Shown: one piece after another, positions 1 to 64,000 of the stretch | Numbering within the stretch: the stretch's first letter is position 1 | How the letters are laid out: each line of letters begins with the position of its first letter | Assembly: GCA_963747095.1 (NCBI GenBank) | Contig: CAVVEL010000022.1 | Span: 145,193-209,192, forward strand | Source of the DNA: Terriglobia bacterium | GTDB taxonomy: Bacteria > Acidobacteriota > Terriglobia > JAJPHL01 | Reading direction: 5' to 3' | DNA length: 64,000 nt | Translations under genes and position numbers: made by a program | The notes under the pieces: generated by a model | What the model was told of the DNA's origin: nothing | Seen by the model: only the letters and a program-made list of their open reading frames with translations | Database searches by the model: none

Positions 1-2
1 AT

Positions 3-554
3 GAGGCAATCGCTGCGCTTAATAATCCCGTGTCTGGAGAAGGACAACCTCCGCCCGCAATACCGCAGGATCCAGCTCAGGGAGATTCAGAGTCCGAAGC
101 TGCCGTAAGCGACACGATGCTTCGCGAAGAACATGTTCCGTGGCTGCTATCCTTGTTGCAATCCTATCCCGGCTCGAAATGGGGTAATCCGGAGACGCGA
201 GGCCTTGACACCCCGTTCGCTGCCGAAACTTATGTGGAAACAACGCTGGAAGAAACACTTTGTCGCGATATTCGGGAGCGGCGAGTGCGCCTTGTGATCC
301 TCTGTGGAAACGCAGGTGATGGAAAGACTGCTCTCCTTCAGCACCTATCCGCTCGACTTGGACTGGGGCGGCCCGCGTCATCGGAGCGGATTCTCGAAGG
401 AAAGATGGATGACGGCCTTGTTGTTCGAATGAATCTTGACGGTTCCGCAGCCTGGCAAGGCCGTTCGGCGGATGACGCTCCTCGATTCGTTCCTAGAGAA
501 ATTCCAGCAAGGTCCGCCCGCCGAGGACCTTGTTCACCTCCTCGCAATAAATGA
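3..554 (+). CDS. P-loop NTPase, 5'-truncated at window edge; probably the N-terminal part of one larger protein continuing in 436..1902
   Basis: Frame is open from nt 3 with no upstream stop inside the window. Walker A-like 'LVILCGNAGDGKTALLQHL'. The tail after ~nt 455 is Arg/Pro-rich junk-like while the overlapping frame (436..1902) becomes protein-like, which suggests a frameshift rather than an 80-nt gene overlap. Confidence 0.5.
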   Translation, partial: EAIAALNNPVSGEGQPPPAIPQDPAQGDSESEAAVSDTMLREEHVPWLLSLLQSYPGSKWGNPETRGLDTPFAAETYVETTLEETLCRDIRERRVRLVILCGNAGDGKTALLQHLSARLGLGRPASSERILEGKMDDGLVVRMNLDGSAAWQGRSADDAPRFVPREIPARSARRGPCSPPRNK

Positions 555-1902
555 CGGGCGCCTTCTTGAATGGATAGCGGGTGTCGAATCTCGACTTGGT
601 AATGAGACCCCTCTTACAAAGGACCTCTATCACCGTCTTGACGACAAAGGATCTGAACACTTGTCCTACGTACGTTTCATCAACCTCAATGAGAGGTCCC
701 TGGTCGGCGGACTGAGCGCCGGAACCATTACAAGCGATTTTTTGGATCACCTGATAGACCAACTTTATGGCGGGGGAAGAGCAGAGGAGATTTGGAGACC
801 ATGTCATTCCTGCTCGGCGCAGGATCGTTGCCAAGTCTTCAGAGCAACAAGGATCTTTGCTCCAGGGGAAGCGCGTACAGTTTCGAAGGATGCGAGTTCC
901 CGTGCGCGGGAGCGACTTTTCGAGGCCCTCCGCGCGGTCCACTTGTCTGGCGAAACGCACGTCACAGTGCGAGAACTGCGCGCGACGCTCGTCTATGTTC
1001 TCTTCGGCCTTCACTTCTGTGACGACTACCATGGCGAATCTGACATACCCGTGTTCCCATATTGGGATCGTACATTTTCCCCGGCTTCACCCAGGAGGCA
1101 AGGTGAGGTCTTAAGAGAACTGGCTCGCTTTGATCCAGGTCTCGAAGCACATCCCCAGATTGACCGCTACTTACTTGGGAGGCCGAGTCCGGAAAGTAGC
1201 AAGACGGCTCCCCAGTATGGCCAACTTTCTCTCCAGTCTGCTCGGCGTCGGGCCTTCTTCGAATGGACTGAAGAACACTGTGAGCAGGTGGCGGCGGACC
1301 GCCACGGCCTTGGTCTGGCGCGAGGACGCCATTTGCGGCTCTTCCGAGATCTGTGTCTGCCGGACGCCGCATCAGAAGCAAAGGATCTTTGCGCTAGGCT
1401 TTGCGCAGGCGTTTCGCGCCTGGAAGACCTTCCGCAAGAGGCGTTCGAGCGGCCCAATGTAGTCCCGCTCCGTATTACTCCGCGCACTCCAATCGAGACC
1501 GCCTTCTGGGTAGAAAAGCCGCTATCCTCCTTCCGCCTTGAGGCTGCGATACCAGCAGAGACAGGGTCGGATCGACTTCACCGGCAAGCGCTGCTAATTT
1601 ATCAATACCGAGATGGAAATGAAGAGTGCCTTGAACTTGGCGCTGAGCTCTTCCACCTCCTGTTGGAGTTGAGCGAGGGCTATCAGCTCGGAGATGTCTC
1701 TACTGACGACACGTTCGCTCACCTCTCGATTTTCGTCCAACGCCTCGTCCGTGAAGACGAACGGGAAATGATGGCCTGGAATCCCATTCAAGATGATCTG
1801 GTCTACAAGATTTCCGTCCAGACCAACACCGAAGACGGCTCTACGCGACAAAAGATCGTGGTCACCCATGGTGCGAAGGGAGGAGCAGATGCCCTCCGAT
1901 AG
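436..1902 (+). CDS. Hypothetical protein (488 aa as called); likely C-terminal continuation of the P-loop NTPase via a frameshift between 433 and 554
   Basis: This frame opens at nt 433 just after a TGA. The called start is only a TTG. The sequence is protein-like throughout and has no domain I can name. Confidence 0.45.
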   Translation: MTVPQPGKAVRRMTLLDSFLEKFQQGPPAEDLVHLLAINDGRLLEWIAGVESRLGNETPLTKDLYHRLDDKGSEHLSYVRFINLNERSLVGGLSAGTITSDFLDHLIDQLYGGGRAEEIWRPCHSCSAQDRCQVFRATRIFAPGEARTVSKDASSRARERLFEALRAVHLSGETHVTVRELRATLVYVLFGLHFCDDYHGESDIPVFPYWDRTFSPASPRRQGEVLRELARFDPGLEAHPQIDRYLLGRPSPESSKTAPQYGQLSLQSARRRAFFEWTEEHCEQVAADRHGLGLARGRHLRLFRDLCLPDAASEAKDLCARLCAGVSRLEDLPQEAFERPNVVPLRITPRTPIETAFWVEKPLSSFRLEAAIPAETGSDRLHRQALLIYQYRDGNEECLELGAELFHLLLELSEGYQLGDVSTDDTFAHLSIFVQRLVREDEREMMAWNPIQDDLVYKISVQTNTEDGSTRQKIVVTHGAKGGADALR

Positions 1903-2932
1903 CGGTCGCGCGATTGTTGATCAGTTGCTTGGTCGAGAGATGACTAGGGAGATTTGGACTGGCAATTACTTGAAGGCCCTACCCATCTCAGTGCAGGACT
2001 TCGACCTTTCCGCAGTGCTGCCAGCAGTCTTCTACATGTTTCGCTTCGGTCATCGCAGGGGCCAGGGCAAGTTTCTCGAGGTTTTTGGCTCGGGCGCCAG
2101 TACTTCAAAGGAGCGGAAACGTGCCGCAACAATAGAGCGTGTGGCGTCAACGCTAGGCACAACTGATGGCTTTGAAGGCTTTCGAAGCGAGCCGGAACAG
2201 GCCATTCTTGGCGATCTGCTCCTCTGCTTCTGCCTTGAGAACGCGAAGCGCGCTCTCGGGCGAAAGGAACAAATCCAGCGAGTTGCACCGGCTCACTACA
2301 TGGCGGCTTGGGTGGATTTACCCGAGTCGGTCTCTCACCTTCGCTATGTGCCCGAAATGATTGTAGCAATGCTTGCCGATCAAAAGGGTAGCTACATAGA
2401 GCATAACCAAGAGGGAGACCGGACGCACTTTGCCGTCGGTCGAGGCTTCGAAAGAAACCTCCTGCTTCGGGCGTTTCACCAAGGAGTGACGCGTCGCGGA
2501 GAGCTCAGCAGTCGCACATCGGATAAGTTCGAAGAAGAAACGCTCGTTGGGTTAGATCAATTGTTGATGATTCGTTTGGCGCAGCACCTGGGCGAAGCAC
2601 CGGTGAAGCTACGCGGAAGCGAAGGGGAACGAATCTCAAACCAGCACCCGGTTGCAGAAAAGGCAGCGCAGAATTTCTCCGAGGATTTGCGTCGGTTCGT
2701 CCGCGCGTACGCCGGTGTCGTTCCGCGGCATGCCTTTGTGGAGCTATTGGAATCCTGTCTGGCGATTGGCGTCACTACCATTATCACGAGCGTGATCGAA
2801 CTCCTTTGCGACTGGGCAGAGACTGGGACGATTCGAAAAAAATGTGAACAGCGACCTCCTCGCCTTTTCGTGGACTGTTCAAACGGTGTTCAACAGCCGC
2901 TTGCGAGCCTTGGCCGAACAGTCTTTGGGTGA
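1793..2932 (+). CDS. Hypothetical protein (likely start ATG ~1889, 4-nt overlap with the upstream stop); possibly fused with 2844..3710
   Basis: Long ORF in operon context. The last ~30 aa ('KKCEQRPPRLFVDCSNG...') look out of frame. An A7 homopolymer at 2836-2842 lies exactly where the next ORF's frame opens. Confidence 0.45.
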   Translation: MIWSTRFPSRPTPKTALRDKRSWSPMVRREEQMPSDSGRAIVDQLLGREMTREIWTGNYLKALPISVQDFDLSAVLPAVFYMFRFGHRRGQGKFLEVFGSGASTSKERKRAATIERVASTLGTTDGFEGFRSEPEQAILGDLLLCFCLENAKRALGRKEQIQRVAPAHYMAAWVDLPESVSHLRYVPEMIVAMLADQKGSYIEHNQEGDRTHFAVGRGFERNLLLRAFHQGVTRRGELSSRTSDKFEEETLVGLDQLLMIRLAQHLGEAPVKLRGSEGERISNQHPVAEKAAQNFSEDLRRFVRAYAGVVPRHAFVELLESCLAIGVTTIITSVIELLCDWAETGTIRKKCEQRPPRLFVDCSNGVQQPLASLGRTVFG

Positions 2933-3710
2933 CTTCCTTCGGCAAATAGAACGTTTCCCGGTCATCTTGATGGCCGTCCGATTGTTAGACAGGGGTGCAC
3001 GTTATGATCGCCGTGTCAAAGCGCTAAACGTCTCAACGGGACCTTATGCGACAACGTGGCTCAACCTCTTAGGAGAGTTGCTTCATAGTAGGCGCCTAGA
3101 GTCAGACGCGATTCTCTATGATTTGGCGGGCAAGGCTGAGGAGTTGGCGGAGAGGTTGGAGGACGACTACCCAGAATGTGCGCAGATGTTGCGAAACGAA
3201 CAAAGCCAACCGAACCCAGTCTGGCGCCTAGCAGAATCACTCACCTCGCTGCAGGGTCGCGGAAATACCCAGGATAATCTAATCAAGCTACTCGACTCGG
3301 CTCTGTTGCTTGGGCGGCCCAATGGGCTAGCGCTCAAGAGAACGGTTACTCGCAACGTAGCTCAGGCCGGCACTCGAAAGCGAAGCGACCTTCGTTCTCT
3401 CGTGCTAACTGACTCGGTTCTCGACCACTTTGTCCATCTACATGTCTTACCCACGGGTGGCCGCATTGGTGTTCGGTCGCTTTCGTTTCGAGACTTCATC
3501 GCAAAACTCGAAGAGCGATACGGGCTGTGCGTGGATAGCTCTCCGCCCGGGATGACAATCTCCAATGATCAGCTACGGGCGAATCGTGCCATTTTAGAAC
3601 GTCGGCTCCGCGACCTGGGATTGTTGATAGGAGTGAACGATGCGGAAGCCATGAAGCGTCTGCGGCCTCGGTTCGACCCAGTAACGGAGGACACCAATGG
3701 TGTGGAATGA
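2844..3710 (+). CDS. Hypothetical protein (GTG start as called; may be the C-terminal half of the preceding gene)
   Basis: Protein-like ORF +1 relative to the upstream gene. No convincing RBS. The A7 run sits immediately upstream. Confidence 0.45.
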   Translation: MNSDLLAFSWTVQTVFNSRLRALAEQSLGDFLRQIERFPVILMAVRLLDRGARYDRRVKALNVSTGPYATTWLNLLGELLHSRRLESDAILYDLAGKAEELAERLEDDYPECAQMLRNEQSQPNPVWRLAESLTSLQGRGNTQDNLIKLLDSALLLGRPNGLALKRTVTRNVAQAGTRKRSDLRSLVLTDSVLDHFVHLHVLPTGGRIGVRSLSFRDFIAKLEERYGLCVDSSPPGMTISNDQLRANRAILERRLRDLGLLIGVNDAEAMKRLRPRFDPVTEDTNGVE

Positions 3711-4659
3711 AGTGCATGCGCGGGCGCTTCAAGTGGCCTTCGAGAGACTTCTCGGGAGAGCTGACCAGGGTGCCGTTGCCTTTGTCCGTTGTCTAGCGCC
3801 TGAGGTTGTTGAAACGCTCGCCGGCGATTCTTCCTTCGCTCCCCGGGATTGGCAGGTTCGGCGCGTCGCTGATCGCGACCATTCCCAATCGCGGACAATT
3901 ACCGCAGACCGCGCTGTAGAGCTTCGTGAGATGAAGGCGGATGCCGTCCTGCTGTTGGTTGATACAGTCCGGGCAGGAGCCGGTATGGATGGTATCTACA
4001 GCGCCGCCAGAGAGGTCGATGAAGAGACCTTGTTCGGAGAGGCGCTGCGGTTGGCAGGCGAAGAGGTGAGAGCACGGCTATCTGTCAAGCATCGCCGATA
4101 TGCTGAGGAAGCCACAAAGAAGGCCCGTGGTCACGGTCGTCGCCTTAGTGTCTCGGTTTGGACCGAATTTGATTTTTTCTGTCGGATTGCGGCAGAAAGA
4201 AGGCATCCCGGCGAGTTCCTACATTTGCTCGGCTTGTGGCCCGTTTCGGAGTCCTCAGATTTTGGTGAAGAAGAAGGATTGGATCTCTCTCGTCTTTTTG
4301 TTGATCGCTTACTGGGAACATCGGTGTCCGGCATGCCGCCGGCACTACGGGTTGACGCTCTGAGATTGCACAAGCCGTCGGAACAACAGAGGGCGGATCT
4401 CGAAGGGTTCCTGCGCACGGCGTTGACTAGGCCGCTTCTGCCGGCCCTTGCGGATCTCGCGAGCAAGAAACATCTATGGGTCAATGAGGCTCAGAGTGGA
4501 AGGCGCTGCACATTCCATCCAAAGTATCGAGTTGTTGCCTTGGCGTACGAACACGGGGAAAGTCGCTCGGGGGAGTGGGCTGGAAGACGGCGGCGAAGGT
4601 CCTCCGATGCTGATCCTGCGAGCAGACTCGAATCAGAGCGGAGAGTATTCGAAACTTGA
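3697..4659 (+). CDS. Hypothetical protein; Arg-rich junk-like tail after ~4480 suggests it continues into 4448..8704 through a frameshift
   Basis: Start overlaps the upstream stop (ATGxxTGA-type coupling). The tail 'GRRRRRSSDADPASRLESERR' is atypical while the overlapping downstream frame is protein-like. Confidence 0.4.
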   Translation: MVWNEVHARALQVAFERLLGRADQGAVAFVRCLAPEVVETLAGDSSFAPRDWQVRRVADRDHSQSRTITADRAVELREMKADAVLLLVDTVRAGAGMDGIYSAAREVDEETLFGEALRLAGEEVRARLSVKHRRYAEEATKKARGHGRRLSVSVWTEFDFFCRIAAERRHPGEFLHLLGLWPVSESSDFGEEEGLDLSRLFVDRLLGTSVSGMPPALRVDALRLHKPSEQQRADLEGFLRTALTRPLLPALADLASKKHLWVNEAQSGRRCTFHPKYRVVALAYEHGESRSGEWAGRRRRRSSDADPASRLESERRVFET

Positions 4660-7600
4660 AGTGAAGTGGAAAGCGCGACCGGAGAATTTGGAAAAGGGGG
4701 CCGTAGAGTATCGCGTTGTTATTCAAACCGATATGGATGAAGAACTCGCATCGCGTCCTGTGGTGCACTCCGGAAAGCGCGAGGAGCGTTGTAGATTTAG
4801 TGACGATGATTTTTCGACTCTAAGCGATGATGCCCTCATTTCAGCTAAGGTAGTCATTTCTGTCATTGGTAACGCAGCAGTTGAGCCAAGAGAGAGCGAA
4901 GAATTCATCATTCGCTTCGGCGAGCCACCCGATCGAGAGAAGGGAGGAGTCGGGAAGAAGGTCCGCACCTTTAGCGAGGGACTAATCGAGATAGAAAGCC
5001 GAGATCTCGTTTCCGAGATTGCCTCGTCCGTGGAGGTGTATCCCGAGGATTCCAAGGGTTTTGTTCTGATGCGGCCTCAGCGGGGTAAGAGCTTTCGGGT
5101 GTTCCGGCCTCGTTTGGTCGGTGAGGTCGAGAAGCGATGGGTAGATGAGGCGGGAGCGATTGGACGCTGGCGCGTCAAGGTGCGCTCCTCGGGCGCGCGA
5201 GCCGGTGAGGTTGAGTTCGTGCCCTGCTTACCCTCCTCTGCCGCGTTGCAATCTCTCTGGGATCGGACGGTCACCGCTAGTCGTCGCATGGCGGAGCGAT
5301 TCGCTGCGGCGGGCGGCGGCGTCGGTCAGGTCTACGATGAAAAATCAAAAGCTTTTGATTTGGTTGTCAGAGAATACCTTCTTGCGTGGACGGCATTACT
5401 GGATGAGGCGGATCCTTCACTCGCGCTTGCGAATACAGTCGAGGTTCAGTCACTTTCCGGGAGAACCATCGGCTTGATTGTACTCCCGAATCACGCACTT
5501 AGAGTTGCCTGGCTCGTCGGGTACGACAACCTTGTGTTGCATGCGGCTTTCGATCTTAGCAAGCGTCCCAGAGACATTGTAGAAGAGTTCGCGGTGCTTG
5601 ATGGTGCGATGTTTCCAGCGTTCCTACCCGGCCTGGAGCAAGGACATTCGTTCGTTTTTGCGGATACTCTCGGCTTCCATGTTGTCGGAATGGTGCCAGA
5701 TTCCGATAAGGAACCCAAGGCCGCGCTGGCGATCCTTGCCAGAGCGCTCGGAGAGAGCGAGACCGCGGATGCGGCACCAACAATCGGGGCGCAGAGTGCA
5801 ACCGTCCTGGGCAACGAGATTCTCAAATACCTCGACTGTCACAATCCCTCGAGGCTTCTCCATATCCATGCGCTAAGGCCCGGCGATGGTCTAACGGTTG
5901 CGCGGTCACTTGGCAGAGTTCAGGAGCACTATCGGCGGGTCTCAGATGAGGAAGGCATCGATCGGGAGGAGGGGCGGTCGGCCCCTGCGTTTGTGCTAGA
6001 GCTCTACCCGTCCGAAGGGCAGCGGGGAATTGCCGGACGATTTATTGCGGAAGCTCGGGAAAAGCGTCGCAGTGGAGCGGGCGTCTTGTCCATCGATGAC
6101 TATTGGATGCTTGAGTCCCAAGGTCTTCCGGGTGGAGTGAACCTTCCACGGTTACGCTGGGCACGTAAGCGCGAGCAAGATCCTAAGACGCCGGCGCATC
6201 TTGCACTGGCCTTCGACACTTTTGAATCGCGAGTTGTTGTCGAAGCTAGTGGGAGACGACGCGACGCGAGACCGCTCTATGTGTTTGGACTTCTGTCCTT
6301 TTTTGAGCGAGAGTACTCCAGTCTGCCATCACCCGTTTGGCGGAGCGTAATTCTTCCCTCGGGAGATGGCGAGAAGCATCCCTCAGACCGAACGCACACA
6401 GAGCGCCTTCTGCGCTTGCAGCAAGCTGTCCAGAGGGCGGTGGCACGGAATATTGGATCACGGGAAGACTTGCCATTCCTTAGAACCGATATCGCGCCGG
6501 ACAAAGCACAAAACCTAAGGGAGCTTCACCGCCTCTGCGACTGGGTGATCACACTGGATCGTAACGCTGGAGTTGAGTATTTTGATTCTCCCCGCGACAA
6601 TAGGGAGATCTACGATGCTTATGTAATCGACTGCGTCCCGGAGCGTGAGGATCTCGGGTGCCTGCAAATGATCACATCAACGAGTAATCTAGAAGAGGTC
6701 CGGGACCTCCTAGATGATGCGCTCGATCAGATGGGTCTCAGCCGGAGCCGCCGGAATGCGGAATTCTTAATGGACCATTTGAAGGCGCTGAGTGGACGCT
6801 TGGCAATACGCCTGACCGGAGAGAAAACTCCTACCTCAGAGCTGATTGCCTTGGCACTCTGTCACGCAAACTGTCGCAACCATTCGCATGTTAGCGACTG
6901 CTGGGTTTCTCTCGACGCAGGGTTCATTGTTCCCGTGGATGACATTCGCGATCTACTGCCCCCACTGGTTGCGACGGACAGCGACGACGAGAGGGAGTCG
7001 CGACCGGACCTGCTGTATGTTTCCCTGATTCCGAGAAAAGGATTGTTGTTTCGGTTCGTGGAAGTGAAGTATCGCAGACACCTTCGTGGTGCGCGAAGTG
7101 CCGAAGTGTTGCACGGCATCCGCGAGCAGGTGGAACCACTCAGGAAGCGGTGGGAGGATTGGTACGTTGGCGACGAGACTTGCGCGCCGTTCAGCGCAGT
7201 TCGCCGTGCCAAACTGGCGCGAGTCCTACGGTTCTACTCGGACAAGGCACATCGGCACTACTTACTTGATGAACAGTACGAAGCCATAACCGCTGAGATT
7301 GATCGAATGATTGAGAAAGGAGCAACGTACTCCTTTCCTGCAATGGAACGGTCCGACCGCGGATGGGTATTCTGCCCAGAATTCTCGGGCGAAACCCCCC
7401 TCGAGATTTCTCCCAACGATTGGGAAACGCGAATATTCTTGTTTGGCCCTGGCCTCATGCCCGATTCCGACTTTCGGTTTGAGTCGATAGCTCGTCAACC
7501 TGAGGTTGCGGCTTCCGATCCCTCAATGTCGCCTACTCCGCCGCCCGGACCAAGCGAAATGCCGTTGTCTGAGGCGGCTGCTGAAGAAGTTCCCGCGAGA

Positions 7601-8704
7601 GACGACAAACCAGACGACACAGCACAGGGCGGTGCCGAGAACCGTGCGGACGGCGAGCCTAGTTCTCTCTCCCTTGGTACGGACACGCTCACGGGTGCTG
7701 ATGTTCATTGGTCAATTTCAATCAAGGGCAATCCGCATCTCTTGCTTGCCGGCTTGCCTGGGATGGGGAAGACGACCTGCCTCCTGAATCTGTGTAACCA
7801 GATGCTTGCAGCGCAGATCCGTCCGATTGTCTTTTCGTACCATCAGGACATTGACCAGAAGCTCCAAGTGCTCGTGCCCTCCGTCCGGTTCATCGATTTC
7901 CACGGATTGGGCTTCAACCCGTTACAGGTGATCGATCGAGAGTCGAGAGTGGGGTATCTCGACGTAGCAGGGGCACTACGTGATATATTCGTCGCGATCT
8001 TCCCGGAGCTAGGCGATATTCAGGGCGAACGTATCCGGAAGGCCATCAAGGACAGCTTTTCAGAGCTGGGTTGGGACAATCCGAACTCTGTTCTCGCGGA
8101 GTTACAAGAACCGCCTTTCGGGCGATTCGTGGAGATCCTTCGAGGCGATCCAAAACAAGACAAGGGGTTGCGTACGCTGCTTGCGCGTTTAGAGGAGCTG
8201 GAAGATTACTCCTTCTTCGATCTCGGTGAATCTCGGGCGAGCCTGTGGGACAGTAAGGAGCCTATCATCATTCGCGTCCATGCGACTCAAAGCGACAACC
8301 TGCAAAGAGCCTTCGCCTCGTTAGTCTTCTACAGCCTGTATAAGGATATGTTCCGAAGAGGCCTCCAGGAACGTATCACGCATGCCGTAGTATTTGACGA
8401 GGCTCACCGCGCAGCGGGATTGAAGCTAATTCCCACGATGGCAAAAGAGTGTCGGAAGTACGGTATCTCGTTGGTAGTCGCGTCGCAGGAAGCCAAGGAT
8501 TTCAACGCGTCTCTTTTCTCGGCCATCGCAAATTATCTTGTCTTTCGCCTAACAGAGGTTGATGCCAAAGCGCTTGTGCGGAACGTTGCTAGTTCTCAGC
8601 AAGAGCGAGTACTGATCGATAAAATCAAGCAGATGGAGAGGTTCAAGGCACTGTACTTCTGCGAAGGCAAGAGCAGGCCTTCACCCGTAGTCTTAACGCC
8701 TTAG
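4448..8704 (+). CDS. Giant protein (1418 aa; ~1730 aa if fused with the upstream ORF) with a PD-(D/E)xK-like motif and C-terminal HerA/FtsK/VirB4-type P-loop ATPase
   Basis: Walker A 'LLLAGLPGMGKTTCLLNL' and Walker B 'HAVVFDEAHR' followed by 'ISLVVASQE' (AAA_10/DUF87-like arrangement). Roughly 250 aa upstream: 'RPDLLYVSLIPRKGLLFRFVEVKYRR', a PD...(D/E)xK-like pattern. A Pro/Ser/Asp-rich linker precedes the ATPase. Confidence 0.7.
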   Translation: MRISRARNIYGSMRLRVEGAAHSIQSIELLPWRTNTGKVARGSGLEDGGEGPPMLILRADSNQSGEYSKLEVKWKARPENLEKGAVEYRVVIQTDMDEELASRPVVHSGKREERCRFSDDDFSTLSDDALISAKVVISVIGNAAVEPRESEEFIIRFGEPPDREKGGVGKKVRTFSEGLIEIESRDLVSEIASSVEVYPEDSKGFVLMRPQRGKSFRVFRPRLVGEVEKRWVDEAGAIGRWRVKVRSSGARAGEVEFVPCLPSSAALQSLWDRTVTASRRMAERFAAAGGGVGQVYDEKSKAFDLVVREYLLAWTALLDEADPSLALANTVEVQSLSGRTIGLIVLPNHALRVAWLVGYDNLVLHAAFDLSKRPRDIVEEFAVLDGAMFPAFLPGLEQGHSFVFADTLGFHVVGMVPDSDKEPKAALAILARALGESETADAAPTIGAQSATVLGNEILKYLDCHNPSRLLHIHALRPGDGLTVARSLGRVQEHYRRVSDEEGIDREEGRSAPAFVLELYPSEGQRGIAGRFIAEAREKRRSGAGVLSIDDYWMLESQGLPGGVNLPRLRWARKREQDPKTPAHLALAFDTFESRVVVEASGRRRDARPLYVFGLLSFFEREYSSLPSPVWRSVILPSGDGEKHPSDRTHTERLLRLQQAVQRAVARNIGSREDLPFLRTDIAPDKAQNLRELHRLCDWVITLDRNAGVEYFDSPRDNREIYDAYVIDCVPEREDLGCLQMITSTSNLEEVRDLLDDALDQMGLSRSRRNAEFLMDHLKALSGRLAIRLTGEKTPTSELIALALCHANCRNHSHVSDCWVSLDAGFIVPVDDIRDLLPPLVATDSDDERESRPDLLYVSLIPRKGLLFRFVEVKYRRHLRGARSAEVLHGIREQVEPLRKRWEDWYVGDETCAPFSAVRRAKLARVLRFYSDKAHRHYLLDEQYEAITAEIDRMIEKGATYSFPAMERSDRGWVFCPEFSGETPLEISPNDWETRIFLFGPGLMPDSDFRFESIARQPEVAASDPSMSPTPPPGPSEMPLSEAAAEEVPARDDKPDDTAQGGAENRADGEPSSLSLGTDTLTGADVHWSISIKGNPHLLLAGLPGMGKTTCLLNLCNQMLAAQIRPIVFSYHQDIDQKLQVLVPSVRFIDFHGLGFNPLQVIDRESRVGYLDVAGALRDIFVAIFPELGDIQGERIRKAIKDSFSELGWDNPNSVLAELQEPPFGRFVEILRGDPKQDKGLRTLLARLEELEDYSFFDLGESRASLWDSKEPIIIRVHATQSDNLQRAFASLVFYSLYKDMFRRGLQERITHAVVFDEAHRAAGLKLIPTMAKECRKYGISLVVASQEAKDFNASLFSAIANYLVFRLTEVDAKALVRNVASSQQERVLIDKIKQMERFKALYFCEGKSRPSPVVLTP

Positions 8705-8716
8705 CCCAAACACACT

Positions 8717-9991
8717 CTACGCCCCTGCCTCATGTTCGGCTCTGTACATCAGCAACAGCCATTGGCTGAGCTCCAGAGTAAGAGAAGACTCTGTTCTCAA
8801 CACCAGGGCACGGAAATCAAAATCGATATCATCGAGGGAACGTGATGGAGCCTTCGCTTCCTGTACCAAAGCGAGCAGCTCTCCATGATGACCGTGAAGT
8901 AATCCTTTCTCCCGACTGTAGATGCGGCTGCGCCCCCGAAAATTGTACATGGCCTGAATGCCAAAAACGGCGGTCGCTACCGGGGGAAGCGTAATTCCGA
9001 ACAATCCAATAGCGATTGAGGCTATGCTCCCTTCGGCGGCGTCCCCTGCCTCCAAGCCATGATACAGGTGGCAACCGTGGAGAAATGCAACGACGATCGC
9101 GCACAGGAGCGTGAGCTTGAGAAACTGAGAGGCGAATCGTTCGTTCTCTTCGCAGTCGCGCAACTCATTGGCAAACCACAGTAGCTGCTTGCCAAGGCGC
9201 TGGTGGAGATAACACTCCATACGATCTAGGCAGTCAGTGCTCGCTGTCTGCCTGGCGTAAACGTATAGGTGCTCCATCCAAGTCTTCCCACCATAATCTT
9301 GTAATGGGACCAACTCCGAGAGAGCTCCGAAGTCAGTGCCTTCAATCTGTCCTCGTCGCGTTGCCGCCATGCGGGCCGCGGATGACTCATCGTAGCCAAG
9401 ATAGGGACCGACTCCTGCAACCAGCAGATACTGCTCACGGCGCAGAATCTCACATCGGAGTCGATTTCCAATCCATTCCGCAGTAGGCTCTGGCGCGGTC
9501 CATACGAGATACAGAAGAGTCCCTAGACAGAACGCCTCTGAAAGGATGAGGCCAAATGCCCAACCGCCTCCGTGAGGCCAGATAAGAACTTGGAGAGCGA
9601 GCAGGAGAAGCGCAGCCGGCGAAAGAACCGCGGCGCGTATTCCATTGGCGAAGTAATGCCCTTGAGCTTCAACGGCCCGGTTAAGATACTTCCATTGGGC
9701 TTCGTGAAGATGCTTTCCACCTCCGAACGCCTCCGGCTTGCGGACGCCTGTAGGTATGCTTAAGTCGTGGGCGGGAAACTGCTCCCGTCGCTTCGTTCTG
9801 CGCTCGTAGGACGCGCTCCTCTGCCAAAAATAGATCTCCTGCGAAAGCCAGAGCGCAAGGAGGAATACAAGAGGAGAGAACACCACCTGAGCCCAGGATG
9901 CAGATGCGCGAACCCCGGTGGCCAGTGCACCGACGAGGAGCACTGCACCCAAAGCAATTCGTTGCTTGTTTGTTGACTGAGCGAGCATCAT
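8717..9991 (-). CDS. 6-TM membrane protein built from three 'amphipathic helix + 2 TM' units; SLATT-like (speculative)
   Basis: Hydrophobic pairs at roughly aa 12-52, 108-158 and 288-345, separated by charged helical segments with W/Y/R/E-rich motifs ('RCEILRREQYLL', 'YNFRGRSRIYSREKGLL'). Last gene of the signalling operon, 45 nt after the REC-AlbA_2 gene. Confidence 0.5.
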   Translation of the reverse strand: MMLAQSTNKQRIALGAVLLVGALATGVRASASWAQVVFSPLVFLLALWLSQEIYFWQRSASYERRTKRREQFPAHDLSIPTGVRKPEAFGGGKHLHEAQWKYLNRAVEAQGHYFANGIRAAVLSPAALLLLALQVLIWPHGGGWAFGLILSEAFCLGTLLYLVWTAPEPTAEWIGNRLRCEILRREQYLLVAGVGPYLGYDESSAARMAATRRGQIEGTDFGALSELVPLQDYGGKTWMEHLYVYARQTASTDCLDRMECYLHQRLGKQLLWFANELRDCEENERFASQFLKLTLLCAIVVAFLHGCHLYHGLEAGDAAEGSIASIAIGLFGITLPPVATAVFGIQAMYNFRGRSRIYSREKGLLHGHHGELLALVQEAKAPSRSLDDIDFDFRALVLRTESSLTLELSQWLLLMYRAEHEAGA

Positions 9992-10036
9992 CGACCTTGC
10001 GTCCTAAAACACTCTAGCCAAGATTCTTCGACTTGG

Positions 10037-10909
10037 TTATCCCCATCTCGTCTTGCAGTACTCGATTGCCTCCCGCGTAGACAACTGTCGGGTTGAGTTC
10101 CCCGCTCGAATATACAGGTGCTCGCCGCCGCTCCCATCGGGAACGAAGACAGCTCTCCGCGCTGGTCTTGCGGACGCGCGGCACACATCACTACCCTCCA
10201 CGTTTTCGAAGTCGATTCCAATCAGTGGGCTGATGTCCTTTCCAAAAGCCCCGAGCAAGAGTGTCACGAGGAAATTTTCGAAACCGTCTCTGTCTTGTTT
10301 TTTGAGGGTCTTATAGTCATTCTCCAGGCCGACCACGTGACCGCTGTCATCAACCCCAATCAGCAGGAAGCCACCCTCAGAGTTCAGGAATGCTGCTACG
10401 GTCTTGACAATAACGACCTCCAACTCGTGATTTATCTTCTTAAGCCGTACATCCCAGCGAGCCGAAGTCTTAAACTCCAGTCCAGTGCTCTCACCTCTCT
10501 TGATCATCACAGAGACTGGTTCTTCGGGTAGCTTATTCAACGCCTTTCTTACTCGCGCTTGGAGCTCGTTGACGAGATCTTTCTTGCCCTTCGAAATGTA
10601 GTCGAAGGCGCCCACCTTCATACTCTCGACAGCATCTTCAAGCTCCGCGAAACCAGTGAGAATGATCCCTCGTAGGTCAGGCAATGTCTCTCGCAAACGG
10701 CCAAGCAGTGCAATACCAGACACTTCACTCGAAATTCGTTGATCGAGAATCGCGAGGGAAAAGTGCTCTGCCCGCGCCATTGCTTCTGCCTCTCTTGGAT
10801 CCGTTGTAACATGCAATTCATACTCACTCCCAAGCATGTCTTGGATTGTCTCGAGCCATGACTGCTGGTCGTCCACCACCAAGATCCGATGCCTATGCAT
10901 ACAAATCAC
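10037..10909 (-). CDS. Response regulator: N-terminal REC domain fused to AlbA_2 (Schlafen-like) domain
   Basis: REC: 'ILVVDDQQSWLETI...LAILDQRI...ILTGF'. AlbA_2 signature 'ESTGLEFKTS...VKTVAAFLNSEGGFLLIGVDDSGHVVGLE'. 4-nt overlap with the upstream gene. Confidence 0.75.
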   Translation of the reverse strand: MICMHRHRILVVDDQQSWLETIQDMLGSEYELHVTTDPREAEAMARAEHFSLAILDQRISSEVSGIALLGRLRETLPDLRGIILTGFAELEDAVESMKVGAFDYISKGKKDLVNELQARVRKALNKLPEEPVSVMIKRGESTGLEFKTSARWDVRLKKINHELEVVIVKTVAAFLNSEGGFLLIGVDDSGHVVGLENDYKTLKKQDRDGFENFLVTLLLGAFGKDISPLIGIDFENVEGSDVCRASARPARRAVFVPDGSGGEHLYIRAGNSTRQLSTREAIEYCKTRWG

Positions 10910-12165
10910 TCTCCACGACTTCGGTCAGAACTGAGTGTCTGGACCAGTCTTGTGAAGCCATCTCGCTTGAAAAGATCGGTGTATTGGAATCTACTGAAGG
11001 GCTGGCCGCCTTCGCAATCGTCAAGCCGAGCGATGAGGAAGTAAACAGAACCCTCCCGCATGCCATCCTGGCGATCAAGGGCCTGCCTGACCTCCCGACG
11101 AATGACACCTTCCTTGCCAACGGAGTTATTCGATAGGAAGAAAACGAAATAGTCGGACTGTGCTATAGCCCTCCGAATCGCAGGCTCCCATTCTCCCGCA
11201 AGGATACTCTTGACGTCCATCCAAGGTAGAAAGCCCTCTCCTGTTAGCTTCTCGAAAATATGAGATACCCTGATACGATCTGTCTTCTCATAAGAGAGAA
11301 ACACTCGTATCGGCATTGCATGATCGGCGAGAACCCTCGTCACAGCCTCGTGGAGAGTCTTGAGATCCCCCTTGGAGACGTAGTCCAGGGCTCCTCTCCT
11401 GCCGCCCTCGAGTGCGCTCTTGTAGTCTGGCTGTCCCGTAAGGATGATCGCTCGGAGATTGGGCGCGGCCTTGCGCATCTTACTGAGGACATCGAGACCA
11501 TTGACGCCACCGCCCAAAATCATGTCAAGAACGACGAGGGCGAAACGCTCTTTCTTCAGGCGACGGTAGGCCTCCTCGTGGCTCGTTGTCAACGTTAGCT
11601 CGAACTCAGGCTCCAATACCTGCGAGATTGTGTCGAGCCAGGCCTGTTCATTGTCAACAACAAGTAAGTGTTTCCTCCCACGTCGCGCGCTCTTGGGCGT
11701 GGCACCTTGGCGGGTATCGATCTTCAGTTCACGACTAGTGGCACTCGGCGTTTCGATAAGCGGCTTCGGTGGAATCGCCGCGATTGATTGGACGTCAGAA
11801 ATGGCTTCCGTGAAGGCGCTCGTAATCTCTGCCCAATCTATTGGGTTCTTTTTGAGATATCTAAAGGCACCCAATCCCTCCGCCTCAACTTCCGTCTTGG
11901 CCTCCGGAAGTCCTGTCAAAATGATCACTTTCCCCAAAGGGCGCCGTATCGACCTTGCCCGGCGAAGAATCTCAATGCCGGACATATCGGGAAGCATTAG
12001 ATCCAAAAAAATAACGTCAAACTGCTTGGCCGCTATCAGGTCCAACGCGGTTGCCCCATCCTCCGCCTCCGAAACGACGCATTCAAATTCCACAAGGATC
12101 TCCCGCAGAGTCAGCCGAGCGACCTTCCGATCCTCCACAATCAGTACCTGGGCCGCCCTCGTCAT
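10906..12165 (-). CDS. Response regulator with tandem REC domains and C-terminal TIR domain
   Basis: REC1 'VLIVEDRKVARLTL...VIFLDLMLPDMSG', REC2 'LLVVDNEQAWLDTI...LVVLDMILGGGVNG'. TIR: 'IRVFLSYEKTDRIRVSHIFEKL...WMDVKSILAGEWEPAIRRAIAQSDYFVFFLSNNSVGKEGVIRREV'. Confidence 0.8.
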   Translation of the reverse strand: MTRAAQVLIVEDRKVARLTLREILVEFECVVSEAEDGATALDLIAAKQFDVIFLDLMLPDMSGIEILRRARSIRRPLGKVIILTGLPEAKTEVEAEGLGAFRYLKKNPIDWAEITSAFTEAISDVQSIAAIPPKPLIETPSATSRELKIDTRQGATPKSARRGRKHLLVVDNEQAWLDTISQVLEPEFELTLTTSHEEAYRRLKKERFALVVLDMILGGGVNGLDVLSKMRKAAPNLRAIILTGQPDYKSALEGGRRGALDYVSKGDLKTLHEAVTRVLADHAMPIRVFLSYEKTDRIRVSHIFEKLTGEGFLPWMDVKSILAGEWEPAIRRAIAQSDYFVFFLSNNSVGKEGVIRREVRQALDRQDGMREGSVYFLIARLDDCEGGQPFSRFQYTDLFKRDGFTRLVQTLSSDRSRGE

Positions 12166-12911
12166 GTGGCTCCGCCCACAAGGGGAACCGTAATGATAAA
12201 CGAGGCTCCTCTTCCGAACTCACTCTCAACCCTGATCTTGCCGCCAATGAAATCAAGCTGAGTTCGAACTAGCCATAATCCTAAACCGCTGCCTTCAACT
12301 TTCGTCGTAAAGTCCGGTTCGAAAATTCTCCCCTGATCCTCTAGCTTAATGCCTGGTCCATTGTCCTTGATCTCCACGGCCGCACAGCCAACCCATCCAC
12401 CTACTCCCTTCGATGTAGTCACCGTAACTACACCTCTCCTCGTACTCTGTAGCGCCTGGTATGCGTTGATAATGATATTTCTAATTAGTTGAGTAAACTG
12501 AGTACGATACACCTCGCATACGAGGGGTGTCTCGCAGGGAAACACCTTTAACTTCACTGCCTGGGCGTTCTCCAAATGAGACAAGTCGAGTGCCTCCATC
12601 GCATCGCGTACTACTTCATTAATGTCTAGCGGCCCCTTGTCTCCCATGCGATTGGGTGCCAAACCAGCAACCTTATTAGCAAATTCCGTTGCCTGGTTTG
12701 CCGCATCCTGAATAAGTGACAGCTTTCGATCAATTCGTTCGTTCGCCACGCCAATTAACTTTCTTATCCCAATTACATTCGCCGGAATCAATCCGGAAGT
12801 ATTGTTGATTTCGTGAGCCACTGCCCTGACCAGCAAGGACAGATTGGCGTTTCTGTCGGCAATGGCCACAAGCCTGTCATTGGCCACCTTGTACATTTGA
12901 GCATTCTCCAC
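12162..12911 (-). CDS. HisKA+HATPase_c histidine kinase module; almost certainly the C-terminal part of 12877..14991 (one REC-GAF3-HK gene split by a 1-nt indel)
   Basis: H-box 'VRAVAHEINN', G-boxes 'IKDNGPGI', 'GSGLGLWLV'. Upstream of the called start the same frame reads 'ADYVGVAVENAQMYKVANDRL', the canonical GAF C-terminus. Confidence 0.75.
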   Translation of the reverse strand: MENAQMYKVANDRLVAIADRNANLSLLVRAVAHEINNTSGLIPANVIGIRKLIGVANERIDRKLSLIQDAANQATEFANKVAGLAPNRMGDKGPLDINEVVRDAMEALDLSHLENAQAVKLKVFPCETPLVCEVYRTQFTQLIRNIIINAYQALQSTRRGVVTVTTSKGVGGWVGCAAVEIKDNGPGIKLEDQGRIFEPDFTTKVEGSGLGLWLVRTQLDFIGGKIRVESEFGRGASFIITVPLVGGAT

Positions 12912-14991
12912 AGCGACGCCAACATAGTCCGCAAAGGTCCTGAAGAGACTCGAGATCGGCCTCGCAGTAGCGCAGATCGTCCCCGACCTTGTTAATGACC
13001 TTCATCGCACCCACGGTCTTGTCCTTTGCGACTATAGGGACCACCATAAGCGAATCAATATTTCGGATCTCTTTATGCTTCTTCTTCAAGAACGCGCAGA
13101 TTATGTTGTCATACTTGCCATCGTTCTCCTGCGGCGATACTTGAAGCCACGCTCTACCCGTATGGGCAACGGATCCAGTAACACCTTCACCCATGTTATA
13201 GAACGCACCAGTTATCATGGGCATGCCATATGATTGCCTCAATACTATCCTGCCTTCACTGTCGCGCAGGAACAACATACAAATCTCAGCCTGCATTACT
13301 TTCGCCATTTGCTCAATGGTCACCGCCAGGACGTCTTCAATATTCAGTGCCGAACTAATCACCCGCCCAACTTCACCGAGAGAGCGTAGTTGCTCCACTT
13401 GAAGTTCTTTCTCCTTGACCAATTCCGCGTTGCTGATTGCAACGGCGAGATGGCTAGCGGTGATCTCGAGCGCATTTCGGCAGTCACCGCTGAAACCGCG
13501 TTCGAGGAGGCAGTGAAAATCCTGATGGGGCGGGACCCGACCGTAATGCTTCGATTTCTTATTCATCGCACGCAAGACGCCCCGCACCTGATCACCTATC
13601 CGTATCGGCACGCCCAGATAATGAGCCACTTTCCTCGACGGAATATTGTCCAGATAACCCTCTTTTCCGGTGTGATCATACCGCTTGTCCTCCAACGGTG
13701 TCACACGGACGGAGGCCTTAGGATCCGGGAGCTGGATCGTCTCCTGATTCTTAAACACAGCACCAACCAAGCTCTCTCCCGGTCGATAAAACTCTGACGG
13801 TGTCTCGACACGTCTCCCGCCACGGAACTCCGCTACATTCTCGATCACTTGGGTGAGTTCGTTGTAAAGAAAGATAGAAATTACTTCCGGATGCACGATC
13901 GCTGAGATGCCTTGGATAACAGCTGTGTAAATCTGCGGAATGACGTCCGGCCCTTTTAGCCGGCCAATCTTGTTTAACATTTCGCTGATTTGGCTGTAGT
14001 CTCGGTGAATCTCGCCCCGGATCCTCTGCAGCCATGCCTTCGTGAGCGTCAGAGCCGCTAGAGTAACGAACTCACTTACAATACTGGCGCGTTGATCGTC
14101 GAAAAAGGCAACACGGTCTGCGCTGACATTGATCACGGCGTTAACAGCTTGGCCGAAGAGACCGGTGGTGATGGGAATGATATACGCGGAGCGAGCCCGT
14201 TGTAGGTAGAGGCGTTGGGCTGGGGGCGTGGCCTGGTCGGAGAGGGCGGCATCCGCGACCTTCCTGAAATTCACGTCCTTCTGCAAGTCACGGATGTTTG
14301 CAGGACTTCCCGTCTCGACAACTCCTCCGGAAAATGGGTCGCCTTTTGCCTTTGGGAGGGTAAACATCTGGCGCTGAGCTTCGTCTGTACCAGCAAACCC
14401 GCCCAGGCGATAATCCCCATACTCCAGGTCGTACACCCGTATGTGACAGGTGTACGCGCCAACGGTTGATCTAACAGCCGTGCAGATCTCATCGAGAATC
14501 GCCTCGATCTTCTCGTTGGCGCTGATCTTCTGCTGTACATCCAAGAGCAGACGAAGCTTGCGGTTGACCTGTTCCCTCTCGAGATCTTTGAAGGCTTGGT
14601 CTACAGAGAAGCGCAGGGCTTCAGTCCCCGTTTTTGGGAGATAGTTGAAGATCTTATATTCGCCTGCACGTTCGGCCGGCAGGCGACTCTCGTGACCTGT
14701 CAATACGATTACTCTGTATTCAGCCGAACGGTCCTTAATAGCTTCGAGAATGGCGGTACCGGCAACTGTTCCGAGAGACTCAAAGGAGAGGTCGAGTAGA
14801 ATTACTCGAATCTCCGGCTGGTCTCGTAAGATCGCGATACCTTCGTCGGGCGATTCAGCTTCAATGAACGTATAGTTGTCATTCCGGAAAAGATGCTTAA
14901 CCGTCTCACGCGATAACAGTTCATCGTTGACTAGCAGTACGGCTCTACTCATGTTAGTGCTTGCCCCCACATTTGATGATTTCCTGGTCAA
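12877..14991 (-). CDS. REC + three GAF domains (N-terminal part of a hybrid REC-GAF3-histidine kinase)
   Basis: REC 'VLLVNDELLSRETV...VILLDLSF'. Three GAF-like blocks. The last 18 aa ('CGLCWRRCGECSNVQGGQ') are out-of-frame junk. A frame switch at ~12945-12950 (extra T in 'cttt') restores 'LESLQDLADYVGVAVENAQMY'. Confidence 0.75.
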   Translation of the reverse strand: MTRKSSNVGASTNMSRAVLLVNDELLSRETVKHLFRNDNYTFIEAESPDEGIAILRDQPEIRVILLDLSFESLGTVAGTAILEAIKDRSAEYRVIVLTGHESRLPAERAGEYKIFNYLPKTGTEALRFSVDQAFKDLEREQVNRKLRLLLDVQQKISANEKIEAILDEICTAVRSTVGAYTCHIRVYDLEYGDYRLGGFAGTDEAQRQMFTLPKAKGDPFSGGVVETGSPANIRDLQKDVNFRKVADAALSDQATPPAQRLYLQRARSAYIIPITTGLFGQAVNAVINVSADRVAFFDDQRASIVSEFVTLAALTLTKAWLQRIRGEIHRDYSQISEMLNKIGRLKGPDVIPQIYTAVIQGISAIVHPEVISIFLYNELTQVIENVAEFRGGRRVETPSEFYRPGESLVGAVFKNQETIQLPDPKASVRVTPLEDKRYDHTGKEGYLDNIPSRKVAHYLGVPIRIGDQVRGVLRAMNKKSKHYGRVPPHQDFHCLLERGFSGDCRNALEITASHLAVAISNAELVKEKELQVEQLRSLGEVGRVISSALNIEDVLAVTIEQMAKVMQAEICMLFLRDSEGRIVLRQSYGMPMITGAFYNMGEGVTGSVAHTGRAWLQVSPQENDGKYDNIICAFLKKKHKEIRNIDSLMVVPIVAKDKTVGAMKVINKVGDDLRYCEADLESLQDLCGLCWRRCGECSNVQGGQ

Positions 14992-15481
14992 GCACGTCGT
15001 AGTCCAACGGTTTATTGACGAAGCCCTCGCCGAGCTGCAGAGATCTTTCGATGTTATACGGAGTGTTATCTGCGGATATGAAGATAACTGGCGTGTTAAA
15101 TCCTTGCGCTCGCATCATCTCACATACCTCGAACCCATTCCTTTCTGGCATCTTGATGTCTAGGAGAACAAGGTCAATGGCATCCGTACCGCCCATGATA
15201 TCGAGCGCCATGTCTCCGCCTTCGGCCTCAGCAACGTCGGCGCCATATTGTTGAGAAAGCCAAACGGCGAGAGCAGTGCGAAAAATGTCAGTGTCATCCA
15301 CAATCAGTATCCGGCGCAGCCACGGGATCCTATGACGGATGAGGGCATCATCTACGAAAGGCGGGTCAATAGGAGTATTGGAACCGTCTCCCTCCGCACC
15401 GTTCGCAAGAACAAAGTGAAACGCTGGAATATTCACCACGATTGTAAGACCCATGAATTTGGGGGGCGCAAAAGTCGTCAA
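14954..15481 (-). CDS. Single-domain response regulator (REC)
   Basis: 'RRILIVDDTDIFRTALAVWL...LVLLDIKMPERNGFEVC...PVIFISA'; stop overlaps the downstream start. Confidence 0.7.
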   Translation of the reverse strand: MTTFAPPKFMGLTIVVNIPAFHFVLANGAEGDGSNTPIDPPFVDDALIRHRIPWLRRILIVDDTDIFRTALAVWLSQQYGADVAEAEGGDMALDIMGGTDAIDLVLLDIKMPERNGFEVCEMMRAQGFNTPVIFISADNTPYNIERSLQLGEGFVNKPLDYDVLDQEIIKCGGKH

Positions 15482-18216
15482 GCGCGTGTCTCCTTTGGAA
15501 CGGGATGGGCTGGGTGGCTTGCTTGAGTGTCGGTCTGTGCCTGTGCGAGCCGAAACGCTGGCAGAGTGAGCCGAAAACAGATTCCACCACCCTCTTGGGA
15601 CTCAACTACGATGGCGCCACCGTGGCCTTCGAGGATTGTCTTGCTGATGAAAAGGCCGAGACCGCTACCCGTCTCTTTCGTTGTGAAGAGAGCGGTGAAG
15701 AGACTCGTTCTAATATCCTCTGAGATTCCGCAACCATTGTCGCACCAGACGACTAGGATGTCGGCACCTGCGATTGTCATCGCGAGGTTGATCCGCCCGC
15801 CGTATTTCCAACCTCTGGTCGCCCTGATAGCCTTGATCGCGTCGATGGAGTTACCAAAAAGATTTGCGAATACCTGACGTAGCTGATCAGCATCAGCAAG
15901 CACCAGCGCGTCGTCCTCCGGGTACGTAGCCCGGAATTCGACACGACTGGCTTCGGCGCGCTTCTTCATGCTGGCTTCAAACGCCTGGAGAATAGCCTTG
16001 AGCGACACGACCTGCATCGTTGGTGCCGGTGGACTGGCTGTCATGAGAAGATTCTGTAGCTTGCCAAGGGCGCTATTACTTGCCTCGCGGATTGCCGCGT
16101 ACGTCTCAACCGTCGAACCGCCTCTTGATTGTTGTTGTAAGGTCGTCACATATGTCAGGACGGCGCCAAGATCATGCTTGATGTCATGGCCTGTCTTCTC
16201 AGCCAGCTTCCGAAGCGCGGCCAGCGTATCCAGGCGAACCTTCTCCCGTTCCTGGCGGAGCACTTCCCTTTCGTCCTTGAAAACGCCAAGGCGGCCTATT
16301 TCCTTTCCCGCGTTGTCGAGAAAGAGGGTCGCGGACATCCGGATGGGAATAACATTTCCTTGCACATCTCGAATTCGGACACGGCGGTCCCAGATCACAT
16401 GATCCCTGGCTTGGCGAAGATCACGGACAATCTGCTTGGCATCTTCCGGAAATTCGAAATAAGTCTCCACAGACGTGCCCAAAACGTCCTTCTCGATCAT
16501 TCCCCAAATGTTCTCGCATTGCCGGTTGAAGTTCTGAATCTTTCCTAGTTTATCGACCACGATGATTGGATCTGGAGAATTGTAAACTAAATTCTGGAAA
16601 TATTTGTTGCTTTCAATGAATTCGGCATTTCGGATTGCTGAGACGATCTGGGTAGCGATCAGTTTTAGAAGGTCGAAATCTTCTGGTTGAAAACCGTCAC
16701 GAGACAGGCTTGTGCGACCGGCTGGCGGGTCGTAGTCCGGCGCTTTCTTGTTGAGGACTCTGATAACCCCGAGGATGTCACCGCCGATGAGTAGGGGTAC
16801 CCCTATATAGTGACGGGTCTCCCGGGAAGGCAGGAGGCCCGAATAAACATCGGCGTAGTCCTCGTCACGCGGTATCGGGTTCAGCAGGCTCCCTTGCTTG
16901 CTTGCAAATACTCGTCCGGTGAGGCTCTCGCCTTTCTTGTAGAAACGCTCTACCTCCTTGAGCCTCGCGGTCGTCTCGGAATCTGGGCCCGCTACAGCCA
17001 CCTTCTCCAATCTAGCGCCTGCATCCCTGACCACGAAGAGAGCAGCCTCTTCCGAGCGGAGCTCCGCCGAGACAAGCTCCACTACTTTCTGGAAAACCTT
17101 ATCGAGGCCCTGTTCCGCCCGTAGTTGGTGGCCGATCTCGCTAAGCAAATTCAAGCGGCCTTTGTTTTCGTTGTCACGAGACGCGAGGTCTCGATATAGC
17201 TGGGCGTTCTTGCGCGCCATCACGATCAAGGGAGCCATGCTCAACAACTTCCGTACATCGTTAAATGTGTAGTAGTGGAGCCGGTCGCGCGAGAATACTC
17301 CGAGAACACCCAGGAGCGTGCCGTCAATGTTTAAAGGAACAAGGTTCGCAGGGAGGACGGCATTGCCGGGCGAGTCGGGCAACGGAAACGTGGCACGAGT
17401 GCGCCATTCTAACTTTGCCTCTTTGCGGACTCGGTGATAATACTGTTCCACGAAACGGATGGCCTCTGACTCGTCTGATTTATTCCTCGTGAGACTAGTG
17501 TCCACTGGGCTCGCCAACGCATATGTAGCCGTTATCTTCTCACCTTCAACGAGGGCGACCGCGCCGACATCGGAGTTGGTTATCTCCATCGCGGTGCTCA
17601 AGATTGACCGCATGACTTGCGTGATGTCCGCATTTGCTAAGATTTCCCGGTCGATCTTCTCGATCGCAGTGACAAGATTTGCCTCCGCGCGGTCGCGCAT
17701 CCTCGCAAGATTCGTCGCGGTTAGCGCGACTCCTATTTGAACCGCCGCCCAAAGCCAAAACTCGTAGCCACCGCGGCCGCTATCTACAATTCGGACACTG
17801 CCCGCGATCGCGTAGAGAAGTGAGGAGAAGATCGCGACCAAAATGGCGCTAACCGGGCCCAAATACCTCGCTTGGGACAGTATGGGGAAGAGATATAGAA
17901 GGTGCCACGGGCTTCGGAAGCCACCAGTTGAGTTGACCAGCAACGAGATCGCGACCAGGTCCAGCAAGTCCCGAAATGCACGGAACCTTTTCTTCCGGAG
18001 CAGCGGAGACTGCGGGAGTGCGATAGCAAGAATGGTCGCGAGGTAAAAGATGATGATCCAGGAAATACGCTTGGGATGATCGAACACCGGGGTAAACCGC
18101 ACGGCCAGGAGAGTTGCGATCGAGACTGCAAGACGTGTCTGCACCGTCCGTATCCCTGGGTGCAGAGCATGAGTCAGGTTTGCCTTGGCGAGCGCTGATT
18201 GAAGCCGACTCAGCAT
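15478..18216 (-). CDS. Membrane-anchored sensor histidine kinase (multi-TM N-terminus, GAF/PAS region, HisKA, HATPase_c)
   Basis: N-terminal hydrophobic helices; 'HDIKHDL' H-box; 'DNGCGI', 'GSGLGLFISK' ATP-lid motifs at the C-terminus. Confidence 0.8.
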   Translation of the reverse strand: MLSRLQSALAKANLTHALHPGIRTVQTRLAVSIATLLAVRFTPVFDHPKRISWIIIFYLATILAIALPQSPLLRKKRFRAFRDLLDLVAISLLVNSTGGFRSPWHLLYLFPILSQARYLGPVSAILVAIFSSLLYAIAGSVRIVDSGRGGYEFWLWAAVQIGVALTATNLARMRDRAEANLVTAIEKIDREILANADITQVMRSILSTAMEITNSDVGAVALVEGEKITATYALASPVDTSLTRNKSDESEAIRFVEQYYHRVRKEAKLEWRTRATFPLPDSPGNAVLPANLVPLNIDGTLLGVLGVFSRDRLHYYTFNDVRKLLSMAPLIVMARKNAQLYRDLASRDNENKGRLNLLSEIGHQLRAEQGLDKVFQKVVELVSAELRSEEAALFVVRDAGARLEKVAVAGPDSETTARLKEVERFYKKGESLTGRVFASKQGSLLNPIPRDEDYADVYSGLLPSRETRHYIGVPLLIGGDILGVIRVLNKKAPDYDPPAGRTSLSRDGFQPEDFDLLKLIATQIVSAIRNAEFIESNKYFQNLVYNSPDPIIVVDKLGKIQNFNRQCENIWGMIEKDVLGTSVETYFEFPEDAKQIVRDLRQARDHVIWDRRVRIRDVQGNVIPIRMSATLFLDNAGKEIGRLGVFKDEREVLRQEREKVRLDTLAALRKLAEKTGHDIKHDLGAVLTYVTTLQQQSRGGSTVETYAAIREASNSALGKLQNLLMTASPPAPTMQVVSLKAILQAFEASMKKRAEASRVEFRATYPEDDALVLADADQLRQVFANLFGNSIDAIKAIRATRGWKYGGRINLAMTIAGADILVVWCDNGCGISEDIRTSLFTALFTTKETGSGLGLFISKTILEGHGGAIVVESQEGGGICFRLTLPAFRLAQAQTDTQASHPAHPVPKETRA

Positions 18217-19061
18217 GATCTCGATCCTTGCTGTGCTACGCCGAGGGAACGGGAGTACCCCGACGAATGTGCAATCCCATCGATTGACCGAGTTCGGCGA
18301 GACCTGGGCCGACTGATCGCGAGGGACAACCTGATGATCCGGCGGAATACGCAGGTCATGTTGTTGCTAACCCTCATCAGGTTATCGGCTCTCGAACTGA
18401 GCTCAAACCGAAATGCCAGGTTGAAACCGACTGCCGAAAGAGGCGTTAGGCAGACCTCAACCTCCGCCGTCCCCTTGGGGATAGAAGAGCCGTGCGTGTC
18501 CTGAGTATCCCTGAAAAGCCGTGACTCTTGCACTCGCAACTCCCCTGAGTAATTTCGGAACGGCCACCCTGGGGATTATCTGTCACGTCGGCCTCCGAAT
18601 GGCGAGACAGATTTTGAAATCCCCGTAACCGTATCCAATTGAATTCATAGAGTCAAGAAGAATCAACAGGCTTTCGGTAATCGGAGGGCTGGCCCTCCGT
18701 GTCCTTCCGGCACTCGACCTACCCCCCGAAGTGTATGGCGAGGCCAGGAGCAAACCGCAAGCTCGGATTCTGAGGTTGCGTGGCCCGGGAGAATGAGGTA
18801 GCTGCCGCGCGGCGCTTTCGGGAGCTCAGGCTTTTGCTCGATGAGATCGCAAGTTGCCTGAAGGGCGTGCGAATCCGTATTTGCCTGTGCTCTACTGGCT
18901 CCAGTCTCTCGTAAGGCGGCAATCATTGGGAGCAAGCGACACGCAGCATCAGAGACTTCGTTCGTTACTGTTCCAATTGACGTGAGGTTAGCGTACTCAA
19001 TCTATTCGCTGCCGCCCAAAAACCATGCGATACTGCCCTTCGTAATGCGGCCTAACGCAGG

Positions 19062-19955
19062 TTGAGACTAATGTCTAACATCGCTCGCTCCAGAATCTTC
19101 GTCAGCTACAGCCATCGCGGCGAGGGGCCGAAGTGGAAGGCGGCATTGCTCCGCTCGTTGTGTGTATTGGAGCACCACGGTCTGGTCGATGTGTGGCAGG
19201 ACGGAAAAATCCGTGTCAGTTCGTTTTGGGACGACGACATCAAGCACGCAATGGACGACGCAAGGCTTGCGGTCTTACTGCTCACCAAAGAAGCCCTAGA
19301 ATCGGAATTCATTCTCAACACGGAGTTCCCATTCTTACGGGAGCGGCAACGGCAAGACAACCTGCCGGTGTTCCCGGTTATTTGCGAGGACTGCGATTGG
19401 CGGGCGCACGACTGGATCCGTGCAACGCAGGCCCCCAACCAATCGAAGCCTCTCTCTCGACTCTCTGAGCCGGCGCAAGACGCGGTCTTCCGTAAACTCG
19501 CCATAGACATCGCCGAGGAGCTGAGTCGCGCCGCTCTGGCCAAGCTGCCCAAACCTGACCGACACCTCTCTCCCGAGCGGCTTTATCTTGACAAATTCCC
19601 AATCACTCGCTCGGCCGGTCTTCGCGAAGAGAAGCTCATCGGCCGCGAACAGGAATTGGCCTTGCTCGACCTAGCCCTCGCGCAGCCGCAAACGGCCATC
19701 GTCTCGTTAGTCGCGTGGGGCGGCGTGGGCAAGTCCATGCTCGTCCAGCACTGGCTCCAACGATTGCAACGCGCGGGCTGGTCCGGCGTGCGACGCGTCT
19801 ATGCCTGGAGCTTCTATAGCCAGGGCACGAAGGAAGACCGGCAGGCCTCCGAAGACACGTTCCGCGTCACGATCGATTCGTGTCTAGAACGGCTCGTGGG
19901 AGTCACGGTCAGCGAGATTCTTCGCGAAAAGAGAGGCAGTGCGATTCAGGGCTGA
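19062..19955 (+). pseudogene. Truncated TIR + P-loop (STAND/NB-ARC-like) protein fragment, 297 aa
   Basis: TIR: 'RIFVSYSHRGEGPKWKAALLRSL...VWQDGKIRVSSFWDDDIKHAMDDARLAVLLLT'. Walker A 'AIVSLVAWGGVGKSMLVQHW'. The ORF stops ~90 aa after the P-loop; no Walker B/GLPL/sensor region follows. Confidence 0.6.
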
Positions 19956-20031
19956 GCCGGCGAGCCGGCTGGGCGGTATCTTGCGCCCGTTTTTGATCGT
20001 CAGGACTGCTTATTCTAGGTGATACTAAACG

Positions 20032-20319
20032 ATGTCGAAGACACACACGGGCGCCATTCGAAGATACACTGGCCCTGAGCCCTGCATCTTCGTGAGCTAC
20101 GCCCAAGTCAACAGTGCGGATGTGTTTCCCGACATCACCCGCCTGCACGGAAAGAAGCGGGAAACGGTAGAATACCTGGATCTGGGACGCGGCGGCATTC
20201 ATGTAGCCGAATACCTCACCGAGTTGCCTCCGCGCGAGGTATTGCGCGAGCGCTTCCATCAGGCGCTGGCAACTGCGCGTGAAAGGCTGGCGAGTGGCGG
20301 AGAGAAGCAAAGCTCATGA
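20032..20319 (+). CDS. Small hypothetical ORF (95 aa) whose stop overlaps the hsdR start
   Basis: ATGA overlap with 20316; no recognisable domain. Confidence 0.25.
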   Translation: MSKTHTGAIRRYTGPEPCIFVSYAQVNSADVFPDITRLHGKKRETVEYLDLGRGGIHVAEYLTELPPREVLRERFHQALATARERLASGGEKQSS

Positions 20320-23300
20320 ACACGGTCGGCCAGATCGAGAAGAAGACGCAGCGGCGCGTGGTGAAGCTGTTCCGCGACGTACTCGGCTACGACTATCTTG
20401 GCGATTGGACCGACCGGGAGATCAATAGCAATATTGAAACGGACCTCCTGGAGAAGTACCTGCGAGAAGAGCGCGGTTACGAAGATAGTCTGATTGCCCG
20501 CGCCTTGCACCTGTTTTTGAAAGCGGCAGGCGATACCAGCAAGAGCCTTTACGACCGCAACCGCGAAGTTTACGGCATGCTGCGCTACGGCGTGAAGGTG
20601 AAAGCCGAGCAGGGTGAGAATACCCAAACGGTTTGGCTGATCGACTGGAAGCGTCCCGAGCGGAACCATTTCGCCCTCGCGGAAGAAGTGACGGTGCTGG
20701 CGAACGACGCCAAGGCTCATACTAAACGTCCCGATATCGTGCTCTACGTCAACGGGATTGCCTTGGGAGTGCTGGAACTCAAGCGCTCCATCGTCTCTGT
20801 CGCGGAAGGCATCCGGCAGAATCTCGACAATCAGAAGAAGGTCTTCATCGAGCATTTCTTCTCCACTGTGCAACTGGTGATGGCCGGCAACGACACGGAG
20901 GGTCTGCGATACGGTTCTATCCAGACACAGGAAAAGTACTACCTGACGTGGAAAGAGGAGAGTGCCATCGAGAAACCGATGGACCGCGCCCTGACCCAGC
21001 TTTGCGGGAAGGCCCGCTTGTTGGAGTTGATCCATAACTTTGTGGTATTTGACGCCGGGACAAAGAAGCTTTGCCGTCCCAACCAGTACTTTGGCGTGCA
21101 CGCGGCACAGGAGCATGTGAAACGCAGGGAGGGTGGGATTATCTGGCACACCCAAGGCTCAGGCAAGAGCCTGACGATGGTGTGGCTGACCAAATGGATT
21201 CGCGAGAACGTGAAGGATGCCCGGGTACTTGTCGTCACCGATCGAACGGAACTCGATGAGCAGATCGAGGGCGTCTTCAAAGGCGTGAACGAACAGATCT
21301 ACCGGACGGAAAGCGGAATGGATCTGATCGCGCGACTGGACGGCTCGACGCCGTGGCTGCTCTGTTCCCTGATCCAAAAGTTCGGCGCGAAGAGTAAGGC
21401 CCGAGAGAAGGAAGACGAAGAGGGTGACATTGGCGGTTATCTTCGCGAACTAAAGGATGCCGTGCCGCCCGGCTTTTCGGCCAAAGGGAATCTGTTCGTG
21501 TTTGTGGACGAGTGTCACCGCACTCAGTCCGGCGACCTGCATGACGCCATGAAGGCGATCCTGCCAAACGCCGTCTTCATCGGCTTCACGGGCACACCGC
21601 TGTTGAAGAAGGACAAGCGGAAGAGCATCGAGGTGTTCGGGCGCTACATCCACACCTACAAGTTTGACGAAGCCGTGCGCGACAAGGTGGTCCTTGACCT
21701 TCGTTACGAGGCGCGGGATATCGACCAGAACATCACGTCACAGGCCAAGATCGACCAGTGGTTCGAAGCCAAGACAAAAGGCCTTACGGACCTGGCCAAA
21801 GCCAGCTCAAGCAGCGCTGGGGCACGATGCGGAAGGTGCTTTCCAGCCAATCGCGGCTCGAGAAGATTGCGGCTGAAATCCTGATGGACATGGAAACACG
21901 CGATCGACTGGCAAGTGGTCGAGGGAACGCTGTTCTCGTGTCGGGCAGTATCTATCAGGCGTGCCGGCTATACGAGATCTTCGCCAAGACCGATCTTGCG
22001 GGCAAGTGTGCGATCGTCACCTCCTACCGGCCATCGCCGAACGACCTAAAGGGCGAGGAGAGCGGCGAAGGACTGACGGAAAGGCTCCGGCAGTATGAGA
22101 TCTACCAGAAGATGCTCGCGGATTGGTTCAACGAACCACCTGAAACCGCCGTGACCAAGTCCGAGAAATTTGAAGATGCGGTGAAGGACAAATTCATCCA
22201 TGAGCCCGGCCAGATGAAGCTGCTGATCGTTGTCGACAAACTGCTCACCGGCTTCGATGCCCCGCCGGCCACCTATCTTTACATCGACAAGCAAATGCGC
22301 GATCACGGTCTTTTCCAGGCGATTTGCCGCGTGAACCGCCTGGATGGAGAAGACAAGGAATACGGCTACATTGTCGACTACAAGGATCTGTTCAAGAGCT
22401 TGGAAGGCGCGGTGAACGATTACACTTCCGGGGCGCTCGATGGCTTCGACGCAGAGGATGTCGCCGGATTGCTGGAAGACCGGCTGGCCAAAGCGCAAGA
22501 ACACTTGGAAGAGGCGCGTGAGGCTGTTAAGGCGCTTTGCGAACCGGTGGATGCGCCAAAGGACTCGGCGGCGTACCTCCGCTACTTCTGCACCAAGGAT
22601 GCCGGAGACGCGGAACAGCTAAAGCAGAACGAACCAAATCGGCTGGCGCTCTACAGGTACGTTGCGGCACTGGTTCGGGCGTTCGCGAATGTCGCCAATG
22701 AAATGAGCGAGGCGGGCTACACGCCCGCCCAAACCGAGTTGATCCGAGACGAAGTGGGTCACTACGAGAAGGTGCGTGGCGAAGTGAAACTGGCTAGTGG
22801 CGACTACGTCGATTTGAAGATGTACGAGCCCGCGATGCGGCACCTGATCGACACCTACATCCGAGCCGAGGACAGCGTGAGTCTCTCGGCGTTCGATGAC
22901 CTTTCACTGGTGGAATTGATTGTGGAGCGTGGTCCGGACGCGGTCAATGCGCTGCCGAAGGACCTCCGCGACAACAAAGAGCTTGCCGCTGAAGTGATCG
23001 AGAACAACGTCCGCCGATTGATCATAGACGAACAGCCAATCAATCCCAAGTACTACGAGAAGATGTCCGAGCTACTTGACCTGCTGATCGCTCAGCGGAA
23101 GAAAGAGGCGATGGAGTATCAGCAGTATCTCCAGAAGATCGTCGCGTTGGCCAAGCAGGTAATGAGCCCATCCGGCGAATCCTACCCAGTCAAGGTGAAT
23201 TCGCCAGCGCGGCGGGCACTCTACGATAATCTTGGCAAGGATGACAGCCTCGCTTTGGCGGTGGACGAGGCCGTACGAACGAGTCGGCAAGACGAATGGC

Positions 23301-23416
23301 GCTCCAATCCGTTCAAGGTGAAGAAGGTCCGGCTCGCCATCAAGCAGGCGCTCGCCGGCGACGAGGCTCTTACAGACCAAGTGCTGGAACTGGCAAAGAA
23401 CCAAAATGAGTACTGA
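20316..23416 (+). CDS. hsdR: Type I restriction enzyme R subunit (HsdR), split into two ORFs by a frameshift near 21795; orphan (no hsdM/hsdS in the window)
   Basis: N-terminal 'VVKLFRDVLGYDYLGDW'; helicase motif I 'IIWHTQGSGKSLTMVWL'; motif II 'VFVDECHRTQSG'; 'FIGFTGTPL'; motif VI 'QAICRVNRL' in the second ORF. Junction: 'LTDLAK|AQLKQRWGTMRK'. Confidence 0.75.
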
Positions 23417-24134
23417 GCAAGGCAAGCTGACGGTCCAAGGATTAGGGATCGAGGTTGTTCGCAAGGACATCAAGAATCTCCATCTGGGGGTCTATCCTCC
23501 AAACGGCCGAGTACGCGTGGCTGCGCCGTTGAGAATCAGCGACGCCGCGGTACGCCTGGCGGTCGTCGCAAAACTCGGATGGATTAAACGGCAGCGCGAG
23601 AAGTTCGGTGCGCAGCCGCGCGAATCGAAACGGGAGATGGTCAGCGGCGAGAGTCACTACTTTCTTGGACGCCGGTACAGGTTGCGCGTGGTCAAGGGCC
23701 CGGGACCGTCTGCCGTAAGGCGATTGGGCAGGGCGTTCATCGAGATGCATGTTGCCGACGGCGCGACAAGAGAGGAGCGCGAGCGTGTTCTCCACCGCTG
23801 GTATCGCCAGAGGCTCAGGGAGCTGGCGCGCCCGATGATCGAGAAATGGCAGGTGTCGCTAGGGGTCGAAGTACGATCCTGGGGCATCAAGAGGATGAAG
23901 ACGAAGTGGGGCACTTGTCACGAAGATGCCGGACGCTTCTGGATCAACCTCGAGCTTGTCAAGAAGCCGGTCCATTGCTTGGAGTACATCATTGTCCATG
24001 AGCTTACGCACCTTCTGGAACGGCATCACAACGACCGATTCGTCGCAATCATGAATAGGCATCTCCCACAGTGGCGGCTTTACCGAGACGAATTGAACGC
24101 CGAGCCGCTTGCCCACGAGACATGGACGTATTAA
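23406..24134 (+). CDS. YgjP-like (DUF45/WLM-type) zinc metallohydrolase
   Basis: 'YIIVHELTHLLERHHNDRF' HExxH motif; family known to neighbour type I hsdR genes. Confidence 0.7.
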   Translation: MSTEQGKLTVQGLGIEVVRKDIKNLHLGVYPPNGRVRVAAPLRISDAAVRLAVVAKLGWIKRQREKFGAQPRESKREMVSGESHYFLGRRYRLRVVKGPGPSAVRRLGRAFIEMHVADGATREERERVLHRWYRQRLRELARPMIEKWQVSLGVEVRSWGIKRMKTKWGTCHEDAGRFWINLELVKKPVHCLEYIIVHELTHLLERHHNDRFVAIMNRHLPQWRLYRDELNAEPLAHETWTY

Positions 24135-24167
24135 CTTGAGAAGCGACGTGAAGGTAACGGCATAGGA

Positions 24168-27100
24168 ATGCTCCCACAACTTGGCAACTACGAGGTGAAG
24201 GAAGAGATAGGGCGCGGCTCGATGGGAGTGGTTTACCGCGGCTGGAGTCCCAGTCTGTCCAGAGACGTCGCCCTGAAGACGATGTTGCCACCGTTGGTTT
24301 CTTCCGGCGCCAATTTCGTCAAAAAATTTGCTCGCGAGGCCCGCGTCGCCGCAGGTCTCAACCATCCCAACATCGTTACGATTTACGAGGTGAATGAAAG
24401 CGATCCTCAGAATCCCTTCATCGTCATGGAGTTCCTAAAGGGTCATGATCTGAAGACGCTGATCAACACGAAAGCACCGATCCCGCTGGTGCGCAAACTG
24501 GAAATCTGCCTGCAAGTCTGCCGCGGACTTCAACACGCGCACGAGAAATCTGTTGTTCATCGAGACTTCAAACCGGAAAATGTCTTTGTCGGAGATGATG
24601 GCCAAGTCAAGGTCCTCGACTTCGGTTTAGCGCAGATCGCTAAGGACAGCACGTTGTCACAGTCCGGGACCATGGTGGGAACGCTCCGATACATGACACC
24701 GGAGCATTTCATAGATCCCCGCACAGTCGATGCACAGTCCGACCAGTTTTCCATGGCTATTGTCTTCTATGAGTTCTTAACGGGGACTCATCCCTTCCCG
24801 GCGACCACTTACGAAAACATGATGTACCGGATTCTCAGTGGAGATCCGCCGCGCCCACCGAGTCAGCTGATCACGGAGAGCTGCCCGCCGCAAATTGATG
24901 GGGTCTTCGAGAAGGCGTTTCAGCGCAAAAAAACCCTTCGTTTCAGGACCGTCGCCGACTTCTCCACAAGGCTCGAGGGGGTAGCTGCGCTGTTGCGTTC
25001 GGAGATGGCCAATCGCCACGTGACCGAGGGGAAGCTGGCGCTATATGAGAAGCGCTACTTCGAGGCCATGGAGTGCTTCCAGAAGGCCATGGACCTGGAC
25101 CCTTCGAATCTGGACATCGTGCCTCTGCAGGATGAGGCTGAAACGCTTTGGCAGATCCGTGTTTTGACGGATTCGGCGGAAAAGGAGATTGCTGGCGAGA
25201 ATCATGAACTCGCCGAAGAACTACTGAGCCAGATTCTGCAACTGGATCCCACCCACGAGTGGGCGCGGCGAAATCACGACACACTCGTCAGCCGGAAGAA
25301 GAAGATCGAGGATGGATTGGAGCAGGCTCAGGACCTTATGGACGCGGACAACTATCGGGGCGCAAGGGCCTGCCTGGAGGAAGTTCGCTCTGTCGATCCG
25401 CATCGAGCCGCGCTGATTTCCATGATGTCGTCGGTGAAGACAAGGTTGGACGAAATCGAACGTCACGTGGAACGCGCGCAGCAAGCCTGCCAGGAACGGC
25501 GACTGCCGGAGGCTCGCTCCGCCGTGCAGCAGATCCAAAAGCTCGATCCGTCGACCCCCGAACTCGTGGGATTGCTCCAGGGATTGGATAGGCTCGAACG
25601 CGAGGCTTTGCGGTTAAAGCAGGACGCGGAACAACAACTCCATAGCAACCGTCTCAGGAACCATGTCAAGAAAATCAGCGAGGCCCTGGAGAACCGGCGG
25701 TTTGATGAGGCCGTCGTCATCGCCGAGGATACCGAATTCGCAAACACCATTCCCGTTTCCGCGGTGCGGCGTGAGGCGCTGGTCCTACGAGCCTTACATC
25801 GCGCCGAGGCGCTGGCGAATAGTCGTAGGTTTTCCGATGCCGTGGTGATTCTCAAGGCCGCCCTTGCCGAGATTGAGGACCCGCGCCTGGTCGAACTCCT
25901 GAAGACCATCCAGGAAACGCAGGAGGAACTGGAAAGGCAGTGGAGAGAACGGCAGCAGTACAGGATACAGGAAGAAGCCAAAAAGGCGGCTGTGGCAGAG
26001 AAGGAAAGAAACGAGCGAACGGCGAAAGAGGCTGCCGCGCAAAAAGCCCGGGAAGAGGCGGCTCGAGAGGCGGCGAGAAGAAGCTGGGAAGAAGCAGCTA
26101 AAGATTCTGTCGCGCTAGAAGCGCGTGAAGCAGCGGCAAGGGCAGCCGCTGCGCATTTGCCACCCCCAATTTCCCGCGGAGCGGAGGTGTCAACTTCGAC
26201 CTCCAGAAGCGTGTTGCAGGGCGTAGGGGGTCTGTTGCTTGGGATTCTGGCGTTACCGACGTTGGTCTTACGCAGGTGGCAAGGAAGGGGGGAACCGGCT
26301 GCTCCCAAAGACATTGCTTTGCCGCCTCCTGCCAACGAAGAGCGTGGTTCACGTGACCACAGTCGGTCTAAAGCGAAAAAAGGCCCACCGAAGGTTCCGA
26401 CAGAACAATTAGACCACGGCAGTTTTTCTGCCACACCGCCTGGGGCGATGCGGCCGGGAGAGTCCGTTCAACTTGATGAAAACGTCCAGTTCACGGTTTA
26501 TCGCCCGGCTGTAGTGCAAGTGGGCAAATGGTATACCCTCCTGGCTTTTGCGCACCTGTCCGAGCGCCGCCCAGGGACGTCATCAAGCGAACCCGACCCG
26601 CTTGAACAGGTAACGCGCCAAGCTGCGGCAGTACTGGCGGAGGATACCGAGCGCTACCGCCGTGTAAGCGAAGACAGCACGCGTGCGGTTCCGCAAGAAG
26701 CAGAACTCACTTTTGTTCCTGAGATCCCCGGTGTCGAATTCAACCCCCCTCGCCGTACCTTTCTCTGGCAGGAAAGCGTGCATCGCGAAGAGTTCCGGAT
26801 GCAGGCTGGGTTAGTCCTGCAAGGACAAGTCGCCCGCGGTCGCCTGACGGTATTTCACGGCAGCATCATCATTGGGGATGTTCCCCTTAGCATTCGCGTG
26901 GGTGGCGCTGAGGTAGAGAGACAAGTGAGTGCGACCGTCAGTCCCTACCGCAGGATCTTCGCCTCCTATTCACACCGGGACGTGGCCATCGTTGAAGAGT
27001 GTGAGCAGTTCGCTCGCAGTGTCGGGGATAAATATCTTCGTGACATGCTCGACCTGAGTGCTGGCGAGGTTTGGGATGAGCGGCTTAGACAGATGATCCA

Positions 27101-27524
27101 GGACGCCGACGTGTTTCAATTGTTTTGGTCATGGAACGCGATGCGCTCCGGCTTTGTGCGGCAGGAATGGGAGCACGCTCTGTCGCTCGCCAACAAGGGT
27201 CCGGCGTTTATTCGTCCAGTCTACTGGGAGGAACCGCTGCCCAAAGATCGCGCGCAGGGCTTGCCTCCTGAGGGACTCAAGAGACTCCACTTTCAACTGC
27301 TGCCCAGGCGCTCGATGTGGCGGCGTTTTCTTCTGGTGGCTGGTGGAGTCACTTGGCTGGTTCTCTCAGCCGTTTTTGTAATGACGGAGATGAGTTGGTG
27401 GCAAAGAACCCCTTGGGGTCCCGTGGCAGCCAGAAGCGCCTCGGTTCTAGCAGGATCGTCCGCGCTGGCATTCTTTGTGGCATTGCTCAGAGTCGTTTCG
27501 AGAAAGCGAGCCGGGTCTTGGTAA
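24168..27524 (+). CDS. Ser/Thr protein kinase - TPR/coiled-coil - TIR domain - C-terminal 2 TM protein (1118 aa)
   Basis: Kinase: 'GRGSMGVVYRG', 'HRDFKPENVFV', 'DFGLA', 'GTLRYMTPE'. TPR-like repeats and a Glu/Ala/Lys-rich coiled coil. TIR: 'RIFASYSHRDVAIVEECEQFARSVG...VFQLFWSWNAMRSGFVRQEWEHAL'. Two terminal hydrophobic helices. Confidence 0.8.
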   Translation: MLPQLGNYEVKEEIGRGSMGVVYRGWSPSLSRDVALKTMLPPLVSSGANFVKKFAREARVAAGLNHPNIVTIYEVNESDPQNPFIVMEFLKGHDLKTLINTKAPIPLVRKLEICLQVCRGLQHAHEKSVVHRDFKPENVFVGDDGQVKVLDFGLAQIAKDSTLSQSGTMVGTLRYMTPEHFIDPRTVDAQSDQFSMAIVFYEFLTGTHPFPATTYENMMYRILSGDPPRPPSQLITESCPPQIDGVFEKAFQRKKTLRFRTVADFSTRLEGVAALLRSEMANRHVTEGKLALYEKRYFEAMECFQKAMDLDPSNLDIVPLQDEAETLWQIRVLTDSAEKEIAGENHELAEELLSQILQLDPTHEWARRNHDTLVSRKKKIEDGLEQAQDLMDADNYRGARACLEEVRSVDPHRAALISMMSSVKTRLDEIERHVERAQQACQERRLPEARSAVQQIQKLDPSTPELVGLLQGLDRLEREALRLKQDAEQQLHSNRLRNHVKKISEALENRRFDEAVVIAEDTEFANTIPVSAVRREALVLRALHRAEALANSRRFSDAVVILKAALAEIEDPRLVELLKTIQETQEELERQWRERQQYRIQEEAKKAAVAEKERNERTAKEAAAQKAREEAAREAARRSWEEAAKDSVALEAREAAARAAAAHLPPPISRGAEVSTSTSRSVLQGVGGLLLGILALPTLVLRRWQGRGEPAAPKDIALPPPANEERGSRDHSRSKAKKGPPKVPTEQLDHGSFSATPPGAMRPGESVQLDENVQFTVYRPAVVQVGKWYTLLAFAHLSERRPGTSSSEPDPLEQVTRQAAAVLAEDTERYRRVSEDSTRAVPQEAELTFVPEIPGVEFNPPRRTFLWQESVHREEFRMQAGLVLQGQVARGRLTVFHGSIIIGDVPLSIRVGGAEVERQVSATVSPYRRIFASYSHRDVAIVEECEQFARSVGDKYLRDMLDLSAGEVWDERLRQMIQDADVFQLFWSWNAMRSGFVRQEWEHALSLANKGPAFIRPVYWEEPLPKDRAQGLPPEGLKRLHFQLLPRRSMWRRFLLVAGGVTWLVLSAVFVMTEMSWWQRTPWGPVAARSASVLAGSSALAFFVALLRVVSRKRAGSW

Positions 27525-27747
27525 CTTCACCGCCACAGCTTCCCCCGTCTAGCAACTCTACCTGTCACGCCGAAGCAAAAAGCTCAAGAGCATCGTCGGG
27601 ACACTCGCCCCATGGGGTGTGGGGACTTTTGTGGGGACACTCCAGGCAATTTGCCACATTGATTCACCACTTGCGACAACCACCGACAAGAACCGAACGT
27701 AACTGACGTGCAGGGTTTCCGTCTTGATTTGTTGAAGTTAAAGGATC

Positions 27748-27841
27748 TGGCGGAGAGGGAGGGATTCGAACCCTCGTTAGAGGTATTAGCCCCTAAAACG
27801 GTTTAGCAAACCGCCGCCTTCAGCCACTCGGCCACCTCTCC
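27748..27841 (-). tRNA. tRNA-Ser (anticodon GCU), long variable arm
   Basis: Reverse complement reads 'GGAGAGGTGGCCGAGTGGCTGAAGGCGGCGGTTTGCTAAACCG...GGGTTCGAATCCCTCCCTCTCCGCCA': acceptor stem pairs, D-loop 'AGTGG', anticodon loop 'TTGCTAA', T-loop 'GGTTCGAATCC', encoded CCA. Confidence 0.8.
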
Positions 27842-27947
27842 GTTACGGGTTCGCTAGACTTTCAGTATAACGCAACCCGGCTGGTTTTCAATTGCCGTGT
27901 CAGGAAAACCCGCCCCGCGCCCGCACGCTTTGTGACAATCTGTCAGG

Positions 27948-29246
27948 ATGTCTGCTACCCCACCCGCCAGACTGGTCCGCGCCATCGGCCGTTGGAGTCT
28001 TTTCACTCTGGTGCTCAACTCGATGATCGGCAGCGGGGTGTTCAAACTCCCGTCCGATATCGCCGGACTGATCGGATGGTGGTCGCCCGCCGGCTACTTG
28101 ATCGCCGCGCTGGGTATGGGCGCGATCATGGCGGCCTTCGCCGAAGTGGCTTCGCAGTTCGATCAGGCCGGCGGACCCTACCTCTATGCGCGCGAGACCT
28201 TCGGCAGATTCGCCGGCATCCAAGTGGGTTGGTTGGCCTGGCTGGTACGGCTGACTTCGGCGGCGGCTAACGCCAACGTCTTCCTGCTTTATCTCGGAGA
28301 GTTCTGGCGGCCAGCTTCGTCGGGAGCGCCGCGCCTCATCGCCCTGACCCTTCTCCTCGGCGGATTGGCCATTGCCAACGTTCGCGGCGTCTCGGGCGGC
28401 GCGAATCTCAGCAATATTTTTGCGGCCGCCAAGCTTGTGCCGCTGCTCTTGTTCATCGGCGTGGGCCTGTTTTTTCTGTCCGTTCATGGATTACCGGTGA
28501 CTTTCCCGCCGCCCGCCGTTCCCCTCGCCAAATGGAGCGAGGCGATTCTCCTGCTGGTGTTCGCGTTCGGCGGATTCGAAGGCGGATTGATGTCCCAGGG
28601 CGAAGCGCGCGATCCCCGGCGCGACGTGCCCTTTGCGTTGATGATGGCGCTGGCCGTCACCACGGTGATCTACGCCCTGAATCAGGTAGTGGCGCAAGGC
28701 GCCTTGCCTGTGGGGTCGATGAGCCAGCGGCCGCTGGCCGACGCCGCGCGCGTGATGATCGGTGGCGGAGGCGCGGCGCTCATCTCCCTGGGCGCGTTGA
28801 TCTCCGTGTACGGATATCTCAGTTCGCAGATGCTCAACGCGCCGCGCTTGACGTTCGCGCTGGCCGAAGGCGGCGACTTCCCGAGTTTTCTCAGCGCCGT
28901 TCATGCGCGCTTCCGCACGCCGTGGGTTTCCATCGTGCTCTACGCCGTGCTGGTTTGGACGCTGACCGCCGCCGCCGATTTCCGCTGGAACGCTACGCTT
29001 TCCGCCGTGGGACGATTGTTCACTTACGCCGCAGTCTGCGGCGCCCTGCCCGCGCTGCGGCGCTGGCAGCCGGATCGCCCGGCGTTCCGCCTCCCCGGCG
29101 GCTTGGCCTTTGCGGGAATCGGGCTGCTGTTCTGCGTGGCCATGATCTCCCGTATGGGCCGTTCCGACATGCAGGTGATCGCCGCCACCGTGCTACTGGC
29201 GCTAGCCAACTGGTGGTGGGTGGTAAGACGGCAGGCCCGAGGCTAA
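27948..29246 (+). CDS. APC-family amino acid permease
   Basis: 12-TM-like hydrophobic profile; N-terminal 'SLFTLVLNSMIGSGVFKLPSDIA' typical of APC transporters. Confidence 0.8.
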   Translation: MSATPPARLVRAIGRWSLFTLVLNSMIGSGVFKLPSDIAGLIGWWSPAGYLIAALGMGAIMAAFAEVASQFDQAGGPYLYARETFGRFAGIQVGWLAWLVRLTSAAANANVFLLYLGEFWRPASSGAPRLIALTLLLGGLAIANVRGVSGGANLSNIFAAAKLVPLLLFIGVGLFFLSVHGLPVTFPPPAVPLAKWSEAILLLVFAFGGFEGGLMSQGEARDPRRDVPFALMMALAVTTVIYALNQVVAQGALPVGSMSQRPLADAARVMIGGGGAALISLGALISVYGYLSSQMLNAPRLTFALAEGGDFPSFLSAVHARFRTPWVSIVLYAVLVWTLTAAADFRWNATLSAVGRLFTYAAVCGALPALRRWQPDRPAFRLPGGLAFAGIGLLFCVAMISRMGRSDMQVIAATVLLALANWWWVVRRQARG

Positions 29247-29310
29247 AGGCCCGAGGCCCGAGTCTAAGGACTTCCCTCGACTCGGGCCTCGGGCCTCGTG
29301 GCTCGGGCCT
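29247..29310. terminator. Bidirectional hairpin terminator between convergent permease and HEAT-repeat genes
   Basis: 'GGCCCGAGGCCCGAGTC...GACTCGGGCCTCGGGCC' inverted repeat followed by 'TTTATTTTTGA'. Confidence 0.5.
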
Positions 29311-30684
29311 TTATTTTTGATACCTCTCCAAAACCTGCACCGCGCGGATGGCCGAGGTGATCACGTCGTCTTTGGAATCGTGGATCAGCGGGCGCACGTA
29401 CTCCAGCGCCGCGGGATTGGCGATGGACGCCAGCACGTCGCACAGGTAGCGGCGAATATCGGTTTTCTCGGATTTGAGATAGGGATAGAACTGCGGCAGC
29501 CGCGCCGGATCGCGGCCCAATTCGGTCAGGTAGGCGATACCGTACTGGCGATGCAAGGCGGAATCCAGCGCTTGCATCAAGTCGGCCAGCATGGCGGTTT
29601 GTCCGTGGGCCGCCAGGGCGAAGGCCAGCGCCAGTTTCACGCGCGCGTTTTTCTCCGTGGTGCGGCGCGCGGCGATCTTCTCCACGGCTCCCGCCGTCAG
29701 GGCGGAATCCGGAACGCGGCCCAGGCCGTCCGCGGCAAATTCGCGCAGGCGATCGTCGGGGTCGTTCAGGAATCTCAAGAACCATTCGGCATGCTGTGGC
29801 TCCGGCATCAGCGAGAGCGCCTCAAAGGCGCTGTGCCGCACGTCCTTATCCCGATCACCTTCGTAAAGTTTCTGCAGCGGACCAATCTGATCGTGCGCGC
29901 CGAGCAAACCCAAGGTGTAAGCGGCTTGTGCGCGGGTGGCCTTGTCGGAACTTTTCAACAGCCGGGCCACGGCGGGGATGGCGCGCGGATCGCGGATCTT
30001 CTGGAACGCCTTCATGATTTCGATCTTCACCACGGGAGGCGCGTGGAACAACACGTCGGCCATCGCGGGAACCGCGGCCGTGCCGCGCAACACGCCGGCG
30101 GCGCGCGCCGCGTGCTCGGCCGTCTGGTCGTCGGGATCGCCCACCGCTACGCCCATCGCGGCGATGGCGGCAGGATCCACCGGCGTGCCCGGCGCCACGA
30201 TCATGTCATCGGAGCTGTGCTGGAAAAGATCCACGGCACGATGGAAAACATTGGTGATGGGAGCGGTCAGGCTGTTGGAACTGGTGGCCGGGGTCACGTA
30301 CAACGTGACGATGCCTTCAATCGCGCTCATTTTCACGCGCCGCGAAGGATCGCGCGTGGCTTCCGCCAGCGCCGGGATACTGGAGCGATCCAGCAGGCTG
30401 CCCAACGCCTCCACCGCCCGGAAGCGAGTTTCCTCGTCCAGATCCTTGACCATCTTGCTGAGCGGCGGCACCGCGCGGCGGTCGCCCAGTTCGCCCAGCT
30501 TTTTGCAAGCCTCGCGACGAATGAGCGGATCGCGATTGTCGAGGCGGCCCACCAGAGCCTCGTAGCCAATGTCGGCGGCCTTTTGGCTCGTCTTGGCGCT
30601 AGTCTGGGGCGACCCATCTTGCGCGGGGAGAAGCGATACGCCTAACACTGCGACACCGAGAGTACGAAGTAGCATCGGATTCAT
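29311..30684 (-). CDS. Secreted HEAT/PBS-lyase-like repeat protein
   Basis: Signal peptide; repeated 'DP.IRR.A...LG.LGD..AVP.L' units. Confidence 0.7.
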   Translation of the reverse strand: MNPMLLRTLGVAVLGVSLLPAQDGSPQTSAKTSQKAADIGYEALVGRLDNRDPLIRREACKKLGELGDRRAVPPLSKMVKDLDEETRFRAVEALGSLLDRSSIPALAEATRDPSRRVKMSAIEGIVTLYVTPATSSNSLTAPITNVFHRAVDLFQHSSDDMIVAPGTPVDPAAIAAMGVAVGDPDDQTAEHAARAAGVLRGTAAVPAMADVLFHAPPVVKIEIMKAFQKIRDPRAIPAVARLLKSSDKATRAQAAYTLGLLGAHDQIGPLQKLYEGDRDKDVRHSAFEALSLMPEPQHAEWFLRFLNDPDDRLREFAADGLGRVPDSALTAGAVEKIAARRTTEKNARVKLALAFALAAHGQTAMLADLMQALDSALHRQYGIAYLTELGRDPARLPQFYPYLKSEKTDIRRYLCDVLASIANPAALEYVRPLIHDSKDDVITSAIRAVQVLERYQK

Positions 30685-30968
30685 TGGGGGCCGGCCTGCG
30701 CTTTCATTCTACTCCACAGATTGCACAACCGGAAGATCATCCACAGATTACACAGATTTCACAGATTCGGAACTCTCCGAATCCATACGTCCCATGCTTC
30801 CCAGATTCGCCACCTGCGGAGGGCGGCCCCGTTCCCAACAACCTGCGGAGCCAAACTGCATATTAACACTTGACAGTTTTTTTGCTTGAGTCTGATGTAC
30901 GTAGTGATTTAGAATAACAGTGTTAACTGGGCAGGACGAGTATCGTAATTCCCGATGGAGGGCTGTCA

Positions 30969-32267
30969 ATGAAGCATCTGATTCCTGTTGCCGTGCTGAC
31001 TCTGTGTCTATCGTGTGTTGCGTGGGCCGCATCGCCCGCGACCACTACCGCTCCGACCTTCTCCAAAGAGGTTGCGCCGATCTTCTACAAGAACTGCGTC
31101 GATTGCCACCGTCCCGGCGAGGCTGCCCCGATGTCGCTGCTGACCTTTAAGGATGCGCGGCCGTGGACGAAGTCGATCCGCGAGAAGATCACTGAGCACA
31201 TCATGCCGCCGTGGCAGGCCGATCCGCATTTCGGCAAGTTTTCCAACGATCGCCGCTTAGAGCAAAAGGACATCGACACCATCGTGGCCTGGATCGACGC
31301 GGGCGCCAAGGAAGGCGACGCGAAAGACCTGCCGAAGCAGCCGGAGTATCCCGACGGTTGGTCGATCGGCAAGCCTGACGCGATCTTCAGCATGCCGGAG
31401 GAGTTCAACGTTCCGGCCGAAGGCGTGGTGGAGTATCAACACTGGACCGTCCCCAGCAACTTCACCGAAGACAGGTGGGTGACGGCGGCCGAGATTAAGA
31501 TGGGCAATCGCGCCGTGATCCATCATGCGATTGTATTCGTCTACGATCCCAAGACCGGTCCTTCGCTGCCCGACGGCTTACGCCAGAACCTCGGCAAGCT
31601 GCCGCAGATGCCGCGGGATCCGAAGCGCGCCAGAGTCCAGCAGAAACTGGGCTCGCTCCTGATTGGATCGGGGCCAGGCGACCAGGCCATGTTCATGAAG
31701 CCGGGTCACGGGATGCTGGTGAAAGCCGGCTCGGAATTCATTTTCCAACTTCACTACACGCCCAATGGACATGCCACCAAGGACCTCACCCGGGTGGGCT
31801 TTAGGTTCGCTACGGAGTCGCCGAAATTCGAGGATCGCAATGTGGGCGTTTTGAATGGCCGCTTCGTGATCCCCGCCAACGAGGCCAACTACATGGTGGA
31901 GTCGTCGGCCACCTTTACGGAAGACGCCACCATCATGAGTCTGTTCCCGCACATGCACGTCCGCGGCAAGAGCTTCGAGTTCCGCCTGGTGACGCCCGAC
32001 GGCCACTCGCAAGTTCTGCTGGAAGTGCCGAAGTACGATTTCAATTGGCAGGCCGGCTATAACCTGGCCACGCCGCTGGTCGTGCCCAAGGGTTCGCGGA
32101 TCGAGTGCACCGCGTATTTTGACAATTCCAAAGGGAACAAATTCAATCCCGATCCGTCCAAGGAAGTGACCTGGGGCGATCAAACCTGGGAAGAAATGAT
32201 GATTGGCTTTACCACGTACGCGCTACCCAACAAGCACGTCGCGAGCCCCGCGGAGGGCAGCCGGTAG
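30969..32267 (+). CDS. Secreted protein with N-terminal CxxCH (c-type haem-binding-like) motif; paralog 1
   Basis: Signal peptide; 'FSKEVAPIFYKNCVDCHRPGEAAPMSLLTF...IMPPW'. Confidence 0.6.
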   Translation: MKHLIPVAVLTLCLSCVAWAASPATTTAPTFSKEVAPIFYKNCVDCHRPGEAAPMSLLTFKDARPWTKSIREKITEHIMPPWQADPHFGKFSNDRRLEQKDIDTIVAWIDAGAKEGDAKDLPKQPEYPDGWSIGKPDAIFSMPEEFNVPAEGVVEYQHWTVPSNFTEDRWVTAAEIKMGNRAVIHHAIVFVYDPKTGPSLPDGLRQNLGKLPQMPRDPKRARVQQKLGSLLIGSGPGDQAMFMKPGHGMLVKAGSEFIFQLHYTPNGHATKDLTRVGFRFATESPKFEDRNVGVLNGRFVIPANEANYMVESSATFTEDATIMSLFPHMHVRGKSFEFRLVTPDGHSQVLLEVPKYDFNWQAGYNLATPLVVPKGSRIECTAYFDNSKGNKFNPDPSKEVTWGDQTWEEMMIGFTTYALPNKHVASPAEGSR

Positions 32268-32271
32268 GTTT

Positions 32272-32312
32272 GTCAGAACCGTCCGCGGTAGCGGACGGTT
32301 CTGACAACGCAC
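32272..32312. terminator. Hairpin between the two CxxCH paralogs
   Basis: 'GTCAGAACCGTCCGC GGTA GCGGACGGTTCTGAC' perfect inverted repeat. Confidence 0.4.
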
Positions 32313-32357
32313 GCGCCCGGCGGTGTTAGGAAGCGTAAAATAGATCCAGGGGTCCTT

Positions 32358-33662
32358 ATGAAACGCGCACTGATTCTATCGTTCTTGCCGCTGCTGGCTT
32401 TCGCGGCCGACAACAAGGTCACCAAGCCGGCTCCGACGTTTAACAAGGACATCGCGCCGATCTTCTTCGATCGCTGCGTCAGTTGCCATCGCGACGGCAA
32501 CGTCGCGCCGATGTCGCTGATGACCTATAGCGAGACGCGCCCGTGGATCAAATCCATTCGCGAAAAGGTGGTAGCGCACGTCATGCCGCCGTGGACCGCC
32601 GATCCGGCCTACGGACATTTCCTGAACGATCGCGAGCTTAGCGCCGCGCAGATTGACACCATCAAAACCTGGGTGGATAGCGGCGCCAAGGAAGGCACTC
32701 CCGAGGATCTGCCGCCCACACCGCAGTTCCCCAAGGGATGGAACATCGGCCAACCCGACCAGGTGTTTGAAATGGCCGAGGAGTACAGCGTACCCGCCGA
32801 AGGCGTGGTGGACTATCAACATTTCCTGGTGCCCACCAACTTCAAGGAAGACCGCTGGATTCGGGCCGCGGAAATTCGCAACGTGAATCCCTCGGTGGTG
32901 CATCACGTGATTGTGTTCATCCAGCCGCCGCCCACCGACCGTCCCAAGCCGTTCGGCATTGTGCCGGGCGCGGAATGGCGCACCGATCATCGCGACAAAC
33001 CGGCGGAGATCAAGGGCACCAAACTCAACCGTGAGCGGCTGGGTTATTTTCTGACCGCCACAGGCCCCGGCGAGCGCGGCACGGTGTTTCCGGAGGGCTC
33101 GGGCATGCGCATCCCCGCGGGCTCGAACCTGATTTTCCAGATTCACTACACGCCCAAGGGAACGGCAGTGAAGGATCGCGCCAAGATCGGCCTGTTCTAT
33201 CTGAACCATCCGCCGGAGAACGAAATCCGCACGATTGGCGTTCAGAACGGCCAGTTCGTGATTCCCGCGGGAGAAGGCAACCACCGCGTGGACTCCTCGG
33301 TGACCTTTGCCGAAGACGCCCGCGTCTGGGGCTTGATCCCGCACATGCATCTGCGCGGAAAGAGTTTTGAGTTTCGCCTGATCGCGCCCGACGGCAAATC
33401 GCGCGTAATTCTCTCGGTGCCCAAGTACGACTTCAACTGGCAGATGATCTACAGTCTGGCCGAACCGCTGGTGATCCCCAAGGGCAGCCGCGTGGAGTGC
33501 ACGGCGTATTTCGACAACTCCAAGTCGAACAAGTACAATCCGGATTTCAGCAAGGACGTGAAGTGGGGCGATCAGACCTGGGAAGAAATGATGATCGGCT
33601 TCATGACCTATAGCCTGGACAGCCAGAAGATCAAGCCGGCCTCGGCCGGCGGCGGGCAGTAA
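32358..33662 (+). CDS. Secreted CxxCH protein; paralog 2
   Basis: 'FNKDIAPIFFDRCVSCHRDGNVAPMSLMTY...VMPPW'; alignable by eye with the upstream gene along its whole length. Confidence 0.6.
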   Translation: MKRALILSFLPLLAFAADNKVTKPAPTFNKDIAPIFFDRCVSCHRDGNVAPMSLMTYSETRPWIKSIREKVVAHVMPPWTADPAYGHFLNDRELSAAQIDTIKTWVDSGAKEGTPEDLPPTPQFPKGWNIGQPDQVFEMAEEYSVPAEGVVDYQHFLVPTNFKEDRWIRAAEIRNVNPSVVHHVIVFIQPPPTDRPKPFGIVPGAEWRTDHRDKPAEIKGTKLNRERLGYFLTATGPGERGTVFPEGSGMRIPAGSNLIFQIHYTPKGTAVKDRAKIGLFYLNHPPENEIRTIGVQNGQFVIPAGEGNHRVDSSVTFAEDARVWGLIPHMHLRGKSFEFRLIAPDGKSRVILSVPKYDFNWQMIYSLAEPLVIPKGSRVECTAYFDNSKSNKYNPDFSKDVKWGDQTWEEMMIGFMTYSLDSQKIKPASAGGGQ

Positions 33663-33719
33663 GCTCCGCCGCTTTTTCGTGCGGCAAGGCTCGGCCTTGC
33701 CTGGCCCGCCTCGCGGGCT

Positions 33720-34031
33720 CTGGAGTTTCTACATTTGCACTCCGGCGTCCGTGAAGCGGACGCCGAGCCAGCGTAGCTGGCGGCATGATTTAGCCCACAG
33801 CGTAAGCTGTGGGTCAGGAATCGAGGCAATCCAAGCCCGCGAATGCGGGCGACATAAAAGCCTGTTGGCAACGTTGTGCCGGCCCGAGAACCGGCTTTTA
33901 TGTCGCCCGCCTTCGCGGGCTTTCGGCCTTTGCTCATGAACCCACAGCTTGCGCTGTGGCTAAATCATGCCACCGGCTACGCCGGTTGCTTTCCGCTTCG
34001 CGGACATCCGATGAAAATGTAGAAACTCCAG
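33720..34031. repeat. ~310-nt nested palindromic element (three concentric inverted-repeat pairs)
   Basis: 'TGGAGTTTCTACATTT...' pairs with '...AAATGTAGAAACTCCA'; 'CATGATTTAGCCCACAGCGTAAGCTGTGGGT' with 'ACCCACAGCTTGCGCTGTGGCTAAATCATG'; 'GCCCGCGAATGCGGGCGACATAAAAGCC' with 'GGCTTTTATGTCGCCCGCCTTCGCGGGC'. Confidence 0.6.
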
Positions 34032-34638
34032 GGCCCGTTGAAAAAACGCGTGCTGCTTGACGAGTGCGTTGACGTCCGGCTGGGCCTCCGATCTCGCCCA
34101 TCATGAGGTTCGCAGCGTCCTAAGAGATTGCTCGGGCAAGCGTTGAATCGAGTTACTGCGAGATCGCCGGCCGGCAAAGGGCGGACCCGCTAACAGGTAG
34201 ACGCGCGGTCAGTGGGAACCTTACCCGTCCAGGCCGACCCCTTGCCCCCTCCCCTTTCCTCCCCTTCCTCCAAGCAACGCGGGGAGATCGCGCTAACGAA
34301 ACCTGAATTGGATGAGCTTCGAACGCATGGGCGGTTCTTCATTAGCCCGCGTGTGGAGAGGGATGTGCTCCGGTTGGCCGGCGAGTAGGACCGTTACTTC
34401 GCAAACTGGGGAAGGACGGGATCGCCTGTCCCTGCGTCGTGTTTTTTTTCGCATCGTCTGCCGCCAGCATTTCTCCAACCACGGAACGCCAGCCAGAAGG
34501 TCAGACTGTCGTTGCCGCGAAAAACTGTGCGCGAAAAATCGCTACGCAGATCAGGATGAGCCCTTTTTGTCCCCCTTTTGTCCCAAAGCATGGAGTAAGC
34601 CTGGTGCGCGAAGAGCACGCAAGGAGAGCGGAAGCAAT

Positions 34639-34896
34639 ATGAAGAAGAATTTAGCCCATCGGCAGGATGACGACCTCCGGCCCGAGTACGACCTGACCTT
34701 GTTTAAGGGCGGAGTGCGCGGGAAATACTACCAGCAGGCAACAGCCGGGACCAACCTCGTCTTGATTGAACCGGAGCTTGCCAAGGTATTTCCGAACACT
34801 GCCGCAGTCAACCGCGCTCTACGGCTTCTTGTTCAAGCCGCGGAAGCGGCCAGCAAACCCTTGCGCCGACCGGGCGGCGGGAGACGCGCACACTGA
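34639..34896 (+). CDS. Small ribbon-helix-helix/BrnA-like antitoxin-type protein (86 aa), orphan
   Basis: Strong SD 'AAGGAG' 11 nt upstream of the ATG; 'RPEYDLTLFKGGVRGKYY...NLVLIEPELAKVF...VNRALRLLV' resembles the EYDFSKAKRGKY antitoxin family. Confidence 0.35.
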   Translation: MKKNLAHRQDDDLRPEYDLTLFKGGVRGKYYQQATAGTNLVLIEPELAKVFPNTAAVNRALRLLVQAAEAASKPLRRPGGGRRAH

Positions 34897-35036
34897 CGAC
34901 ACTACTCTATCTATCTATCCGCAGGTGTCACAGATGATCGCAGGTAAACCATTACTTTCTTTCTTATCTGCGTTCATCTGCGACATCTGCGGATAGAAGT
35001 TCTTGACTTGACTCTCCTTTCTGTCATGAACTCAAC

Positions 35037-36469
35037 ATGCCCGGCGACGGAGCGACGAGACGAGACTGGCTGAAAGGCGCGGCGATGTCCGCGGTCTCCG
35101 CCGCATCCGCGCAGCGTGGCGCGAGCCCCGATAGGCCGAACATCCTGCTGATCATCTCGGATCAGTTCCGCTCGGATTGCGTCGGGGCGATGGGGCTGAA
35201 CCCCATGGACCTGACGCCGAATCTCGACCAAATGGCCGGACGCGGCGTCCTGTTCCGCTCGGCCATTTGCAACAATCCCGTGTGCGCTCCCGCGCGCGGG
35301 TGCATGTTCACCGGCCTCTATCCGGCCCGCAACGGAGTTTGGCGCAACTCCATCGGCTTGCCGGAAAACTCGACCACGCTGGCCACGGAAGTGCGCAAGG
35401 CCGGCTATTCCGCGAACTACATCGGCAAATGGCACCTGGCGGGCGGAGGCGGGCAACAGTCCGAAGCGCGTGGTGCGGTGGCGCCGGCTCGCCGGGGCGG
35501 TTTCCTCGATTTGTGGGAAGCGTCGAACGAGTTGGAGTGGACCTCCCACGCTTACGAAGGCGATTTGTACGATAACGACGGCAAGCCGATCCACTTTTCC
35601 GGCCAATATCGCGCCGACTTCATGACGGAACGCGCCCAGCGTTTCTTGCGTTCGCCTGCCGCGAAATCGCCATTCCTGCTGACGTTGTCCTATCTGGAAG
35701 TACATCATCAGAACGATTCGGATACCTTCGATCCGCCCAAGGAATATGCCCGGCGCTATCCCAATCCGTTCATCCCTCCGGACCTGCGTCCGTTGCCGGG
35801 TCGTGGCCGAGCCAGTTGTCCGACTACTTTGCCTGCGTCGCCAAGATGGATGAAACGGTCGGAACCATTCGCAAAACGCTGGCTGAAACGGGATTGGATA
35901 AGAACACGATCTTGATCTTCACCAGCGACCACGGCTGTCATTTCAAAACGCGCAACGCGGAGTACAAGCGCAGCCCGCACGAAAGTTCGATTCACGTCCC
36001 GCTGATCGTCGAGGGGCCGGGATTCAACCGCGCCATGCAGGTATCGGAATTGGTTAGCCAGGTAGACTACACGCCGACGCTGCTGGAAGCGGCGGGACTC
36101 CCCGTGCCGGCAACGATGCAAGGCCGCAGCGTTCTGCCGCTGCTCGACCGCCGCACCGATGGTTGGCGCAACGAAGTCTACTTCGAGATGACGGAATACA
36201 TCACCGGCCGCGGTCTGCGAACGCCGCAGTACACCTACGCCGCGGCGACGCCGAAGGCGCCCGGCTGGACGGCCGTTCCGCGTGCCGACCGTTATGTGGA
36301 GTACATGCTCTATGATCTTTACGCCGATCCTTACCAGCAAGTCAACTTAGCCGGGCGCGCAACGCACCGGCAGATCGCGGAAGATTTGCGCCAGCGTCTC
36401 CTGACGCGCATTCAGGAGTCGAGCGGGACGGCGGCGGCGATCGAGCCGTGCTGGTTCCCGTACCCGTAG
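35037..36469 (+). CDS. Tat-secreted Cys-type sulfatase, split by a -1 frameshift near 35800-35815
   Basis: Tat signal 'RRDWLKGAAMSAV'; 'NILLIISDQFRSD'; FGly motif 'CAPARG'. The second ORF continues 'WPSQLSDYFACVAKMDETVG...IFTSDHG'. Confidence 0.7.
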
Positions 36470-37164
36470 GCTCAGACACGCATCGTCTTGATCCTGTGAA
36501 GCCAGGTGGGCACCATTTCCTGTGCTACCATCACCTCATGAGTACTAACTCAATGCTTGGGGCCGTAGGAGCCACGCCTCCGCCGCTGCCCAAGATGACC
36601 TATGAGGAGTTCCTGGAGTGGCACCCCGATTCCGGAATGGCCGAGTGGGTGGATGGAGAGGCATTCGTCATGGCACCGCCGGCAACCGTTCATCAGAGGC
36701 TTGCGTATCTCTTGGCCCGCTGCATCAGCTCTTTTTCCGATCAGAAAGGCATCGGCGAGGTGCTCATTCCACCCTTCCAGATGAAGCTGGCCGGCTCTGG
36801 AAGAGAACCAGATGTCGTGTTCGTTTGCGCGGAGAATCTGTCCCGGATCGGCGGCCAATACCTCAGCGGCCCGGCGGACTTGGTGGTGGAGATCGTCAGT
36901 CCCGACAGCCGTCGTCGCGATCGCGTGGAAAAACTAGCCGAGTACGAACAAGCCGGCGTGCGTGAATACTGGCTCATCGATCCGAATCGCCGGCAGGCCG
37001 AGTTCTTCATCCTAGGCGACGACGGAAAATATGGAACAGCGACCTGTCCGGACGGCATCTTCCACAGTCGCGTCGTGCCAGGAATGTGGCTCAAGGTGGA
37101 ATGGTTCTGGCAAGAACCCTTGCCGACATTGCCGGCGATCCTGCGGGCTTGGAACCTCGGCTAA
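36448..37164 (+). CDS. Uma2-family (DUF820) PD-(D/E)xK-like endonuclease; likely start ~36538
   Basis: 'YEEFLEW...EWVDGEAFVMAPP...EPDVVFV...PADLVVEIVSPDSRRRDRVEKLAEYEQAGVREYWLIDP'. Confidence 0.7.
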   Translation: MLVPVPVGSDTHRLDPVKPGGHHFLCYHHLMSTNSMLGAVGATPPPLPKMTYEEFLEWHPDSGMAEWVDGEAFVMAPPATVHQRLAYLLARCISSFSDQKGIGEVLIPPFQMKLAGSGREPDVVFVCAENLSRIGGQYLSGPADLVVEIVSPDSRRRDRVEKLAEYEQAGVREYWLIDPNRRQAEFFILGDDGKYGTATCPDGIFHSRVVPGMWLKVEWFWQEPLPTLPAILRAWNLG

Positions 37165-37377
37165 CTTACGCCGGCCCCTGGGAAAACGAATACGCAGATC
37201 AGGATGACCCGGCCTCCCGACCAGAATCAATCCTCCCCGTCCAGGCTGGCCCCGTTTCCCCCCACCGCCGCGAGCGGGCTCGTTCATCGCCTGCACGGTT
37301 AGGACCACACCGGTGATCCATTTGAAACAGCGCGTTCCTGTCGATGCTAGTAACCTGAAACTGGAGGCTCCCACATC

Positions 37378-37683
37378 GTGCGAATTAAGTATCCGGTTCT
37401 CGGTTCCTTAGCCTTGGCAGCGACATTGGCGGTGCCCGTCATCATCACGACCGCCCCTTCTCTCGGCGCTCAAGTTGGCATCCAGGTGCGGATCTACGAC
37501 CGCCACCACAAGGACTACCACGCCTGGGACGACCATGAGGATCGTCTCTACCGCTCATACTTGGCCGAACGGCGTCGCGAATACATCGAGTACAACCGTT
37601 TGAAGCGCGGCGACCAGGATCGCTACTGGAGGTGGCGTCACGAACACTGGGAGGAGCACGAGCGCGACCGTGACCGGCGCTAG
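37378..37683 (+). CDS. Small secreted His/Arg/Trp-rich hypothetical protein
   Basis: Signal peptide then 'HHKDYHAWDDHEDRLYRSY...RYWRWRHEHWEEHERDRDRR'. Confidence 0.4.
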   Translation: MRIKYPVLGSLALAATLAVPVIITTAPSLGAQVGIQVRIYDRHHKDYHAWDDHEDRLYRSYLAERRREYIEYNRLKRGDQDRYWRWRHEHWEEHERDRDRR

Positions 37684-37902
37684 GAACAGCGTCGAGGACG
37701 ACGTAGAGTGCCCTCGCCTTCGTTTGTCAACGTCACCTTGGCTCCCGCCAGGACCGCTCCGGACTGGTCTTTCACGACGACCTGGATCGTTCCCGTGTCA
37801 ACCTGCGCGATGACGGGGCGCGCTAAGGCACAAAGGCAAAACAGAATCCCGGGAAGACGGCGCTTTCGAGCGGACCGTAAGTTTAGTTTCATAAAGGATC
37901 GT

Positions 37903-38500
37903 TCACTTCCCCCGGTAGGTGATCCACATGGGCGATACCCACACGATTTCGCCGTTTTGCTGCTCGCCTCGAACGTAGTAATAGCTGGTCTTACCGGGCT
38001 CGGCCGCCATGTCTCGCCACTGGAACTCGACCGACGCGGTATGCGGTTCGGTCGAGTACACATAGTGGTTGTCTTTGACGATCTGCACTTTGGCGAAGGG
38101 CGCTGTGCCCGTCAATTTCACGGTGAGCGCGGGCGATTCGGCGGTTTCAAACGCCTCGCCCATCATGTGCGAGCCGCTGCGAACGTCGGCCAAGATGATG
38201 TTGTCGGTTGCGCCATAGACGCGCCGCTTCTTGAAAGCCTCCAGAATCGCCTGGCGCGTAGGCGCGGTGACGTAGAGAATGCAATAGCTGATGTGCATGG
38301 AGACGTGATCGGAACTGGCCTGGAAACTCAGCCGGTAACCTTTCTGAAGAGCCTGGGAGACAAAGCCTTTTTCCCGCCAGCCACCGATGGAATCGCCGGC
38401 GCTATTGGAGCGCGGTGCGTCGGGCATCTCGTAGTTCTGACGGTCGCCCTGGTAGATTTCCACGACCGGTTCCACCTGCGGATCGTTGTCGCGCCAGTCC
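37903..38500 (-). pseudogene. C-terminal fragment of an unknown protein; upstream part lost under the repeat element and a junk frame
   Basis: The last ~200 aa are protein-like ('VYGATDNIILADVRSGSHMMGEAFE...YYYVRGEQQNGEIVWVSPMWITYRGK'). Upstream the ORF runs through the inverted-repeat element and reads as out-of-frame sequence. Confidence 0.3.
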
Positions 38501-38659
38501 GTTCCCATGTTGGTGCCGCTGGTGTGCGAGGCCAATGCCGTCAAAGTGTCGCAGATAGGCGTACAGCATCTTGGTGTCGGGCGCGCCGCCGGGATCGGCT
38601 TCGTTGACCTTGGGCAAGCGCGGCAAAGTGCGGATTGCCCGCTGCGCGAAAATGGTGCG

Positions 38660-38805
38660 GGAAATGCTGGGGAAATGCTGGGGACAGCCTGATCTGCGTA
38701 ATCACTTTTGTGCGAGTGGATACTCTCGAAAGGATGATTCGTCAAGAAAAACAGCTTACGCAGATCAGGCTGTCCCAGCATTTCCCAGCATTTCCCAGCA
38801 TTTCC
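38660..38805. repeat. MITE-like inverted-repeat element with 10-mer tandem units (CCCAGCATTT)x3 / (AAATGCTGGG)x2
   Basis: 'GGGAAATGCTGGGGAAATGCTGGGGACAGCCTGATCTGCGTAA' ... ~54-nt loop ... 'TTACGCAGATCAGGCTGTCCCAGCATTTCCCAGCATTTCCCAGCATTTCC'. Confidence 0.6.
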
Positions 38806-38806
38806 T

Positions 38807-38986
38807 GCCAACGATCTCGTCGAGGACGCGATGGCAGGGTATCTCGAAGAGCTGGCCGAGGTGCGTACCATGCTCGATAGCCGCTACGATGACATCAAGA
38901 GCGGACGGGTCCAGCCCATCGATGGCGCGGAAGCCTTTGAGCGTCTGCGTCGCAAGAGCGAGGAACGCCGTAACAGCGGCTCATGA
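38807..38986 (+). pseudogene. ParD-like antitoxin remnant lacking its N-terminus (abuts the repeat element)
   Basis: 'ANDLVEDAMAGYLEELAEVRTMLDSRYDDIKSGRVQPIDGAEAFERLRRKSEERRNSGS*'; stop overlaps the next ATG (ATGA). Confidence 0.4.
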
Positions 38987-39250
38987 GCGGCTACGTCCTG
39001 CACCCCGCCGCGTTCGATGACCTGGACGACATCTGGGAGTTATATCGCCGCTGACAGCCTAGACGCCGCGGATCGCGTGCTGGGAGAAATCCACCAGACC
39101 ATTCGCGCTCTCGTTGCTTTCCCCCAGGACGGGGCGGGTTTTCTTGAGAAGAATCGCATATGGTTGTTCCGTCATACTCGAAAGCGTTATGCCACGCCTC
39201 TGCCCAAACAAGCCGATCGCTTCTCGCTGTTTCGACAGAACGAGATCTGA
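38983..39250 (+). pseudogene. ParE/RelE-like toxin, frameshifted
   Basis: 'MSGYVLHPAAFDDLDDIWELYRR*' (ParE N-terminus) then in the +1 frame 'YIAADSLDAADRVLGEIHQTIRALVAFPQDG...'; the C-terminal part is not recoverable in one frame. Confidence 0.45.
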
Positions 39251-39641
39251 ACCAATCCTCCCCGTTCAGGATGATACCGCCTTCCAGCAGGCAGTTCTAG
39301 GAGGGCCACAAGCGCCTTGATTATCATGAGGGTAAACCAGGGCCAAAAGGTGGGTGGAGGGGTGGGCACCAGGGAGGGCCAAAATCCGCTAACTGTTTAG
39401 GATTCATGTGGATAATCATCAGGGTGGGGACCCTGATGATGACCCTGATGATTGTTCGCCTGGAAAGGAGTAAATCTCTGCCCGTCAGCGTCTTGGCGTC
39501 GAGAAGGATACGGATCGTTCGCGCTCGTACTGTTCGGGGGGGTACGCGGCCCGCCGCAACATCAGCGGGACCCTGAACTTGGTGAATTCTTTTTGAGCTG
39601 CTTCTGGCTTCGTCCCATTTAGTGGTCCAAACCCGTGGAGA

Positions 39642-39842
39642 TCAGCAGTCCCAGCGCTTGGATGCCCGCGGCCTCCGGCGATTCCCTGGGACTATCCAGG
39701 AGCCCAAGAGAGCCACAATCCAGGAATGCTTCTTCTGAACGGGAGACATTTCCACCAACTCTCCCCGGACCAACTCGCAGCGCCGGCCATCGGCGATTTC
39801 GAGGAACTGCTCGGCCGTTATTAAGGTCGCGTTGGCGGACAT
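39642..39842 (-). pseudogene. Uma2-family endonuclease N-terminal fragment
   Basis: 'ITAEQFLEIADGRRCELVRGELVEMSP' then junk. Confidence 0.45.
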
Positions 39843-39879
39843 ATCACGAGTATAGCATTCCGCAACAGGAAAGAGCGGG

Positions 39880-40230
39880 TCAGGCGGCCTTCAGCTTTTT
39901 CTTCTTTAGCGGCACGAAGCGGATCTCCACACGCTTGTTTACCGCTTCGGCGATCCGCTTCAGCATGGTCAGCGAGTGGCCTTCGTAGTCGTTGTCTTCG
40001 AGACGGCAGATGACCGACGCAGTTGTGCCGACGCGACGAGCTAGTTCACGCTGGCTCAAACCGGCCTTGTTGCGCAAATCGTATATCTTCTGTGCGATCT
40101 CCGCATTGATCGAGCCTCCTGCTCGAACTCTTCAACGGCTTTCGGATCGCTGCCGATATAGCGATCATAGGTCCATTGAAGGGCCGGAGAGTTGAACTTG
40201 TGCTTCCTAACTGGCATTTTTAGACCTTTC
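39880..40230 (-). pseudogene. XRE-family HTH antitoxin (HigA-like), frameshifted near 40110
   Basis: C-terminal 'LRNKAGLSQRELARRVGTTASVICRLEDNDYEG'. Upstream in another frame 'M(KGLK)MPVRKHKFNSPALQWTYDRYIGSDPKAVEEFEQEAR' then 'INAEIAQKIYDL...'. Confidence 0.5.
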
Positions 40231-40249
40231 ATGGAAAACCGTAACGTCG

Positions 40250-40640
40250 CGGGTCCGCCTCGAACCTGGCCTTCCGCCGAATGGCCAGGTCAATCTCGTG
40301 CGGAGGCACTTCCCGCTCCTTAGTCAATCCGTGCGAAACGACCGCTGCCTCGCGGCGTTAAAAAAGTAGAGCAACCGATAGTTGACTCCTTGAAGACCTA
40401 CTCGGAGTTCGTAAATCCATCGCGGAGATAGTCGGCTGCCGGTCTACGCAACAGGTGCCCCTCGTTCTCGAGCCTGTTAAGGGCAGCGAGGCATTTCTGC
40501 TTGGCCTTCCCCGGCAGCCCTTCGAGCCACTCTGTCAGTAGCGGAGATACATCCGCATCCTCGCGGTAATACTTGACGATAATAAGTGCCACTGTAGGCC
40601 ACCATGCTTCGTGATTGGTCCCATGTTTCCTATGAACTCC
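40250..40640 (-). pseudogene. gp49/HigB-like RelE-family toxin, at least 2 frameshifts
   Basis: Frame 1 'IIVKYYREDADVSPLLTEWLEGLPGKAKQKCLAALNRLENEGHLLRRPAADYLRDG'; frame 2 'ELRVGLQGVNYRLLYFF'; frame 3 'KEREVPPHEIDLAIRRKARFEADPRRYGFP*'. Stop overlaps the HigA-like start. Confidence 0.45.
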
Positions 40641-40803
40641 AATAAGTATAAGCTTCGATGTTCTCACTATTGCGAACGTTGGTCAAGTCCCGAATGTGCG
40701 TGTGAAGTCCCGAATGTGCGTGACACTGGTTCAGTTCCGCAGGATCGACGATTTTCAATCCGGTCGCTCTTGGCCGCGACAGCCAGGCGCTAGTTCTGTG
40801 AGC

Positions 40804-41232
40804 TTAGCCCTGTGGTTCGCTCGCTTGCATCTTAGATAGGTCGTGGCGGTCCCACAGCAGGATACCGCGATCCTTGGCGAACGCCTGCGCGTCGGAAGTA
40901 AAACCAGTTGGGCAAACTACCACGCCACGCACGGCGGGAATATCGGTCGGCAAGCATCCGTTCAACGCTCTAACTGTCTCAACGCCGACCGGTGAACGGT
41001 GGTTCTTACATTGTATCCACAGGCAAGACTCTATTCCCAAGGCATCGGAGTAGCGCGCAATCAGGTCAACGCCTCCGTCCCGGCTAATCGGCGTCAACTC
41101 CACCTGCCAGCCCTTACCTTGCAGGAGTTCCTTGACGTGGATCTCAAACTCCTGGCCATTCATCGTATCGAACGAGGAAGCCGATGGCTTGTCGGCCTCG
41201 GAGTCTCTCGCGGCCTGTGCAGGTGGGTTCAT
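40804..41232 (-). CDS. Stand-alone Mrr_cat-type restriction endonuclease domain protein
   Basis: 'GQEFEIHVKELLQGKGWQVELTPISRDGGVDLIA...LWIQCKNHRSPVGVETVRAL...GVVVCPTGFTSDAQAFA'. Confidence 0.7.
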   Translation of the reverse strand: MNPPAQAARDSEADKPSASSFDTMNGQEFEIHVKELLQGKGWQVELTPISRDGGVDLIARYSDALGIESCLWIQCKNHRSPVGVETVRALNGCLPTDIPAVRGVVVCPTGFTSDAQAFAKDRGILLWDRHDLSKMQASEPQG

Positions 41233-41304
41233 TCCGAATAGCCTGTCAGGTCGTGAGACCCGCAGGCCGCCCGTCTACATCGTCTGGCCTTCAACGGTTA
41301 GCGT

Positions 41305-43871
41305 CTAACCCTTAACCTTCTTCGACCCCTTTACCGGCGCCTCCGCCGGTTTCTTCAAATTCGTCTCGAACAGTTTGAAGATCCGCTTGTACTCGTCGGC
41401 CCAACTGGTTGGCTCCAGGAAACCGTGATCCTCCACCGGATACGGAGCGATCACCAGTTTTCCTTGCGCAGCTCGATCAGGCGCTGGACCAGCCGCACGG
41501 AATCCTGGAACAACACGTTGGTGTCGACCATGCCATGGCAGATCAGCAGCGCGCCTTTCAATCCTTCCGCATAATAAATCGGCGACGATTTCCGTAAGCC
41601 TCGTCATCCTTCTGCGGCATGATTCAGAATGTTGGCCGTATAGCCGTTGATTGTAGTGCGCCCAATCGGTCACCGGCCGCAGCGCCGCGCCCGCCGCGAA
41701 AACGTCCGGCGTGGTGAACATCGCCATCAGCGTGATGAATCCGCCATAGCTGCCGCCGTAAATGCCGATGCGCTTGGGGTCCGCGCCTTGCTCCGACCAG
41801 CCATTTCGCGCCGATCCACGTTATCGTCCAGATCCTTGCCGCCCATGTGACGATAAATCGCCGCGCGCCAGTCGCGGCCATAGCCCGCCGATGCGCGATA
41901 ATCCATGTCCAGCACCATGTAGCCGTGCTCCATCAGGAAATGATGGAACAGATATTCGTGCGAGTAGTTCGGCGACCAGTATTGATGCACGTTCTGCGCG
42001 TATCCCGCGCCATGAACGAAAACCACCGCGGGTCCGCCGCGCCGGTAATTGGCGGCTTGTAGAAATGCGCCGGAACCATCGCGCCGTCGCGCGCCGGCAC
42101 CTGCACGATGGGCACGTCCAGCCATGCGATAGTCCGCAAAATCCTTGGCCGGCGACGAAGTAGCTTGCGCTTCGACCGCTCCCGCCTGGAATCCTGCACG
42201 TAACAGCTCCGGCGGCTTGGTGACGTAGGAATAAATCACCGCGATCTTCTTCTCGTCGGGTGAAACAAAAGTCTGGTGAAGCCCCGGCGCGGTAGTCACG
42301 CAAGTGCGCTCGCCGCCGACTGCGTGTGAATCTAAGGCGCTGGCGCTGGATGGCGCCGGCATGGTGTAAAATCGCCGGTCGGAAGCGTCCGGCTCCGACG
42401 ACGTAAAGAAGAAACGCGTCTTGTCTTCGGAAAGCGAGACTGCGCTCACTTCAAACTTTCCGCTGGTGAGTTGTTTGGCCTCGCCGCCGTCGAACGACAC
42501 GGTGTACAGATGCGCGTAACCCGACTTCTCGCTCAAGAAATAAATGCTCTTGTCGTCGCGCATCCAGCCGTAAGGTGGAGGTCCCCCGAAGCCGCCGCCG
42601 CCGCCGTTGATCCAGGCGTCGTCGTGCTCGGTGAAGAGCACCCGCGTCTTACCGGTGGCGGGATCGAGCGCAAACAGCCAGCGATCCTTGTTGTCGGAGG
42701 AGCGGCCTTGCAGGAAGGCGCGCGTGCCGTCCTCGGACCACAGCGGCGGGCTCAACTGCACGTTGCGTTCGGCGGGGGCGGCCGGACGGCCGCCGCGTCC
42801 CTGCGGGCCGGCCGGTGGCGCCGTAGACGCCGCGCCGCTGCCCTCCTCCGGCAAGGGCTTCTGTCCGTGATCCACCCACTTCACCTCGCCGGTGTCCACG
42901 TCCACCAAGGCGATGCGGATGCGATTCTGATTATCGCCCACGTTGTTGCGGCCGGGGATATCTTCCACGTAGGCCGATTCGGTGACGAAGTTTGGCACGA
43001 TGTCGTTCTTGGCTCCGGTACCGGCTTCGCTGACCATGGCGACGACCAGTTTCTGATCCGGCGACAGCGTCATCGCAGTGACGGACTGTCCGGTTTGCAG
43101 CGCGAACGGCTTGCGAGGGTTTTCCTTCTTGCGCTTGGCTTCGTCCTCTTCGCGCTTGGCCGCGCGGCGCTTGATGTAGTCGATCAGGTCTTTCTCCTCC
43201 TTCTTCAAATATTCCTGACTGTCCGTTCCCTTCTGATCCGCGGTTGAACCAGTAGCGCCGCTCAATCCGCCGCGCCCTTGTCCACCCCGGCCGCCGGCCG
43301 CCGCGGAAGCCGCGCCGGCGGGCACGCCAGGCGCTTGTACTTCGGTCAACTGGGTGAGCGAAGCGTCTTCCAGTGACATCATGTACAGATTGCCGCCGCG
43401 CATGAAAGTAATGCGCTTTTCATCGCGCGTGAAGCGCGGATTGCTTTCGACGTCGGTGGTCTTGGTTAGTTGCAGCCGTTTCGGCTTGGCGCTGTCATAG
43501 AGGAACAGGTCGCCGGTTTCGCCGTAGACGGCGCGCTTCTTGTCCTTCGTCCACTCGCCGGCCACGGGAGGCGTATCCTTAGCCTCCTCTTCGGAGAGCT
43601 TTTTCAAACCGCTGCCGTCGGCGGAGATCCTGTAGGTGTCCATGTTCTTTTCGCGCGGCTCGTCATACTTCTTCCACTGGAAGTAGACGAACTTGCTGTC
43701 GGGAGACCAGCGTACGGCGGCAGGCGGGTAGCCGAACAGGCCGGGGCCGCGCATGATGCTGTCGATGGTCATTTCAAAAGCGGGTTTCTCCGCTGTGGAC
43801 TTCTGAGCGCTTCCGGCCAGCGGGCCGATGGTCAGGGCGAAGACCAGAAACAGGGCGCAATATCGCTTCAT
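41305..43871 (-). CDS. S9 family serine peptidase (beta-propeller + alpha/beta hydrolase), broken by at least 4 frameshifts
   Basis: Signal peptide; '[11 protein letters not shown]'; '[11 protein letters not shown]' then out-of-frame across the GGSYGG active-site region. The next ORF resumes '[25 protein letters not shown]'; the middle is junk again; the end '[30 protein letters not shown]'. Confidence 0.7.
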
Positions 43872-43934
43872 GGAAACTCTCCTTCGAACGGGTAAACAAG
43901 GAAGATAACACAGTCGCCCGCGTAACGCAGGCCT

Positions 43935-45407
43935 TCAGGCCTGTTCTTGATCGCCGGGAAAAGAGCCGGCCGGAAGGCCTGCGCTACGCAGCGCCAGGCC
44001 GAGAATCGCCAGATACACCGGCGTTACGCGCCAAAAAGTGAGGATGTCGCCGCTGAGCATTTGCGCCATTTCCCCGAGCCAGAAGCAGAACAAAAAGCGT
44101 CCCAGCCCGGCGACTGCGACATCCGGATCGATGGTCATGTGACGCGTCCCTGCCAACACGGCGGCAGAAAATAGTAACAGGGCCAGCAAGCCGGGCAAGC
44201 CGGTTTCCATCAGCAGCGCCAGATACATGTTGTCGGCCACCAGTGGCCGCGAAAAATAGGAGGTGTAAGGGAGCGACTTGTAACCGATGCCCAGCAGCAC
44301 CTGGGCCGGATGGCCGAGAATAAAACTTCCCAGTTCGCTCCAGGTGTCCAGGCGCTTGGAGAGAACTTCGTTGGGATTGGAGAAAAACTCCACCGCGCTG
44401 TATTGCAGGCGCGATCCGTAGGGCAGCAGCAATTGCGGCGCGATCAGCACGCCCGCCGCCGATACGGCCAGGGCCAACGCCACAAACGTCACCACCGACC
44501 GGCCGGCCAGCGCCTTGCGGCGCATCCAGGCCAGCGCGGTCAGAGAGACCATCAGGTTCACCACCGATCCGCGCGAAAACGAAAGCACCAAAGCCACGGC
44601 CAGCGTGGGCACGGGAATCCAAAGTAACCACGCGGGCAGGCGCAGCGCGCGACGCGCGTGGCGTCCCAGCGCCAGGATCAACGTGAGAATCATGGCGCAA
44701 AAGTTGCCCAGCGCGCTGGCATCGTAGAACACTCCTTGCGCGCGCCGTAGCGCGGCTTCTTGACCGTAAATGTATTGCTCGGAAAAGCGCACCGTGCGCG
44801 GCAGTTGATATTGAAAGTCCACCACCGCGAAAGCCGAGGACAGCAGCGCGGCGGCGAGAATCATTCGCAATAGGCCCGCGCCGCTCCATGTTTCGCCCAG
44901 CGGACCATCGGCGATCCACAGCATCACCAGGAATCCGGAGGCCAGTAGGACCCAACGAATCACCGACTGCACGCCCACCGCCGCTCCCGAATAGTAGAAT
45001 GCCCAGGGCAAGGAGATCAGTGTCGCGCTGAGAAGCAGCGCCGAGGCCGCGGAAATCGCGTTGCGCTCGATGCGCCACTCGCCAAGCCGGATCCAAACAA
45101 CCAGAAGGCCCGCGAGGAACACGGCCATCGCGGGGTGAAAGGGCAACTCCACGCCGCCGATTTCCAATGGCCACGGCGGCAACAGCAGTCCCAGCGCCAG
45201 GAACCACCACACCCACGCCGCGGGACGCGCCAGGAAATAAAACAACGCCGCGGCTGCTGCGGCGATGGCCCAGACCGCCGCCACAACTGGCACGTCGCGA
45301 ACCAGCGCAGCGGCCGCTGCGACGGCAGCCACGACCAGCGCCATCCAGCGCACGCGCCTTAGGTTCGCCAGCAGCGGCCAGCGATTCTGTTCGGCGTGTT
45401 CCATCAT
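43935..45407 (-). CDS. Wzy_C/O-antigen ligase-like polytopic membrane protein
   Basis: ~10 TM; 'LSFSRGSVVNL' loop motif. Likely start 'MMEHAEQ' at 45407, giving a 4-nt overlap with the upstream GT4 gene. Confidence 0.65.
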   Translation of the reverse strand: MMEHAEQNRWPLLANLRRVRWMALVVAAVAAAAALVRDVPVVAAVWAIAAAAAALFYFLARPAAWVWWFLALGLLLPPWPLEIGGVELPFHPAMAVFLAGLLVVWIRLGEWRIERNAISAASALLLSATLISLPWAFYYSGAAVGVQSVIRWVLLASGFLVMLWIADGPLGETWSGAGLLRMILAAALLSSAFAVVDFQYQLPRTVRFSEQYIYGQEAALRRAQGVFYDASALGNFCAMILTLILALGRHARRALRLPAWLLWIPVPTLAVALVLSFSRGSVVNLMVSLTALAWMRRKALAGRSVVTFVALALAVSAAGVLIAPQLLLPYGSRLQYSAVEFFSNPNEVLSKRLDTWSELGSFILGHPAQVLLGIGYKSLPYTSYFSRPLVADNMYLALLMETGLPGLLALLLFSAAVLAGTRHMTIDPDVAVAGLGRFLFCFWLGEMAQMLSGDILTFWRVTPVYLAILGLALRSAGLPAGSFPGDQEQA

Positions 45408-46519
45408 GCCGTCACCAGGTTGCAGGCAAGCGCGGCGGCGCGAATGCCGGCTTGGAAATGGGAAAGCGAGAAACGCAAGCTGTTGCGGCGCGCCGCCGCC
45501 GGGTCGAGTGGCAGTTTCTCGAACGCCGCCACCGCGTCCACCAGCGCCTGCGCAGTTTGCTCCGCAAAGAACAGCCCCGTGATGCCCTCGTTGACGCTCT
45601 CCAGCGCGCCGCCGCGCCGGTAAGCGATCACCGGGCGCCCGCAGGCTTGCGCTTCCACCGGACACATGCCAAAATCCTCCAGCCCCGGAAACAACAGCGC
45701 GCGGCAGCCGCGATAGAGTTGGCGCAAGCGTTGGTCGTCTACCCATCCGGTGAATTCGACGTCACGTCCCGCGATTCTTTGCAGCGCGCCGGATTGCGTT
45801 CCCCGGCCCGCCACGATCAAGCGTCGTCCCAGGCGCTGCATGGCGCGGAGCGCCAGGTCAATCCGCTTGTAGGGTTCCAGCGCGGAGACCACCAGGTAAT
45901 AATCTTCCGCGCTCCGTCCCGCCGGATCGGGCGTGAAGAAATCCGCGTCTACCGGCGGATACACTACCAGAGCATCCCGTCCATAAGCGTCGCGGATGCG
46001 GCCGCGCACGTTTTCCGAATTGGCCAGGAACTGCGTGACTCCCTGGCTGGCCCGCACATCCCAACGCCGCAGCCATGGCGTGACTGCGGCCAGCAGCGGT
46101 TTCTTGACGATGCTTCCCAGGCCGAACTGAAAGTAGTCGCTGGAAGCCGCCCACAAGTAGCGCATCGGCGTGTGGCAGTAGCAAATGTGCGGAACTCCCG
46201 CGGGGACGCGCGCGCCCTTGGCCACGGCATGACTGCTGCTGATCACCAGATCGTAGCCGCGCAGGTCGAACGACTCGATGGCCCGCGGCATCAGCGGCAG
46301 AAGATTGCGGTAATAGCGCCGTACGCCGGGCCAACGATTCAACGGCGACACAATCACGCGGTGGGAATTAATCTGCTCGCTGATGCGGTCCGGTTGGTAA
46401 AACAGGGTGAAGATATCCGCGTTGGGAAAGATGCCTTCCAGGGCGGCCAGCACTTTTTCGCCGCCGCGCATTCCCGTAAGCCAGTCATGGATGAGTGCCA
46501 CGCGCAAGGCCGCCGGCAT
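45404..46519 (-). CDS. GT4 family glycosyltransferase
   Basis: 'VALIHDWLTGMRGGEKV...', C-terminal 'RALLFPGLEDFGMCPVEAQACGRPVIAYRRGGALE' (EX7E-type). Confidence 0.8.
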   Translation of the reverse strand: MPAALRVALIHDWLTGMRGGEKVLAALEGIFPNADIFTLFYQPDRISEQINSHRVIVSPLNRWPGVRRYYRNLLPLMPRAIESFDLRGYDLVISSSHAVAKGARVPAGVPHICYCHTPMRYLWAASSDYFQFGLGSIVKKPLLAAVTPWLRRWDVRASQGVTQFLANSENVRGRIRDAYGRDALVVYPPVDADFFTPDPAGRSAEDYYLVVSALEPYKRIDLALRAMQRLGRRLIVAGRGTQSGALQRIAGRDVEFTGWVDDQRLRQLYRGCRALLFPGLEDFGMCPVEAQACGRPVIAYRRGGALESVNEGITGLFFAEQTAQALVDAVAAFEKLPLDPAAARRNSLRFSLSHFQAGIRAAALACNLVTA

Positions 46520-46531
46520 CGGTTCACCGCC

Positions 46532-47644
46532 TCACCAGCGAGCGTTCGCCGGACGCCGTTCCTGGGAAAGTTCCCGAGAAGTCGCGGCGCGCCCGGCATT
46601 CCACAACCACGCTTCGTAGAGCATCGCGGCTAACAGTCCGAGCATGGCCGCGAGAATGGTGTTCTCGAGCGGGTTCGGACTGATCGGCCGCGTGGGAACC
46701 GTGCCGGGATCGGCGATTTCCAATTCTTCATGGCGGATCGCCGCGCTCAACGCGGTTTCCGTAGCGCGCCGGGCCATCGTCGAGAAACGCTCTTCCGCGG
46801 CTTGATAGGTGGCGTCCAAGGCCGCCCGGCGCGCCTCCAAGGCGGCATGGGCCGCCTGGCTCTTCACCAACTCCTTCTCCAGCGAAGCCAGGGCGCCCCG
46901 AAGCGCATCGCGGCGGGCCTGCAAGGCGGCCATTTCCGAGCGCGCCGCGGGATTGCCGGGTGAGGCTTTGGCGAGTGCCTCCTTCTCCGCCAAGTCCACT
47001 TCCACGTCGCTGAGTTCCCGTTGGTAGCCCACCTTGCGCTCGATTTGCTGTTCCACGTCGCGCGCGACTTCGTCCTCCCGGCTGTGGCTGCGGAATTGGT
47101 CGATGGCGGCCTGGGCCTCCGCCATGGCCTTGCGCGCATCCTGGGCGTCCCGGTCCACCCCGCCGCGAACCCGCTCCGCTTCCCCACGATTTACGCGCGC
47201 GTTGCTTTCCTTGGCGATTTGCGCCAGGCGTAGCGCCACTTCATGGGCCTTCTGTGGATCGCCCAAGCGAACCGAAACCTGAAGAATGCGCGTTCCCTTC
47301 AGCAACGCGGCGCGCAAGGCGGAGCGCCGGAATTGTTCTTCGGAGAACTCCTCATTCAGATGCGTCTCGCGCAGCAGGCTTTCCACCACGCCGTCGCTCT
47401 CCACAAACTGTTCGTAGCTGCGCAGGGAATCCAGATACGCCGGACTCATCACCGCGGATGACGGCGGGCCGCCCACGGCCGGCTGAATCATCAGCAGCGC
47501 GGTGGCCTCGTATTTCTTGGGGAGCAGCAGGCTGGCAATCAGCGCGATCGCGGCGGCGCCTCCGGCCACCACGGCAATCCGTTTCCAGCGCCGCGCCAGA
47601 GCGCTCAGAAACTCCACAGGATCCAGAGGTTCCAGCATGTCCAC
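46532..47644 (-). CDS. Wzz/polysaccharide co-polymerase-like chain-length determinant (no kinase domain)
   Basis: N-terminal TM, long coiled-coil periplasmic region, C-terminal TM 'ILAAMLGLLAAMLYEAWLW'. Confidence 0.7.
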   Translation of the reverse strand: MDMLEPLDPVEFLSALARRWKRIAVVAGGAAAIALIASLLLPKKYEATALLMIQPAVGGPPSSAVMSPAYLDSLRSYEQFVESDGVVESLLRETHLNEEFSEEQFRRSALRAALLKGTRILQVSVRLGDPQKAHEVALRLAQIAKESNARVNRGEAERVRGGVDRDAQDARKAMAEAQAAIDQFRSHSREDEVARDVEQQIERKVGYQRELSDVEVDLAEKEALAKASPGNPAARSEMAALQARRDALRGALASLEKELVKSQAAHAALEARRAALDATYQAAEERFSTMARRATETALSAAIRHEELEIADPGTVPTRPISPNPLENTILAAMLGLLAAMLYEAWLWNAGRAATSRELSQERRPANARW

Positions 47645-47651
47645 ATTCTAT

Positions 47652-48371
47652 CTAATCCGCGCCCAGCACGGTGGGAGTTCCGGGAGAGAAGCGGCGCGGA
47701 TCGGGCGAATCTAAAGCGCTGGCGCGGGATGGCGCCGGCGCACGGTCGCGAGGACGCCGCAGCAGGCCGAGCGGCGTCAGCAGTAGAATCCGCAGATCCA
47801 ACCACAGCGAGCGGTGTTTCAGGTAATACAGGTCGAAGCACAAGCGCTCTCCGATATCACAGCGCCCGCGCAGGCCATGGATCTGGGCCCATCCGGTGAT
47901 GCCCGGCTGGACTTGCAGACGCCGCCGATACCCGGGAAACTGGCGCCGGAAGCGCGCCGCAAAAGTCGGACGCTCGGGGCGCGGTCCCACCAGACTCATT
48001 TCCCCGCGCAGAACGTTCCATAGTTGCGGCAATTCGTCCAGGCCGCTGCGGCGCAAGCAACGGCCTAGGACCCCGGCTTCCGCGGGCGACACTTCCATCC
48101 AGCGGGTATCGCTACTTGGCTGTGGCGCGGCAGACTCCGCTTCCCAGGGAAGCGTGCGGAACTTGTAAATCGTGAAGGGACGGCCGTTCTCTCCCAGGCG
48201 CAATTGTGAGAAAATCACCGGGCCGGAGGAAGCGATGCGGATGGCCGCGGCGATCAACGCCGTCAACGGCGCGGTTGCGATCAGCCCCAGGCCTGCCAGC
48301 GACACGTCGAACAGGCGCTTGACCGCGCCGTAGGGAAAACTGCCTCGGAAATCGCGTGTATGCTGGCTCAC
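47652..48371 (-). CDS. Undecaprenyl-phosphate sugar phosphotransferase (Bac_transf family)
   Basis: 'KRLFDVSLAGLGLIATAPL...IYKFRTL...MSLVGPRPERP...GITGWAQIHG'. Confidence 0.8.
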   Translation of the reverse strand: MSQHTRDFRGSFPYGAVKRLFDVSLAGLGLIATAPLTALIAAAIRIASSGPVIFSQLRLGENGRPFTIYKFRTLPWEAESAAPQPSSDTRWMEVSPAEAGVLGRCLRRSGLDELPQLWNVLRGEMSLVGPRPERPTFAARFRRQFPGYRRRLQVQPGITGWAQIHGLRGRCDIGERLCFDLYYLKHRSLWLDLRILLLTPLGLLRRPRDRAPAPSRASALDSPDPRRFSPGTPTVLGAD

Positions 48372-48422
48372 TTTTGCTTGATCGCCTTTTTACTTGACCG
48401 ACTGCCCAAATTATACCCCACT

Positions 48423-50420
48423 ATGGAACAGTTGCAAGCAAAGATCAACAACAGGCCCATTTCGATTTGGCTCCTGGCGGGCACTCTGCTGGCGGTTCCG
48501 TTGGCCCTGGCGCCGCCTCTGGAAGCCTTTGATGTAACGCCGAGGCTTTTAGCGCTCGTAGGAGGAGCGATCGCCGTTTGGCTGGCGCTAGCGCTTACGC
48601 CCGTTGGGGAAGAGGCGAAAGACAAGGCGGAAGAGAAGGCAAAAGAGAAGGCGGAAGGCAAAAGGCAAAAGGCAAAAGGCAAAAGTGAACGTTCCGTACC
48701 GCCCTTTTGCCTTTTGCCTTTTGCCTTTTGCCTTTTGCCTTCGTTTCTTTTCTTCGCCTCATTGATGGCCCTGGCACTGTGCGCCACGGCCGCGACGATT
48801 TTTTCCGCCGATCCAGTGCTGTCGCTGGCCGGGTCGGAGTGGCGGCGGTTGGGTTTGCCCGCGTGGCTGGCTTGCCTGGCGCTGGCCGCGTCCATTCCCG
48901 CGGCCGCCACTGACGAAGCGCGCAAACGCCTTCTCCTCCAGGCCATCGCCCTCGGCGGAACGCTCGCCGCCTTCTACAGCTTCGCGCAATATGCCGGGCA
49001 CGATCCGTGGATTCGTCCCGCGCTCTACCAGATCGGCGAAGGCGAGTGGCGAATCGTGCGCCCGCCGGCGACTTTCGGCTACGTCAGTTATTTCGCCCTC
49101 TACGAGGCTTCCGCGATTTTCGTGGCTGCCGGCCTGGCGCTCTCCGCAACTTCGCGTGGGATCAGAATTGGCTGGAGTGTCTCCGCTGTGGCGATGGTCC
49201 TGGCAGTCATCGTCTCCGGCAGCCGCGGGGCGCTGCTGGGCGCCGCCGCCGGGGTGCTGGCGCTGATCCTGCGTTATTCCAGCGACCGCCGCATGCGCCG
49301 CGCGCTTCTAGCAGGCACACTTGTGGTAGCCGCGCTGGCCGGCGCGCTGATCGCCAGCCCCCTGGGCCAGCCGGTTAGCAGCAGGATCCGATGGTTCGTG
49401 GAAGATCCCGAAGGCGGCGGCCGGCTGGTGATGTGGCGCGACTCAGCCAGATTAGCTCTCGCTCATCCGCTTCTCGGCGTGGGACTGGAAACGTTTGGCC
49501 GGCAGTTCGCGGCGGCAGAGTCGTTGGAACTGGCGCGCCGTTTTCCCGATCGCTATGTGGAGTCGCCGCACAATATTTTCCTCGACTACGCGACCGCCGC
49601 CGGAATGCCGGCGCTGGCCGCTTTCGGTGTGCTCATGATCGTGGCCCTGCGCGGCACATGGTGCCGACCCGATCCCGCGCTGTTCGCCGCACTGATCGCA
49701 GGTTTGCTCGCGGCGCAGTTTGTTGCCGACACCATAACCACGCGGCTGCTGCTTCTGTCGCTGGCTGCGCTGGCGCTTCCGCAGGAGCCACCCGCCCGCG
49801 CCAGCGGCGCTACTCGCTGGATGACGGGGCTCGGCGCGGTGCTGGCCACGATGGTTCTGCTTGTTTTTGGCGGCCGCCTGATCTCCGCCGATCGCGCGGC
49901 CTCGCGGGCCCAGTCCGCCGCATCGCGCGGCGAGTTGGACACCCTGGTCGAAGCCGGACGCGCTTCGGCAGAGGCGTTTCCTTGGGGTGGCGCGTACGCC
50001 GTGCGGCAGTCGCGGCTGTTGGGACAGGTGGCGATGATACCCAGTCTTCCCGGACCCGCCAGAGGGTTCCTTTTTCTGCAAGCGGAGGCCCTGGCGCGAG
50101 AAGCCTTGCCCCATGCCGAGCAGCCGGGCGCAATCCATCTGCAACTGGCGTCGGTGGCGGGGATACAGGGGAGATATCCGGAAGCGCAGTCCGAGCTGGA
50201 GGCGGCGATTCAGGCGTCTCCGGCGTGGTTCCGGCCGCACTGGCAACTCGCGATGCTGTTGTGGCAACAAGGCCGCCGCGCCGAGGCCGCGCAGCAAGCG
50301 GGTTTGGCGCTAGAGCGCGGCGCGCGCGCTTTTCCGGAGGTGTCCGCGGAGTGTGTAAGAATCCAAACGCTGGCGCGAGACTCCGACGCAAAGCCAGCCT
50401 TGACACTGGCGTTGAATTAG
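48423..50420 (+). CDS. O-antigen ligase (Wzy_C)-like membrane protein with C-terminal TPR region; carries an in-frame palindromic insertion
   Basis: 'VIVSGSRGALLGAAAG', 'HNIFLDYATAAG'. Low-complexity segment 'EGKRQKAKGKSERSVPPFCLLPFAFCLLPS' is encoded by the (GGCAAAA)n/(CTTTTGC)n hairpin. The called start at 48360 would overlap the divergent gene, so ATG 48423 is likelier. Confidence 0.7.
   Translation: MEQLQAKINNRPISIWLLAGTLLAVPLALAPPLEAFDVTPRLLALVGGAIAVWLALALTPVGEEAKDKAEEKAKEKAEGKRQKAKGKSERSVPPFCLLPFAFCLLPSFLFFASLMALALCATAATIFSADPVLSLAGSEWRRLGLPAWLACLALAASIPAAATDEARKRLLLQAIALGGTLAAFYSFAQYAGHDPWIRPALYQIGEGEWRIVRPPATFGYVSYFALYEASAIFVAAGLALSATSRGIRIGWSVSAVAMVLAVIVSGSRGALLGAAAGVLALILRYSSDRRMRRALLAGTLVVAALAGALIASPLGQPVSSRIRWFVEDPEGGGRLVMWRDSARLALAHPLLGVGLETFGRQFAAAESLELARRFPDRYVESPHNIFLDYATAAGMPALAAFGVLMIVALRGTWCRPDPALFAALIAGLLAAQFVADTITTRLLLLSLAALALPQEPPARASGATRWMTGLGAVLATMVLLVFGGRLISADRAASRAQSAASRGELDTLVEAGRASAEAFPWGGAYAVRQSRLLGQVAMIPSLPGPARGFLFLQAEALAREALPHAEQPGAIHLQLASVAGIQGRYPEAQSELEAAIQASPAWFRPHWQLAMLLWQQGRRAEAAQQAGLALERGARAFPEVSAECVRIQTLARDSDAKPALTLALN
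48657..48739. repeat. Perfect hairpin of tandem heptamers (GGCAAAA)x4 ... 18-nt loop ... (CTTTTGC)x5 inside the coding sequence
   Basis: 'GGCAAAAGGCAAAAGGCAAAAGGCAAAAG TGAACGTTCCGTACCGCC CTTTTGCCTTTTGCCTTTTGCCTTTTGCCTTTTGCC'. Confidence 0.6.
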
Positions 50421-50435
50421 GAGACAATTGCTCCA

Positions 50436-51241
50436 TGAGAAAGACGAGTTTAGGTGGGTTATGGAGTGGTTTTTTCCTTTTGCTCTGGATTGTTCCTTTT
50501 GGTCGAACAGTCGCGCAATCGCCGACGCTCCCCGCCAATTCGATTGTTAATGGCGCGAGCTTTGCTAGCGCCACGGCTCCCAACGGAGCGCTGGCGCCCG
50601 GGACACTGGTCAGCGCCTTCGGCGGGAATCTGGCATCGTCCACGCAACTGGGGCTGAGCGTGCCGCTTTCCACAAACCTGAACGGCAGCAGCCTGACTTT
50701 CTTCGCCGGATCCTCGGCCTTTGCGGCTCCGCTGTTCTTCGTTTCCGCCGGGCAGATCAACGCGCAAGTGCCCTTTGACGTTCCGCTGAACTCGACGATC
50801 ACGGCGCAGGCAACCTTTAACGGCCAGTCCAGCACGGCCATTCCCGTGACGGTGCTTTCCGTATCGCCGGGCATCTTCGATATCGGCGGCGGCGTAGGAG
50901 CTATTGTCCACAACGCCGACTTCTCGGTCATCACCACCTCCAACCCAGCCGTGCCGGGCGAGTACGTGGACATCTTTTGCACGGGTCTCGGCGCGGTGAA
51001 TCCGCCAGCGGCGTCCGGTGCGGCGGGTCCGGTCAGTCCCATTTCGAATACCGTTGCCACGCCGACGGTGACGCTAGCGGGCCAAGCGATCACGCCGGTG
51101 TTTTCGGCATTGGCTCCCGGCTACGTGGGTCTTTACCAAGTGGCCTTCCAGATCCCGGCCAACGCGCCAGCGGGCAAGCAAAACGTATCACTCACGATTA
51201 ACACAATAACCAGCAACGTCGTCACAATGATTGTCCAGTGA
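50436..51241 (+). CDS. Secreted protein of the Solibacter-type C-terminal domain family (Soli_cterm-like)
   Basis: Signal peptide; 'IVNGASFASATAPNGALAPGTLVSAFGGNLAS', 'PLFFVSAGQINAQVPFDVP', 'PGIFD', 'PAVPGEYVDIFCTGLGAV', 'APGYVGLYQVAFQIPANAP'. The 616-aa ORF called from 49391 is an out-of-frame artefact. Confidence 0.65.
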
Positions 51242-51278
51242 TGCGGCGTCGAGAGCACCACCGAACAAGAACTGATCA

Positions 51279-51412
51279 ATCCACAGATTACACAGATTTC
51301 ACAGATTAAGACGGCGTTCGCCCGGACCTCCGCGCCATTCACCGGGCTTGACATCTCCTGACTGCACGGGCAAGCGCCGTCTTAATCTGTGGAATCTGTG
51401 TAATCTGTGGAT
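51279..51412. repeat. 29-nt motif ATCCACAGATTACACAGATTTCACAGATT, its inverted copy ~75 nt downstream (large hairpin), plus two further direct copies of TGTAATCTGTGGAT overlapping the GT4 start
   Basis: Exact 29-mer also at ~30739-30767; inverted copy 'AATCTGTGGAATCTGTGTAATCTGTGGAT'; inner palindrome 'AAGACGGCG...CGCCGTCTT'; further copies at ~51445-51459 and ~51495-51509. Confidence 0.5.
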
Positions 51413-51518
51413 TGTTGTTTTTTGGTTGCGGCCGTGGCTGCGCCGTGTAATCTGTGGATCGTGGGTTTTTCACTTGGTTCTGGCTCCCCGCGCTGTGTAA
51501 TCTGTGGATGATTTCCGT

Positions 51519-52639
51519 ATGAAGCCCTCCATTCTCTTCGTAGACCAGTTCTCCGATCTGGGAGGATCGCAGCGCAGTCTGCTCGACCTATTGCCGGCGC
51601 TCGGCGACTTCGACCTGGAGTTCGCGCTGCCCGGTCCGGGACCGCTTACCGCGGCCCTGCAGCGCCGCGGACTAAACTGGCAGCAAGTCGATATTGGCGA
51701 GTATCGGCTGGGGCGCAAATCCTTTGCCGACCTGGCGCGGTTTGCGCTGCGCCAGCCGGGTGCGGCCGCCCGCTTGACGGAAATGGCGATTGGCAAGTCG
51801 TTGATCTACGCCTACGGACCGCGCGTCTTTCCGGCATCCGCCGTGGCCGCGCGCCGGAGCGGAGTTCCTCTGCTCTGGCATCTGCACTTGGAGGTCGAGT
51901 CGCGGCGCGACCGCATTCTTCTGGAAGCCGCGGCGGCCTGGGCGCGGCCGCGCGTTATCGCGTGCAGCCAGGCTTGCACGGCGCTGTTCGCGGAGGGCGG
52001 CGCAGTGCGGCGTCACGCCGCCGTGGTCTACAACGGCGTGGAAGCAGTGCGGGCGGCCGCTGCGCCGCACGATGCGCAAGTCATCGGAATGATCGGGCGA
52101 ATTCATCCCGATAAAGGCGTGATGGATCTGCTGGACGCCGTGCCGGAAGTTCTCTGTGCTTTTCCCGAGGCGCGGTTCCGGCTGATCGGACCGCGCGTGG
52201 ATCCGATTTCTCCCGCCAGGCAGATCAGCGGGCCGCCGAGCTGGCTAAGCAATGCGGCGCGGCGTGCGTGGAATTCGCCGGAGAAGCCTCCTCGCCCGCC
52301 GCGGCGTTCGCCGGTTTGGATTTGCTGGTAGTGCCATCGCACCGCGAAGCCGCCAGCCGCGTGGTGATGGAAGCTTTTTCCGCGGGCGTTCCCGTGGTGG
52401 CATCCGATGCCGGTGGATTGCCGGAAGTTGTGGGGCGCGACGGCATCGTCTTTCCGCGGGGCGACTCCGGGGCGCTGGCTGCCGTGATCATCCGGGTGTT
52501 GCTCGATCCGACGCTGCACCAGCGGATGATTCAGGCGGGACGGCGGAGTTATGAACAACGTTGGACCGTGGATCGCTTTCGCCAGGCAATCCGCGGCGAA
52601 ATAGAAAAGCAAATAGCATCGCGGCCGCCAACCCGGTAA
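51519..52639 (+). CDS. GT4 family glycosyltransferase, split by a frameshift near 52195-52215
   Basis: 'ILFVDQFSDLGGSQRSLLDL...'. After 'RFRLIGP' ORF1 is junk. The other frame reads 'FSRQADQRAAELAKQCGAACVEFAGEA...LLVVPSHREAASRVVMEAFSAGVPVVASDAGGLPEVV'. Confidence 0.7.
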
Positions 52640-53744
52640 CGCTGAGCGCGGTGAATAGCGCGCCGTAGCCCCGCTGCACGATCAAGGCGCCCGCGGCCGC
52701 GCCGGCGGCGGCGTTGATCCCGAAAATCAGCAGAAGATTGGCGGCCATCGCCGCGGGCCGCTCCTCGACGGGAACACCACGCATCAACAGGTTCATCAGT
52801 CCCGGCTCACTCATCACTTGCAGGCTGATGTAGACCGTATAGAACAGCGCGGCCTGCGGCAGCGTGTGCGCCTGCAGCATGGCCAGTACGCCCACCGCCG
52901 CCAGCACTTGCGTCGTAACCACCGAGCGGATCAGGCCCAGCCGGGCGATCAAGAGCGGCATCAGCAAGATTGCCGCGGCTTGCGGGAGATGGCTGAAGGC
53001 ATACGCGCTGCCGATGGCCGCGGTCGATCCGCCCATACGATTCCGCAAGAAGGCGTTGAAGAAGGGAATGAATCCGGCGCAAAAGGCATACCACAACGCG
53101 ATGGCCGGCAGAAATTTCAGCAGGAAGCGGCGCGACGCGTGCAGGCGCGCGTGCGAAGCGGCGGGCGGGACAGGAAAGCGAATCCCTGCCAGCACGGCTG
53201 TCGCGGCGAGTACCGGCGCAGCCGCTAGCATCAACGCAATGCGCTTGAGGCTAACCGGATCGGCCGCCAGACCGGGCGCGAGTCTCTGCACCAGCCCGGG
53301 AAGCCGGCCGCCAATCAATCCGCCGGCCGCGCCAACGGCAATCGCGAGGCTAATGTTCAAGCTGAAACCGGTGGCGCCCGGCGAAAGCGCCGCGATGGCC
53401 GGCGTGTTAGTGACCAGCCATCCGGCCAGACACAATCCCATGACCACGCTAACGCCGCCGAGCGCGATTCCTGCCGCTTGCGCGCGCGCGATCAGCGCGG
53501 CGGTCAATCCCAGCGTGGCAACTACGGCGGTGAAGCGCAGTCCGCAACGCCGCACCACCGCGGCCCACGGAAGCGTTCCCAGCGCCGTTCCTAGCGTCAA
53601 CAGGGCGGCTTGACGTCCCATGAAGTCTTCGCGGAATCCCTGGTCGGCCAAGTACAAATTGAACAACAGAATGTGGATGAATACACCCAGGTTCACTAGG
53701 GCGGGAGCCGGCAGATAGCAGGCCAGGGCGCGATTCATTCTCAC
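52488..53744 (-). CDS. MFS transporter
   Basis: 12 hydrophobic helices; the 3' end overlaps the convergent GT4 by ~150 nt, so the C-terminal tail is uncertain. Confidence 0.7.
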   Translation of the reverse strand: MRMNRALACYLPAPALVNLGVFIHILLFNLYLADQGFREDFMGRQAALLTLGTALGTLPWAAVVRRCGLRFTAVVATLGLTAALIARAQAAGIALGGVSVVMGLCLAGWLVTNTPAIAALSPGATGFSLNISLAIAVGAAGGLIGGRLPGLVQRLAPGLAADPVSLKRIALMLAAAPVLAATAVLAGIRFPVPPAASHARLHASRRFLLKFLPAIALWYAFCAGFIPFFNAFLRNRMGGSTAAIGSAYAFSHLPQAAAILLMPLLIARLGLIRSVVTTQVLAAVGVLAMLQAHTLPQAALFYTVYISLQVMSEPGLMNLLMRGVPVEERPAAMAANLLLIFGINAAAGAAAGALIVQRGYGALFTALSVTGLAAAMLFAFLFRRGLPGESDPRSNVVHNSAVPPESSAGAASDRATPG

Positions 53745-53748
53745 AGTT

Positions 53749-54963
53749 TTACCGCCATAATTGCACCGCCAGACGAAGGAATCGAAAAAATGCCACGAAG
53801 TGGAAGATGGCTCGCGACGCGACTACCCGGGCGCGCAACATGGCCCGTTTCCGCGGCGGAAGTTCGGCGGGGCTGAAAGGGCGCGGAATCCTCAGCGGCG
53901 CCAAGCGCCGCTGCAGCACCACAAGGCGATCGCGCCATCCATGCACAAAGGCCAGTTGCAGGAACACTTGCACCTTATCGCGGCGTTCGCGGTCGAGCAC
54001 CACCGGTCCGTAACGCTCGATCCAACGTAAGGCCGAAGCGGGCAGAGACACGCGCGCGGAGTCCAGCGCGCTCGGCCAGCGGCAATGGAACACGCGCGCG
54101 GACAACGTTAGGCCAGTGACACACATCTCTCGCAACGGCGTTTGCGCGGGGCGCGCCATGCCGTCCAGCCAGGTGCGCCAGAAGCTTTCGTTTTCGGCAT
54201 GGGTCTCCACAAAGCCGGCAATCTCGTAAAGATGCGAGGCCCGCAGGCTGCCGCGAAAAATGTGGCGCATCGCGTGCAGGATGCATGCGGCCAACTGATC
54301 GCGCGGATCGAGCGTCGGCAATCCTTCGCGGAACACAATCCGGCTTAGAGGGTCGGGATCGAAGGCCACCGGAATGCGCTCGAAGTCGGAAGACCAAAGC
54401 CGATCGTGCAGTTCCACCACCGGAGGCGTCCGGGGATTGAAGCAGTCGCCGGCGGGATCGATGAATACCGATGGAAACAACATCGGCAGGTGTACCGCGG
54501 GACCATCGTCTTCAAATTGCCGCGTGCGATAGCCATTAGCCGTGAATAACGCGAACGCCGTAGCGGCTTCCGCGGGGGCCAGGAGCAGGTCTATATCGTT
54601 TTGCAGGCGTTCCACCGCGGAAGGCACGAAATCGGGCGCCAGCAAAAAGCCTTTCACCACGGCGGCGCGCAACCCCGCGCCGGACAGCCAGCCCGTCAGT
54701 GTCGCGGCGACGCGCCGGCGTTCCTGCAGGCGGATCTCGTTCTTGCGCCAGCGCTCGCGGTATTGTCCGGCGTGGGCCAATCGTTCCGCGACGCCGGCCT
54801 GTTGCGCGATGCGCCACAAATGCAAAGACAATCCAGCGCGGTCGGCAAAATCCAGCAAGGCCAACTGCCGCGGCTCCGGCAGCGCGACCCACTCCTCACA
54901 GGCCGTGCACGCCTCGGCGGGATCGTACGACAGGCAGGCGGCGAGATGTCGCAAGTTGACCAT
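53749..54963 (-). CDS. Nucleotidyltransferase family protein (PF14907/NTP_transf_5-like)
   Basis: 'VVKGFLLAPDFVPSAVERLQNDIDLLL' (G..L......R...DIDLL motif), ~400 aa. Confidence 0.55.
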   Translation of the reverse strand: MVNLRHLAACLSYDPAEACTACEEWVALPEPRQLALLDFADRAGLSLHLWRIAQQAGVAERLAHAGQYRERWRKNEIRLQERRRVAATLTGWLSGAGLRAAVVKGFLLAPDFVPSAVERLQNDIDLLLAPAEAATAFALFTANGYRTRQFEDDGPAVHLPMLFPSVFIDPAGDCFNPRTPPVVELHDRLWSSDFERIPVAFDPDPLSRIVFREGLPTLDPRDQLAACILHAMRHIFRGSLRASHLYEIAGFVETHAENESFWRTWLDGMARPAQTPLREMCVTGLTLSARVFHCRWPSALDSARVSLPASALRWIERYGPVVLDRERRDKVQVFLQLAFVHGWRDRLVVLQRRLAPLRIPRPFSPAELPPRKRAMLRARVVASRAIFHFVAFFRFLRLAVQLWR

Positions 54964-55024
54964 CGGCAGAGGTTCAGTTTACTACCCGGTCCGCTTCCCT
55001 GTCAGAGCTGGCGCTGGACTTGGC

Positions 55025-55260
55025 TTTTTCCTGAGCGTCCGTGAAACGGACGGCCTGAAAGTAGCCCAGCAATTGATTGCTGGGTATCGGAGCATGTACA
55101 AACGAGTCCGTGAAACGGACGACTGAGATTTTGCCGTTTCACATTAGTCCTGCCCTGTTGACCCTCAGCCGTCCGTTTCACGGACTTGCTGCTGGTTGCC
55201 CTTGGTCCCAGCAATAAATTGCTGGGCTATTTTCGTGGCGTCCGCAAAGCGGACGCCTCC
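55025..55260. repeat. REP-like cluster: four copies of the palindrome GTCCGTGAAACGGAC (and the variant GTCCGCAAAGCGGAC) plus two CCCAGCAAT(T/A)(G/A)ATTGCTGGG palindromes
   Basis: Copies at ~55036, 55106, 55169 and 55239; a related 'GCGTCCGTGAAGCGGACGC' at ~33746. Confidence 0.55.
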
Positions 55261-55262
55261 TG

Positions 55263-58200
55263 TCAGAAAGCCAGTCGCAACGACAACTGTATCTGCCGCG
55301 GATCCCCCACGGTGGCGATCTGTCCGAAGGCCGGTCCAAAATCCTTGTTGTTGATGGGAATGCCGAAATCGGGGTGGTTGAAGGCGTTAAAGAACTCCCC
55401 GCGGAAGTTCAATGAACGCTTTTCATCGAGATGGAAAAGACGGCTGACCGCGAACGAGAACACTCTGTTGGACGGCGTGGGCAACAGATTCCGTCCCGCG
55501 TTGCCAAACGTGTACGGCGCGGGATCGGAAAACGCCGCCGTGTTGAACCATTCCTGCGGGGTTCGCTGGCCCGGAGGCAGGGAGATGCTCTGGCCGGGAA
55601 CAAGGTTCGGCCGATTCGGGGTGTCGCTATTGGCCGGGTCCAGGAAGAAATAAAAAGAATTCTCCGGCGTGCCGTCCTGCATCAATCCCGTTCCACTGAC
55701 CGTCCATCCCGATACCACCGCCCTCACGGGAGACGATGCCATCCAGTGATGGCCTCGGCCCAAATCGTAAGCAAAGTTGACCGTGAAGCGGCGCGGCACG
55801 TTGAAGAAGGACGGCCCGCGCTCCAGGCGGAGATTGCGCTCGTCCTGCGCGCCAACGCTATCGAAGAGTCCTTGGATGATGCTGTCGGCGTCATCCAGCG
55901 ATTTCGACCAGACGAACGAGGTTTGCATCAAGAATCCGCTGGACCAGCGCCGCTCGGCGCGCAGTTGCAGCGAGTGATAGATGGAGTTGGCGATGTTTTC
56001 ACGTTGGATGAAAGGCCCGAGATTCGGAAACGTCCGTAGCGCCTGAATGTCGCCGGGACGCGGAGGAAGGTTCTGGCCGGTTTCCACGTGCTGCGGCGTG
56101 TTGAATTTCCGGAAGCGTCCCAGGTGCGTGCCCTTGGTGCCGATATAGCCGGCTTCGAACAAGAATCCGTGGGTACCGTATTGCCACGCGCCATTCCATT
56201 GCTGCGCGTAGGGACTGGCTTCCCGCGGATCAATCCCGTAATATCCCGGAAATCCCGTCGAGAGGCTGGAGGTGAAAGGGTTTTTCAGCGTCAGAATAGG
56301 ATTGCCTGGCGGCGCGGTGTCCTGCTCCGTGCTCACGCCGTTCAGCACCAGGTCGTAGGCTTGCTGGGCGATCTCCGGATTGTAGTAGAGGCCGTAAGCC
56401 GCCCGAAAAACCAAATTGCGCGCCGCCAAAGGCCGCCACGCCAAGCCCACGCGCGGCGCAAAGTCCAGGCGATTCGGGGCCACCAAATCCACGGGCATGG
56501 TGGACGAATTCGTTCCCTCCTGAACCAACTTGGGCTGCGCCGGCAGCGTGGAGTAGTCCAGGTTGTACATGTGGTTGTATTTTTCGGTGAACGGCGAGTT
56601 GTAGTCGTAACGCAGGCCGTAGGTCAGGATCAGCCGCGAGGTGATGCGGAACTCGTCCTGGGCATAAAACGCATATCCCAACTGGCGCATGTAGGCCTGC
56701 GGCTGGCCCACGGTCCGCTGGGTGACATCGGGAAATCCCAGCAGGAAATCGCCGAAAGGATCGCCGGAGAACGATCCCGTGAAGGTCAAATATCCGCGGC
56801 TGTTCATGCGATCCTGATAGGCCATCACGTAGCGCCGCACTTCCGCGCCCACTTGCACGGTGTCGCCCGCGCCGGATGCTCCAGTGGTCCAGCGCCTGGA
56901 AAGTCTCGCTGGCTTGCGTCAGCGGCAGCGTGGGGTCGTCCGATGTGATCAACAGGTTGCTGGTCAAAACGAAGGTCGGCAGTCCGTAGTTTACGGGGTC
57001 TTGATCCAAGCCGTTGATGCCGAGTTTCTGGATGTAGTTGTTGGTAAATGCGTTGATGGAAAAGTCTTGGATCTTCAGGCGGCTGAAGCCCGCGCGAAAC
57101 TCATTCACCCAATCGCCCGCGCCCGCGTAGGTGTGCCCGATGGCCGCTTGTTGCGCGCGCAAACGAAGGCGCGTTGGTTCCAGCAACGCCGGGTTGCCCT
57201 GATCGGCGCGTTCGTCGTTGATGCTGTAGCGCACAAACAGGTTGCCGCGGGAGGCGGTGTCCCAGTCCAGGCGTCCGCTGACGGTGTCGTGGCCGTTCAA
57301 GATGGGCGCGTTGCTCACATAGTTCTGCGACCCCGCCTGGTTGGGCAGCGGTTCAAGCTGGCTGATGACCGTGTGCGCGATGGGGTCCACGCGCACCGCG
57401 GGAATCACGTCGTTGGGGAAGGCTATTCCGGTCAGCGGATCGTTGACGATGGACGTTCCCGTAAAATCGCCGGCACGCAACGTTGCGGTAGGCACGGAAC
57501 TGGCTTGGGATTGTCCTTCATTCAACCGCAAGCCTTCGTAGGCCGCGAAGAAGAAAAGGCGCTCGGTATGCGGAATTCTGCCGCCGGCGTACCCGCCAAA
57601 CTGGTTCTGCCGGAATTCCGGTTGCGGGCCGTTGTCGAAGTAGTTGCGGGCGTCCAGCTTTTCGTTGCGAAGGTAATCGAACAGTCCGCCGTGGAGGTGC
57701 TCGGCGCCGGAGCGGGTCACGACGTTGGCCACGCCGCCGCCGGAGTATCCGAAATCGGCCGAGGAGGCCGAGGTTTGCAAGCGAAACTCCTGGATCGCAT
57801 CGATCGGCGGATTGACCACCACCACGCGAGCGTTGGAATCGGTGTTCAGCACGCCGTCGAGCAGAAAGGTGTTCATGGTGGAGCGCATGCCGTTCACCGG
57901 GGGATTCTCCGCCACGTTGCCGCGCGACGGCTCCACGCCGCTAATCACGTCGCCGGTGAATCCGCCCAGTTGCCGCGGGATCACGCCGGGACCGAGCGTG
58001 GCGACCCCCGCAACGTCGCGCTGAACGAGCGGGAGTTGCTGCAATTGCGCCTGATCCACGTTGAATCCCATGGGGCTGGAGGCCGCTTCCACGGGCGCGA
58101 CCACTTCGCCGACGGTGACCGTGTCGGTCTGTCCGGCCAGTTTCAAACGGATATTCAGGTCGACCGCCTGGCGTACTTCCAGTTCGACGCGTTCCACGCG

Positions 58201-58452
58201 GTAGGGCGCGAAGGACGCTTGCGCCACCTCCACACTGTAGTTGCCCGGCGGCAAACCGGCCAGCCGGAATGTCCCGTCGGCCGCCGTTTCGCGCGAAATC
58301 TCCAGCGCCGTCTCCAGGGATTTTGCCGTGACACGCGCCTTGGGTACGGGCAAACCGGACGGATCCAGCACCGTGCCGGTGATGGCCGCCGAAGGAACTT
58401 GCGCGGCCGCGGCGGCTGCCGCCAAAATGAGGGAGGCAATGGTACGAAGCAT
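55263..58452 (-). CDS. TonB-dependent receptor-like outer membrane protein (CarboxypepD_reg + plug + beta-barrel), frameshift near 56870
   Basis: Signal peptide 'MLRTIASLILAAAAAAAQ'; 'GTVLDPSGLPVPKARVTAKS'; plug/barrel motifs. ORF1 becomes junk after 'QALDHWSI'. ORF2 continues 'VQVGAEVRRYVMAYQDRM...' and ends with 'IQLSLRLAF'. Confidence 0.75.
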
Positions 58453-59453
58453 CAGCGGGCGATCCTTTCCGGCAACGGAATCGAGTTCAGGCATTCCAAA
58501 GCTTGTTCCAGAGTCGCGTAGCACATTGAATAAGCACCGGAGCGAACCGCTCTGCGGATCGTGCGTTCGCTGGCCTCAATGACACTCGGCTCGTCTATGG
58601 CCAGATTGCGCCCGAAAAAAAGGCGGCGGTGGGTCTCTTCCGGGGAAACTCGTTCCAACGCCGTTAGCGTGGGTGCCGTGCGGCGGTCGAGAAATACGAT
58701 GGGCCCGGGTTCCGCGTGCGTCGCCAAGCGCCCGGGAAGAATTTGCTCTGTGGGAACAGCCACAAATTCGTTATCATTCGCGCGGTGCGACACCGGCAGG
58801 TGGCCCAATTCGGGGAACAGCTTGCGCGCCGGAAGGCGCAACCGCAGGCGCGACGGGTTTCCCAGCAGGCCGGGATTGTCGGCGGCGTTGAGCAGCCACA
58901 CGCCATTGTCGGAAAGCAACTGATAGCCGGATTTGGCACAAAAGTAGGCCAGCGTGCTTTTGCCGGCCGTGGAATTTCCCGCCAGGCAAATCCCCAGACC
59001 GTCGCGAACCACGCCAGCGGCGTGCAGCGGCGTGGCCCAATGCCGCTGGATGGTCATGTAAACGAAGCTTTCGAGAAAGTCGGTACAGAAATAGTCGCGC
59101 TCGTCCAACAGGGCCGCGGAGAAGTAAGCGGTCGCTTCGCGGCGTCCCAGATCGCAAACCATGAAGTTTTCCGGACCGCTGACTACCGTGAAGAGATCGC
59201 CCGAACCACGATAGGAATGCCGCGGCCAAGGCGGACCCGCCGTGGCCCCCGGGTCGCAGAGCGCCCGGAAACGCAACGGGGGACTTTGCGGAGCCCCCTC
59301 GCCGAAGATGCCGAAGCTGGCGGCGGCGTGCGCCAGCACGCGCGCATCGTTGGTCTCGACCTCCAGCGGGAAGCCGAGAGGATAGCAGACCATGCGCAAG
59401 GGCGTAGCCAGTAGCCGCAAGAGCGGGTCGTTAATAATTGTTGTATCCGGCAT
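58452..59453 (-). CDS. HPr kinase C-terminal-domain-like (HprK-related) P-loop protein
   Basis: 'LHAAGVVRDGLGICLAGNSTAGKSTLAYF...GYQLLSDN'. Confidence 0.65.
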   Translation of the reverse strand: MPDTTIINDPLLRLLATPLRMVCYPLGFPLEVETNDARVLAHAAASFGIFGEGAPQSPPLRFRALCDPGATAGPPWPRHSYRGSGDLFTVVSGPENFMVCDLGRREATAYFSAALLDERDYFCTDFLESFVYMTIQRHWATPLHAAGVVRDGLGICLAGNSTAGKSTLAYFCAKSGYQLLSDNGVWLLNAADNPGLLGNPSRLRLRLPARKLFPELGHLPVSHRANDNEFVAVPTEQILPGRLATHAEPGPIVFLDRRTAPTLTALERVSPEETHRRLFFGRNLAIDEPSVIEASERTIRRAVRSGAYSMCYATLEQALECLNSIPLPERIAR

Positions 59454-59814
59454 AACAGTTCTACGAAACGTTGACCGTTATGGCGATTGTACAACAGGCT
59501 CGGCCGGACGCGATCGTCTTTTGGAAGAACGAAGGGCCGCCGGGCGGCCCAAGCCTGCCGCTCGAATCTTCCCGTTTGGATTGGCTGGCCCAAGCCGATG
59601 CATGGCCTTGTTTCCGAGATGCCCGTTTCCCGTCAACTTCACGCCGGACATCCCAACTTCCGATGGCCCGTCATCCGGCCACAATCGGGAGATCGGCGCG
59701 AACCGCTCTTCGACGGCTTGACGACATCCCGGCATTTGGATCGCGAATCCCTTCAGTCTGGTTCTAAGTTCGGTCCTGGTTTTTCGGGCGGAGATTGTGA
59801 AACCTCCGCCTCTC

Positions 59815-61627
59815 TTAGTTGGTCGCAAGCGATAAACGGAAAGCCGCCATCTCCTCGCCGTTGCGGACCAAGACGGTATCGCCAACCAGCACCGGATGAT
59901 TCCAAGTCTTCCCTTCGATCGCTTTGAACCGCGCCATCTCTTTGAACTCCGCGGGGTCGCGGAGACCAAGGCGAGTTCGCCCTCTTCCGATAACACCAGC
60001 AGCAAATCCTGATCGGGCAACAGGACCAGCTGGCCGTTGCCGTAGCGTCCGCCCTTCCACTTGCGCTCGCCGTCCTTGAGATCGATGCAGGCCAGGATAC
60101 TGCCGTCGAAGCCGAAGGCATGGCCGTTGTGAACCACGTAGTCATTGAAGTAGGGCTTTAGCCCGCGAGAAGTCCACACCTCTGTGACGGTCCAACCACT
60201 GGGCCCGTTCGCGACCGCGAGGCGCTGCACGCCCTTTCCTCGCATCATGTCTCCCTCAGCGCTTAGGAGGCCGCCGTCGGCGGTCAAGGCTGGCTGAAGG
60301 ATGGAGACGCCCGGCTCCAGCCAAGGATGATTCCAGAGCACCTTGCCGTCTGTCGGCGCGACGCCGTTGGTACCGGCGCCATTCAAAAACACGATCTGCG
60401 CGACGCCGCCGATTGTCAGCAGTTGCGGCGAACTGTAGCTGCCGCGACCTTCTTTCTGAATCCAGCGGGGAGCGCCGGTCGAGCGGTCGTATGCCGCAAG
60501 CCGTCCAGAAGTGGCGACAATCACCAGGTCATCCACCACCAGAGGCGAGCCCGAGAAGCCGTAGTCGGGTCTCGTTGCGCCGGTATCGGACGAGGCGTTG
60601 CGCGTCCACACGACGGCGCCATTGCGGGCGTCGAGTGCGTTGAAGATTCCCGTCGCACCCAATGCATAGACGCGTCCACCATGGAGAGCCGGCGTTCCGC
60701 GCGGCCCAGCGCCGCTACCCGGGTCGTAAAAGCGGATCGCGTCGCGATGCGTCCACACCGGCTTGCCGGTGGACGCGTCATAGCAGGCGACAACTTCGAA
60801 TTCGCCGCGTTGTTCCTGGGTGTAGATGCGTCCGTCGCCGACGGCAAACGACGACCAGCCCGGTCCTACCGGGCGGCGCCACATTTCCTTCGGCGGCGAC
60901 GCCGACCAGTTGGTTTCAATCCGCACGCCGGAGACGACGCTGTCGCGATGGGGTCCGCGAAATCCGGGCCAGTCAATGTGTGAGTTCGCTGCTTCCGCCA
61001 TCTCCGGGAGCGCTGCCTTGGGCACAACCGGAGACGTCTTGGGCGCGGCCGGAGTTTCTGCGGGAGTTACCGGAACCGGGACTGCCGCCGGAACCGCGAC
61101 CGGTTCGCTGGCGGCCCGAGCTAATAGCAGTTCTTCGGAGGTCTGCTTCCAGCGCCAGCTTATTTGCGGACGCCCTCCGCCCGTTACGCCATCGGTTCGC
61201 ACGAGCGCCCAGAACCCGCAAGCCGCCAGGATCGCCACGACCAGCGCCAGACGTCGAGGGCCGGTGCCCAGGGAGCGGCTGAATACTGCCCAAACTACCA
61301 GCGCGAGGCACAGACCCGGGACGACCAGGATCACGAACATCAGGCCAACCGACGAATGGAGAAGCCCCGGGATCCTTCGAGCCCGGCAACCGCAACGATG
61401 ATGAGAAGCACCGCGCTCCATCGCTCGGCATGCGGCACTCGGCTGAAGAATGCCCACCACAGCACTACAACCAATCCCAACAGGAATCCGCCCGCCAATC
61501 CGAACGGCGCGGCGTCCGGCGCGATGATCGGTACGACACACCAAGCCAGCCACTGCAGCACCACGGCGGCCACGCCGGGCCACAACCGGAGGGGTTTTCT
61601 AGAAGGAGTGTTTGCGTTTGAGTCCAC
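59815..61627 (-). CDS. 4-TM N-terminal domain + Pro/Ala/Thr linker + PQQ-like beta-propeller protein (paralog 1), two frameshifts (~61365 and ~59950)
   Basis: True N-terminus in ORF 61340..61627 ('RKPLRLWPGVAAVVLQWLAW...'), matching paralog 2. Propeller 'PGFRGPHRDSVVSGVRI...GRIYTQEQRGEFEVVACYDASTGKPVW'. C-terminal 'EFKEMARFKAIEGKTWNHPVLVGDTVLVRNGEEMAAFRLSL' lies in ORF 59815..60060; a C-run indel separates it. Confidence 0.65.
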
Positions 61628-61947
61628 GGTCCCTTTCTTACGGTAGACGCTTCAGCGCTTCGGTCGTTTCTTTCAACTGGGCGCCAGTTTCTGGGCCATC
61701 AGGTAGCTCTGTTTCGCTTCCGCTTTCTTGCCCTGCTTCTCCCGGATCATTCCGAGACAATACCATGCGCTGCCGAGTTTCGGCTCGTCGTCCGCTGGTG
61801 TGTATGCGAGATATTTGCGAACGGCTTCTTCGCGGCGCGCATAATTCGCTTCCGATCGCGCCGCGAGGCGTCCAATGCGGAAGTAGGTGGGCAGGTACGC
61901 GGCGTCCAGCGAGAGCGCGGTTTCGTATTCCTGCTGCGACGTTCCTC

Positions 61948-63828
61948 TTAGCGCCGCTCCAAAGTCAGCCGGAACGCAGCCATCTCCTGGCCGTTGCGAA
62001 CCAGCAGTTCGTCGCCAGCCAGCGCCGGGTGGCTCCAGGTCTTGCCCTCGATCCCTGGAACCCGAGCCAGTTCCTTGAACTGGTCAGGGGTCGCCGAGAC
62101 CAACGCCAGATCGCCTTCTTCCGCCAACACCAGCAGCACGTCCTGGTCGGGCAACAGAACCAGCTGGCCGGCGCCGTAGCGTCCGCCCTTCCACTTGCGC
62201 GTGCCGTCCTTGAGATCGATGCAGGTCATGATGCTGCCGTCAAAGCCGTAGACATAGCCTTTATGAACGACGTAGTCGCTGAAGTTGGGCTTCAGAAAGT
62301 TCGACGTCCAGCGTTCTTCGGCGGTCCAGCCGCTGGGTCCGTGCGCGACCGCGACGCGGCGCACGCCGACTCCTGCGAGTGCCTCGCCGGCGGCCATGAG
62401 CAAGTCACTGTCCGAGATCATGGCCGGCTGCGCGATGCGGGTGTCCGTCTTCCACGGGTACTGCCAAAGCAGCTTGCCGTCGGCCGGGGCCATGCTGATC
62501 GCGCCATGTCCGCTCATCAGCAGGACCTGCGCGACTCCGTCGATCGTCACGAGATGAGGCGAACTGTAGCCGTCGCCGCCGGCGGGGCCGGTCCAGCGCG
62601 GTTTGCCGGTGGCCAAGTCGAAGGCGGCGAGCTTGCCTTGGACGCCGACGATTAGCTCGTCATCAACCACCAACGGCGAACTGGTGAAACCCCAGACCGG
62701 AACCTTCGTGTTGGTGTCAGTGGCCGCGTTGCGCGACCATACCACCGCGCCGGTAAGAGCGTCGAGAGCTTTCAAGATCCCTGTCGCGCCAAACGCATAG
62801 ACACGTCCCTGGTGAAGAGTCGGCGTCCCGCGTGGACCCGGGCCGCCATTCGACTCGTAAAACCGGGCTTCGTCTCGATGGATCCACACCGGCTTACCGG
62901 TGGCCGCGTTGTAGCAGGAGACGACCTCGTCGTTGCCGCGTTGTTCCTGGGTGTAGATGAGGCCGCCATGGACCGCAAAGGACGACCAGCCCGGCCCGAT
63001 CGGCCGGCGCCATAGCTCGGCCGGCGGCGACGCCGACCAGTCGGTGGCGATCCGCAAGCCGGGGATAATGGCGTCGCGATTAGGCCCGCGAAAGCCGGGC
63101 CACTCGGGGCCGGTTTCCGTAGCAACTGGAGTCGCCAGAGCAGGTTTAGTCGCTGCCGGGGTAGCCTTAGTCGCTGCCGTGGCTTCTTTGGTCGCCGCCG
63201 GAGTTGCCGTAGGAGTTGCCAGGGCCGCCGCCGGAGCCGCTGCCGGAGTTGCCAGTGCCGTTACCGGCGCTGCCACGAGCGGCTCATTGGCGGCTTGCGC
63301 CAAGAACCGTTCCTCCGGAGTCTGCGACCAGCGCCAATGGAGGTCGTGCTTGAAGTGGCTGGTGAAGCCACCGGTCCGGGCGCACGCCCATCCTCCACAC
63401 GCGATCAGGATGGCGGCGGCCAGCGTCGCACGACGAAGCCCGTCCGACAGAGGCAGACGGCTGGTGGCCACTGCCCACGCGACCAAGGCAAGGCCCACGG
63501 TCGGCGGCGCCAAAGCGAATAGGAAGAGGAACCCCATCGAACCGGTGGCGATGGACTTGTCGAGGATGAACGACGTCCCGTACATCGCGACGATAATCAA
63601 GACCAGGGCGCCCAGGCGCTCGGACCATGGCGCCCGGCTGAAGAACAGCCACCACAGAAGGATAGCCACCGCACAACCGAGGCTGCCAAATAGGGAGATG
63701 AGGACCTCGTCAGGCGCGACGATGGGGACGACAAACTTGGACAGCAATAGCAGCACCGCCAGGGCCACGGCGGGCCATAGGCGGAGCGGCTTGCGAGGAT
63801 TCGGTTCGTTAGTTTGAGAAGTAGTCAT
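61948..63828 (-). CDS. 4-TM + PQQ-like beta-propeller protein (paralog 2, intact)
   Basis: Collinear with paralog 1 from 'RKPLRLWPAVALAVLLLLSKF' to 'GKTWSHPALAGDELLVRNGQEMAAFRLTL'. Confidence 0.7.
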   Translation of the reverse strand: MTTSQTNEPNPRKPLRLWPAVALAVLLLLSKFVVPIVAPDEVLISLFGSLGCAVAILLWWLFFSRAPWSERLGALVLIIVAMYGTSFILDKSIATGSMGFLFLFALAPPTVGLALVAWAVATSRLPLSDGLRRATLAAAILIACGGWACARTGGFTSHFKHDLHWRWSQTPEERFLAQAANEPLVAAPVTALATPAAAPAAALATPTATPAATKEATAATKATPAATKPALATPVATETGPEWPGFRGPNRDAIIPGLRIATDWSASPPAELWRRPIGPGWSSFAVHGGLIYTQEQRGNDEVVSCYNAATGKPVWIHRDEARFYESNGGPGPRGTPTLHQGRVYAFGATGILKALDALTGAVVWSRNAATDTNTKVPVWGFTSSPLVVDDELIVGVQGKLAAFDLATGKPRWTGPAGGDGYSSPHLVTIDGVAQVLLMSGHGAISMAPADGKLLWQYPWKTDTRIAQPAMISDSDLLMAAGEALAGVGVRRVAVAHGPSGWTAEERWTSNFLKPNFSDYVVHKGYVYGFDGSIMTCIDLKDGTRKWKGGRYGAGQLVLLPDQDVLLVLAEEGDLALVSATPDQFKELARVPGIEGKTWSHPALAGDELLVRNGQEMAAFRLTLERR

Positions 63829-64000
63829 AAGACAGTCCTTTCTTGCTGTGGCCCAAGTCGTTACCTCCTGGCTTTGAACCCTGGCGACACCCCACCATCC
63901 ATTCCGTAGTTACCGCGGTACTCATGGTCTTTACTCCTTATGCGAGTTATGAAATGAAGTTCATGCGAATCACATGGGTTCCCGATAGCGGCGCAGCCGG

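Follow-up and report, generated by a model that had tools for sequence, protein, structure and literature searches.

A probable F-G-H restriction cassette of the DndFGH/SspFGH/MADS lineage in a Terriglobia bacterium

Described systems closest to the cassette

SspFGH is the restriction module of the SspABCD single-stranded phosphorothioate (PT) system. DndFGH has been described as a standalone counter-invader system (Rakesh, Aravind & Krishnan, NAR 2024, PMC10853773; PMC12839542); it is reported to be often genomically decoupled from DndABCDE (PMC10853773), and PMC11662687 ascribes nickase and translocase activity to the DndFGH complex. In DndF, an Asn replaces the Asp of the Walker B motif, and some DndF proteins carry a Zn-chelating insert in the lid (PMC10853773). 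DndG is a triple winged-helix protein, and DndH has an eight-domain architecture whose five N-terminal modules comprise iSWI2/SNF2-C, an HTH, two beta-sandwiches, a TRD and iDAM, an inactive DAM in which a TRD is nested, the TRD, HTH and beta-sandwich domains being fast-evolving (PMC10853773). A subset of DndF proteins has an N-terminal NERD domain together with an inactive and an active S/T/Y kinase domain (PMC10853773, PMC12839542), and the parallel between kinase-bearing DndF and PglW of the type 2 BREX/Pgl systems has been remarked on in PMC12839542. The MADS system consists of the genes mad1-mad8, among them those for an N6-methyltransferase and a specificity subunit, and discriminates on the basis of methylation (Maestri et al., bioRxiv 10.1101/2023.03.30.534895).

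The locus of the present report occupies positions 1-8704 of a 64,000-nucleotide stretch of Terriglobia DNA, the whole of which is referred to here as the window. We consider it likely that the two and a half genes encoded here are the 3' part of a three-gene F-G-H restriction cassette of the DndFGH/SspFGH/MADS lineage that is self-contained and horizontally mobile. An NTPase/nuclease cassette of the defence type, ending in a giant PD-(D/E)xK and HerA/FtsK protein, had been proposed for this locus in a first-pass annotation, and that proposal is supported by our analysis. The accompanying suggestion that the system was previously undescribed does not hold. Judged by its sequence features, the cassette matches the subtype of standalone DndFGH in which DndF carries NERD and inactive plus active kinase domains (PMC10853773), and the F proteins of related loci fit that subset exactly. 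Since the subtype already appears in this 2024 comparative-genomics paper, the cassette is a good experimental target and not a new kind of system. The subtype is already known computationally; the cassette falls below the curated thresholds for DptF, DptG, DptH and MAD7, and its proteins are without a name in RefSeq. We found no experimental test of the subtype in the literature.

Reading frames and gene boundaries

The six tightly coupled + strand ORFs noted in the first-pass annotation all exist as described, and they resolve into three translationally coupled genes, F, G and H, each of which contains one +1 single-base insertion:

3..554, 436..1902, 1793..2932, 2844..3710, 3697..4659 and 4448..8704, + strand: the six ORFs, the first being open at the window edge
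3..1902, + strand: F gene, 3' part only, 5' end outside the window, one +1 frameshift at ~477
477, + strand: frameshift 1, in F, extra base, GATGA[C]GCTC
1889..3710, + strand: G gene, MAD7 family, in the DndG/SspG operon position, 606 aa when fused, +1 frameshift at 2897
2897, + strand: frameshift 2, in G, extra C, CAG[C]CGC
3697..8704, + strand: H gene, DndH-like giant protein, 1668 aa when fused, +1 frameshift at 4489
4489, + strand: frameshift 3, in H, extra G, GAG[G]CTC

The expected collapse of the six ORFs into three genes is borne out by intact homologues, by tblastn and by the alignment of H over its full length. Proteins of Kallotenue papyrolyticum gave two collinear tblastn HSPs per gene, in adjacent frames; residues 745-884 of the Kallotenue F correspond to nt 57-476 (frame 3) and residues 885-1359 to nt 478-1890 (frame 1), and the Kallotenue G is 64-69% identical to the G of the window. 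More than 100 homologues of 1665-1710 aa align with the whole length (100%) of the fused H, with identities of 65-74%, and the central region of H alone gave 753 clusters at 50% identity. There are no internal stops in the fused frames of F, G or H. Two of the frameshifts lie at ~477 in F and ~4489 in H; the one in G lies at 2897 and not in the A7 run at 2830-2850. Nor does the second gene begin at 1793, as had been assumed; the start of G is the ATG at 1889, which is preceded by GGAGG and overlaps the F stop by 14 nt. An overlap of the same length exists between the H ATG and the G stop (ATGGTGTGGAATGA). At least 632 aa of F are visible (F is ~1360 aa in relatives). The four middle ORFs, which could not initially be assigned to any family, are fragments of F, G and H, and G itself belongs to the named MAD7 family.

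Domain content of F, G and H

The motifs quoted in the first-pass annotation (GNAGDGKT, PD...EVK, GLPGMGKTT and VVFDEAHR) are all present, as is the spacing of ~250 aa between nuclease and ATPase motifs. They are included among the following features of F and H:

306..329, + strand: F Walker A, GNAGDGKT, at least 90% conserved in 45 homologues
~426-446, + strand: F strand-2 motif RMNLDGS, just upstream of LLAINDGR
538..561, + strand: F motif LLAINDGR, a Walker-B-like strand ending in Asn-Asp, aligned with LIGINTGM of E. coli DptF
802..831, + strand: F Cys cluster CHSCSAQDRC, candidate Zn-binding lid-subdomain insert, family-wide PC.tCsAq.rC
6620..7471, + strand: H PD-(D/E)xK restriction-endonuclease-like domain, candidate catalytic residues D1104, E1122 and K1124 (fused numbering)
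7694..8704, + strand: H HerA/FtsK-type ATPase domain, with PADLOC, PDB and hhalign matches
7751-7777, + strand: H Walker A, GLPGMGKTT, K1358
8387-8410, + strand: H Walker B, VVFDEAHR, D1567/E1568
from 8444, + strand: H Arg finger R1586, motif KECRKYG
from 8480, + strand: H sensor-1 Q1597, motif ASQEAKD

The visible part of F comprises a P-loop 'nucleotide kinase' core of the DndF/SspF type and a C-terminal alpha+beta region. In PADLOC, the best match of the fused 632 aa was to SspF (1.4e-17, profile positions 35-272 of 600), with DndF at 8e-7 and no match to mad6. The alignment with E. coli DptF by hhalign is collinear from end to end and motif for motif (E 4.8e-5, probability 68%), and the curated DptF model was not reached (14.1 bits, cut-off 50). 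RMNLDGS, LLAINDGR and the CxxCx5C of the Cys cluster are each at least 90% conserved, and LLAINDGR agrees with the Asn-for-Asp Walker B of DndF (PMC10853773). The features that define a DndF core, namely the Walker A, the Asn Walker B, the strand-2 N-D and the Cys insert, can thus all be recognized in F at the level of sequence.

In most related loci F is a fusion of ~1360 aa in which a NERD nuclease, a pseudokinase and a Ser/Thr kinase are joined to the DndF core; of the 64 related loci in which the F region is complete, 61 have the NERD and kinase N-terminus. Full-length F relatives match NERD (8.6e-9), Pkinase (2.8e-23), mad6 (6e-24) and PglW (2e-14). Their first kinase-like domain is probably inactive, since HRN replaces HRD, and the second is predicted to be active, since it retains GxGxxG, the VAxK Lys, HGD..N and DYD. 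The first residues of the window, EAIAAL, correspond to the end of the kinase-domain consensus, and NERD, pseudokinase and active Hanks-type Ser/Thr kinase domains probably precede the F core here as well, just upstream of the window. PglW resembles the F relatives in having NERD, pseudokinase and kinase at its N-terminus, but its C-terminal half consists of a triple wHTH and an inactive STAND domain and not of a DndF core, and its partners are PglX, PglY and PglZ instead of G and H.

The two halves of G match the NCBIfam MAD7 model NF047733 (4e-19 over profile positions 36-286 and 1e-20 over 276-529) with scores of 69-74 bits against an equivalog cut-off of 410, which makes G a homologue of MAD7 that stays below the equivalog level; a precomputed Pfam match to PF26611 (MAD7) exists for the Kallotenue G. 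In PADLOC, G matches mad7 (2e-13) and, over its last ~55 aa only, SspG (3e-4). The operon position together with this weak SspG match suggests that G is probably a DNA-binding or target-recognition subunit. No profile-level similarity of G to E. coli DptG was detected by hhalign, the curated DptG model gave no match at E <= 0.1, and our search for a solved structural relative of G found none.

In H, the nuclease motifs RPDLLYVS...FVEVKYRR are encoded at nt 7001-7078, 250 aa upstream of the Walker A, and the catalytic residues of the ATPase (Walker A, Walker B, R1586 and Q1597) are all invariant in the family. As predicted from the sequence, H thus has the DndH arrangement of a PD-(D/E)xK REase ahead of a C-terminal HerA/FtsK domain with a Gln sensor-1 and an upstream Arg finger. 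The C-terminus matches DndH (3e-20) and mad8 (3e-18) in PADLOC; its best PDB match is the DptH C-terminal domain, 7es4 (5.5e-8), and hhalign pairs residues 1293-1659 with 1286-1673 of the E. coli DptH family (97.8%, E 8e-13). The HerA domain is nearest to DptH, mad8 and antiphage HerA. The likeness to DptFGH that had been noted in the first-pass annotation is therefore real, and it extends to the SspF/DndF and mad7 profiles matched by F and G. Upstream of this domain, hhalign detected no significant profile-profile match between the first ~1290 aa of H and E. coli DptH, and the curated DptH model did not match H at E <= 0.1. A middle block (~930-1070) is weakly collinear with SspH 971-1105 (0.05) and weakly with E. 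coli DptH 939-1069, and in the family member P0421 with DndH 889-1012. An AF2 model of residues 512-1282 has a pLDDT of 38. By eye, no [SDN]PP[FYW] motif is seen in the H family consensus, which fits an inactive or absent methylase, and the family has no hypervariable segment, the linker excepted.

Taken against the described systems, the cassette shares with NERD/kinase-DndFGH (PMC10853773) the F-G-H order of three adjacent, co-oriented genes, the canonical Walker A, Asn Walker B and Cys (Zn) lid insert of the F core, the NERD, pseudokinase and kinase domains on the F of intact relatives, an H of ~1700 aa with REase before HerA/FtsK, Gln sensor-1 and upstream Arg finger, and freedom from obligatory linkage to modification genes. 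It differs in that its clade shows uniform conservation and has none of the fast-evolving segments of DndH. One supplementary file of PMC10853773 makes no mention of Kallotenue or Caldilinea. Canonical DptFGH (E. coli FORC_041/B7A type; TIGR03236-03238) has the same operon order, proteins of similar size (549, 441 and 1689 aa versus an F core of ~630, a G of 606 and an H of 1668 aa), a clearly homologous HerA domain and a DptF collinear with the F core, but its DptG is unrelated to the cassette G at the profile level, the first 1290 aa of the cassette H are not detectably similar to it, and the F relatives are longer at the N-terminus by ~730 residues, which include nuclease and kinase domains. 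The same NERD/kinase extension sets the F relatives apart from SspFGH, which provides the best PADLOC match of the F core and weak matches to G (SspG, at its C-terminus) and to H (SspH, in its middle part); the profile coverage is only partial.

Distribution, rival identities and a possible mechanism

Full-length relatives of H were found in 204 of 185,579 GTDB species genomes and in more than ten phyla, including Chloroflexota, Acidobacteriota, Planctomycetota, Latescibacterota, Pseudomonadota, Spirochaetota, Gemmatimonadota, Bacteroidota and Omnitrophota. The conservation of gene order, which the first-pass annotation had proposed as a check, is nearly complete: of the 71 related loci whose sequence extends upstream of G, 70 have the genes in the order F-G-H. 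By contrast, no neighbour of the cassette is conserved among 81 related loci, T4SS and modification genes included. The commonest flanking gene cluster, of a type IIG-like composition (HSDR_N + N6_Mtase + Methylase_S), occurs in only 8 of these 81 loci, and upstream of F most loci have unrelated housekeeping genes. The GC3 of the cassette is 0.55-0.585, versus 0.72-0.79 for host genes, and the cassette is also carried by a conjugative plasmid of Rhizobium phaseoli, where SIR2, a type ISP R-M system and IS elements adjoin it. The defence-island context reported for the window is partly upheld: TIR, hsdR, Mrr and Uma2 genes are there, but the supposed SLATT-like gene (ORF 8717-9991) has no Pfam match.

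It might be asked whether the cassette instead makes up the restriction half of a system that is methylation-associated like MADS, with methyltransferase and specificity genes lying just upstream of the window. The kinase - MAD7 - HerA order is equal to that of mad6-mad7-mad8, the G protein, the H C-terminus and the kinase of the F relatives all match their MADS counterparts, and a type IIG-like gene adjoins the cassette in the 8 loci noted above. We nevertheless regard this identity as very unlikely. An N6-methyltransferase or specificity subunit is absent from positions 1-8704 and is not conserved beside F in the 81 related loci; MADS has eight genes versus three in the cassette; the F core lacks a mad6 match and the MAD7 score is far under the equivalog cut-off; and the HerA of MADS is a protein of 314 aa, while here it is fused to a nuclease protein of 1300 aa. 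It is still harder to credit, and in our judgement highly improbable, that the cassette is a canonical PT-dependent DptFGH or SspFGH whose dndABCDE or sspABCD partner resides elsewhere in the genome. The best named matches of F, G and H are indeed Ssp and Dnd components, several relatives are annotated as DptH by JGI, and the frequent decoupling reported in PMC10853773 would allow for such an arrangement. However, single-sequence tblastn queries with E. coli DndB, DndC, DndD and DndE found no match, either in the 64 kb of the window or in the 81 related loci, which were searched with flanks of 10 kb; near these loci there is no conserved ssp modification gene, the curated DptF/G/H models are not reached, and the linkage seen in E. 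coli, where dndBCDE lies within ~2 kb of dptH, is found in no relative of the clade. A role of the H ATPase in conjugative type IV secretion or DNA segregation (VirB4/TraC/TraD/FtsK), which the first-pass annotation had named as the reading to be excluded, has a practically negligible probability. H does give weak matches to TrwB_AAD_bind, FtsK_SpoIIIE, TraG-D_C, VirB4 and TraC, and in its ATPase domain only is 25-27% identical to plasmid TraC by tblastn; but its scores are far under the cut-offs (13.8 versus 643 bits for VirB4, 11.5 versus 567 for TraC and 14.6 versus 366 for TraD), its best relatives are DptH, mad8 and the antiphage HerA, it joins the ATPase to a nuclease in one protein that is always encoded after F and G, and neither T4SS nor partition genes are conserved near the related loci.

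A different question is whether the cassette is intact in this genome. Each of F, G and H carries one frameshift, and the density of frameshifts is higher here (3 in 8.7 kb) than in the other 55 kb of the window (at least 4; binomial P ~0.06), as might be expected of a dead remnant with real inactivating mutations of the kind often found in costly defence genes. Such a remnant is unlikely. The frameshifts are probably assembly errors, since at least four unrelated genes of the window are frameshifted too, including those for a sulfatase, a TonB-dependent-type outer-membrane protein and an S9 peptidase. Moreover, all three events are single-base insertions, those in G and H duplicating the adjacent base; the fused frames are without stop codons or deletions; and all catalytic and invariant residues are kept, at 62-74% identity to intact relatives. 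If the frameshifts were real, this copy of the cassette may be non-functional.

By analogy with DndFGH, the proteins of a self-contained F-G-H cassette would assemble into a complex and load onto the DNA of an invader, which the HerA motor of H would pump while the nuclease nicks or cleaves it, and the cassette would act in defence against phages or plasmids. H, with its long N-terminal region, PD-(D/E)xK nuclease and HerA/FtsK translocase, would be the effector. F, with a DndF-type P-loop nucleotide-binding core, a large lid and a C-terminal alpha+beta surface, would be the sensor or regulator, gating the activity in response to a nucleotide or invader cue, and its kinase and NERD domains could be regulators or back-up effectors, as proposed for PglW. 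Since no modification gene travels with the cassette, discrimination between self and non-self would not depend on a cis-encoded mark; it would have to draw on infection cues, on the context in which the DNA is met (its entry, replication or packaging), or on a host mark encoded at an unlinked site. A tentative and rather doubtful reading is that kinase-linked F-G-H is a modification-independent immune module, the shared core of the Dnd and Ssp FGH proteins and of mad6-7-8 of MADS. On this reading, the cassette, which has neither a hypervariable recognition segment nor linked methylase or PT genes, may read no short motif or epigenetic mark at all, and F may sense infection and, through its Ser/Thr kinase, license the nuclease that HerA drives. 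If so, the licensing of H by the F kinase would make the cassette a phosphorylation-gated restriction machine, and the uniformly high conservation of the family (identities of 50-74% along 1670 aa, in more than ten phyla) would be the mark of a target that is constrained and invariant.

Gene structure and the origin of the frameshifts

In the first-pass annotation, nucleotides 1-8704 of the window were read as six plus-strand ORFs, the first of them open at the window edge, that might collapse to three genes if some suspected frameshifts were artefacts. All six ORFs are present as listed, and their collapse to three genes (F, G and H) is borne out by alignment of the window to the three proteins of the intact Kallotenue papyrolyticum locus (L001, JAGA01000003.1 771.5-782.5 kb). 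Each Kallotenue protein matches two collinear pieces in adjacent frames of the window, and a single inserted base (in brackets below) accounts for the change of frame in each gene:

57-476, plus strand, frame 3: match to Kallotenue F residues 745-884
~477, plus strand: frameshift in F, single-base insertion, GATGA[C]GCTC
478-1890, plus strand, frame 1: match to Kallotenue F residues 885-1359
1889, plus strand: ATG start of G, with GGAGG upstream and a 14-nt overlap with the F stop
1901-2914, plus strand, frame 2: match to Kallotenue G residues 9-346
2897, plus strand: frameshift in G, single-base insertion, CAG[C]CGC
2901-3707, plus strand, frame 3: match to Kallotenue G residues 342-610
3697, plus strand: ATG start of H, with a 14-nt overlap with the G stop
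From 3697, plus strand, frame 1: match to Kallotenue H residues 1-~264
4489, plus strand: frameshift in H, single-base insertion, GAG[G]CTC
4490-8695, plus strand, frame 2: match to Kallotenue H residues 265-1673

When the insertions are removed, the fused genes encode uninterrupted proteins of at least 632 aa for F (whose N-terminus lies off the window), 606 aa for G and 1668 aa for H, and the 14-nt overlaps at both gene junctions are a typical pattern of translational coupling. The G frameshift had been placed earlier at an A7 run (2838-2846), a site that is rejected here because the homologue alignment puts it at 2897. Nor do the frameshifts mark a methylated GAGCTC motif, an idea rejected because nine intact GAGCTC sites occur in the window.

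The interruption of all three genes could be real, in which case the cassette would have been inactivated in this bacterium. Its share of the frameshifts (3 of at least 7 events, within 13.6% of the window; binomial P about 0.06) leans in that direction, but the clustering is only marginal, and in four further genes of the window one Pfam or PADLOC model is split over two frames:

20316-21884 and 21758-23416, plus strand: type I hsdR, REase_I (PADLOC) profile positions 1-492 and then 490-1024
35007-35912 and 35576-36466, plus strand: sulfatase, one model over two frames
56233-58575 and 55266-56918, minus strand: TonB-dependent-type outer-membrane protein, model split
41730-43934 and 41308-41820, minus strand: S9/DPP-IV peptidase, also cut short, its match ending at profile position 107/213

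The sulfatase, peptidase and TonB-dependent-type genes are of the housekeeping type, and their frameshifts point to indel errors of the assembly across the whole window. Because frameshifts occur elsewhere in the window, their clustering is marginal, and the fused F, G and H contain no stops or deletions and keep every family-invariant residue, assembly errors are the likelier source of the three insertions and a genuine inactivation is less likely. The window copy is an ordinary instance of its family, recorded in an assembly that probably has many indel errors.

Domain composition and affinities of F, G and H

The visible part of F has a canonical Walker A motif (GNAGDGKT), the motifs RMNLDGS and LLAINDGR, in which Asn-Asp stands in place of the expected Walker B Asp, and a CxxCx5C cluster; each of these four elements is at least 90% conserved among 45 homologues. 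Fused F matches the SspF (1.4e-17) and DndF (8e-7) models of PADLOC, and the F family profile and E. coli DptF align over their whole lengths (E 4.8e-5, probability 68%) with the motifs superposed. In intact relatives F is about 1360 aa long, with ~730 aa N-terminal to the DndF core. This N-terminal part has three domains: a NERD nuclease (Pfam 8.6e-9) in which D...ExK is conserved, a presumably inactive kinase-like domain in which HRN replaces HRD, and a probably active Ser/Thr kinase of the Hanks type, which has the GxGxxG, HGD..N and DYD motifs and the VAxK Lys and matches mad6 (6e-24), PD-T4-6 and PglW (2e-14) in PADLOC. Since F opens in the window with EAIAAL, which agrees with the last part of the kinase consensus, the NERD/kinase N-terminus of the window F probably lies just upstream.

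The two halves of G match the NCBIfam model 'antiphage_MADS7' (4e-19 over profile positions 36-286 and 1e-20 over 276-529) with a score far under the equivalog cut-off of 410 bits. In PADLOC, G matches mad7 (2e-13) and, over its last ~55 residues only, SspG (3e-4). The G family profile has no similarity to E. coli DptG, and no solved structure related to G was found.

The C-terminal ~340 aa of H form a HerA/FtsK ATPase, which matches DndH (3e-20), mad8 (3e-18) and several antiphage HerA models in PADLOC and finds the C-terminal domain of DptH (7es4) as its top PDB match. In profile-profile comparison H matches the E. coli DptH family (97.8%, E 8e-13), and the HerA domain is similarly placed in the two proteins (1293-1659 in H, 1286-1673 in DptH). 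Invariant in H are the features that PMC10853773 gives as diagnostic of DndH: the Lys of Walker A, the D-E pair of Walker B, an Arg located upstream of the sensor strand and a Gln sensor-1. No significant match to DptH was found by hhalign for the N-terminal ~1290 aa of H. Our full-length DptFGH references came from an E. coli genome and a protein search, and the members of the DptH profile are 83-100% identical to the query (Neff 1.2-1.3), so that this profile is shallow and the negative hhalign results are limited in power. A weak collinear block recurs in three independent comparisons: window H ~924-1061 with SspH 971-1105 (E 0.05), residues 858-983 of the H-family member P0421 with DndH 889-1012 (a second DndH model giving 9e-6), and window H 932-1073 with E. 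coli DptH 939-1069 (E 0.04). An AF2 model of H residues 512-1282 from 11 sequences reached a pLDDT of 38, too low for use, and no methylase motif [SDN]PP[FYW] was seen by eye in the H family consensus.

The first-pass annotation ranked these genes as its strongest candidate for a previously undescribed system, with a layout recalling DptFGH-like and other HerA-containing anti-phage systems. The three-gene, DptFGH-like cassette is real and a defence role is predicted for it; the claim of novelty does not stand, since a DndFGH subtype with NERD, inactive kinase and active kinase domains fused to DndF has been described in PMC10853773 and PMC12839542. That subtype is the closest description of the cassette, and the window copy, as judged from its sequence, is a further member of this computationally described group. 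The cassette shares with the DndFGH systems of PMC10853773 its gene order, F core motifs, REase and HerA features. It departs from the published picture in its conservation. In H this is even along the protein and higher than is usual for a defence protein (20 members from several phyla have a mean column identity of 77%): the sole variable stretch in residues 1-1668 is a low-complexity linker at 1261-1320, and this lack of any other fast-evolving segment in the clade argues against TRD-like diversification of sequence specificity. The examined part of the PMC10853773 supplement makes no mention of Kallotenue, Caldilinea or NERD.

Judged by model scores and gene content, the cassette is not DptFGH sensu stricto: its DptF score is 14 bits against a cut-off of 50, there is no match to the DptG or DptH models and no dnd genes lie by the cassette. 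Nor, by the same kind of evidence, is it MADS, with which it shares three homologous modules in the order of mad6-mad7-mad8, but from which it differs in a MAD7 score far under the cut-off and the lack of a methyltransferase. By model scores and neighbours it is not a T4SS either, and MANTIS/Gao_RL (preprint) is unrelated. The family also provides a sequence-level link between the Dnd/Ssp and MADS lineages.

Distribution and proposed activity

More than 100 homologues align with fused H over its full length at 65-74% identity, and its central region alone matches 753 clusters formed at 50% identity. When one genome per GTDB species was scanned by alignment, relatives turned up in 204 species, among them members of Chloroflexota, Acidobacteriota, Planctomycetota, Latescibacterota, Binatia, Pseudomonadota, Spirochaetota, Gemmatimonadota, Bacteroidota and Omnitrophota. 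We compared 80 related loci plus that of Kallotenue (81); 71 of them extend upstream of G, and in 70 of these F, G and H are contiguous with their order kept. No relatives were found on viral contigs, apart from one spurious 48-residue P-loop match, and there is no sign of phage carriage. Two Rhizobium plasmids carry an intact, more distant cassette (38-42% identity over full-length H). The variants and plasmid copies are:

L022, L043, L075: short F, matched over the DndF core alone (residues ~768-1353) and not over NERD/kinase
L032, L065, L078: G interrupted by insertions of about 1.9-3.9 kb, which may be IS elements
L049: disrupted cassette, with a break between F and H
L085, NZ_CP013540.1 21217-31933, genes AMC87_RS24850-24840: conjugative plasmid pRphaR630c of Rhizobium phaseoli R630
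NZ_CP098802.1: plasmid copy of R. anhuiense

On pRphaR630c the cassette is surrounded by a SIR2 gene, IS66/IS21 elements and a type ISP R-M enzyme, and its genes bear the RefSeq names 'NERD domain-containing protein kinase family protein', 'hypothetical protein' and 'ATP-binding protein'. Because the curated DptF/G/H and MAD7 models fall below threshold and RefSeq leaves the family unnamed under such generic labels, the cassette may escape threshold-based, PADLOC-style censuses.

PMC11662687 reports that the DndFGH complex both nicks and translocates DNA. In PMC10853773, DndF is proposed to sense nucleotides or invader molecules, DndG to be a DNA-binding triple wHTH protein and DndH to restrict DNA, with N-terminal NERD or kinase domains of DndF as co-effectors. 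By sequence, the cassette consists of three coupled genes with no linked modification genes; F has an NTP-binding core, the nuclease and the HerA motor of H are both intact, and the F of relatives is predicted to add an intact NERD domain and one active kinase. We propose that F, G and H would assemble on foreign DNA, incoming or replicating, where H would couple HerA-driven translocation to nicking or cleavage at its PD-(D/E)xK site while F gates the nuclease/motor activity. The F kinase might license the complex or phosphorylate cellular or phage targets, and the NERD domain might act as a second nuclease. No mark encoded in cis can account for self-protection in F-G-H.

DndFGH-type systems rank with the largest and most poorly understood restriction machines. 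For the question of how versions that lack a linked modification module keep from damaging themselves, the cassette clade is a clean case, with three genes, no conserved partner and a predicted intact nuclease and motor, and it also has a predicted built-in kinase and second nuclease and unusually strong cross-phylum conservation. We found no experimental study of the NERD/kinase-DndF subtype in the literature. Widespread, strongly conserved and present in hosts that are in culture (Kallotenue papyrolyticum, Rhizobium phaseoli and R. anhuiense, of which the plasmid copies are convenient experimental sources), the family is well suited to the question of self and non-self in modification-less FGH systems.

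Neighbours and genomic island

When all flanking ORFs of the 81 loci were clustered, no conserved neighbour of F-G-H was found. The commonest cluster (8 of the 81 loci) adjoins the cassette on either strand and is a type IIG-like gene that combines HSDR_N, N6_Mtase and Methylase_S domains, for example:

L052:1637-3784, minus strand: type IIG-like gene, 715 aa

This gene is too rare for an obligate partner, and may be an occasional one or a mere defence-island neighbour; the remaining clusters are housekeeping enzymes. Queries with E. coli DndB/C/D/E had no match in the 64-kb window or in any of the 81 loci, whereas the canonical dptFGH of E. coli has dndBCDE no more than about 2 kb away.

The GC3 of the cassette is 0.55-0.585, as compared with 0.72-0.79 in the housekeeping genes of the window (27900-64000: permease, HEAT, S9, Wzy, TonB and PQQ), and the adjoining signalling and TIR genes are cassette-like (about 0.58-0.63). 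These values suggest that the left ~18 kb of the window (1-18216) is a horizontally acquired island. Taken together, the distribution, the lack of a conserved neighbour, the GC3 and the plasmid context mark F-G-H as a self-contained, horizontally mobile cassette in defence-island settings.

Directly after H, a minus-strand run of signalling and effector genes (8717-18216) looks like a two-component-controlled TIR/Schlafen effector module:

Minus strand: 424-aa protein with no Pfam match
Minus strand: REC plus Schlafen/AlbA_2 protein
Minus strand: REC-REC-TIR protein
Minus strand: 249-aa HATPase_c protein that overlaps a REC-GAF protein; the two may be a single histidine kinase split by a frameshift
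Minus strand: single REC protein
Minus strand: GAF-PAS histidine kinase

Two more TIR genes and two endonuclease-type genes lie farther along the window:

19062-19955, plus strand: TIR plus AAA_16 protein, ThsB-like PADLOC match (6e-17)
24168-27524, plus strand: Ser/Thr kinase-TPR-TIR protein, 1118 aa
36316-37161, plus strand: Uma2-family putative endonuclease (8e-38)
40807-41274, minus strand: Mrr_cat restriction endonuclease (2.8e-25)

In the region 20316-24134 (plus strand) the split hsdR is followed by a YgjP-like metallopeptidase, and the neighbouring ORFs that were scanned included neither hsdM nor hsdS. The Mrr gene comes directly after the truncated S9 peptidase gene, the 3' end of which it may have displaced.

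Follow-up and report, generated by a model that had tools for sequence, protein, structure and literature searches.

The window, the whole stretch of 64,000 nucleotides that was analysed, comes from a soil acidobacterium and carries a group of genes on its minus strand between positions 8717 and 18216. A check of the ORFs confirmed coordinates and strand, and the domain calls of an earlier note on these genes proved correct. From the first gene of the operon onwards, the features are:

15478..18216, minus strand: HK1, membrane sensor histidine kinase, 912 aa (Pfam)
14954..15481, minus strand: stand-alone receiver (REC), ORF of 175 aa (Response_reg)
12162..14952, minus strand: HK2, REC-GAF-GAF-GAF-DHp/HATPase_c hybrid kinase (Pfam and tblastn)
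10906..12165, minus strand: REC-REC-TIR response regulator, 419 aa (two Response_reg, TIR_2)
10037..10909, minus strand: REC-AlbA_2 response regulator with a Schlafen-type nuclease domain, 290 aa (Pfam)
9992..10036, minus strand: spacer of 45 nt between the REC-AlbA_2 and the SLATT-like gene
8717..9991, minus strand: tandem-SLATT-like 6-TM membrane protein, 424 aa (family-level profiles)

The earlier note had counted seven genes, but there are six. The ORF 12877-14991 matches Response_reg (3e-11) and three GAF stretches (4e-26) in Pfam, the ORF 12162-12911 matches HATPase_c (1.5e-20), and the two are one REC-GAF-kinase gene, HK2, which an insertion of 1 nt somewhere in 12922-12947 splits into two ORFs. 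The frame switch at 12922-12947 was located by tblastn with the intact HK2 orthologue of locus L012 against the window. The alternative frame, ..FADYVGVAVENAQMYK, agrees with the orthologues, which are single intact genes of 915-947 aa, and the likely start of HK2 is the ATG at 14952. HK2 is frameshifted in the assembly, and a real frameshift would leave this genome with a broken cascade.

Overlaps of 4 nt were found at the HK2/REC-REC-TIR and REC-REC-TIR/REC-AlbA_2 junctions and between HK1 and the lone REC, which is listed as an ORF with a TTG start but probably begins further downstream. Between the lone REC and the likely ATG of HK2 lies 1 nt. The SLATT-like gene, in contrast to the proposal of the earlier note, is not translationally coupled, because a gap of 45 nt precedes it. 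This spacer contained no promoter-like or terminator-like site, and co-transcription of the SLATT-like gene with the operon is plausible. The term phosphorelay turned out to be loose here: no Hpt domain was found in the operon genes, which points to a two-tier kinase cascade and not to a His-Asp-His-Asp relay.

HK1, conserved as the first gene across related loci, consists of N-terminal hydrophobic helices (segments at residues 51-69 and 119-137), two GAF domains, a PAS domain and the DHp/HATPase_c kinase core, with Pfam matches to GAF_2 (1e-18), PAS (9e-13) and HATPase_c (2e-20). Its L012 orthologue has a weak 6TM_PilS match. In the lone REC the receiver domain (Response_reg, 1.4e-22) covers residues 58-168 of the ORF, and the orthologues are called at 132-184 aa.

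The REC-REC-TIR regulator matches two Response_reg domains (8e-40) and TIR_2 (1.5e-18). Among 11 family sequences, D12, D55, T84, K106, D171, D214, K265 and E358 of the TIR domain are invariant. The first receiver thus has its Asp pocket, acceptor Asp, Thr and Lys all invariant, and the second retains D171, D214 and K265. E358 aligns with the catalytic Glu of TIR NADases of solved structure, and in SPARTA TIR-APAZ, Roq1 and Cat1 the Glu in this column belongs to the KEI/EEL/DEL motif. With PADLOC, the TIR gave no more than modest matches to the models for SAVED-TIR and Argonaute-associated TIR, and no model matched either kinase or the SLATT-like protein.

The REC-AlbA_2 regulator matches Response_reg (1e-17) and SLFN_AlbA_2 (1.4e-16), and its AF2 model has a pLDDT of 93. 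The AlbA_2 part aligns with the C-lobe of SLFN11/5/8/14 in the PDB. In 56 homologues D13, D14, D56, T85, K107, E140-x4-E145-F-K147 and D188 are invariant, and these include the Asp pocket, acceptor Asp, Thr and Lys of the receiver. The Ex4ExK motif serves catalysis in SLFN11 as well as in the Schlafen tRNases of bacteria (PMC13056530). Judged by these residues, the receivers of both regulators look phospho-competent. The family search gave 285 matches, and among the 120 clusters listed, about 100 combine REC with AlbA_2. REC-TIR-AlbA_2 fusion proteins were also found (P0143, P0275), which links the TIR and AlbA_2 outputs.

The window SLATT-like protein itself gave only sub-threshold matches to SLATT_1 (17.8 bits against a cut-off of 26.3) and DUF4231. 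All 21 members of its family, however, match SLATT_1 (best 1.2e-8) and DUF4231 (best 6.5e-8), so the SLATT call for the window protein is supported at the family level. Its six hydrophobic segments form three predicted hairpins, in agreement with the AF2 model (pLDDT 84): a variable N-terminal 2TM hairpin is followed by a DUF4231-like unit at about residues 95-200 and a SLATT_1-like unit at about 255-415. No transporter or other confident fold was found, nor any solved structure for comparison. With E358 of the TIR kept as well, two of the three observations that the earlier note had named as counting against its reading do not speak against it. At a distant locus, L057, an unrelated SLATT_1 protein (28 bits against the cut-off of 26.3) with a weak SLOG-like N-terminus lies beside the cluster.

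The conserved unit comprises HK1, REC, REC-GAF-kinase, REC-REC-TIR and REC-AlbA_2. This five-gene core occurs in identical order in 7 of the 12 other loci (L012, L014, L017, L018, L019, L020, L055), in L018 interrupted by two extra inserted genes. Three further loci have a variant core, with shorter kinases in L053/54, with the lone-REC ORF not found in L016 and with the REC-REC-TIR gene split and the cluster partly duplicated in L057. REC-AlbA_2 is missing from 2 of the 12. The hosts are Acidobacteriota and one MAG of the Longimicrobiaceae, a family placed in Gemmatimonadota. The SLATT-like gene is absent from all 12; it had been presented as part of the operon, but it is an add-on, an accessory gene specific to the window locus.

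The window operon sits in a low-GC region that is bounded by a tRNA-Ser gene and also carries a type I restriction R subunit, a TIR-AAA_16 fragment and a kinase-TPR-TIR protein. The island contains truncated or split genes. At L053, a Thoeris-like cluster of TIR and SLOG adjoins the operon.

By analogy, the best reading of the operon would be a defensive or dormancy system with TIR and Schlafen outputs, similar to Detocs, plus a TIR-to-SLATT branch like that of type VII Thoeris. Detocs is a defensive two-component system of the DtcA kinase, the DtcB lone receiver and the DtcC receiver-effector (bioRxiv 10.1101/2023.01.24.525353). Type VII Thoeris consists of the ThsB TIR and the ThsH SLATT effector with canonical cADPR as the signal (bioRxiv 10.64898/2025.12.03.692087). 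We give about even chances to a two-component cascade with two kinases, in which the response regulators would bear enzymes that arrest growth in place of DNA-binding domains. HK1 would sense a membrane or cytoplasmic cue through its TM and GAF/PAS regions, autophosphorylate and pass the phosphoryl group to the receiver domains. The lone REC may be a phosphoryl sink or buffer like DtcB of Detocs, and the N-terminal REC of HK2 may gate the second, GAF-controlled kinase, giving a thresholded or AND-type decision. Phosphorylated REC-REC-TIR would oligomerise through its receivers and assemble the TIR active site, which would cleave or cyclise NAD+ via E358, while phosphorylation of REC-AlbA_2 would switch on the Schlafen-type Ex4ExK RNase, probably against tRNA. 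Together the two outputs would halt growth in abortive infection or dormancy. In the window only, the SLATT-like protein, from a family that elsewhere always has a TIR partner, probably reads an ADP-ribose-type signal made by the TIR and permeabilises the membrane, like ThsH. The earlier interpretation is thus retained for receiver-gated toxic or effector-type outputs in general, but not for the SLATT gene as a conserved part of the operon.

The same biochemistry could serve a physiological purpose, in which starvation, redox or envelope stress is sensed via GAF, PAS and TM regions and leads to reversible dormancy by NAD+ turnover and tRNA cleavage rather than to phage defence. We regard this as possible but somewhat unlikely. 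Housekeeping genes (dnaE, aminotransferase, uvrA, glnA, aconitase and an alpha-amylase-like gene) flank the cluster on at least one side at no fewer than six related loci (L012, L014, L016, L018, L019, L055), which is atypical of defence genes and makes a stress or dormancy role a live alternative. The gene order is strongly kept among several acidobacterial classes at identities of 43-80%, suggesting a stable function, and a search of viral contigs yielded no relatives. The GAF, PAS and TM sensors are of the ordinary environmental type, typical of metabolic kinases and unlike the TPR sensor of Detocs, which would argue against defence. On the other hand, TIR, Schlafen and SLATT domains are known mainly as immune effectors, and three loci (window, L053, L057) are surrounded by TIR, SLOG, SLATT or restriction genes. 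The position of the operon differs in every genome examined and the Longimicrobiaceae copy, with 65% identity to the window, is on a par with the acidobacterial copies, which suggests horizontal transfer. An ordinary regulatory two-component system, with AlbA_2 as a nucleic-acid-binding regulator and the TIR as a non-catalytic protein-protein adaptor, is very improbable. The source annotations of the AlbA_2 proteins ("ActR/RegA family response regulator", "RNA-binding domain-containing protein", "predicted HTH transcriptional regulator") would fit it, and HTH fusions are common among bacterial AlbA_2 proteins (PMC13056530). However, Pfam matched neither response regulator to an HTH or any other DNA-binding domain, the TIR aligns with NADase-type TIRs, and both E358 and the Ex4ExK/D188 residues are invariant in their families.

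Whether the SLATT-like gene belongs to the cascade at all is a separate matter. It could be the remnant of a TIR-SLATT pair that landed in the island and now serves another island TIR or is orphaned, an explanation that we hold to be possible but somewhat unlikely. Besides its absence from the other operon loci, the 45-nt gap in place of an overlap and the broken genes of the island, it is favoured by the 13 other contexts in which a TIR gene directly adjoins the SLATT family: these partner TIRs are non-REC, and no REC or kinase gene was found near them. Two other TIR proteins are also encoded within 15 kb. These lie 9-14 kb off on the opposite strand, however, whereas the REC-REC-TIR gene is by far the nearest, 915 nt upstream with REC-AlbA_2 intervening, and the SLATT-like gene follows on the same strand without a terminator-like site. 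The partner TIRs share only about 20-30% identity between types, a diversity which suggests that partner switching is normal for the family, and L057 has its unrelated SLATT protein beside the same type of cluster.

The operon appears to be a kinase-triggered module for growth arrest or against phages, made from known parts but not described before. In the literature we found no description of this kinase/REC/TIR/Schlafen/SLATT combination, as the earlier note had supposed, but each element has characterised relatives in Detocs, type VII Thoeris and the Schlafen tRNases. With the SLATT/DUF4231 2TM effectors described by Burroughs, Aravind and colleagues, the membrane protein shares the helix-2TM-helix unit, a predicted pore-forming role and the genomic linkage to nucleotide-generating enzymes (TIR); it differs in scoring below the Pfam and NCBIfam cut-offs and in having two SLATT-like units and the variable N-terminal hairpin. 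The REC-AlbA_2 regulator resembles the pSlfn proteins (RorSlfn5; Cash of type III CRISPR) in its AlbA_2/Schlafen domain, the Ex4(E/D)xK motif and the fusion to a sensor or regulatory domain, but here this domain is a phospho-receiver inside a kinase operon. The main text on pSlfn names kinase-like (GHKL), HTH, DUF5929, Ig-like and other fusions, and a receiver is unmentioned there (PMC13056530).

Type VII Thoeris likewise has the genes for a TIR protein and a SLATT-clan membrane protein on one strand of a single locus, with the predicted logic that the TIR product activates the membrane effector. In the window, however, the TIR is of the TIR_2 type and fused to two receivers, not a stand-alone ThsB (two type VII ThsB sequences looked ThsB-like, by eye only), and the REC-AlbA_2 gene separates the TIR gene from the SLATT gene. 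The SLATT protein, with 424 aa, is a tandem form that carries an additional 2TM hairpin, and the trigger would be phosphorylation instead of direct phage sensing. By architecture, Detocs shares the histidine kinase, the lone receiver right after it, in what would be the position of the DtcB "buffer", and the regulator with a toxic-enzyme output. Modular effector swapping is documented for Detocs, with PNP, REase, TOPRIM and a TM alpha/beta hydrolase as the reported effectors (bioRxiv 10.1101/2023.01.24.525353). The window operon differs from it in having two effector regulators, TIR and Schlafen, and a series of two kinases, where gating of the second would fall to its own receiver and its three GAF domains.

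Every long ORF between 8717 and 18216 lies on the minus strand, and the domains of the encoded proteins were assigned by Pfam scans.

Open reading frames of the operon
15478-18216, minus strand: HK1, a membrane sensor histidine kinase of 912 aa with N-terminal hydrophobic helices, two GAF domains, PAS and HATPase_c
14954-15481, minus strand: lone REC, a stand-alone receiver of 175 aa with one receiver domain (1.4e-22)
12877-14991, minus strand: first ORF of HK2, 704 aa, a receiver and three GAF stretches
12162-12911, minus strand: second ORF of HK2, 249 aa, DHp ('AVAHEINN') and HATPase_c
10906-12165, minus strand: REC-REC-TIR, 419 aa, two receivers and TIR_2 (1.5e-18)
10037-10909, minus strand: REC-AlbA_2, 290 aa, a receiver and SLFN_AlbA_2 (1.4e-16)
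8717-9991, minus strand: SLATT-like protein, 424 aa, SLATT_1/DUF4231 matches, all sub-threshold

These scans bear out the domain calls of the earlier note, made from the sequence alone. Its count of seven genes is reduced to six, the 704-aa and the 249-aa ORFs being a single gene, HK2. When HK2 was compared with its intact orthologue from L012, another locus carrying the cluster, the window followed one frame to residue 698 and another frame from residue 687, which puts an insertion of 1 nt between 12922 and 12947 (sequence context 'CAGGACCTTTGCG'). The alternative frame reads ...FADYVGVAVENAQMYK, which is a normal GAF domain end, and the orthologues give the expected reading ..LQ[D/T]FADYVGVAVENAQMY.. 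at this site. Either the second kinase is truly inactivated here or the assembly is in error. A comparable single-base lesion, an apparent 1-nt deletion near 21800, is found nearby in the gene of the type I restriction R subunit (hsdR), and an assembly error is the likelier explanation for both lesions because both lie in short homopolymers.

The translational coupling claimed for the genes fits their junctions in part. HK2 and REC-REC-TIR, as well as REC-REC-TIR and REC-AlbA_2, overlap by 4 nt, whereas the SLATT-like gene follows after a 45-nt spacer, in which no promoter-like or terminator-like site was found. HK1 and the lone REC, taken as the listed TTG ORF, also overlap by 4 nt; the true start of the latter may be more downstream. 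Only 1 nt separates the lone REC from the likely ATG start of HK2. A phosphorelay of the His-Asp-His-Asp type was not borne out, as no Hpt domain to stand between the receivers was found in the six operon proteins at E <= 0.01 (Pfam). The arrangement is a kinase, followed by a receiver-gated second kinase and the response regulators, and neither REC-REC-TIR nor REC-AlbA_2 has a DNA-binding domain.

Relatives of the TIR domain were collected with an exhaustive HMMER search, which gave 11,006 proteins; a word-indexed search from the isolated TIR domain gave 3. The best 150 of the 11,006 included ten REC-REC-TIR proteins of 399-419 aa, one such protein with a long C-terminal extension (P0029, 947 aa), several shorter REC-TIR proteins and one REC-TIR-AlbA_2 fusion (P0143). 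The REC-REC-TIR alignment was then compared with species-representative genomes and detected nine full-length loci, all in MAGs of the Acidobacteriota (Thermoanaerobaculia and Terriglobia). Three further loci came from searches that started with REC-AlbA_2: L053/54, a near relative from soil metagenomes, L055 from a Longimicrobiaceae MAG and L057 on a 4.85-Mb contig. The order HK1, REC, REC-GAF-kinase, REC-REC-TIR, REC-AlbA_2 was kept in seven of the 12 loci (L012, L014, L017, L018, L019, L020 and L055). No lone-REC ORF was found in L016, and the kinases are shorter in L053/54. L057 encodes a separate REC and REC-TIR in place of REC-REC-TIR, and its cluster is partly duplicated: REC-GAF-kinase occurs a second time, along with a further REC-TIR and REC. 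By local annotation, REC-AlbA_2 is missing in L021, L022 and a second cluster inside L020. The operon stands at a different position in each genome examined, with housekeeping genes on at least one side in at least six related loci.

Some relatives combine these domains differently. In P0143 (L056 112-1371) and P0275, both on contigs too short to reveal neighbouring genes, REC, TIR_2 and AlbA_2 are fused in one protein, which ties the two operon outputs together. L018 has two extra genes between HK1 and the lone REC (4889-6393), coding for a small HATPase_c protein and for a fusion of REC with a Nuc_deoxyrib_tr-like (SLOG/TIR-like) domain; the fusion would add a third type of receiver-gated output that processes nucleotides. 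P0026 (1778 aa) contains three TIR stretches, a REC, a weak GerE (LuxR-type HTH) match and S1 RNA-binding domains, and in P0040 (1013 aa) REC-TIR comes after a SLOG (LDcluster4) region.

The conservation of the TIR output was followed in 11 REC-REC-TIR sequences. Residues D12, D55, T84 and K106 of the first receiver and D171, D214 and K265 of the second are invariant, as is E358 of the TIR domain, which is conserved to at least 90% among 61 TIR relatives. In a TIR-only profile, the E358 column corresponds to the Glu of 'KEI' in SPARTA TIR-APAZ, of 'EEL' in Roq1 and of 'DEL' in Cat1, which we take to be the catalytic glutamates of those structures. Lack of the catalytic Glu would, according to the earlier note, have refuted its reading. 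Since E358 is invariant and aligned with the catalytic Glu column, the TIR domain keeps this residue and is a candidate catalytic effector. ThsB_TIR gave no match on REC-REC-TIR at E <= 0.01 (Pfam), and the domain was assigned to TIR_2.

The Schlafen output was recognised. SLFN_AlbA_2 matched REC-AlbA_2 with 61.5 bits at a cut-off of 25.3 (Pfam), and a phmmer search of the PDB found the structures of SLFN11, SLFN5, SLFN8 and SLFN14 (C-lobes) at 1e-5 to 2e-4. In 56 homologous sequences the receiver residues D13, D14, D56, T85 and K107 are invariant, and so are E140-STGL-E145-F-K147, including F146, and D188 of the output domain. E140-x4-E145-x-K147 matches exactly the Ex4(E/D)xK motif, for which a catalytic role is reported in SLFN11 and in Schlafen tRNases of bacteria (PMC13056530). 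The family has 285 matches; of the 120 listed clusters, about 100 contain both domains, with 47-80% identity. It is common in soil metagenomes, and its members are annotated only generically, as 'ActR/RegA family response regulator' or 'RNA-binding domain-containing protein' in the source databases. A Foldseek search with the full REC-AlbA_2 model was dominated by receiver-domain matches and was uninformative on the AlbA_2 half. No relatives of this family were found in the viral-contig scan.

The terminal membrane protein belongs to a small family with 21 detectable relatives in an index of 5.8 billion proteins, mostly from soil and peat metagenomes; the viral-contig scan gave none. The window protein stays below both cut-offs, with 17.8 bits in Pfam (cut-off 26.3) and 22.4 bits in NCBIfam (cut-off 41). 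All 21 members match SLATT_1 and DUF4231 at E <= 1, the best at 1.2e-8 and 6.5e-8, and several homologues have precomputed PF18181 or PF14015 matches that are graded faint or weak. The family core consists of two helix-2TM-helix units at about 95-200 and 255-415, preceded by a variable 2TM hairpin, and the hydrophobic pairs of the window protein lie at 12-30/31-49, 120-138/145-163 and 286-304/326-344. The AF2 model predicts an all-helical protein with long helical hairpins (pLDDT 84, pTM 0.80).

In 13 distinct contexts a TIR gene directly adjoins a member of this family. The partners are TIR-WD40, TIR with a periplasmic-binding-like domain, TIR-TPR, SIR2-TIR and other TIR proteins, and no receiver or kinase genes were found in these 13 contexts. 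A single TIR subfamily common to these partners and the window TIR was considered and rejected at identities of about 20-30%. The family profile had no match in any of the 12 other operon loci, so the SLATT-like gene, which the earlier note had counted with the other outputs, is not part of the conserved system. Because it is TIR-adjacent in 13 contexts and had no match in the 12 other loci, we conclude that it is a TIR-associated module which this genome alone has gained in its kinase operon.

Two of the other loci suggest that this addition was not random. Beside the cluster in L057, an unrelated convergent 626-aa protein has four TM segments, a SLATT_1 match of 28 bits (cut-off 26.3) and a weak SLOG-like N-terminus. 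Directly downstream of the operon in L053 (6034-10370) are a TIR_2 protein of 407 aa, a SLOG (LD_cluster2/3) gene and three ThsB_TIR genes, which form a Thoeris-like cluster. L053 carries the closest orthologous operon to the window. In L057 (10945-16910), the duplicated part of the cluster is followed by the 626-aa protein, and then by a PLD-SNF2 helicase and by an AlbA_2-containing MmeI-like methyltransferase/restriction protein.

The window operon itself lies in a region of 51-58% G+C that ends at a tRNA-Ser(GCT) gene (27748-27841). On the far side of this gene the G+C is 57-65% for the most part, and the two nearest genes checked there are ordinary, for an amino-acid permease and a HEAT-repeat protein. 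Positions 1-28000 look like a tRNA-flanked genomic island, which holds restriction genes and genes for three TIR proteins along with the operon. An 845-bp intergenic region parts the operon from a divergent TIR_2-AAA_16 gene (19062-19955), whose 297-aa product has a TIR_2 domain and the start of an AAA_16/STAND NTPase and is apparently truncated. At 20316-23416, the apparent deletion near 21800 breaks the gene of the type I restriction R subunit (HSDR_N, SWI2_SNF2, T1R_D3-like) into two ORFs that overlap, and a gene for a YgjP-like metallopeptidase (23406-24134) comes next. The 1118-aa protein encoded at 24168-27524 begins with a Ser/Thr protein kinase, continues with TPR repeats and ends in a TIR_2 domain, and would be another kinase-linked TIR protein with a kinase of the eukaryote-like type. 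On the other side, a 1418-aa ORF (4448-8704) is convergent with the SLATT-like gene, with 13 bp between the ends. Its assignment as dnaE, by analogy with L012, was rejected, since Pfam gives only weak P-loop matches (nSTAND3 4e-4, AAA_22 and TraG-like, near residues 1085-1350). No Pfam match was obtained for the ORFs at 436-4659. An Acido-Lenti-1 RNA (Rfam RF01687) at 33766-33813 scored 38 bits at a gathering score of 37, consistent with an acidobacterial origin.

In the mechanism we propose, HK1 would detect a cue and phosphorylate the receivers. The lone REC may soak up stray signal, by analogy with DtcB, the lone receiver of Detocs, and HK2 would act as a second kinase, gated by its receiver and GAF domains, that sets the threshold. 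The phosphorylated effector regulators would oligomerise via their receivers, leading to NAD+ processing, RNA cleavage and growth arrest. TIR NADases and Schlafen nucleases are known to require oligomerisation. In the window only, the SLATT-like protein might read the TIR product and breach the membrane, as has been suggested for ThsH, the SLATT protein of type VII Thoeris. The receiver-gated effector reading of the earlier note is supported in part: the conserved system lacks SLATT, and each element has characterised relatives.

A more specific version is tentative, and we regard it as rather doubtful. A histidine kinase cascade, and not the direct recognition of a phage protein, might cause oligomerisation of REC-REC-TIR and formation of an ADP-ribose-derived messenger that acts on SLATT or SLOG-SLATT effectors where present, together with a co-activated Schlafen RNase that stops translation; the system would be widespread among the Acidobacteriota of soils, with a copy in a Longimicrobiaceae MAG. 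If true, a two-component input would drive a Thoeris-like pathway that kills or arrests the cell through two parallel arms. As to the purpose, we lean slightly to anti-phage abortive infection over stress dormancy. The operon would extend defensive or dormancy two-component signalling of the Detocs type to TIR and Schlafen, which are much-studied immune effector domains, and would show that TIR-SLATT modules fit different sensing front ends. It would also give a clean, genetically tractable switch for studying TIR enzyme activation, where receiver activation can be mimicked or blocked by Asp-to-Glu or Asp-to-Ala mutants and BeF3-.

Literature searches returned nothing relevant on REC-TIR or CheY-TIR proteins and no description of this wiring. 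Since the parts are known and no description of their wiring was found, the window operon is assigned neither to Detocs nor to Thoeris. The SLATT-like protein resembles the SLATT clan in its 2TM hairpins and in the association of its family with TIR genes. REC-AlbA_2 shares the Schlafen/AlbA_2 domain and the Ex4(E/D)xK motif with pSlfn; the main text of the bacterial Schlafen paper, which describes 55 architectures, is silent on receivers (PMC13056530). Any likeness to type VII Thoeris would lie in the TIR-to-SLATT branch. The TIR and SLATT-like genes of the window are on the same strand, 915 nt apart and with no terminator-like site, but REC-AlbA_2 stands between them, the pairing is not conserved elsewhere among the operon loci, and the TIR is of the TIR_2 type and fused to two receivers. 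By eye, the type VII ThsB sequences look ThsB-like. ThsH responds to cADPR, and the paper makes no mention of receivers or kinases (bioRxiv 10.64898/2025.12.03.692087). Detocs relies on a single kinase, which has a TPR sensor; its effectors are PNP, REase, TOPRIM or alpha/beta-hydrolase, and an Asp mutant of its DtcB is toxic (bioRxiv 10.1101/2023.01.24.525353). No TPR domain was found in HK1 or HK2 (Pfam), and neither kinase matched the PADLOC models, a set that may not include Detocs. In conclusion, the window operon is like Detocs in its co-directional, overlapping or abutting genes for a kinase, a lone receiver and receiver-effectors, and differs from it by an extra kinase and an extra effector.

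What the first reader, a model, noticed from the sequence alone, without database searches (positions are those of the whole stretch)
8717..9991. Terminal membrane protein with three SLATT-like 'helix + 2 TM' units
Three repeats: an amphipathic W/Y-rich helix, then two TM helices, then a charged R/E/Y-rich segment ('RCEILRREQYLL', 'YNFRGRSRIYSREKGLL'). This is the architecture described for SLATT effector domains, and the gene sits at the 3' end of the TIR/Schlafen operon. If correct it would be an unusual triple-SLATT pore-like effector.
Basis: inference. Interest (0 to 1): 0.6.

Follow-up and report, generated by a model that had tools for sequence, protein, structure and literature searches.

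The report
TIR-linked double-SLATT membrane effector gene
The gene encodes a six-helix membrane protein that is a divergent relative of the two-SLATT-domain "ThsH" pore-type effectors of TIR-based (type VII Thoeris) immunity, not a triple SLATT. In this genome it sits behind a TIR/Schlafen operon under two-component control, and that operon lacks it in the other genomes examined.

Summary
The ORF (8717-9991, minus strand, 424 aa) is real and conserved, with 408 representative relatives. It has six hydrophobic helices arranged as three hairpins, and the quoted motifs are present.

Only two of the three units are SLATT-like. Residues ~92-205 match DUF4231/SLATT_3 and residues ~254-416 match SLATT_1. 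The window protein scores below threshold, but relatives score above Pfam's cut-offs. The N-terminal hairpin (1-85) has no SLATT signal, has no preceding helix, and is absent from most relatives.

This DUF4231/SLATT_3 + SLATT_1 tandem is the architecture of the SLATT gene that sits next to a ThsB 90% identical to a validated type VII Thoeris ThsB (bioRxiv 10.64898/2025.12.03.692087). The family profile aligns to that protein colinearly, though weakly (30.7 bits). So "unusual triple SLATT" is not supported. The protein is a 6TM variant of a known double-SLATT effector.

A TIR-domain gene lies adjacent or nearby in 18 independent loci, fused to WD40, TPR, STAND, kinase, SIR2 or REC modules.

The window's HK/REC/REC-GAF-HK/REC-REC-TIR/REC-Schlafen cassette recurs in four other genomes and ends without a SLATT gene there. 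The coupling here is therefore a single case and is inferred.

The likely mechanism is a membrane-permeabilising effector gated by a TIR-made, ADP-ribose-derived signal.

Interest is moderate to low: a new variant of a known kind.

The parts
8717..9991 (-). Gene for a 424-aa, 6TM protein of the ThsH-like double-SLATT family
   Evidence: ORF. 408 representative relatives at E<=1e-3. pLDDT 84.
9737..9991 (-). Residues 1-85: accessory N-terminal TM hairpin (TM1 ~12-30, TM2 ~31-54) followed by a basic, aromatic-rich tail. Not SLATT by any test.
   Evidence: No SLATT hit in segment scans. Poorly conserved. Absent in most relatives. hhalign to unit 3 gives probability 4-9%.
9377..9718 (-). Residues ~92-205: first SLATT unit (DUF4231/SLATT_3 type). 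It comprises a cytoplasmic helix, TM3, TM4 and the conserved helix W173-x3-R177...RREQY.
   Evidence: DUF4231 hits. Aligns to the SLATT_3 unit of ThsH-like proteins.
9233..9376 (-). Residues ~206-253: cytoplasmic linker with the conserved GPY, R212/R213 and W238 positions
   Evidence: Alignment A1. Short helices in the model.
8744..9232 (-). Residues ~254-416: second SLATT unit (SLATT_1 type). It comprises the helix with R265/Q269/FANELRD, TM5, TM6 (LPP motif), the YNFRGRSR motif and two C-terminal helices.
   Evidence: NCBIfam SLATT_1 covers model 1-129/132 on residues 261-412. Pfam SLATT_1 hits.
10037..10909 (-). Upstream gene: REC + Schlafen/AlbA_2 (290 aa). Its stop lies 45 nt before the SLATT start.
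   Evidence: Response_reg 64.4 bits, SLFN_AlbA_2 61.5 bits
10906..12165 (-). REC-REC-TIR (419 aa), the candidate signal generator. The TIR glutamate at the position of the catalytic Glu of TIR NADases is conserved (E358 by my count).
   Evidence: Response_reg x2 135.9 bits, TIR_2 67.8 bits. TIR alignment. 4-nt overlaps with both neighbouring genes.
12162..14991 (-). REC-GAF-GAF-histidine kinase, here split into two ORFs (12877-14991 and 12162-12911) by a frameshift
   Evidence: Pfam. The 930-aa L016 orthologue aligns in frame -2 and then frame -3.
14954..15481 (-). Single-domain receiver protein
   Evidence: Response_reg 80.4 bits
15478..18216 (-). Histidine kinase (GAF-PAS-HATPase), first gene of the cassette. 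An N-terminal membrane region is inferred from the hydrophobic N-terminal sequence and from the weak 6TM_PilS hit of the L016 orthologue.
   Evidence: Pfam GAF, PAS and HATPase_c. Sequence. L016 orthologue.

Best explanation
The ORF encodes an inner-membrane effector of the TIR-associated double-SLATT family. This is the family of ThsH, the effector of type VII Thoeris. Its conserved core is two different SLATT-clan domains in tandem: a DUF4231/SLATT_3-type unit followed by a SLATT_1-type unit. Each unit is a TM hairpin held between cytoplasmic helices rich in conserved R/E/Y/W residues. This subclade adds a third, non-SLATT TM hairpin at the N-terminus.

By analogy with ThsH and the CBASS SLATT effectors, the cytoplasmic helices would bind a small ADP-ribose-derived nucleotide made by a neighbouring TIR enzyme. 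The protein would then oligomerise and breach or depolarise the membrane, stopping growth of the cell.

In this genome the nearest TIR is REC-REC-TIR, two genes upstream in the same transcription direction. It belongs to a cassette driven by a two-component phosphorelay. The proposed chain is: kinase signal, then REC phosphorylation, then TIR activation, then nucleotide signal, then SLATT opening. REC-Schlafen would act as a parallel output.

Shown here: the domain identity, the topology, the family membership and the recurrent TIR neighbourhood. Inferred: ligand gating, pore formation, and the coupling to this particular TIR.
For: Domain identity:
- Family-wide hits to DUF4231 and SLATT_1, some above the Pfam cut-offs.
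- A family HMM aligns colinearly across both units of a ThsH-type protein: HMM 86-368 against ThsH 39-288, 30.7 bits, E 9e-12 for a single comparison. hhalign gives E 1.5e-4.
- That ThsH-type protein is itself SLATT_3/DUF4231 + SLATT_1. It sits directly after a ThsB 90% identical to the validated Pseudohongiella ThsB.

Known biology: type VII Thoeris (TIR + SLATT) defends against phage, and exogenous cADPR is toxic to cells carrying it (paper 10.64898/2025.12.03.692087).

TIR neighbourhood:
- Adjacent to the SLATT gene, or one to two genes from it, in the window and in L001, L002, L004, L005, L008, L010, L011, L019, L023, L027, L028, L031, L032, L035 and L038.
- About 4 kb away in L009 and L040.
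- TIR_2 scores above cut-off wherever Pfam was run. The metagenome loci rest on a local TIR HMM.

Topology and fold. Arrangement on the same strand with a 45-nt gap.
Against: - The window protein itself scores below every curated SLATT threshold.
- The link to ThsH is weak: 30.7 bits would be only marginal in a database-wide search, and hhalign probability is 52%.
- PADLOC models give no hit.
- The HK/REC/REC-GAF-HK/REC-REC-TIR/REC-SLFN cassette occurs in four other genomes without any SLATT gene.
- None of 24 metagenome loci of the SLATT family contains a REC domain. The REC-TIR/SLATT pairing is therefore seen only once.
- The hybrid kinase of the cassette is frameshifted in this window.
- Two other TIR genes lie within 16 kb.
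- L029 and L030 (the same locus on two contigs) have no TIR within 3-6 kb.
- No solved structure or structural match supports the pore model.
Confidence: 0.65

Rival explanations
1. Triple-SLATT effector: all three hairpins are SLATT units, giving an unusual three-domain pore former.
For: Three hairpins are each followed by a basic, aromatic-rich segment. There is a faint resemblance between TM2 plus its tail and TM6 plus its tail (P-x..-R-x2-Y-x-[WF]-x-R pattern; hhalign E 0.004-0.009).
Against: - Unit 1 gives no SLATT-clan hit in any member tested.
- It lacks the N-terminal cytoplasmic helix.
- It is the least conserved region.
- It is absent or replaced in 80 of 113 full-length representatives.
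- hhalign probabilities are 4-9%.
Confidence: 0.07
2. The protein is a SLATT effector but is not coupled to the upstream REC-REC-TIR. It would be a separate insertion between two defence modules. It would serve another TIR of the island (Pkinase-TPR-TIR at 24168-27524 or TIR-AAA_16 at 19062-19955), or it would be an orphan whose own TIR partner was lost.
For: - The cassette lacks a SLATT gene in four other genomes.
- The closest SLATT homologues pair with TIR-TM-WD40 or TIR-TPR, not with REC-TIR.
- The Pkinase-TIR next to the distant homologue in L004 has a TIR domain 52% identical to that of the window's Pkinase-TPR-TIR. The L009 TIR is 34% identical to the window's TIR-AAA_16.
Against: In most informative loci the partner TIR is the immediately adjacent gene. 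Here the only TIR within 9 kb is REC-REC-TIR, on the same strand. There is a 45-nt gap to the preceding gene and no predicted promoter or terminator.
Confidence: 0.25
3. The protein is an ordinary membrane protein or transporter module unrelated to immunity. Foldseek's best PDB matches are transmembrane domains of ABC exporters.
For: Top Foldseek PDB hits are ABC exporter TMDs at E 0.01-0.1.
Against: Those matches have TM-scores of 0.13-0.19 and rmsd of about 30 A, so they are not meaningful. No transporter family hit was found. The SLATT profile hits and the TIR neighbourhood are consistent across the family.
Confidence: 0.03

Closest known systems
ThsH, the SLATT effector of type VII Thoeris (bioRxiv 10.64898/2025.12.03.692087)
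   Same: Both have the tandem DUF4231/SLATT_3 + SLATT_1 architecture with four core TM helices. A colinear profile alignment covers both units and the linker. Both are encoded next to TIR-domain genes.
   Different: - Sequence similarity is very low (30.7 bits).
- The window protein has an extra N-terminal TM hairpin and a longer inter-unit linker (424 vs 294 aa).
- Partner TIRs are of the TIR_2 type and are fused to sensor or regulatory modules (REC-REC, TM-WD40, TPR, STAND, kinase, SIR2). They are not stand-alone ThsB_TIR proteins.
- Response to cADPR and phage defence are untested.
SLATT effectors of CBASS and of reverse-transcriptase systems (DRT10/UG17, AbiA, RADAR accessory). SLATT was defined by Burroughs et al. 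2015 (cited from my own knowledge; paper not held).
   Same: Same domain clan. Same predicted role as a nucleotide-signal-responsive membrane effector.
   Different: No CD-NTase/SMODS or reverse transcriptase was found among the neighbouring ORFs scanned. The DRT10 SLATT belongs to the SLATT_5 family, and those effectors are described with 2-3 TM helices. This protein is a two-domain SLATT_3/SLATT_1 type.
TIR + 2TM SLATT gene pairs in the NTPase-centred conflict systems of multicellular bacteria (Kaur et al. 2020, PMC7159879) and in phages (Iyer et al. 2022, PMC9503650)
   Same: SLATT genes accompany TIR and other nucleotide-processing effectors that are fused or linked to STAND, WD40 or TPR-type sensors. 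This matches the relatives' neighbourhoods.
   Different: Those papers do not describe a two-component (REC-REC-TIR) input or the 6TM variant in the passages I read.

Membership tests
SLATT clan (Pfam SLATT_1..6, DUF4231; NCBIfam NF033634) | Match to a SLATT-clan profile at or above the curated cut-off | tested here: inconclusive
   The window protein is below the cut-offs: SLATT_1 17.8/26.3 bits, DUF4231 15.1/24.7 bits, NF033634 22.4/41 bits. Homologous family members pass: P0114 SLATT_1 42.9, P0109 DUF4231 37.4, P0095 34.8 and 30.3. All 21 close homologues hit both families.
SLATT clan | A TM hairpin flanked by conserved cytoplasmic helices on both sides | tested here: met
   Met for unit 2 (helix 92-117, TM3/TM4, helix 171-192) and for unit 3 (helix 254-287, TM5/TM6, helices to 416). 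Unit 1 lacks the N-terminal helix.
SLATT clan | Genomic association with enzymes that generate nucleotide signals (SMODS, SLOG, TIR) | tested here: met
   A TIR_2 gene is adjacent or nearby in 18 independent loci. One family member has a weak N-terminal SLOG (YAcAr) hit.
ThsH / type VII Thoeris | Effector with tandem SLATT_3(DUF4231) + SLATT_1 domains | tested here: met
   Segment scans place DUF4231 on unit 2 and SLATT_1 on unit 3. ThsH-type proteins in L012 and L014 show the same order. The alignment is colinear.
ThsH / type VII Thoeris | Two-gene operon with a stand-alone TIR (ThsB) directly adjacent | tested here: not met
   In the window the TIR is fused to two REC domains, sits in a multi-gene two-component cassette, and is separated from the SLATT gene by REC-Schlafen. 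The cassette lacks a SLATT gene in four other genomes.
ThsH / type VII Thoeris | TIR produces canonical cADPR on infection, and cADPR triggers effector toxicity | not testable with these tools
   This needs LC-MS of TIR products and toxicity assays with added cADPR, as in paper 10.64898/2025.12.03.692087.
ThsH / type VII Thoeris | Protects against phage | not testable with these tools
   The only evidence is context. The window is a defence island with an Ssp/Dnd-like module, a type I restriction R subunit and further TIR genes.
CBASS 2TM/SLATT effector | A CD-NTase (SMODS) gene in the same operon | tested here: not met
   No SMODS hit among the ORFs scanned between 0.4 and 27.5 kb. The rest of the window was not scanned for it.

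The most novel reading that the evidence does not exclude
A Thoeris-like pathway gated by a phosphorelay. A sensor kinase cascade (GAF-PAS kinase, single REC, REC-GAF hybrid kinase) phosphorylates REC-REC-TIR. This switches on synthesis of an ADP-ribose-derived second messenger, which opens the 6TM double-SLATT protein. REC-Schlafen is activated in parallel. TIR immune signalling would then be controlled by two-component signal transduction rather than by direct sensing of phage. The extra N-terminal hairpin would tune membrane insertion or oligomerisation.
Probability: 0.2. Interest if true: 0.7.

Novelty: new variant of a known kind. Interest (0 to 1): 0.38.

Why it matters
The result turns a "possible triple-SLATT" into a defined object: a divergent, mostly soil-metagenome subfamily of the ThsH-type double-SLATT effectors. 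The named members are Acidobacteriota and Actinomycetota MAGs or genomes. Many members carry an extra TM hairpin.

Their TIR partners are not small ThsB proteins. They are TIRs fused to WD40, TPR, STAND, kinase, SIR2 or receiver domains. This extends the TIR-SLATT (type VII Thoeris) logic to sensor-fused TIRs.

The more interesting by-product is the conserved cassette of two-component system, REC-REC-TIR and REC-Schlafen. It suggests TIR enzymes under phosphorelay control, which I did not find described in the literature searched. The window offers a natural case where that cassette has acquired a membrane effector. This makes the idea testable with three or four cloned genes.

Tried and rejected
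- Internal-repeat detection with hhalign on sub-alignments of 17-132 sequences gave only weak, out-of-register TM matches. I do not call the protein a repeat protein.
- Foldseek against PDB and BFVD gave no meaningful match. The best PDB hits were ABC-exporter TMDs with TM-score <0.2, and a viral SLATT protein appeared only at E=1.
- PDB sequence searches with the family profile and with ThsH found nothing.
- PADLOC found nothing for the SLATT protein.
- The promoter/terminator scan of 8400-10400 found no promoter. It found one plus-strand terminator-like hairpin inside the gene, fewer than the mean of 1.9 in shuffled sequence.
- The genome-contig scan with the family alignment returned only 4 loci because it depends on peptide patterns.
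- Burroughs et al. 2015 could not be read, so statements about the original SLATT definition rest on later papers and on my own knowledge.
- The first literature search was swamped by "slatted floor" papers.

Full report
**1. The object**

The ORF is at 8717..9991 on the minus strand (ATG start, 424 aa). Its start lies 45 nt downstream of the stop of a REC-Schlafen gene. A weak AAGG lies just upstream of the ATG. Its stop lies 12 nt from the stop of a convergent 1418-aa DndH/HerA-like gene. No sigma-70-like promoter and no minus-strand terminator was found in 8400-10400.

**2. Check of the observation**

Kyte-Doolittle analysis gives six hydrophobic segments paired into three hairpins: 12-30/31-54, 117-138/145-163 and 286-308/322-345. 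The short connecting loops have no Lys/Arg. The long loops carry 10-14 Lys/Arg each, so the N- and C-termini and all long loops should be cytoplasmic. The hydrophobic clustering exceeds every one of 500 shuffles.

The AlphaFold2 model, built on a 21-sequence alignment, is confident (pLDDT 84, pTM 0.80). It is entirely helical, with very long helices that run from cytoplasmic segments straight into the membrane (92-136, 254-314, 323-380).

The two quoted motifs are present and are among the best conserved positions of the family: R177, E181, R184-R185-E186, Q187, Y188, and Y349, F351, R354, Y358.

The first hairpin starts about 10 residues from the N-terminus, so it has no preceding helix. None of the three units can be shown to be a repeat of another (hhalign probabilities 22-28%, 4-9% and <1%).

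**3. What the units are**

The window protein alone gives only sub-threshold matches. Pfam SLATT_1 scores 17.8 bits and DUF4231 scores 15.1 bits. NCBIfam SLATT_1 scores 22.4 bits but covers almost the whole model, on residues 261-412.

The family context settles the question.
- 21 homologues (31-58% identity) all hit both models.
- An exhaustive profile search finds 408 representative clusters, 130 of them below 1e-30.
- Divergent members pass Pfam's cut-offs for both DUF4231 and SLATT_1, always in that order.
- When the units are scanned separately, unit 2 matches only DUF4231, unit 3 matches only SLATT_1, and unit 1 matches nothing related.

Among 113 full-length representatives, 33 have the aligned N-terminal hairpin and 65 are 4TM core-only proteins. 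The remaining 15 carry other N-terminal extensions. Some of these are unrelated TM hairpins and some are ~200-aa soluble domains, one with a weak SLOG/YAcAr hit.

The conserved entity is thus a 4TM double SLATT. The window protein belongs to a 6TM subclade.

**4. Relation to a characterised system**

A December 2025 preprint defines type VII Thoeris as a TIR protein (ThsB) plus a SLATT effector (ThsH). In that work canonical cADPR is the signal, exogenous cADPR is toxic to cells carrying the system, and an AlphaFold3 model shows a membrane-spanning oligomer with basic pockets between protomers.

I searched with the published TIR sequence of the validated Pseudohongiella ThsB and recovered ThsB proteins 83-90% identical. 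The genes directly following them encode 294-aa proteins. These are SLATT_3/DUF4231 (residues 12-163, 146 bits) + SLATT_1 (residues 167-288, 112.7 bits).

The double SLATT is therefore the normal ThsH architecture, not an oddity.

An HMM built from the window protein plus about 150 relatives aligns to this ThsH-type protein colinearly, from the first TM hairpin to the C-terminal helix (HMM 86-368, ThsH 39-288). The score is 30.7 bits, E 9e-12 for a single comparison. Shared landmarks are W-x3-R-x2-E after the first hairpin, the PY motif in the linker, R-x3-Y-x3-R-I-x2-Q before the second hairpin, and the terminal E..W. hhalign with the smaller alignment gives E 1.5e-4 and probability 52%.

This is real but distant homology. 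I file the protein as a divergent relative of ThsH, not as a ThsH orthologue.

**5. Gene neighbourhoods of the SLATT family**

A TIR_2 gene is present beside the SLATT gene in nearly every informative locus.
- TIR-TM-WD40 lies immediately upstream in L001 and L005 (97.7 and 102.8 bits).
- SIR2-TIR with nSTAND-WD40 lies two genes away in L002.
- Pkinase-TIR is convergent and adjacent in L004.
- TIR-TPR, TIR-STAND-HEAT and a 426-aa TIR protein lie immediately downstream in L008, L010 and L011.
- A TIR protein lies 4 kb away in L009.

In 24 further metagenome loci, a local TIR HMM finds an adjacent TIR in L019, L022 (the same contig as L005), L023, L027, L028, L031, L032, L035 and L038. It finds one 4 kb away in L040. 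L029 and L030 (one locus on two contigs) have none despite 3-6 kb on both sides. The remaining contigs are too short or end at the gene.

Named sources are Acidobacteriota (Sulfotelmatobacter, Bryobacteraceae) and Actinomycetota (Streptosporangiaceae, Streptomyces adonidis).

The partner TIR domains are very diverse, as are the three validated type VII ThsBs.

**6. The window's operon**

The operon runs from 18216 down to 10037 with 4- to 38-nt overlaps between genes. The genes, in order, are:
- a GAF-PAS histidine kinase;
- a single REC protein;
- a REC-GAF-GAF kinase;
- REC-REC-TIR;
- REC-Schlafen/AlbA_2.

REC-REC-TIR has about 50 full-length relatives. In all four neighbourhoods examined, the same five-gene cassette is present and ends at REC-Schlafen. 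What follows is unrelated: opposite-strand hypothetical genes, UvrA or a PKD protein. The SLATT family HMM finds nothing in the three loci for which DNA was available. Conversely, no REC domain occurs in any of the 24 metagenome SLATT loci.

The SLATT gene is therefore a lineage-specific addition to a conserved two-component/TIR/Schlafen cassette. Its functional coupling to that cassette is an inference from position alone.

Two caveats weaken the inference.
- The hybrid kinase is split by a frameshift in this window. The 930-aa orthologue aligns in two frames.
- Two other TIR genes lie nearby: TIR-AAA_16 at 19062-19955 and Pkinase-TPR-TIR at 24168-27524. Each resembles a TIR found near SLATT relatives elsewhere (52% and 34% identity).

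**7. Mechanism**

- Shown: topology, two SLATT-clan domains, family conservation, and TIR association.
- From established knowledge: TIR domains with the conserved catalytic Glu cleave or cyclise NAD. That Glu is present here (alignment). SLATT effectors in CBASS, Thoeris VII and DRT10 are the toxic membrane component.
- Inferred: the conserved Arg/Glu/Tyr/Trp-rich cytoplasmic helices (RREQY, FANELRD, YNFRGRSR, R399-x-E401, W411) form the ligand site or the protomer interface. Binding of a TIR product drives oligomerisation and loss of membrane integrity.
- Inferred: in this genome the TIR is switched on by receiver phosphorylation. The N-terminal hairpin is an accessory membrane anchor or oligomerisation element.

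**8. Novelty and score**

TIR-SLATT pairing was predicted by the Aravind group and has now been validated experimentally. The double-SLATT architecture is standard for that effector.

What is new is modest: a 6TM subclade, its pairing with sensor-fused TIRs, and a single instance appended to a phosphorelay-controlled TIR/Schlafen cassette. The cassette itself is the more intriguing item, but it lies outside the finding.

I rate the finding a new variant of a known kind, with interest 0.38.

Noticed in passing
window 10037-18216 (-); L016 2131-10141; L017 142-10154; L018 3166-10096: A five-gene cassette is conserved in at least four other genomes, one of them named as a Thermoanaerobaculia MAG. 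It comprises a GAF-PAS histidine kinase, a REC protein, a REC-GAF-GAF kinase, REC-REC-TIR and REC-Schlafen/AlbA_2. A TIR and a Schlafen domain under two-component control seems not to be described in the papers I could search.
   Followed up: partly
window ~12877-12950 (-): The REC-GAF-GAF histidine kinase is split into two overlapping ORFs (12877-14991 and 12162-12911). The single 930-aa orthologue from L016 aligns in frame -2 and then frame -3. This is a frameshift, either real or an assembly error.
   Followed up: yes
proteins P0339 and P0341: These are relatives of REC-REC-TIR in which the TIR domain is replaced by a Schlafen/AlbA_2 domain (REC-REC-SLFN, ~440 aa). This suggests interchangeable output domains on the same receiver scaffold.
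   Followed up: no
window 19062-19955 (+): A 297-aa ORF with TIR_2 (36.6 bits) followed by the start of an AAA_16/STAND NTPase. It looks truncated. Its TIR is 34% identical to the TIR found 4 kb from the SLATT relative in L009.
   Followed up: partly
window 24168-27524 (+): A 1118-aa protein kinase-TPR-TIR protein. Its TIR domain is 52% identical to that of the Pkinase-TIR gene that lies next to the distant SLATT homologue P0021 in L004.
   Followed up: partly
window 20316-23416 (+): The type I restriction R subunit appears split into two overlapping ORFs: HSDR_N + SWI2_SNF2 at 20316-21884 and T1R_D3-like + C-terminal domain at 21758-23416. A YgjP-like metallopeptidase gene follows (23406-24134).
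   Followed up: no
window 436-8704 (+): A four- or five-gene module with SspF-, SspG/mad7- and DndH/mad8/HerA-like proteins, i.e. a phosphorothioate-sensing restriction-like module. It is convergent with the SLATT gene, and the two stops are 12 nt apart. The whole region is a defence island.
   Followed up: partly
proteins P0087, P0096, P0109, P0114 and P0120: These double-SLATT relatives carry an N-terminal soluble domain of about 190-220 aa with no Pfam match. The one exception is a weak SLOG/YAcAr hit in P0114. The domain may be a fused ligand sensor.
   Followed up: no
L014 572-3053: A ThsB-ThsH pair closely related to the validated Pseudohongiella type VII Thoeris is followed on the same strand by a second, 363-aa TIR_2 protein.
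   Followed up: no
JGI contig of P0292 (no DNA available): Downstream of the conserved cassette lies a cluster of further TIR_2 and ThsB_TIR genes plus an LD_cluster (SLOG-like) gene. This is another TIR-rich island.
   Followed up: no
L029 2995-4189; L030 3021-4215; L037 3-837; L038 1458-2551: In these loci the SLATT family HMM matches in two pieces. This may reflect an insertion, a frameshift or local divergence in the linker of those relatives.
   Followed up: no

Follow-up and report, generated by a model that had tools for sequence, protein, structure and literature searches.

An inverted heptanucleotide repeat pair in frame within an O-antigen-ligase-like gene of a soil Acidobacterium, and its orthologous alleles

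The host gene and its protein

In the 64,000-nucleotide stretch of DNA that we analysed (hereafter the window), a gene for an O-antigen-ligase-like membrane protein (Table 1) is divergently transcribed from a neighbouring polysaccharide gene cluster with Bac_transf, Wzz, and GT4 members. Pfam placed the Wzy_C domain (PF04932) at ORF residues 275-422, with E=1e-23 and 84 bits against a cut-off of 31.7, and also reported TPR_2. The protein is an exact match to the database protein P0001. The AlphaFold2 model of the protein had a mean pLDDT of 92, and the best PDB match that Foldseek returned for it was WaaL (7tpg, E=6e-7). Combining a Wzy_C domain with a modelled WaaL-like polytopic fold, the product is a predicted enzyme.

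The only low-confidence part of the model was the 49-codon insert described below, with 10-residue blocks over residues 61-100 having a mean pLDDT of 49-69; in sets of 18 and 74 homologues, helices and motifs of the N-terminal part are conserved to either side of it. In the model, helices 13-27 and 39-58 precede the insert, which therefore probably lies between the second and third helices, not the first and second. The original prediction, of an in-frame insertion between transmembrane helices of a Wzy_C protein, was right in this and had quoted the real in-frame translation of the insert. We also considered that the ORF might be an artefact with its true start 3′ of the hairpin described below, and ruled this out by the upstream N-terminal helices and FDVTPK, which are conserved in all orthologues. 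Insert aside, the host gene is real and intact.

The repeat hairpin

Direct reading of the sequence gave four GGCAAAA units at 48657-48684 and five CTTTTGC units at 48704-48738, so that the heptamer-repeat hairpin previously described at 48657-48739 is real, with its units and positions as given. Overall, (AAGGCAA)4-5, an 18-nt loop, and (CTTTTGC)5 make up a 39-bp stem at 48647-48742, spanning codons 76-107 of the 665-codon gene. A repeat search returned perfect 32-nt arms (48654-48685 and 48711-48742) as well as 39-nt arms (48647-48685 and 48704-48742) lying 18 nt apart with 95% complementarity; the two mismatches in the 39-nt stem are both G-T, and hence G.U in sense mRNA. TRF placed arrays of period 7 at 48636-48685 and 48703-48741. 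A pattern of three units (21 nt) matched six times at the hairpin and nowhere else in the 64 kb, with a chance expectation of 0.00 from 100 shuffles. As DNA, the hairpin region folded at -57.4 kcal/mol, compared with -27.3 +/- 3.2 kcal/mol for shuffled sequences (z -9.6), and as RNA the 147-nt insert folded at -76.7 kcal/mol.

Table 1. Features of the host gene and its insert, in window coordinates.
Feature	Positions	Strand	Content and basis
Host gene	48423-50420	+	665-aa Wzy_C (O-antigen-ligase-like) membrane protein with C-terminal TPR domain; Pfam, AlphaFold2, Foldseek
Complete insert (compared with the insert-free orthologue)	48597-48743	+	147 nt, 49 codons, TPVGEEAKDKAEEKAKEKAEGKRQKAKGKSERSVPPFCLLPFAFCLLPS; codon-anchored comparison with L003/P0002
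Degenerate 12-nt in-frame repeats	48613-48661	+	AAGGCGGAAGAG-like, about 4 copies; encode (E/D)KA(K/E)
5′ arm	48647-48685	+	one degenerate AAGGCGG and four perfect AAGGCAA; encodes EGKRQKAKGK
Loop	48686-48703	+	TGAACGTTCCGTACCGCC; TGA in one alternative frame
3′ arm	48704-48742	+	five perfect CTTTTGC plus CTTC; encodes (P)FCLLPFAFCLLPS
T-rich stretch directly 3′ of the stem	48743-48761	+	GTTTCTTTTCTTCGCCTC; encodes FLFFAS, native start of the next transmembrane helix

The locus thus has tandem 7-nt units far beyond chance (four perfect and one degenerate, then five perfect), the two arrays lying 18 nt apart in convergent orientation with 95-100% complementarity, as in a heptameric inverted simple-sequence repeat (SSR) pair. 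By contrast with the intergenic location and the many loci per genome of such pairs, it lies inside a conserved ORF and is the sole locus with the heptamer unit within the 64-kb window.

The degenerate 12-nt repeats (period 12, 4.1 copies, 78% matches in TRF) also appeared as a family in the repeat search. They represent a 5′-side expansion of the window only, absent from the L129, L141, and L001 alleles introduced below, and have no complement on the 3′ side. The T-rich stretch was read as the native helix start from the orthologue alignment, and the minimum-free-energy fold pairs its end with the complementary GAGGCGAA (48612-48619).

Orthologous alleles

The gap between the invariant residues W53 and G137 measured 34-53 residues in 72 out of 74 homologues, 64 in P0003, and 83 in the window protein; the element is confined to a small clade, those 72 homologues having a short loop at the same position. 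An equivalent loop encoded by non-repetitive DNA in all orthologues, which had been named as the outcome that would speak against the original prediction, was not what the comparison gave: most orthologues lack the insert, and the small clade carries an allelic series. At one and the same codon position, this series comprises segments of 24 (no hairpin), 90, 110, 147 (window), and 201 nt. The 24-nt loop of L003/P0002 encodes EGKRPQGP, P0002 being the closest orthologue and without the insert. The alleles share their junctions, TTGG.G...GCGAAGGC on the left and GCCTTCGT on the right. Right-arm units number five in L129, four in L141, and two in L001, giving differences of exactly 7 and 21 nt. 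The window loop TGAACGTTCCGTACCGCC looks like a deletion derivative of the approximately 80-nt centre of the L129 allele (GTGAAC...GTTCCGCC).

Three of the four hairpin-bearing DNA alleles have lengths that are multiples of 3, read their arms in one frame (GKRQKAKGK / PPFCLLP), and keep the ORF open as far as the contig reaches, which together argues for translation through the element. The fourth, the 110-nt allele of L141, leaves a remainder of 2 on division by 3 and has the gene split; its contig carries an additional, separate 1-nt deletion and may represent a pseudogene or sequencing errors. L001 and L002 come from two samples and do not differ. The hairpin folded at -101.5 kcal/mol in L129 and -45.8 kcal/mol in L001. 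Two protein searches with the N-terminal part added only P0091 and P0092; P0092, a read-derived protein fragment, apparently keeps only the 3′-arm peptide.

The flanks of the window and L129 elements are 68% identical, and 44% identical at third codon positions, which indicates that the locus is old and that the perfect arrays are either young or constrained. Overall, the hairpin-bearing lineages compared are 14-30% diverged (about 14% or more for L129, L141, and L001). Pairwise identities suggest the grouping ((P0001,P0002),P0003), which in turn suggests either a gain in a common ancestor followed by loss in P0002, with EGKR as a remnant, or independent gains.

Similar hairpins elsewhere and known repeat systems

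Among the matches listed, 19 out of the 118 other-genome loci that we fetched had the form (AAGGCAA)n, unrelated loop, (TTGCCTT)n, and in all 19 the A-rich arm was the 5′ one. These hairpins have only the repeat unit in common, their loops and flanks being different, and the unit was patchily distributed across phyla, including cyanobacteria and Bacteroidota, among the matches listed. Many of them adjoin stop codons, either of a single ORF or of two that converge; judged from these sequences, in Acidobacteriota and a number of further phyla a stop codon is often immediately followed by an AAGGCAA-type hairpin of terminator-like appearance. With other repeat units, 17 out of 21 pairs were purine-first (p=0.007). 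Searches of the fetched loci for a shared core (TACGCAGATCAGG, CACAGAT arrays) gave nothing useful. Long ORFs over heptamer arrays elsewhere were mostly upstream or downstream read-through, and only the one at L094 looked truly intragenic.

Heptamer arrays in convergent inverted pairs are described for Xanthomonas, with 70-75 cases per genome (PMC4692102). Like the present element, the Xanthomonas pairs (GGGAATC; Rehm et al. 2015, PMC4692102) have near-perfect 7-nt units, a nearby convergent complementary array, and a possible stem-loop, and their arrays differ in length between related genomes while the single or paired type is kept. They differ in being G-rich and discussed as quadruplex-forming, in numbering ~185 per genome with a single type of unit, and in being described relative to neighbouring ORFs, whereas the element here is built of A4GGC, has no second locus of its unit in the 64-kb window, lies inside a gene, and is apparently translated. 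More broadly, heptanucleotides are given as the most abundant class of long SSRs, a fact ascribed to slippage (Mrazek 2007, as cited in PMC4679880). The 7-nt unit, the patchy occurrence among phyla, and slippage as a proposed origin are shared with our element, and such SSRs include tandem heptanucleotides of cyanobacteria (Mrazek 2007, as cited in PMC4679880; Calothrix repeats cited in PMC4692102) and the TAACTGA repeats of Beggiatoaceae (PMC4679880). Unlike it, these long SSRs form, for the most part, lone direct arrays between genes, and units that are not a multiple of 3 are reported to be rare inside genes (PMC4679880, PMC4692102). The passages on heptamers in these two papers describe no palindromic, in-frame, orthologously conserved case.

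Template switching at quasi-palindromes homogenises the arms of inverted repeats (PMC7202029), also in coding DNA (PMC8604942). The likeness lies in a mechanism that makes imperfect arms identical, even inside genes; it is a mutational process and not an element family, and its action here is suggested by the perfection of the arms. The intrastrand-triplex motif (PMC4666352) relates to mirror repeats, and we set it aside for the present arms, which are inverted repeats.

Interpretation

We regard the element, with a probability of roughly 60%, as an old, locally evolving inverted heptanucleotide SSR pair, (A4GGC)n - centre - (GCCT4)n, that is terminator-like, is translated, and evolves by slippage. 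It sits inside the Wzy_C-TPR coding sequence, where a short loop gives way to the next transmembrane helix, and would be translated and not excised. Its tolerance may stem from the arms being codon complements: the Lys/Arg/Gly/Ala/Gln of the 5′ arm would suit a charged, probably cytoplasmic loop, and the Leu/Pro/Phe/Ala/Cys of the 3′ arm the first part of a membrane helix. By the positive-inside rule and the topology of WaaL, the loop is probably on the cytoplasmic side of the membrane.

The length would change in 7-nt steps as replication slips, and also through deletions of the centre; the slippage component is deduced from differences between lineages that are themselves 14-30% diverged. 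The likeness of the arms may be due to hairpin-templated (quasi-palindrome) copying, to selection on the stem, or to both. Selection on the enzyme would keep in-frame combinations only, single-unit slips inactivating the gene. The exact unit is conserved across lineages whose synonymous sites are near saturation, for which neutral slippage alone is insufficient; constraint or repeated re-expansion is needed. By default, we read the element as a mutable passenger that is tolerated and leaves the gene unusually prone to being switched off.

Alternative explanations

The two arrays might instead be an adaptive contingency locus, a reversible frameshift switch with two "dials" that is useful, for example, under phage pressure. 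We consider this possible, though doubtful. The host gene belongs to a typically phase-variable class, the tract is inside the ORF (codons 76-107), and the 7-nt unit, not being a multiple of 3, shifts the frame with each change in unit number. In simulations, every single-unit slip truncated the protein, at residues 83-165, and full length was restored by the -1/+1, -1/-2, +2/-2, and +2/+1 unit combinations. The earlier proposal of a slipped-strand tract able to phase-vary the gene stands as regards mechanism, with alleles differing in 7-nt steps between relatives, the naturally frameshifted, split allele of L141, and the simulated truncations; its use as a switch is the doubtful part. Four to five units per arm are few for a fast switch, L001 and L002, each from its own sample, do not differ, the out-of-frame contig has the 1-nt deletion already mentioned, and most of the clade lacks the element. 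Intragenic SSR contingency loci of Haemophilus (lipopolysaccharide tetranucleotides and (AATTTTG)14 in hmw1A; PMC2651432, PMC11868660) offer a precedent, above all hmw1A with its intragenic heptanucleotide SSR and frameshift (PMC2651432). They likewise consist of a tract within the ORF of a surface-structure gene, with a unit whose length is not divisible by 3 and whose gain or loss shifts the frame, and the frameshifted allele of L141 may be a further likeness. However, the Haemophilus loci are single long arrays (in many cases >10 units), their bearers are host-adapted pathogens, and their switching has been measured, whereas here two short complementary arrays form a hairpin in a soil Acidobacterium. 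An extended version, in which a domesticated two-dial contingency switch that reversibly turns a Wzy-type enzyme of a free-living soil Acidobacterium on and off is possibly also a translation-dependent intragenic terminator, and is one case of an orientation-constrained hairpin class (A/purine-rich arm always 5′) that arises by a dedicated mechanism and not by chance slippage, seems to us unlikely.

It is improbable that the element is a selected RNA or DNA structure, the hairpin and T-rich tract working within the gene as a terminator, an attenuator, or a block to ribosomes and so tying Wzy expression to translation. The very stable RNA stem (-76.7 kcal/mol), GUUUCUUUUCUU directly after it in the window, the G.U nature of both mismatches in sense mRNA, and the hairpin potential kept in L129 and L001 are all in keeping with such a role, as is the placement of AAGGCAA-unit hairpins elsewhere at expected terminator sites with the T-rich arm always 3′, among the matches listed. 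In the window the stem is followed by GTTTCTTTTCTT; this tail is not conserved, L129, L141, and L001 having GTCTTC(G/C)... there. From allele to allele the stem differs widely in length, as does the loop, P0092 apparently retains just the 3′-arm peptide, and the hairpin lies not at the 3′ end of a transcription unit but at codons 76-107 of 665. An Rfam search of the whole window at gathering thresholds found nothing at the hairpin, and its only hits, a tRNA and Acido-Lenti-1, lay in other parts of the window. The terminator scan, which accepts loops of up to 8 nt, left the large hairpin with its 18-nt loop uncalled; its sole call at the hairpin was a 5-bp loop stem on the minus strand.

A mobile, MITE-like palindrome or an enzymatically generated insertion, for example by 3′-end repeat addition at a break followed by joining, is highly improbable. 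The closest orthologue, P0002, lacks the element; the AAGGCAA unit and the architecture recur in distant phyla; and the strict orientation (19/19, and 17/21 with other units, p=0.007) is as expected from 3′-end addition at the two sides of a break. The orientation rule is, however, also explained by a terminator function of A4GGC/GCCT4, and the EGKR-coding remnant in P0002 fits loss better than an empty site. The junctions common to the window, L129, L141, and L001 point to one old event followed by local evolution. The suggestion of a small palindromic mobile element did not hold up: the 64-kb window contains no second copy, and in BLAST searches of all 141 loci and the window (~1 Mb) the loop and the 85-nt centre of L129 had short chance hits only. 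No target-site duplication was seen at the insert junctions in the window, in the orthologue alleles, or at the AAGGCAA-unit hairpins elsewhere, and among the latter we found no conserved core or flanks, nor terminal inverted repeats beyond the repeat units. Neither multiple copies with a conserved interior (64-kb window, ~1 Mb of fetched loci) nor clean filled and empty sites with terminal inverted repeats and target-site duplications were present, the "empty" orthologue P0002 not being a clean site. Within the 64-kb window and the ~1 Mb of fetched loci, a MITE is therefore not supported, given the single window copy, the unique loop and centre, and the missing target-site duplication and conserved flanks. 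The Rickettsia palindromic elements (RPE) and MITEs (PMC10969869) are alike in being palindromes of ~100-150 nt, in frame in a conserved protein, with a tolerated added peptide. RPE form multi-copy families of conserved sequence (44 insertions, ten families), unlike the present element, which is built of simple repeats, with no second copy, conserved core, or target-site duplication found.

Assemblies are known to go wrong at palindromes, and the window is probably part of a metagenome-assembled genome, but a fold-back chimera or other assembly or sequencing artefact can be practically dismissed given homologous elements in four independent JGI assemblies (L001, L002, L129, L141), the read-derived fragment P0092, and an ORF that is open across the hairpin.

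Significance

Heptanucleotide repeats are reported to be the most abundant long simple repeats in bacteria, and their origin and function are largely unexplained. The inverted SSR pair described here offers a rare orthologous allelic series (24, 90, 110, 147, and 201 nt) of one repeat hairpin in a conserved gene, where the reading frame is a built-in recorder of the length changes that survive. It indicates that repeat hairpins can persist inside coding DNA over long evolutionary times and that they change in unit steps. Complementary arms that encode a charged and then a hydrophobic segment may explain where such hairpins are tolerated. If the pair did act as a switch, phase variation of surface polysaccharides by SSRs would also take in environmental Acidobacteriota. 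The order of A-rich arm 5′ and T-rich arm 3′, strict across phyla among the matches listed, provides a simple, testable rule on origin or selection.

Three further inverted short-repeat pairs are present in the window, one of them between convergent stop codons and another just after a stop codon.

A translated heptamer-repeat hairpin in a wzy gene

The open reading frame (ORF) at 48423-50420, whose product is the database protein P0001, contains a Wzy_C domain (E=1e-23) and adjoins Bac_transf, Wzz and GT4 genes; Bryobacterales/Bryobacteraceae names appear among the homologues and, taken with Rfam matches to Acido-Lenti-1 and a tRNA in the window, suggest an acidobacterial, Bryobacterales-like source. 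A TPR match in the same ORF (E=4e-4) lies under Pfam's curated cut-off, and TPR fold matches support a predicted C-terminal TPR domain. The heptamer hairpin that the original prediction described inside this gene is borne out by the sequence of 48647-48742. Its arms are perfectly complementary over 32 nt and 95% complementary over 39 nt in an inverted-repeat search, and TRF reported period-7 arrays at 48636-48685 and 48703-48741. A three-unit heptamer pattern gave six matches at the element and none elsewhere in the window (chance expectation, 0.00). The element folds as DNA at -57.4 kcal/mol, compared with -27.3 ± 3.2 kcal/mol for shuffled sequences (z = -9.6), and the 147-nt insert folds as RNA at -76.7 kcal/mol.

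Alignments of 18 and 74 homologues indicated that both flanks of the element keep conserved helices and motifs, which rules out a read-through artefact as the origin of the ORF. The gap between the invariant W53 and G137 spans 34-53 residues in 72 of the 74 homologues, 64 in the homologue P0003 and 83 in the window. In the AlphaFold2 model (pLDDT 92, pTM 0.91), for which the O-antigen ligase WaaL (7tpg) was the best PDB match, the insert is the sole low-confidence stretch apart from the termini (10-residue block means, 49-69). Two model helices, 13-27 and 39-58, precede the insert, placing the element probably in the loop ahead of helix three, for which the positive-inside rule makes a cytoplasmic location probable.

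Repeats and RNAs located in the window
Feature	Coordinates	Strand	Basis
Element, 5' arm: one degenerate and four perfect AAGGCAA units	within 48647-48742		sequence reading
Element, loop between the arms: 18 nt	within 48647-48742		sequence reading
Element, 3' arm: five perfect CTTTTGC units	within 48647-48742		sequence reading
Degenerate 12-nt in-frame repeats (~4), left of the stem	48613-48661		repeat searches
Second heptamer-repeat hairpin: (AGGCCCG)~4 - loop - (CGGGCCT)~4, then TTTATTTTTG	29233-29310
(CACAGATTA)3 AGACGGCG - ~60 nt - CGCCGTCT (TAATCTGTG)3, then T run	51282-51411
(GGGAAATGCTG)3 + 17-nt inverted repeat (CAGCCTGATCTGCGTAA) - ~60 nt - complement + (TCCCAGCATT)3	38641-38805
Acido-Lenti-1 sRNA	33766-33813	-	Rfam, 38 bits (gathering score 37)
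tRNA	27751-27841	-	Rfam
Perfect 20-nt tandem duplication (AAGTCCCGAATGTGCGTGTG)x1.9	40685-40722		TRF
GC-rich tandem repeat block, 21/33-nt units	63140-63275		TRF

Allelic series in wzy orthologues

We measured the loops of the orthologues on DNA between identical codon anchors. The loop is 24 nt in locus L003 (protein P0002), where it reads EGKRPQGP and has no hairpin; 90 nt in both L001 and L002 (P0003), with two 3'-arm units and a degenerate 5' arm; 110 nt in L141, a length with remainder 2 modulo 3, where the gene is called as two overlapping ORFs; 147 nt in the window, with 5+5 units and an 18-nt loop; and 201 nt in L129, in frame, with 5+5 units and a centre of about 80 nt. Both junctions are common to the alleles, which therefore descend from one event. 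The 3' arm of L129 differs from that of L141 by exactly 7 nt and from that of L001 by exactly 21 nt, and the window loop resembles an L129 centre that has lost its middle. The read-derived protein fragment P0092 retains only the 3'-arm peptide PFAFCLVPSSS. Pairwise identities suggest the grouping ((P0001,P0002),P0003), which would make loss of the element in P0002 most likely; P0002 keeps an EGKR remnant.

Between the window and L129, identity of the coding flanks is 68% and falls to 44% at third codon positions, although the heptamer unit is identical in both; judged by this divergence, the locus is old, but its perfect arrays must have arisen recently or be under constraint. Of the four DNA alleles that bear the hairpin, three keep the frame, with their arms read in the same frame, which argues that the element is translated and not removed.

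At the same place in its wzy orthologue, P0004 has a different hairpin, small and imperfect (GCAGATTGC...GCAAATCTGC; L004, ~10195-10245), whose peptide ...SACRLLPANL... is faintly like the FCLLP of the element's 3' arm. This could be what is left after decay, or a hairpin of independent origin. In L141, the orthologous wzy (633-2544) is broken into three called ORFs. The 110-nt allele shifts the frame at the hairpin, GGCGG(T)GGGCG has lost 1 nt some 700 nt downstream, and additional 1-nt indels compensate; either the gene is a pseudogene in decay or the contig is error-prone.

Slippage and frameshift switching

The allelic series supports slippage, 7 nt per step, as the source of length change, and the arms may have been made alike by quasi-palindrome template switching, a process with a basis in the literature (PMC7202029, PMC8604942). 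The heptamer unit is free of stop codons in all frames of both strands. With arms that are codon complements, an intragenic palindrome of this kind necessarily encodes a Lys/Arg/Gly/Ala/Gln stretch and then a Leu/Pro/Phe/Ala/Cys stretch; the two peptides would suit a charged loop leading into a membrane helix, which is precisely the site of the element.

The original prediction also proposed a slipped-strand tract able to phase-vary the enzyme. Its mechanistic part is supported by the 7-nt-step series, but an adaptive role is unproven. Of the features of an SSR contingency locus, the element has the structural ones. In simulations, a one-unit change in either arm truncated the protein at residues 83-165 in every case and some two-arm unit combinations regained full length, by which the sequence is predicted to be able to act as a frameshift switch. 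However, the case for its use as one is weak: each arm has few units, and the sole out-of-frame contig (L141) also has the separate 1-nt deletion.

AAGGCAA arrays in other genomes

Scanning 185,579 species genomes for (AAGGCAA)3 yielded at least 118 loci; the matches listed, among which the source genome does not appear, span cyanobacteria, Acidobacteriota, Bacteroidota, Chloroflexota and other groups. An inverted partner array lies at most 300 nt away at 19 of the matches listed (L005-L122), and the AAGGCAA arm comes first in all 19 pairs, the opposite order in none. In many of these hairpins, only a few bases separate the start from the stop codon of one or two long converging ORFs. Across all compared loci, we counted 29 inverted pairs among 443 short arrays, and pairs of other units were purine-first in 17 out of 21 (p=0.007).

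A small palindromic mobile element, the other origin first suggested, is not supported. Among the matches listed, the loops and flanks of the 19 hairpins have no relation to one another or to the window, and about 1 Mb of compared DNA contained no further copy of the window loop or of the L129 centre; we therefore rejected a mobile element built around a conserved core. The element did not qualify as a MITE by the criteria tested.

Where an A4GGC arm pairs with a GCCT4 arm, a short G+C stem is flanked by A and T tracts, one to each side, as in a bidirectional intrinsic terminator. Such a layout would account for the orientation rule, the gene-end preference and the recurrence in distant phyla; the element itself does not lie in a terminator position.

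At 4221-4252 of the scan match L094, an ORF carries an (AAGGCAA)4.6 array, and its BcrAD_BadFG ATPase domain match extends to both sides of the array (residues 13-299; array, ~116-126), a possible second in-frame intragenic heptamer array. The 1105-bp metagenome contig L128 has three tandem units of ~74 nt, each with ...CTCCGCATCCGCCCTTTTGCC(T/G)ATTGCCTTTTGACTTTTGCC..GCGAGCGAAGCGAAGCGA, forming a higher-order repeat composed of heptamer arrays; the CTCCGCATCCGCCC junction is common to L128 and another compared locus, L126.

Comparison with known systems

According to Mrazek 2007, as cited in PMC4679880, heptanucleotide repeats are the most abundant class of long SSRs, ascribed to slippage, and units not a multiple of 3 are rare in genes. 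Xanthomonas genomes have 70-75 convergent inverted pairs of heptamer arrays each, varying in length between species with the type preserved (PMC4692102); the element shares the inverted heptamer-SSR pair but is additionally intragenic and translated. With Haemophilus, where such SSRs occur with frameshifts (PMC2651432), it shares an intragenic heptanucleotide SSR, and with the Rickettsia RPEs, which are palindromic insertions (PMC10969869), an in-frame palindrome in a gene. The element unites known features: it is a pair of inverted heptamer SSRs located within a gene, translated, and conserved across lineages at varying length. The allelic series, the conserved unit and the strict order of the arms are unusual and lend themselves to testing, but they demonstrate no new kind of system.

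Other repeats in the window

Three further inverted short-repeat pairs, built of other units, occur in the window; convergent stop codons enclose one of them, and another comes right after a stop codon. At the 29233-29310 hairpin, an amino-acid permease gene has its stop codon within the 5' arm (ORF end 29246), and a HEAT-repeat gene in convergent orientation terminates at 29311, directly past the 3' arm. The 51282-51411 pair lies 40 nt past the stop of a 268-aa gene downstream of wzy. Its 9-nt unit is also present as one array at 30742-30767 (region 30715-30767), with isolated copies at the listed positions 51449, 51499 and 7787, and a related pair, (CACAGATAAA)3/(TTATCTGTGT)3, lies at 18911-18982 of L001. 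The 13-nt core TACGCAGATCAGG of the 38641-38805 pair, absent from all compared loci, occurs again at 34543 (region 34541-34585), where another tandem repeat, (CCCTTTTTGTC)2, comes after it, so that a conserved core bears variable tandem repeats. ATCTGCG is repeated three times at 34966-34991.
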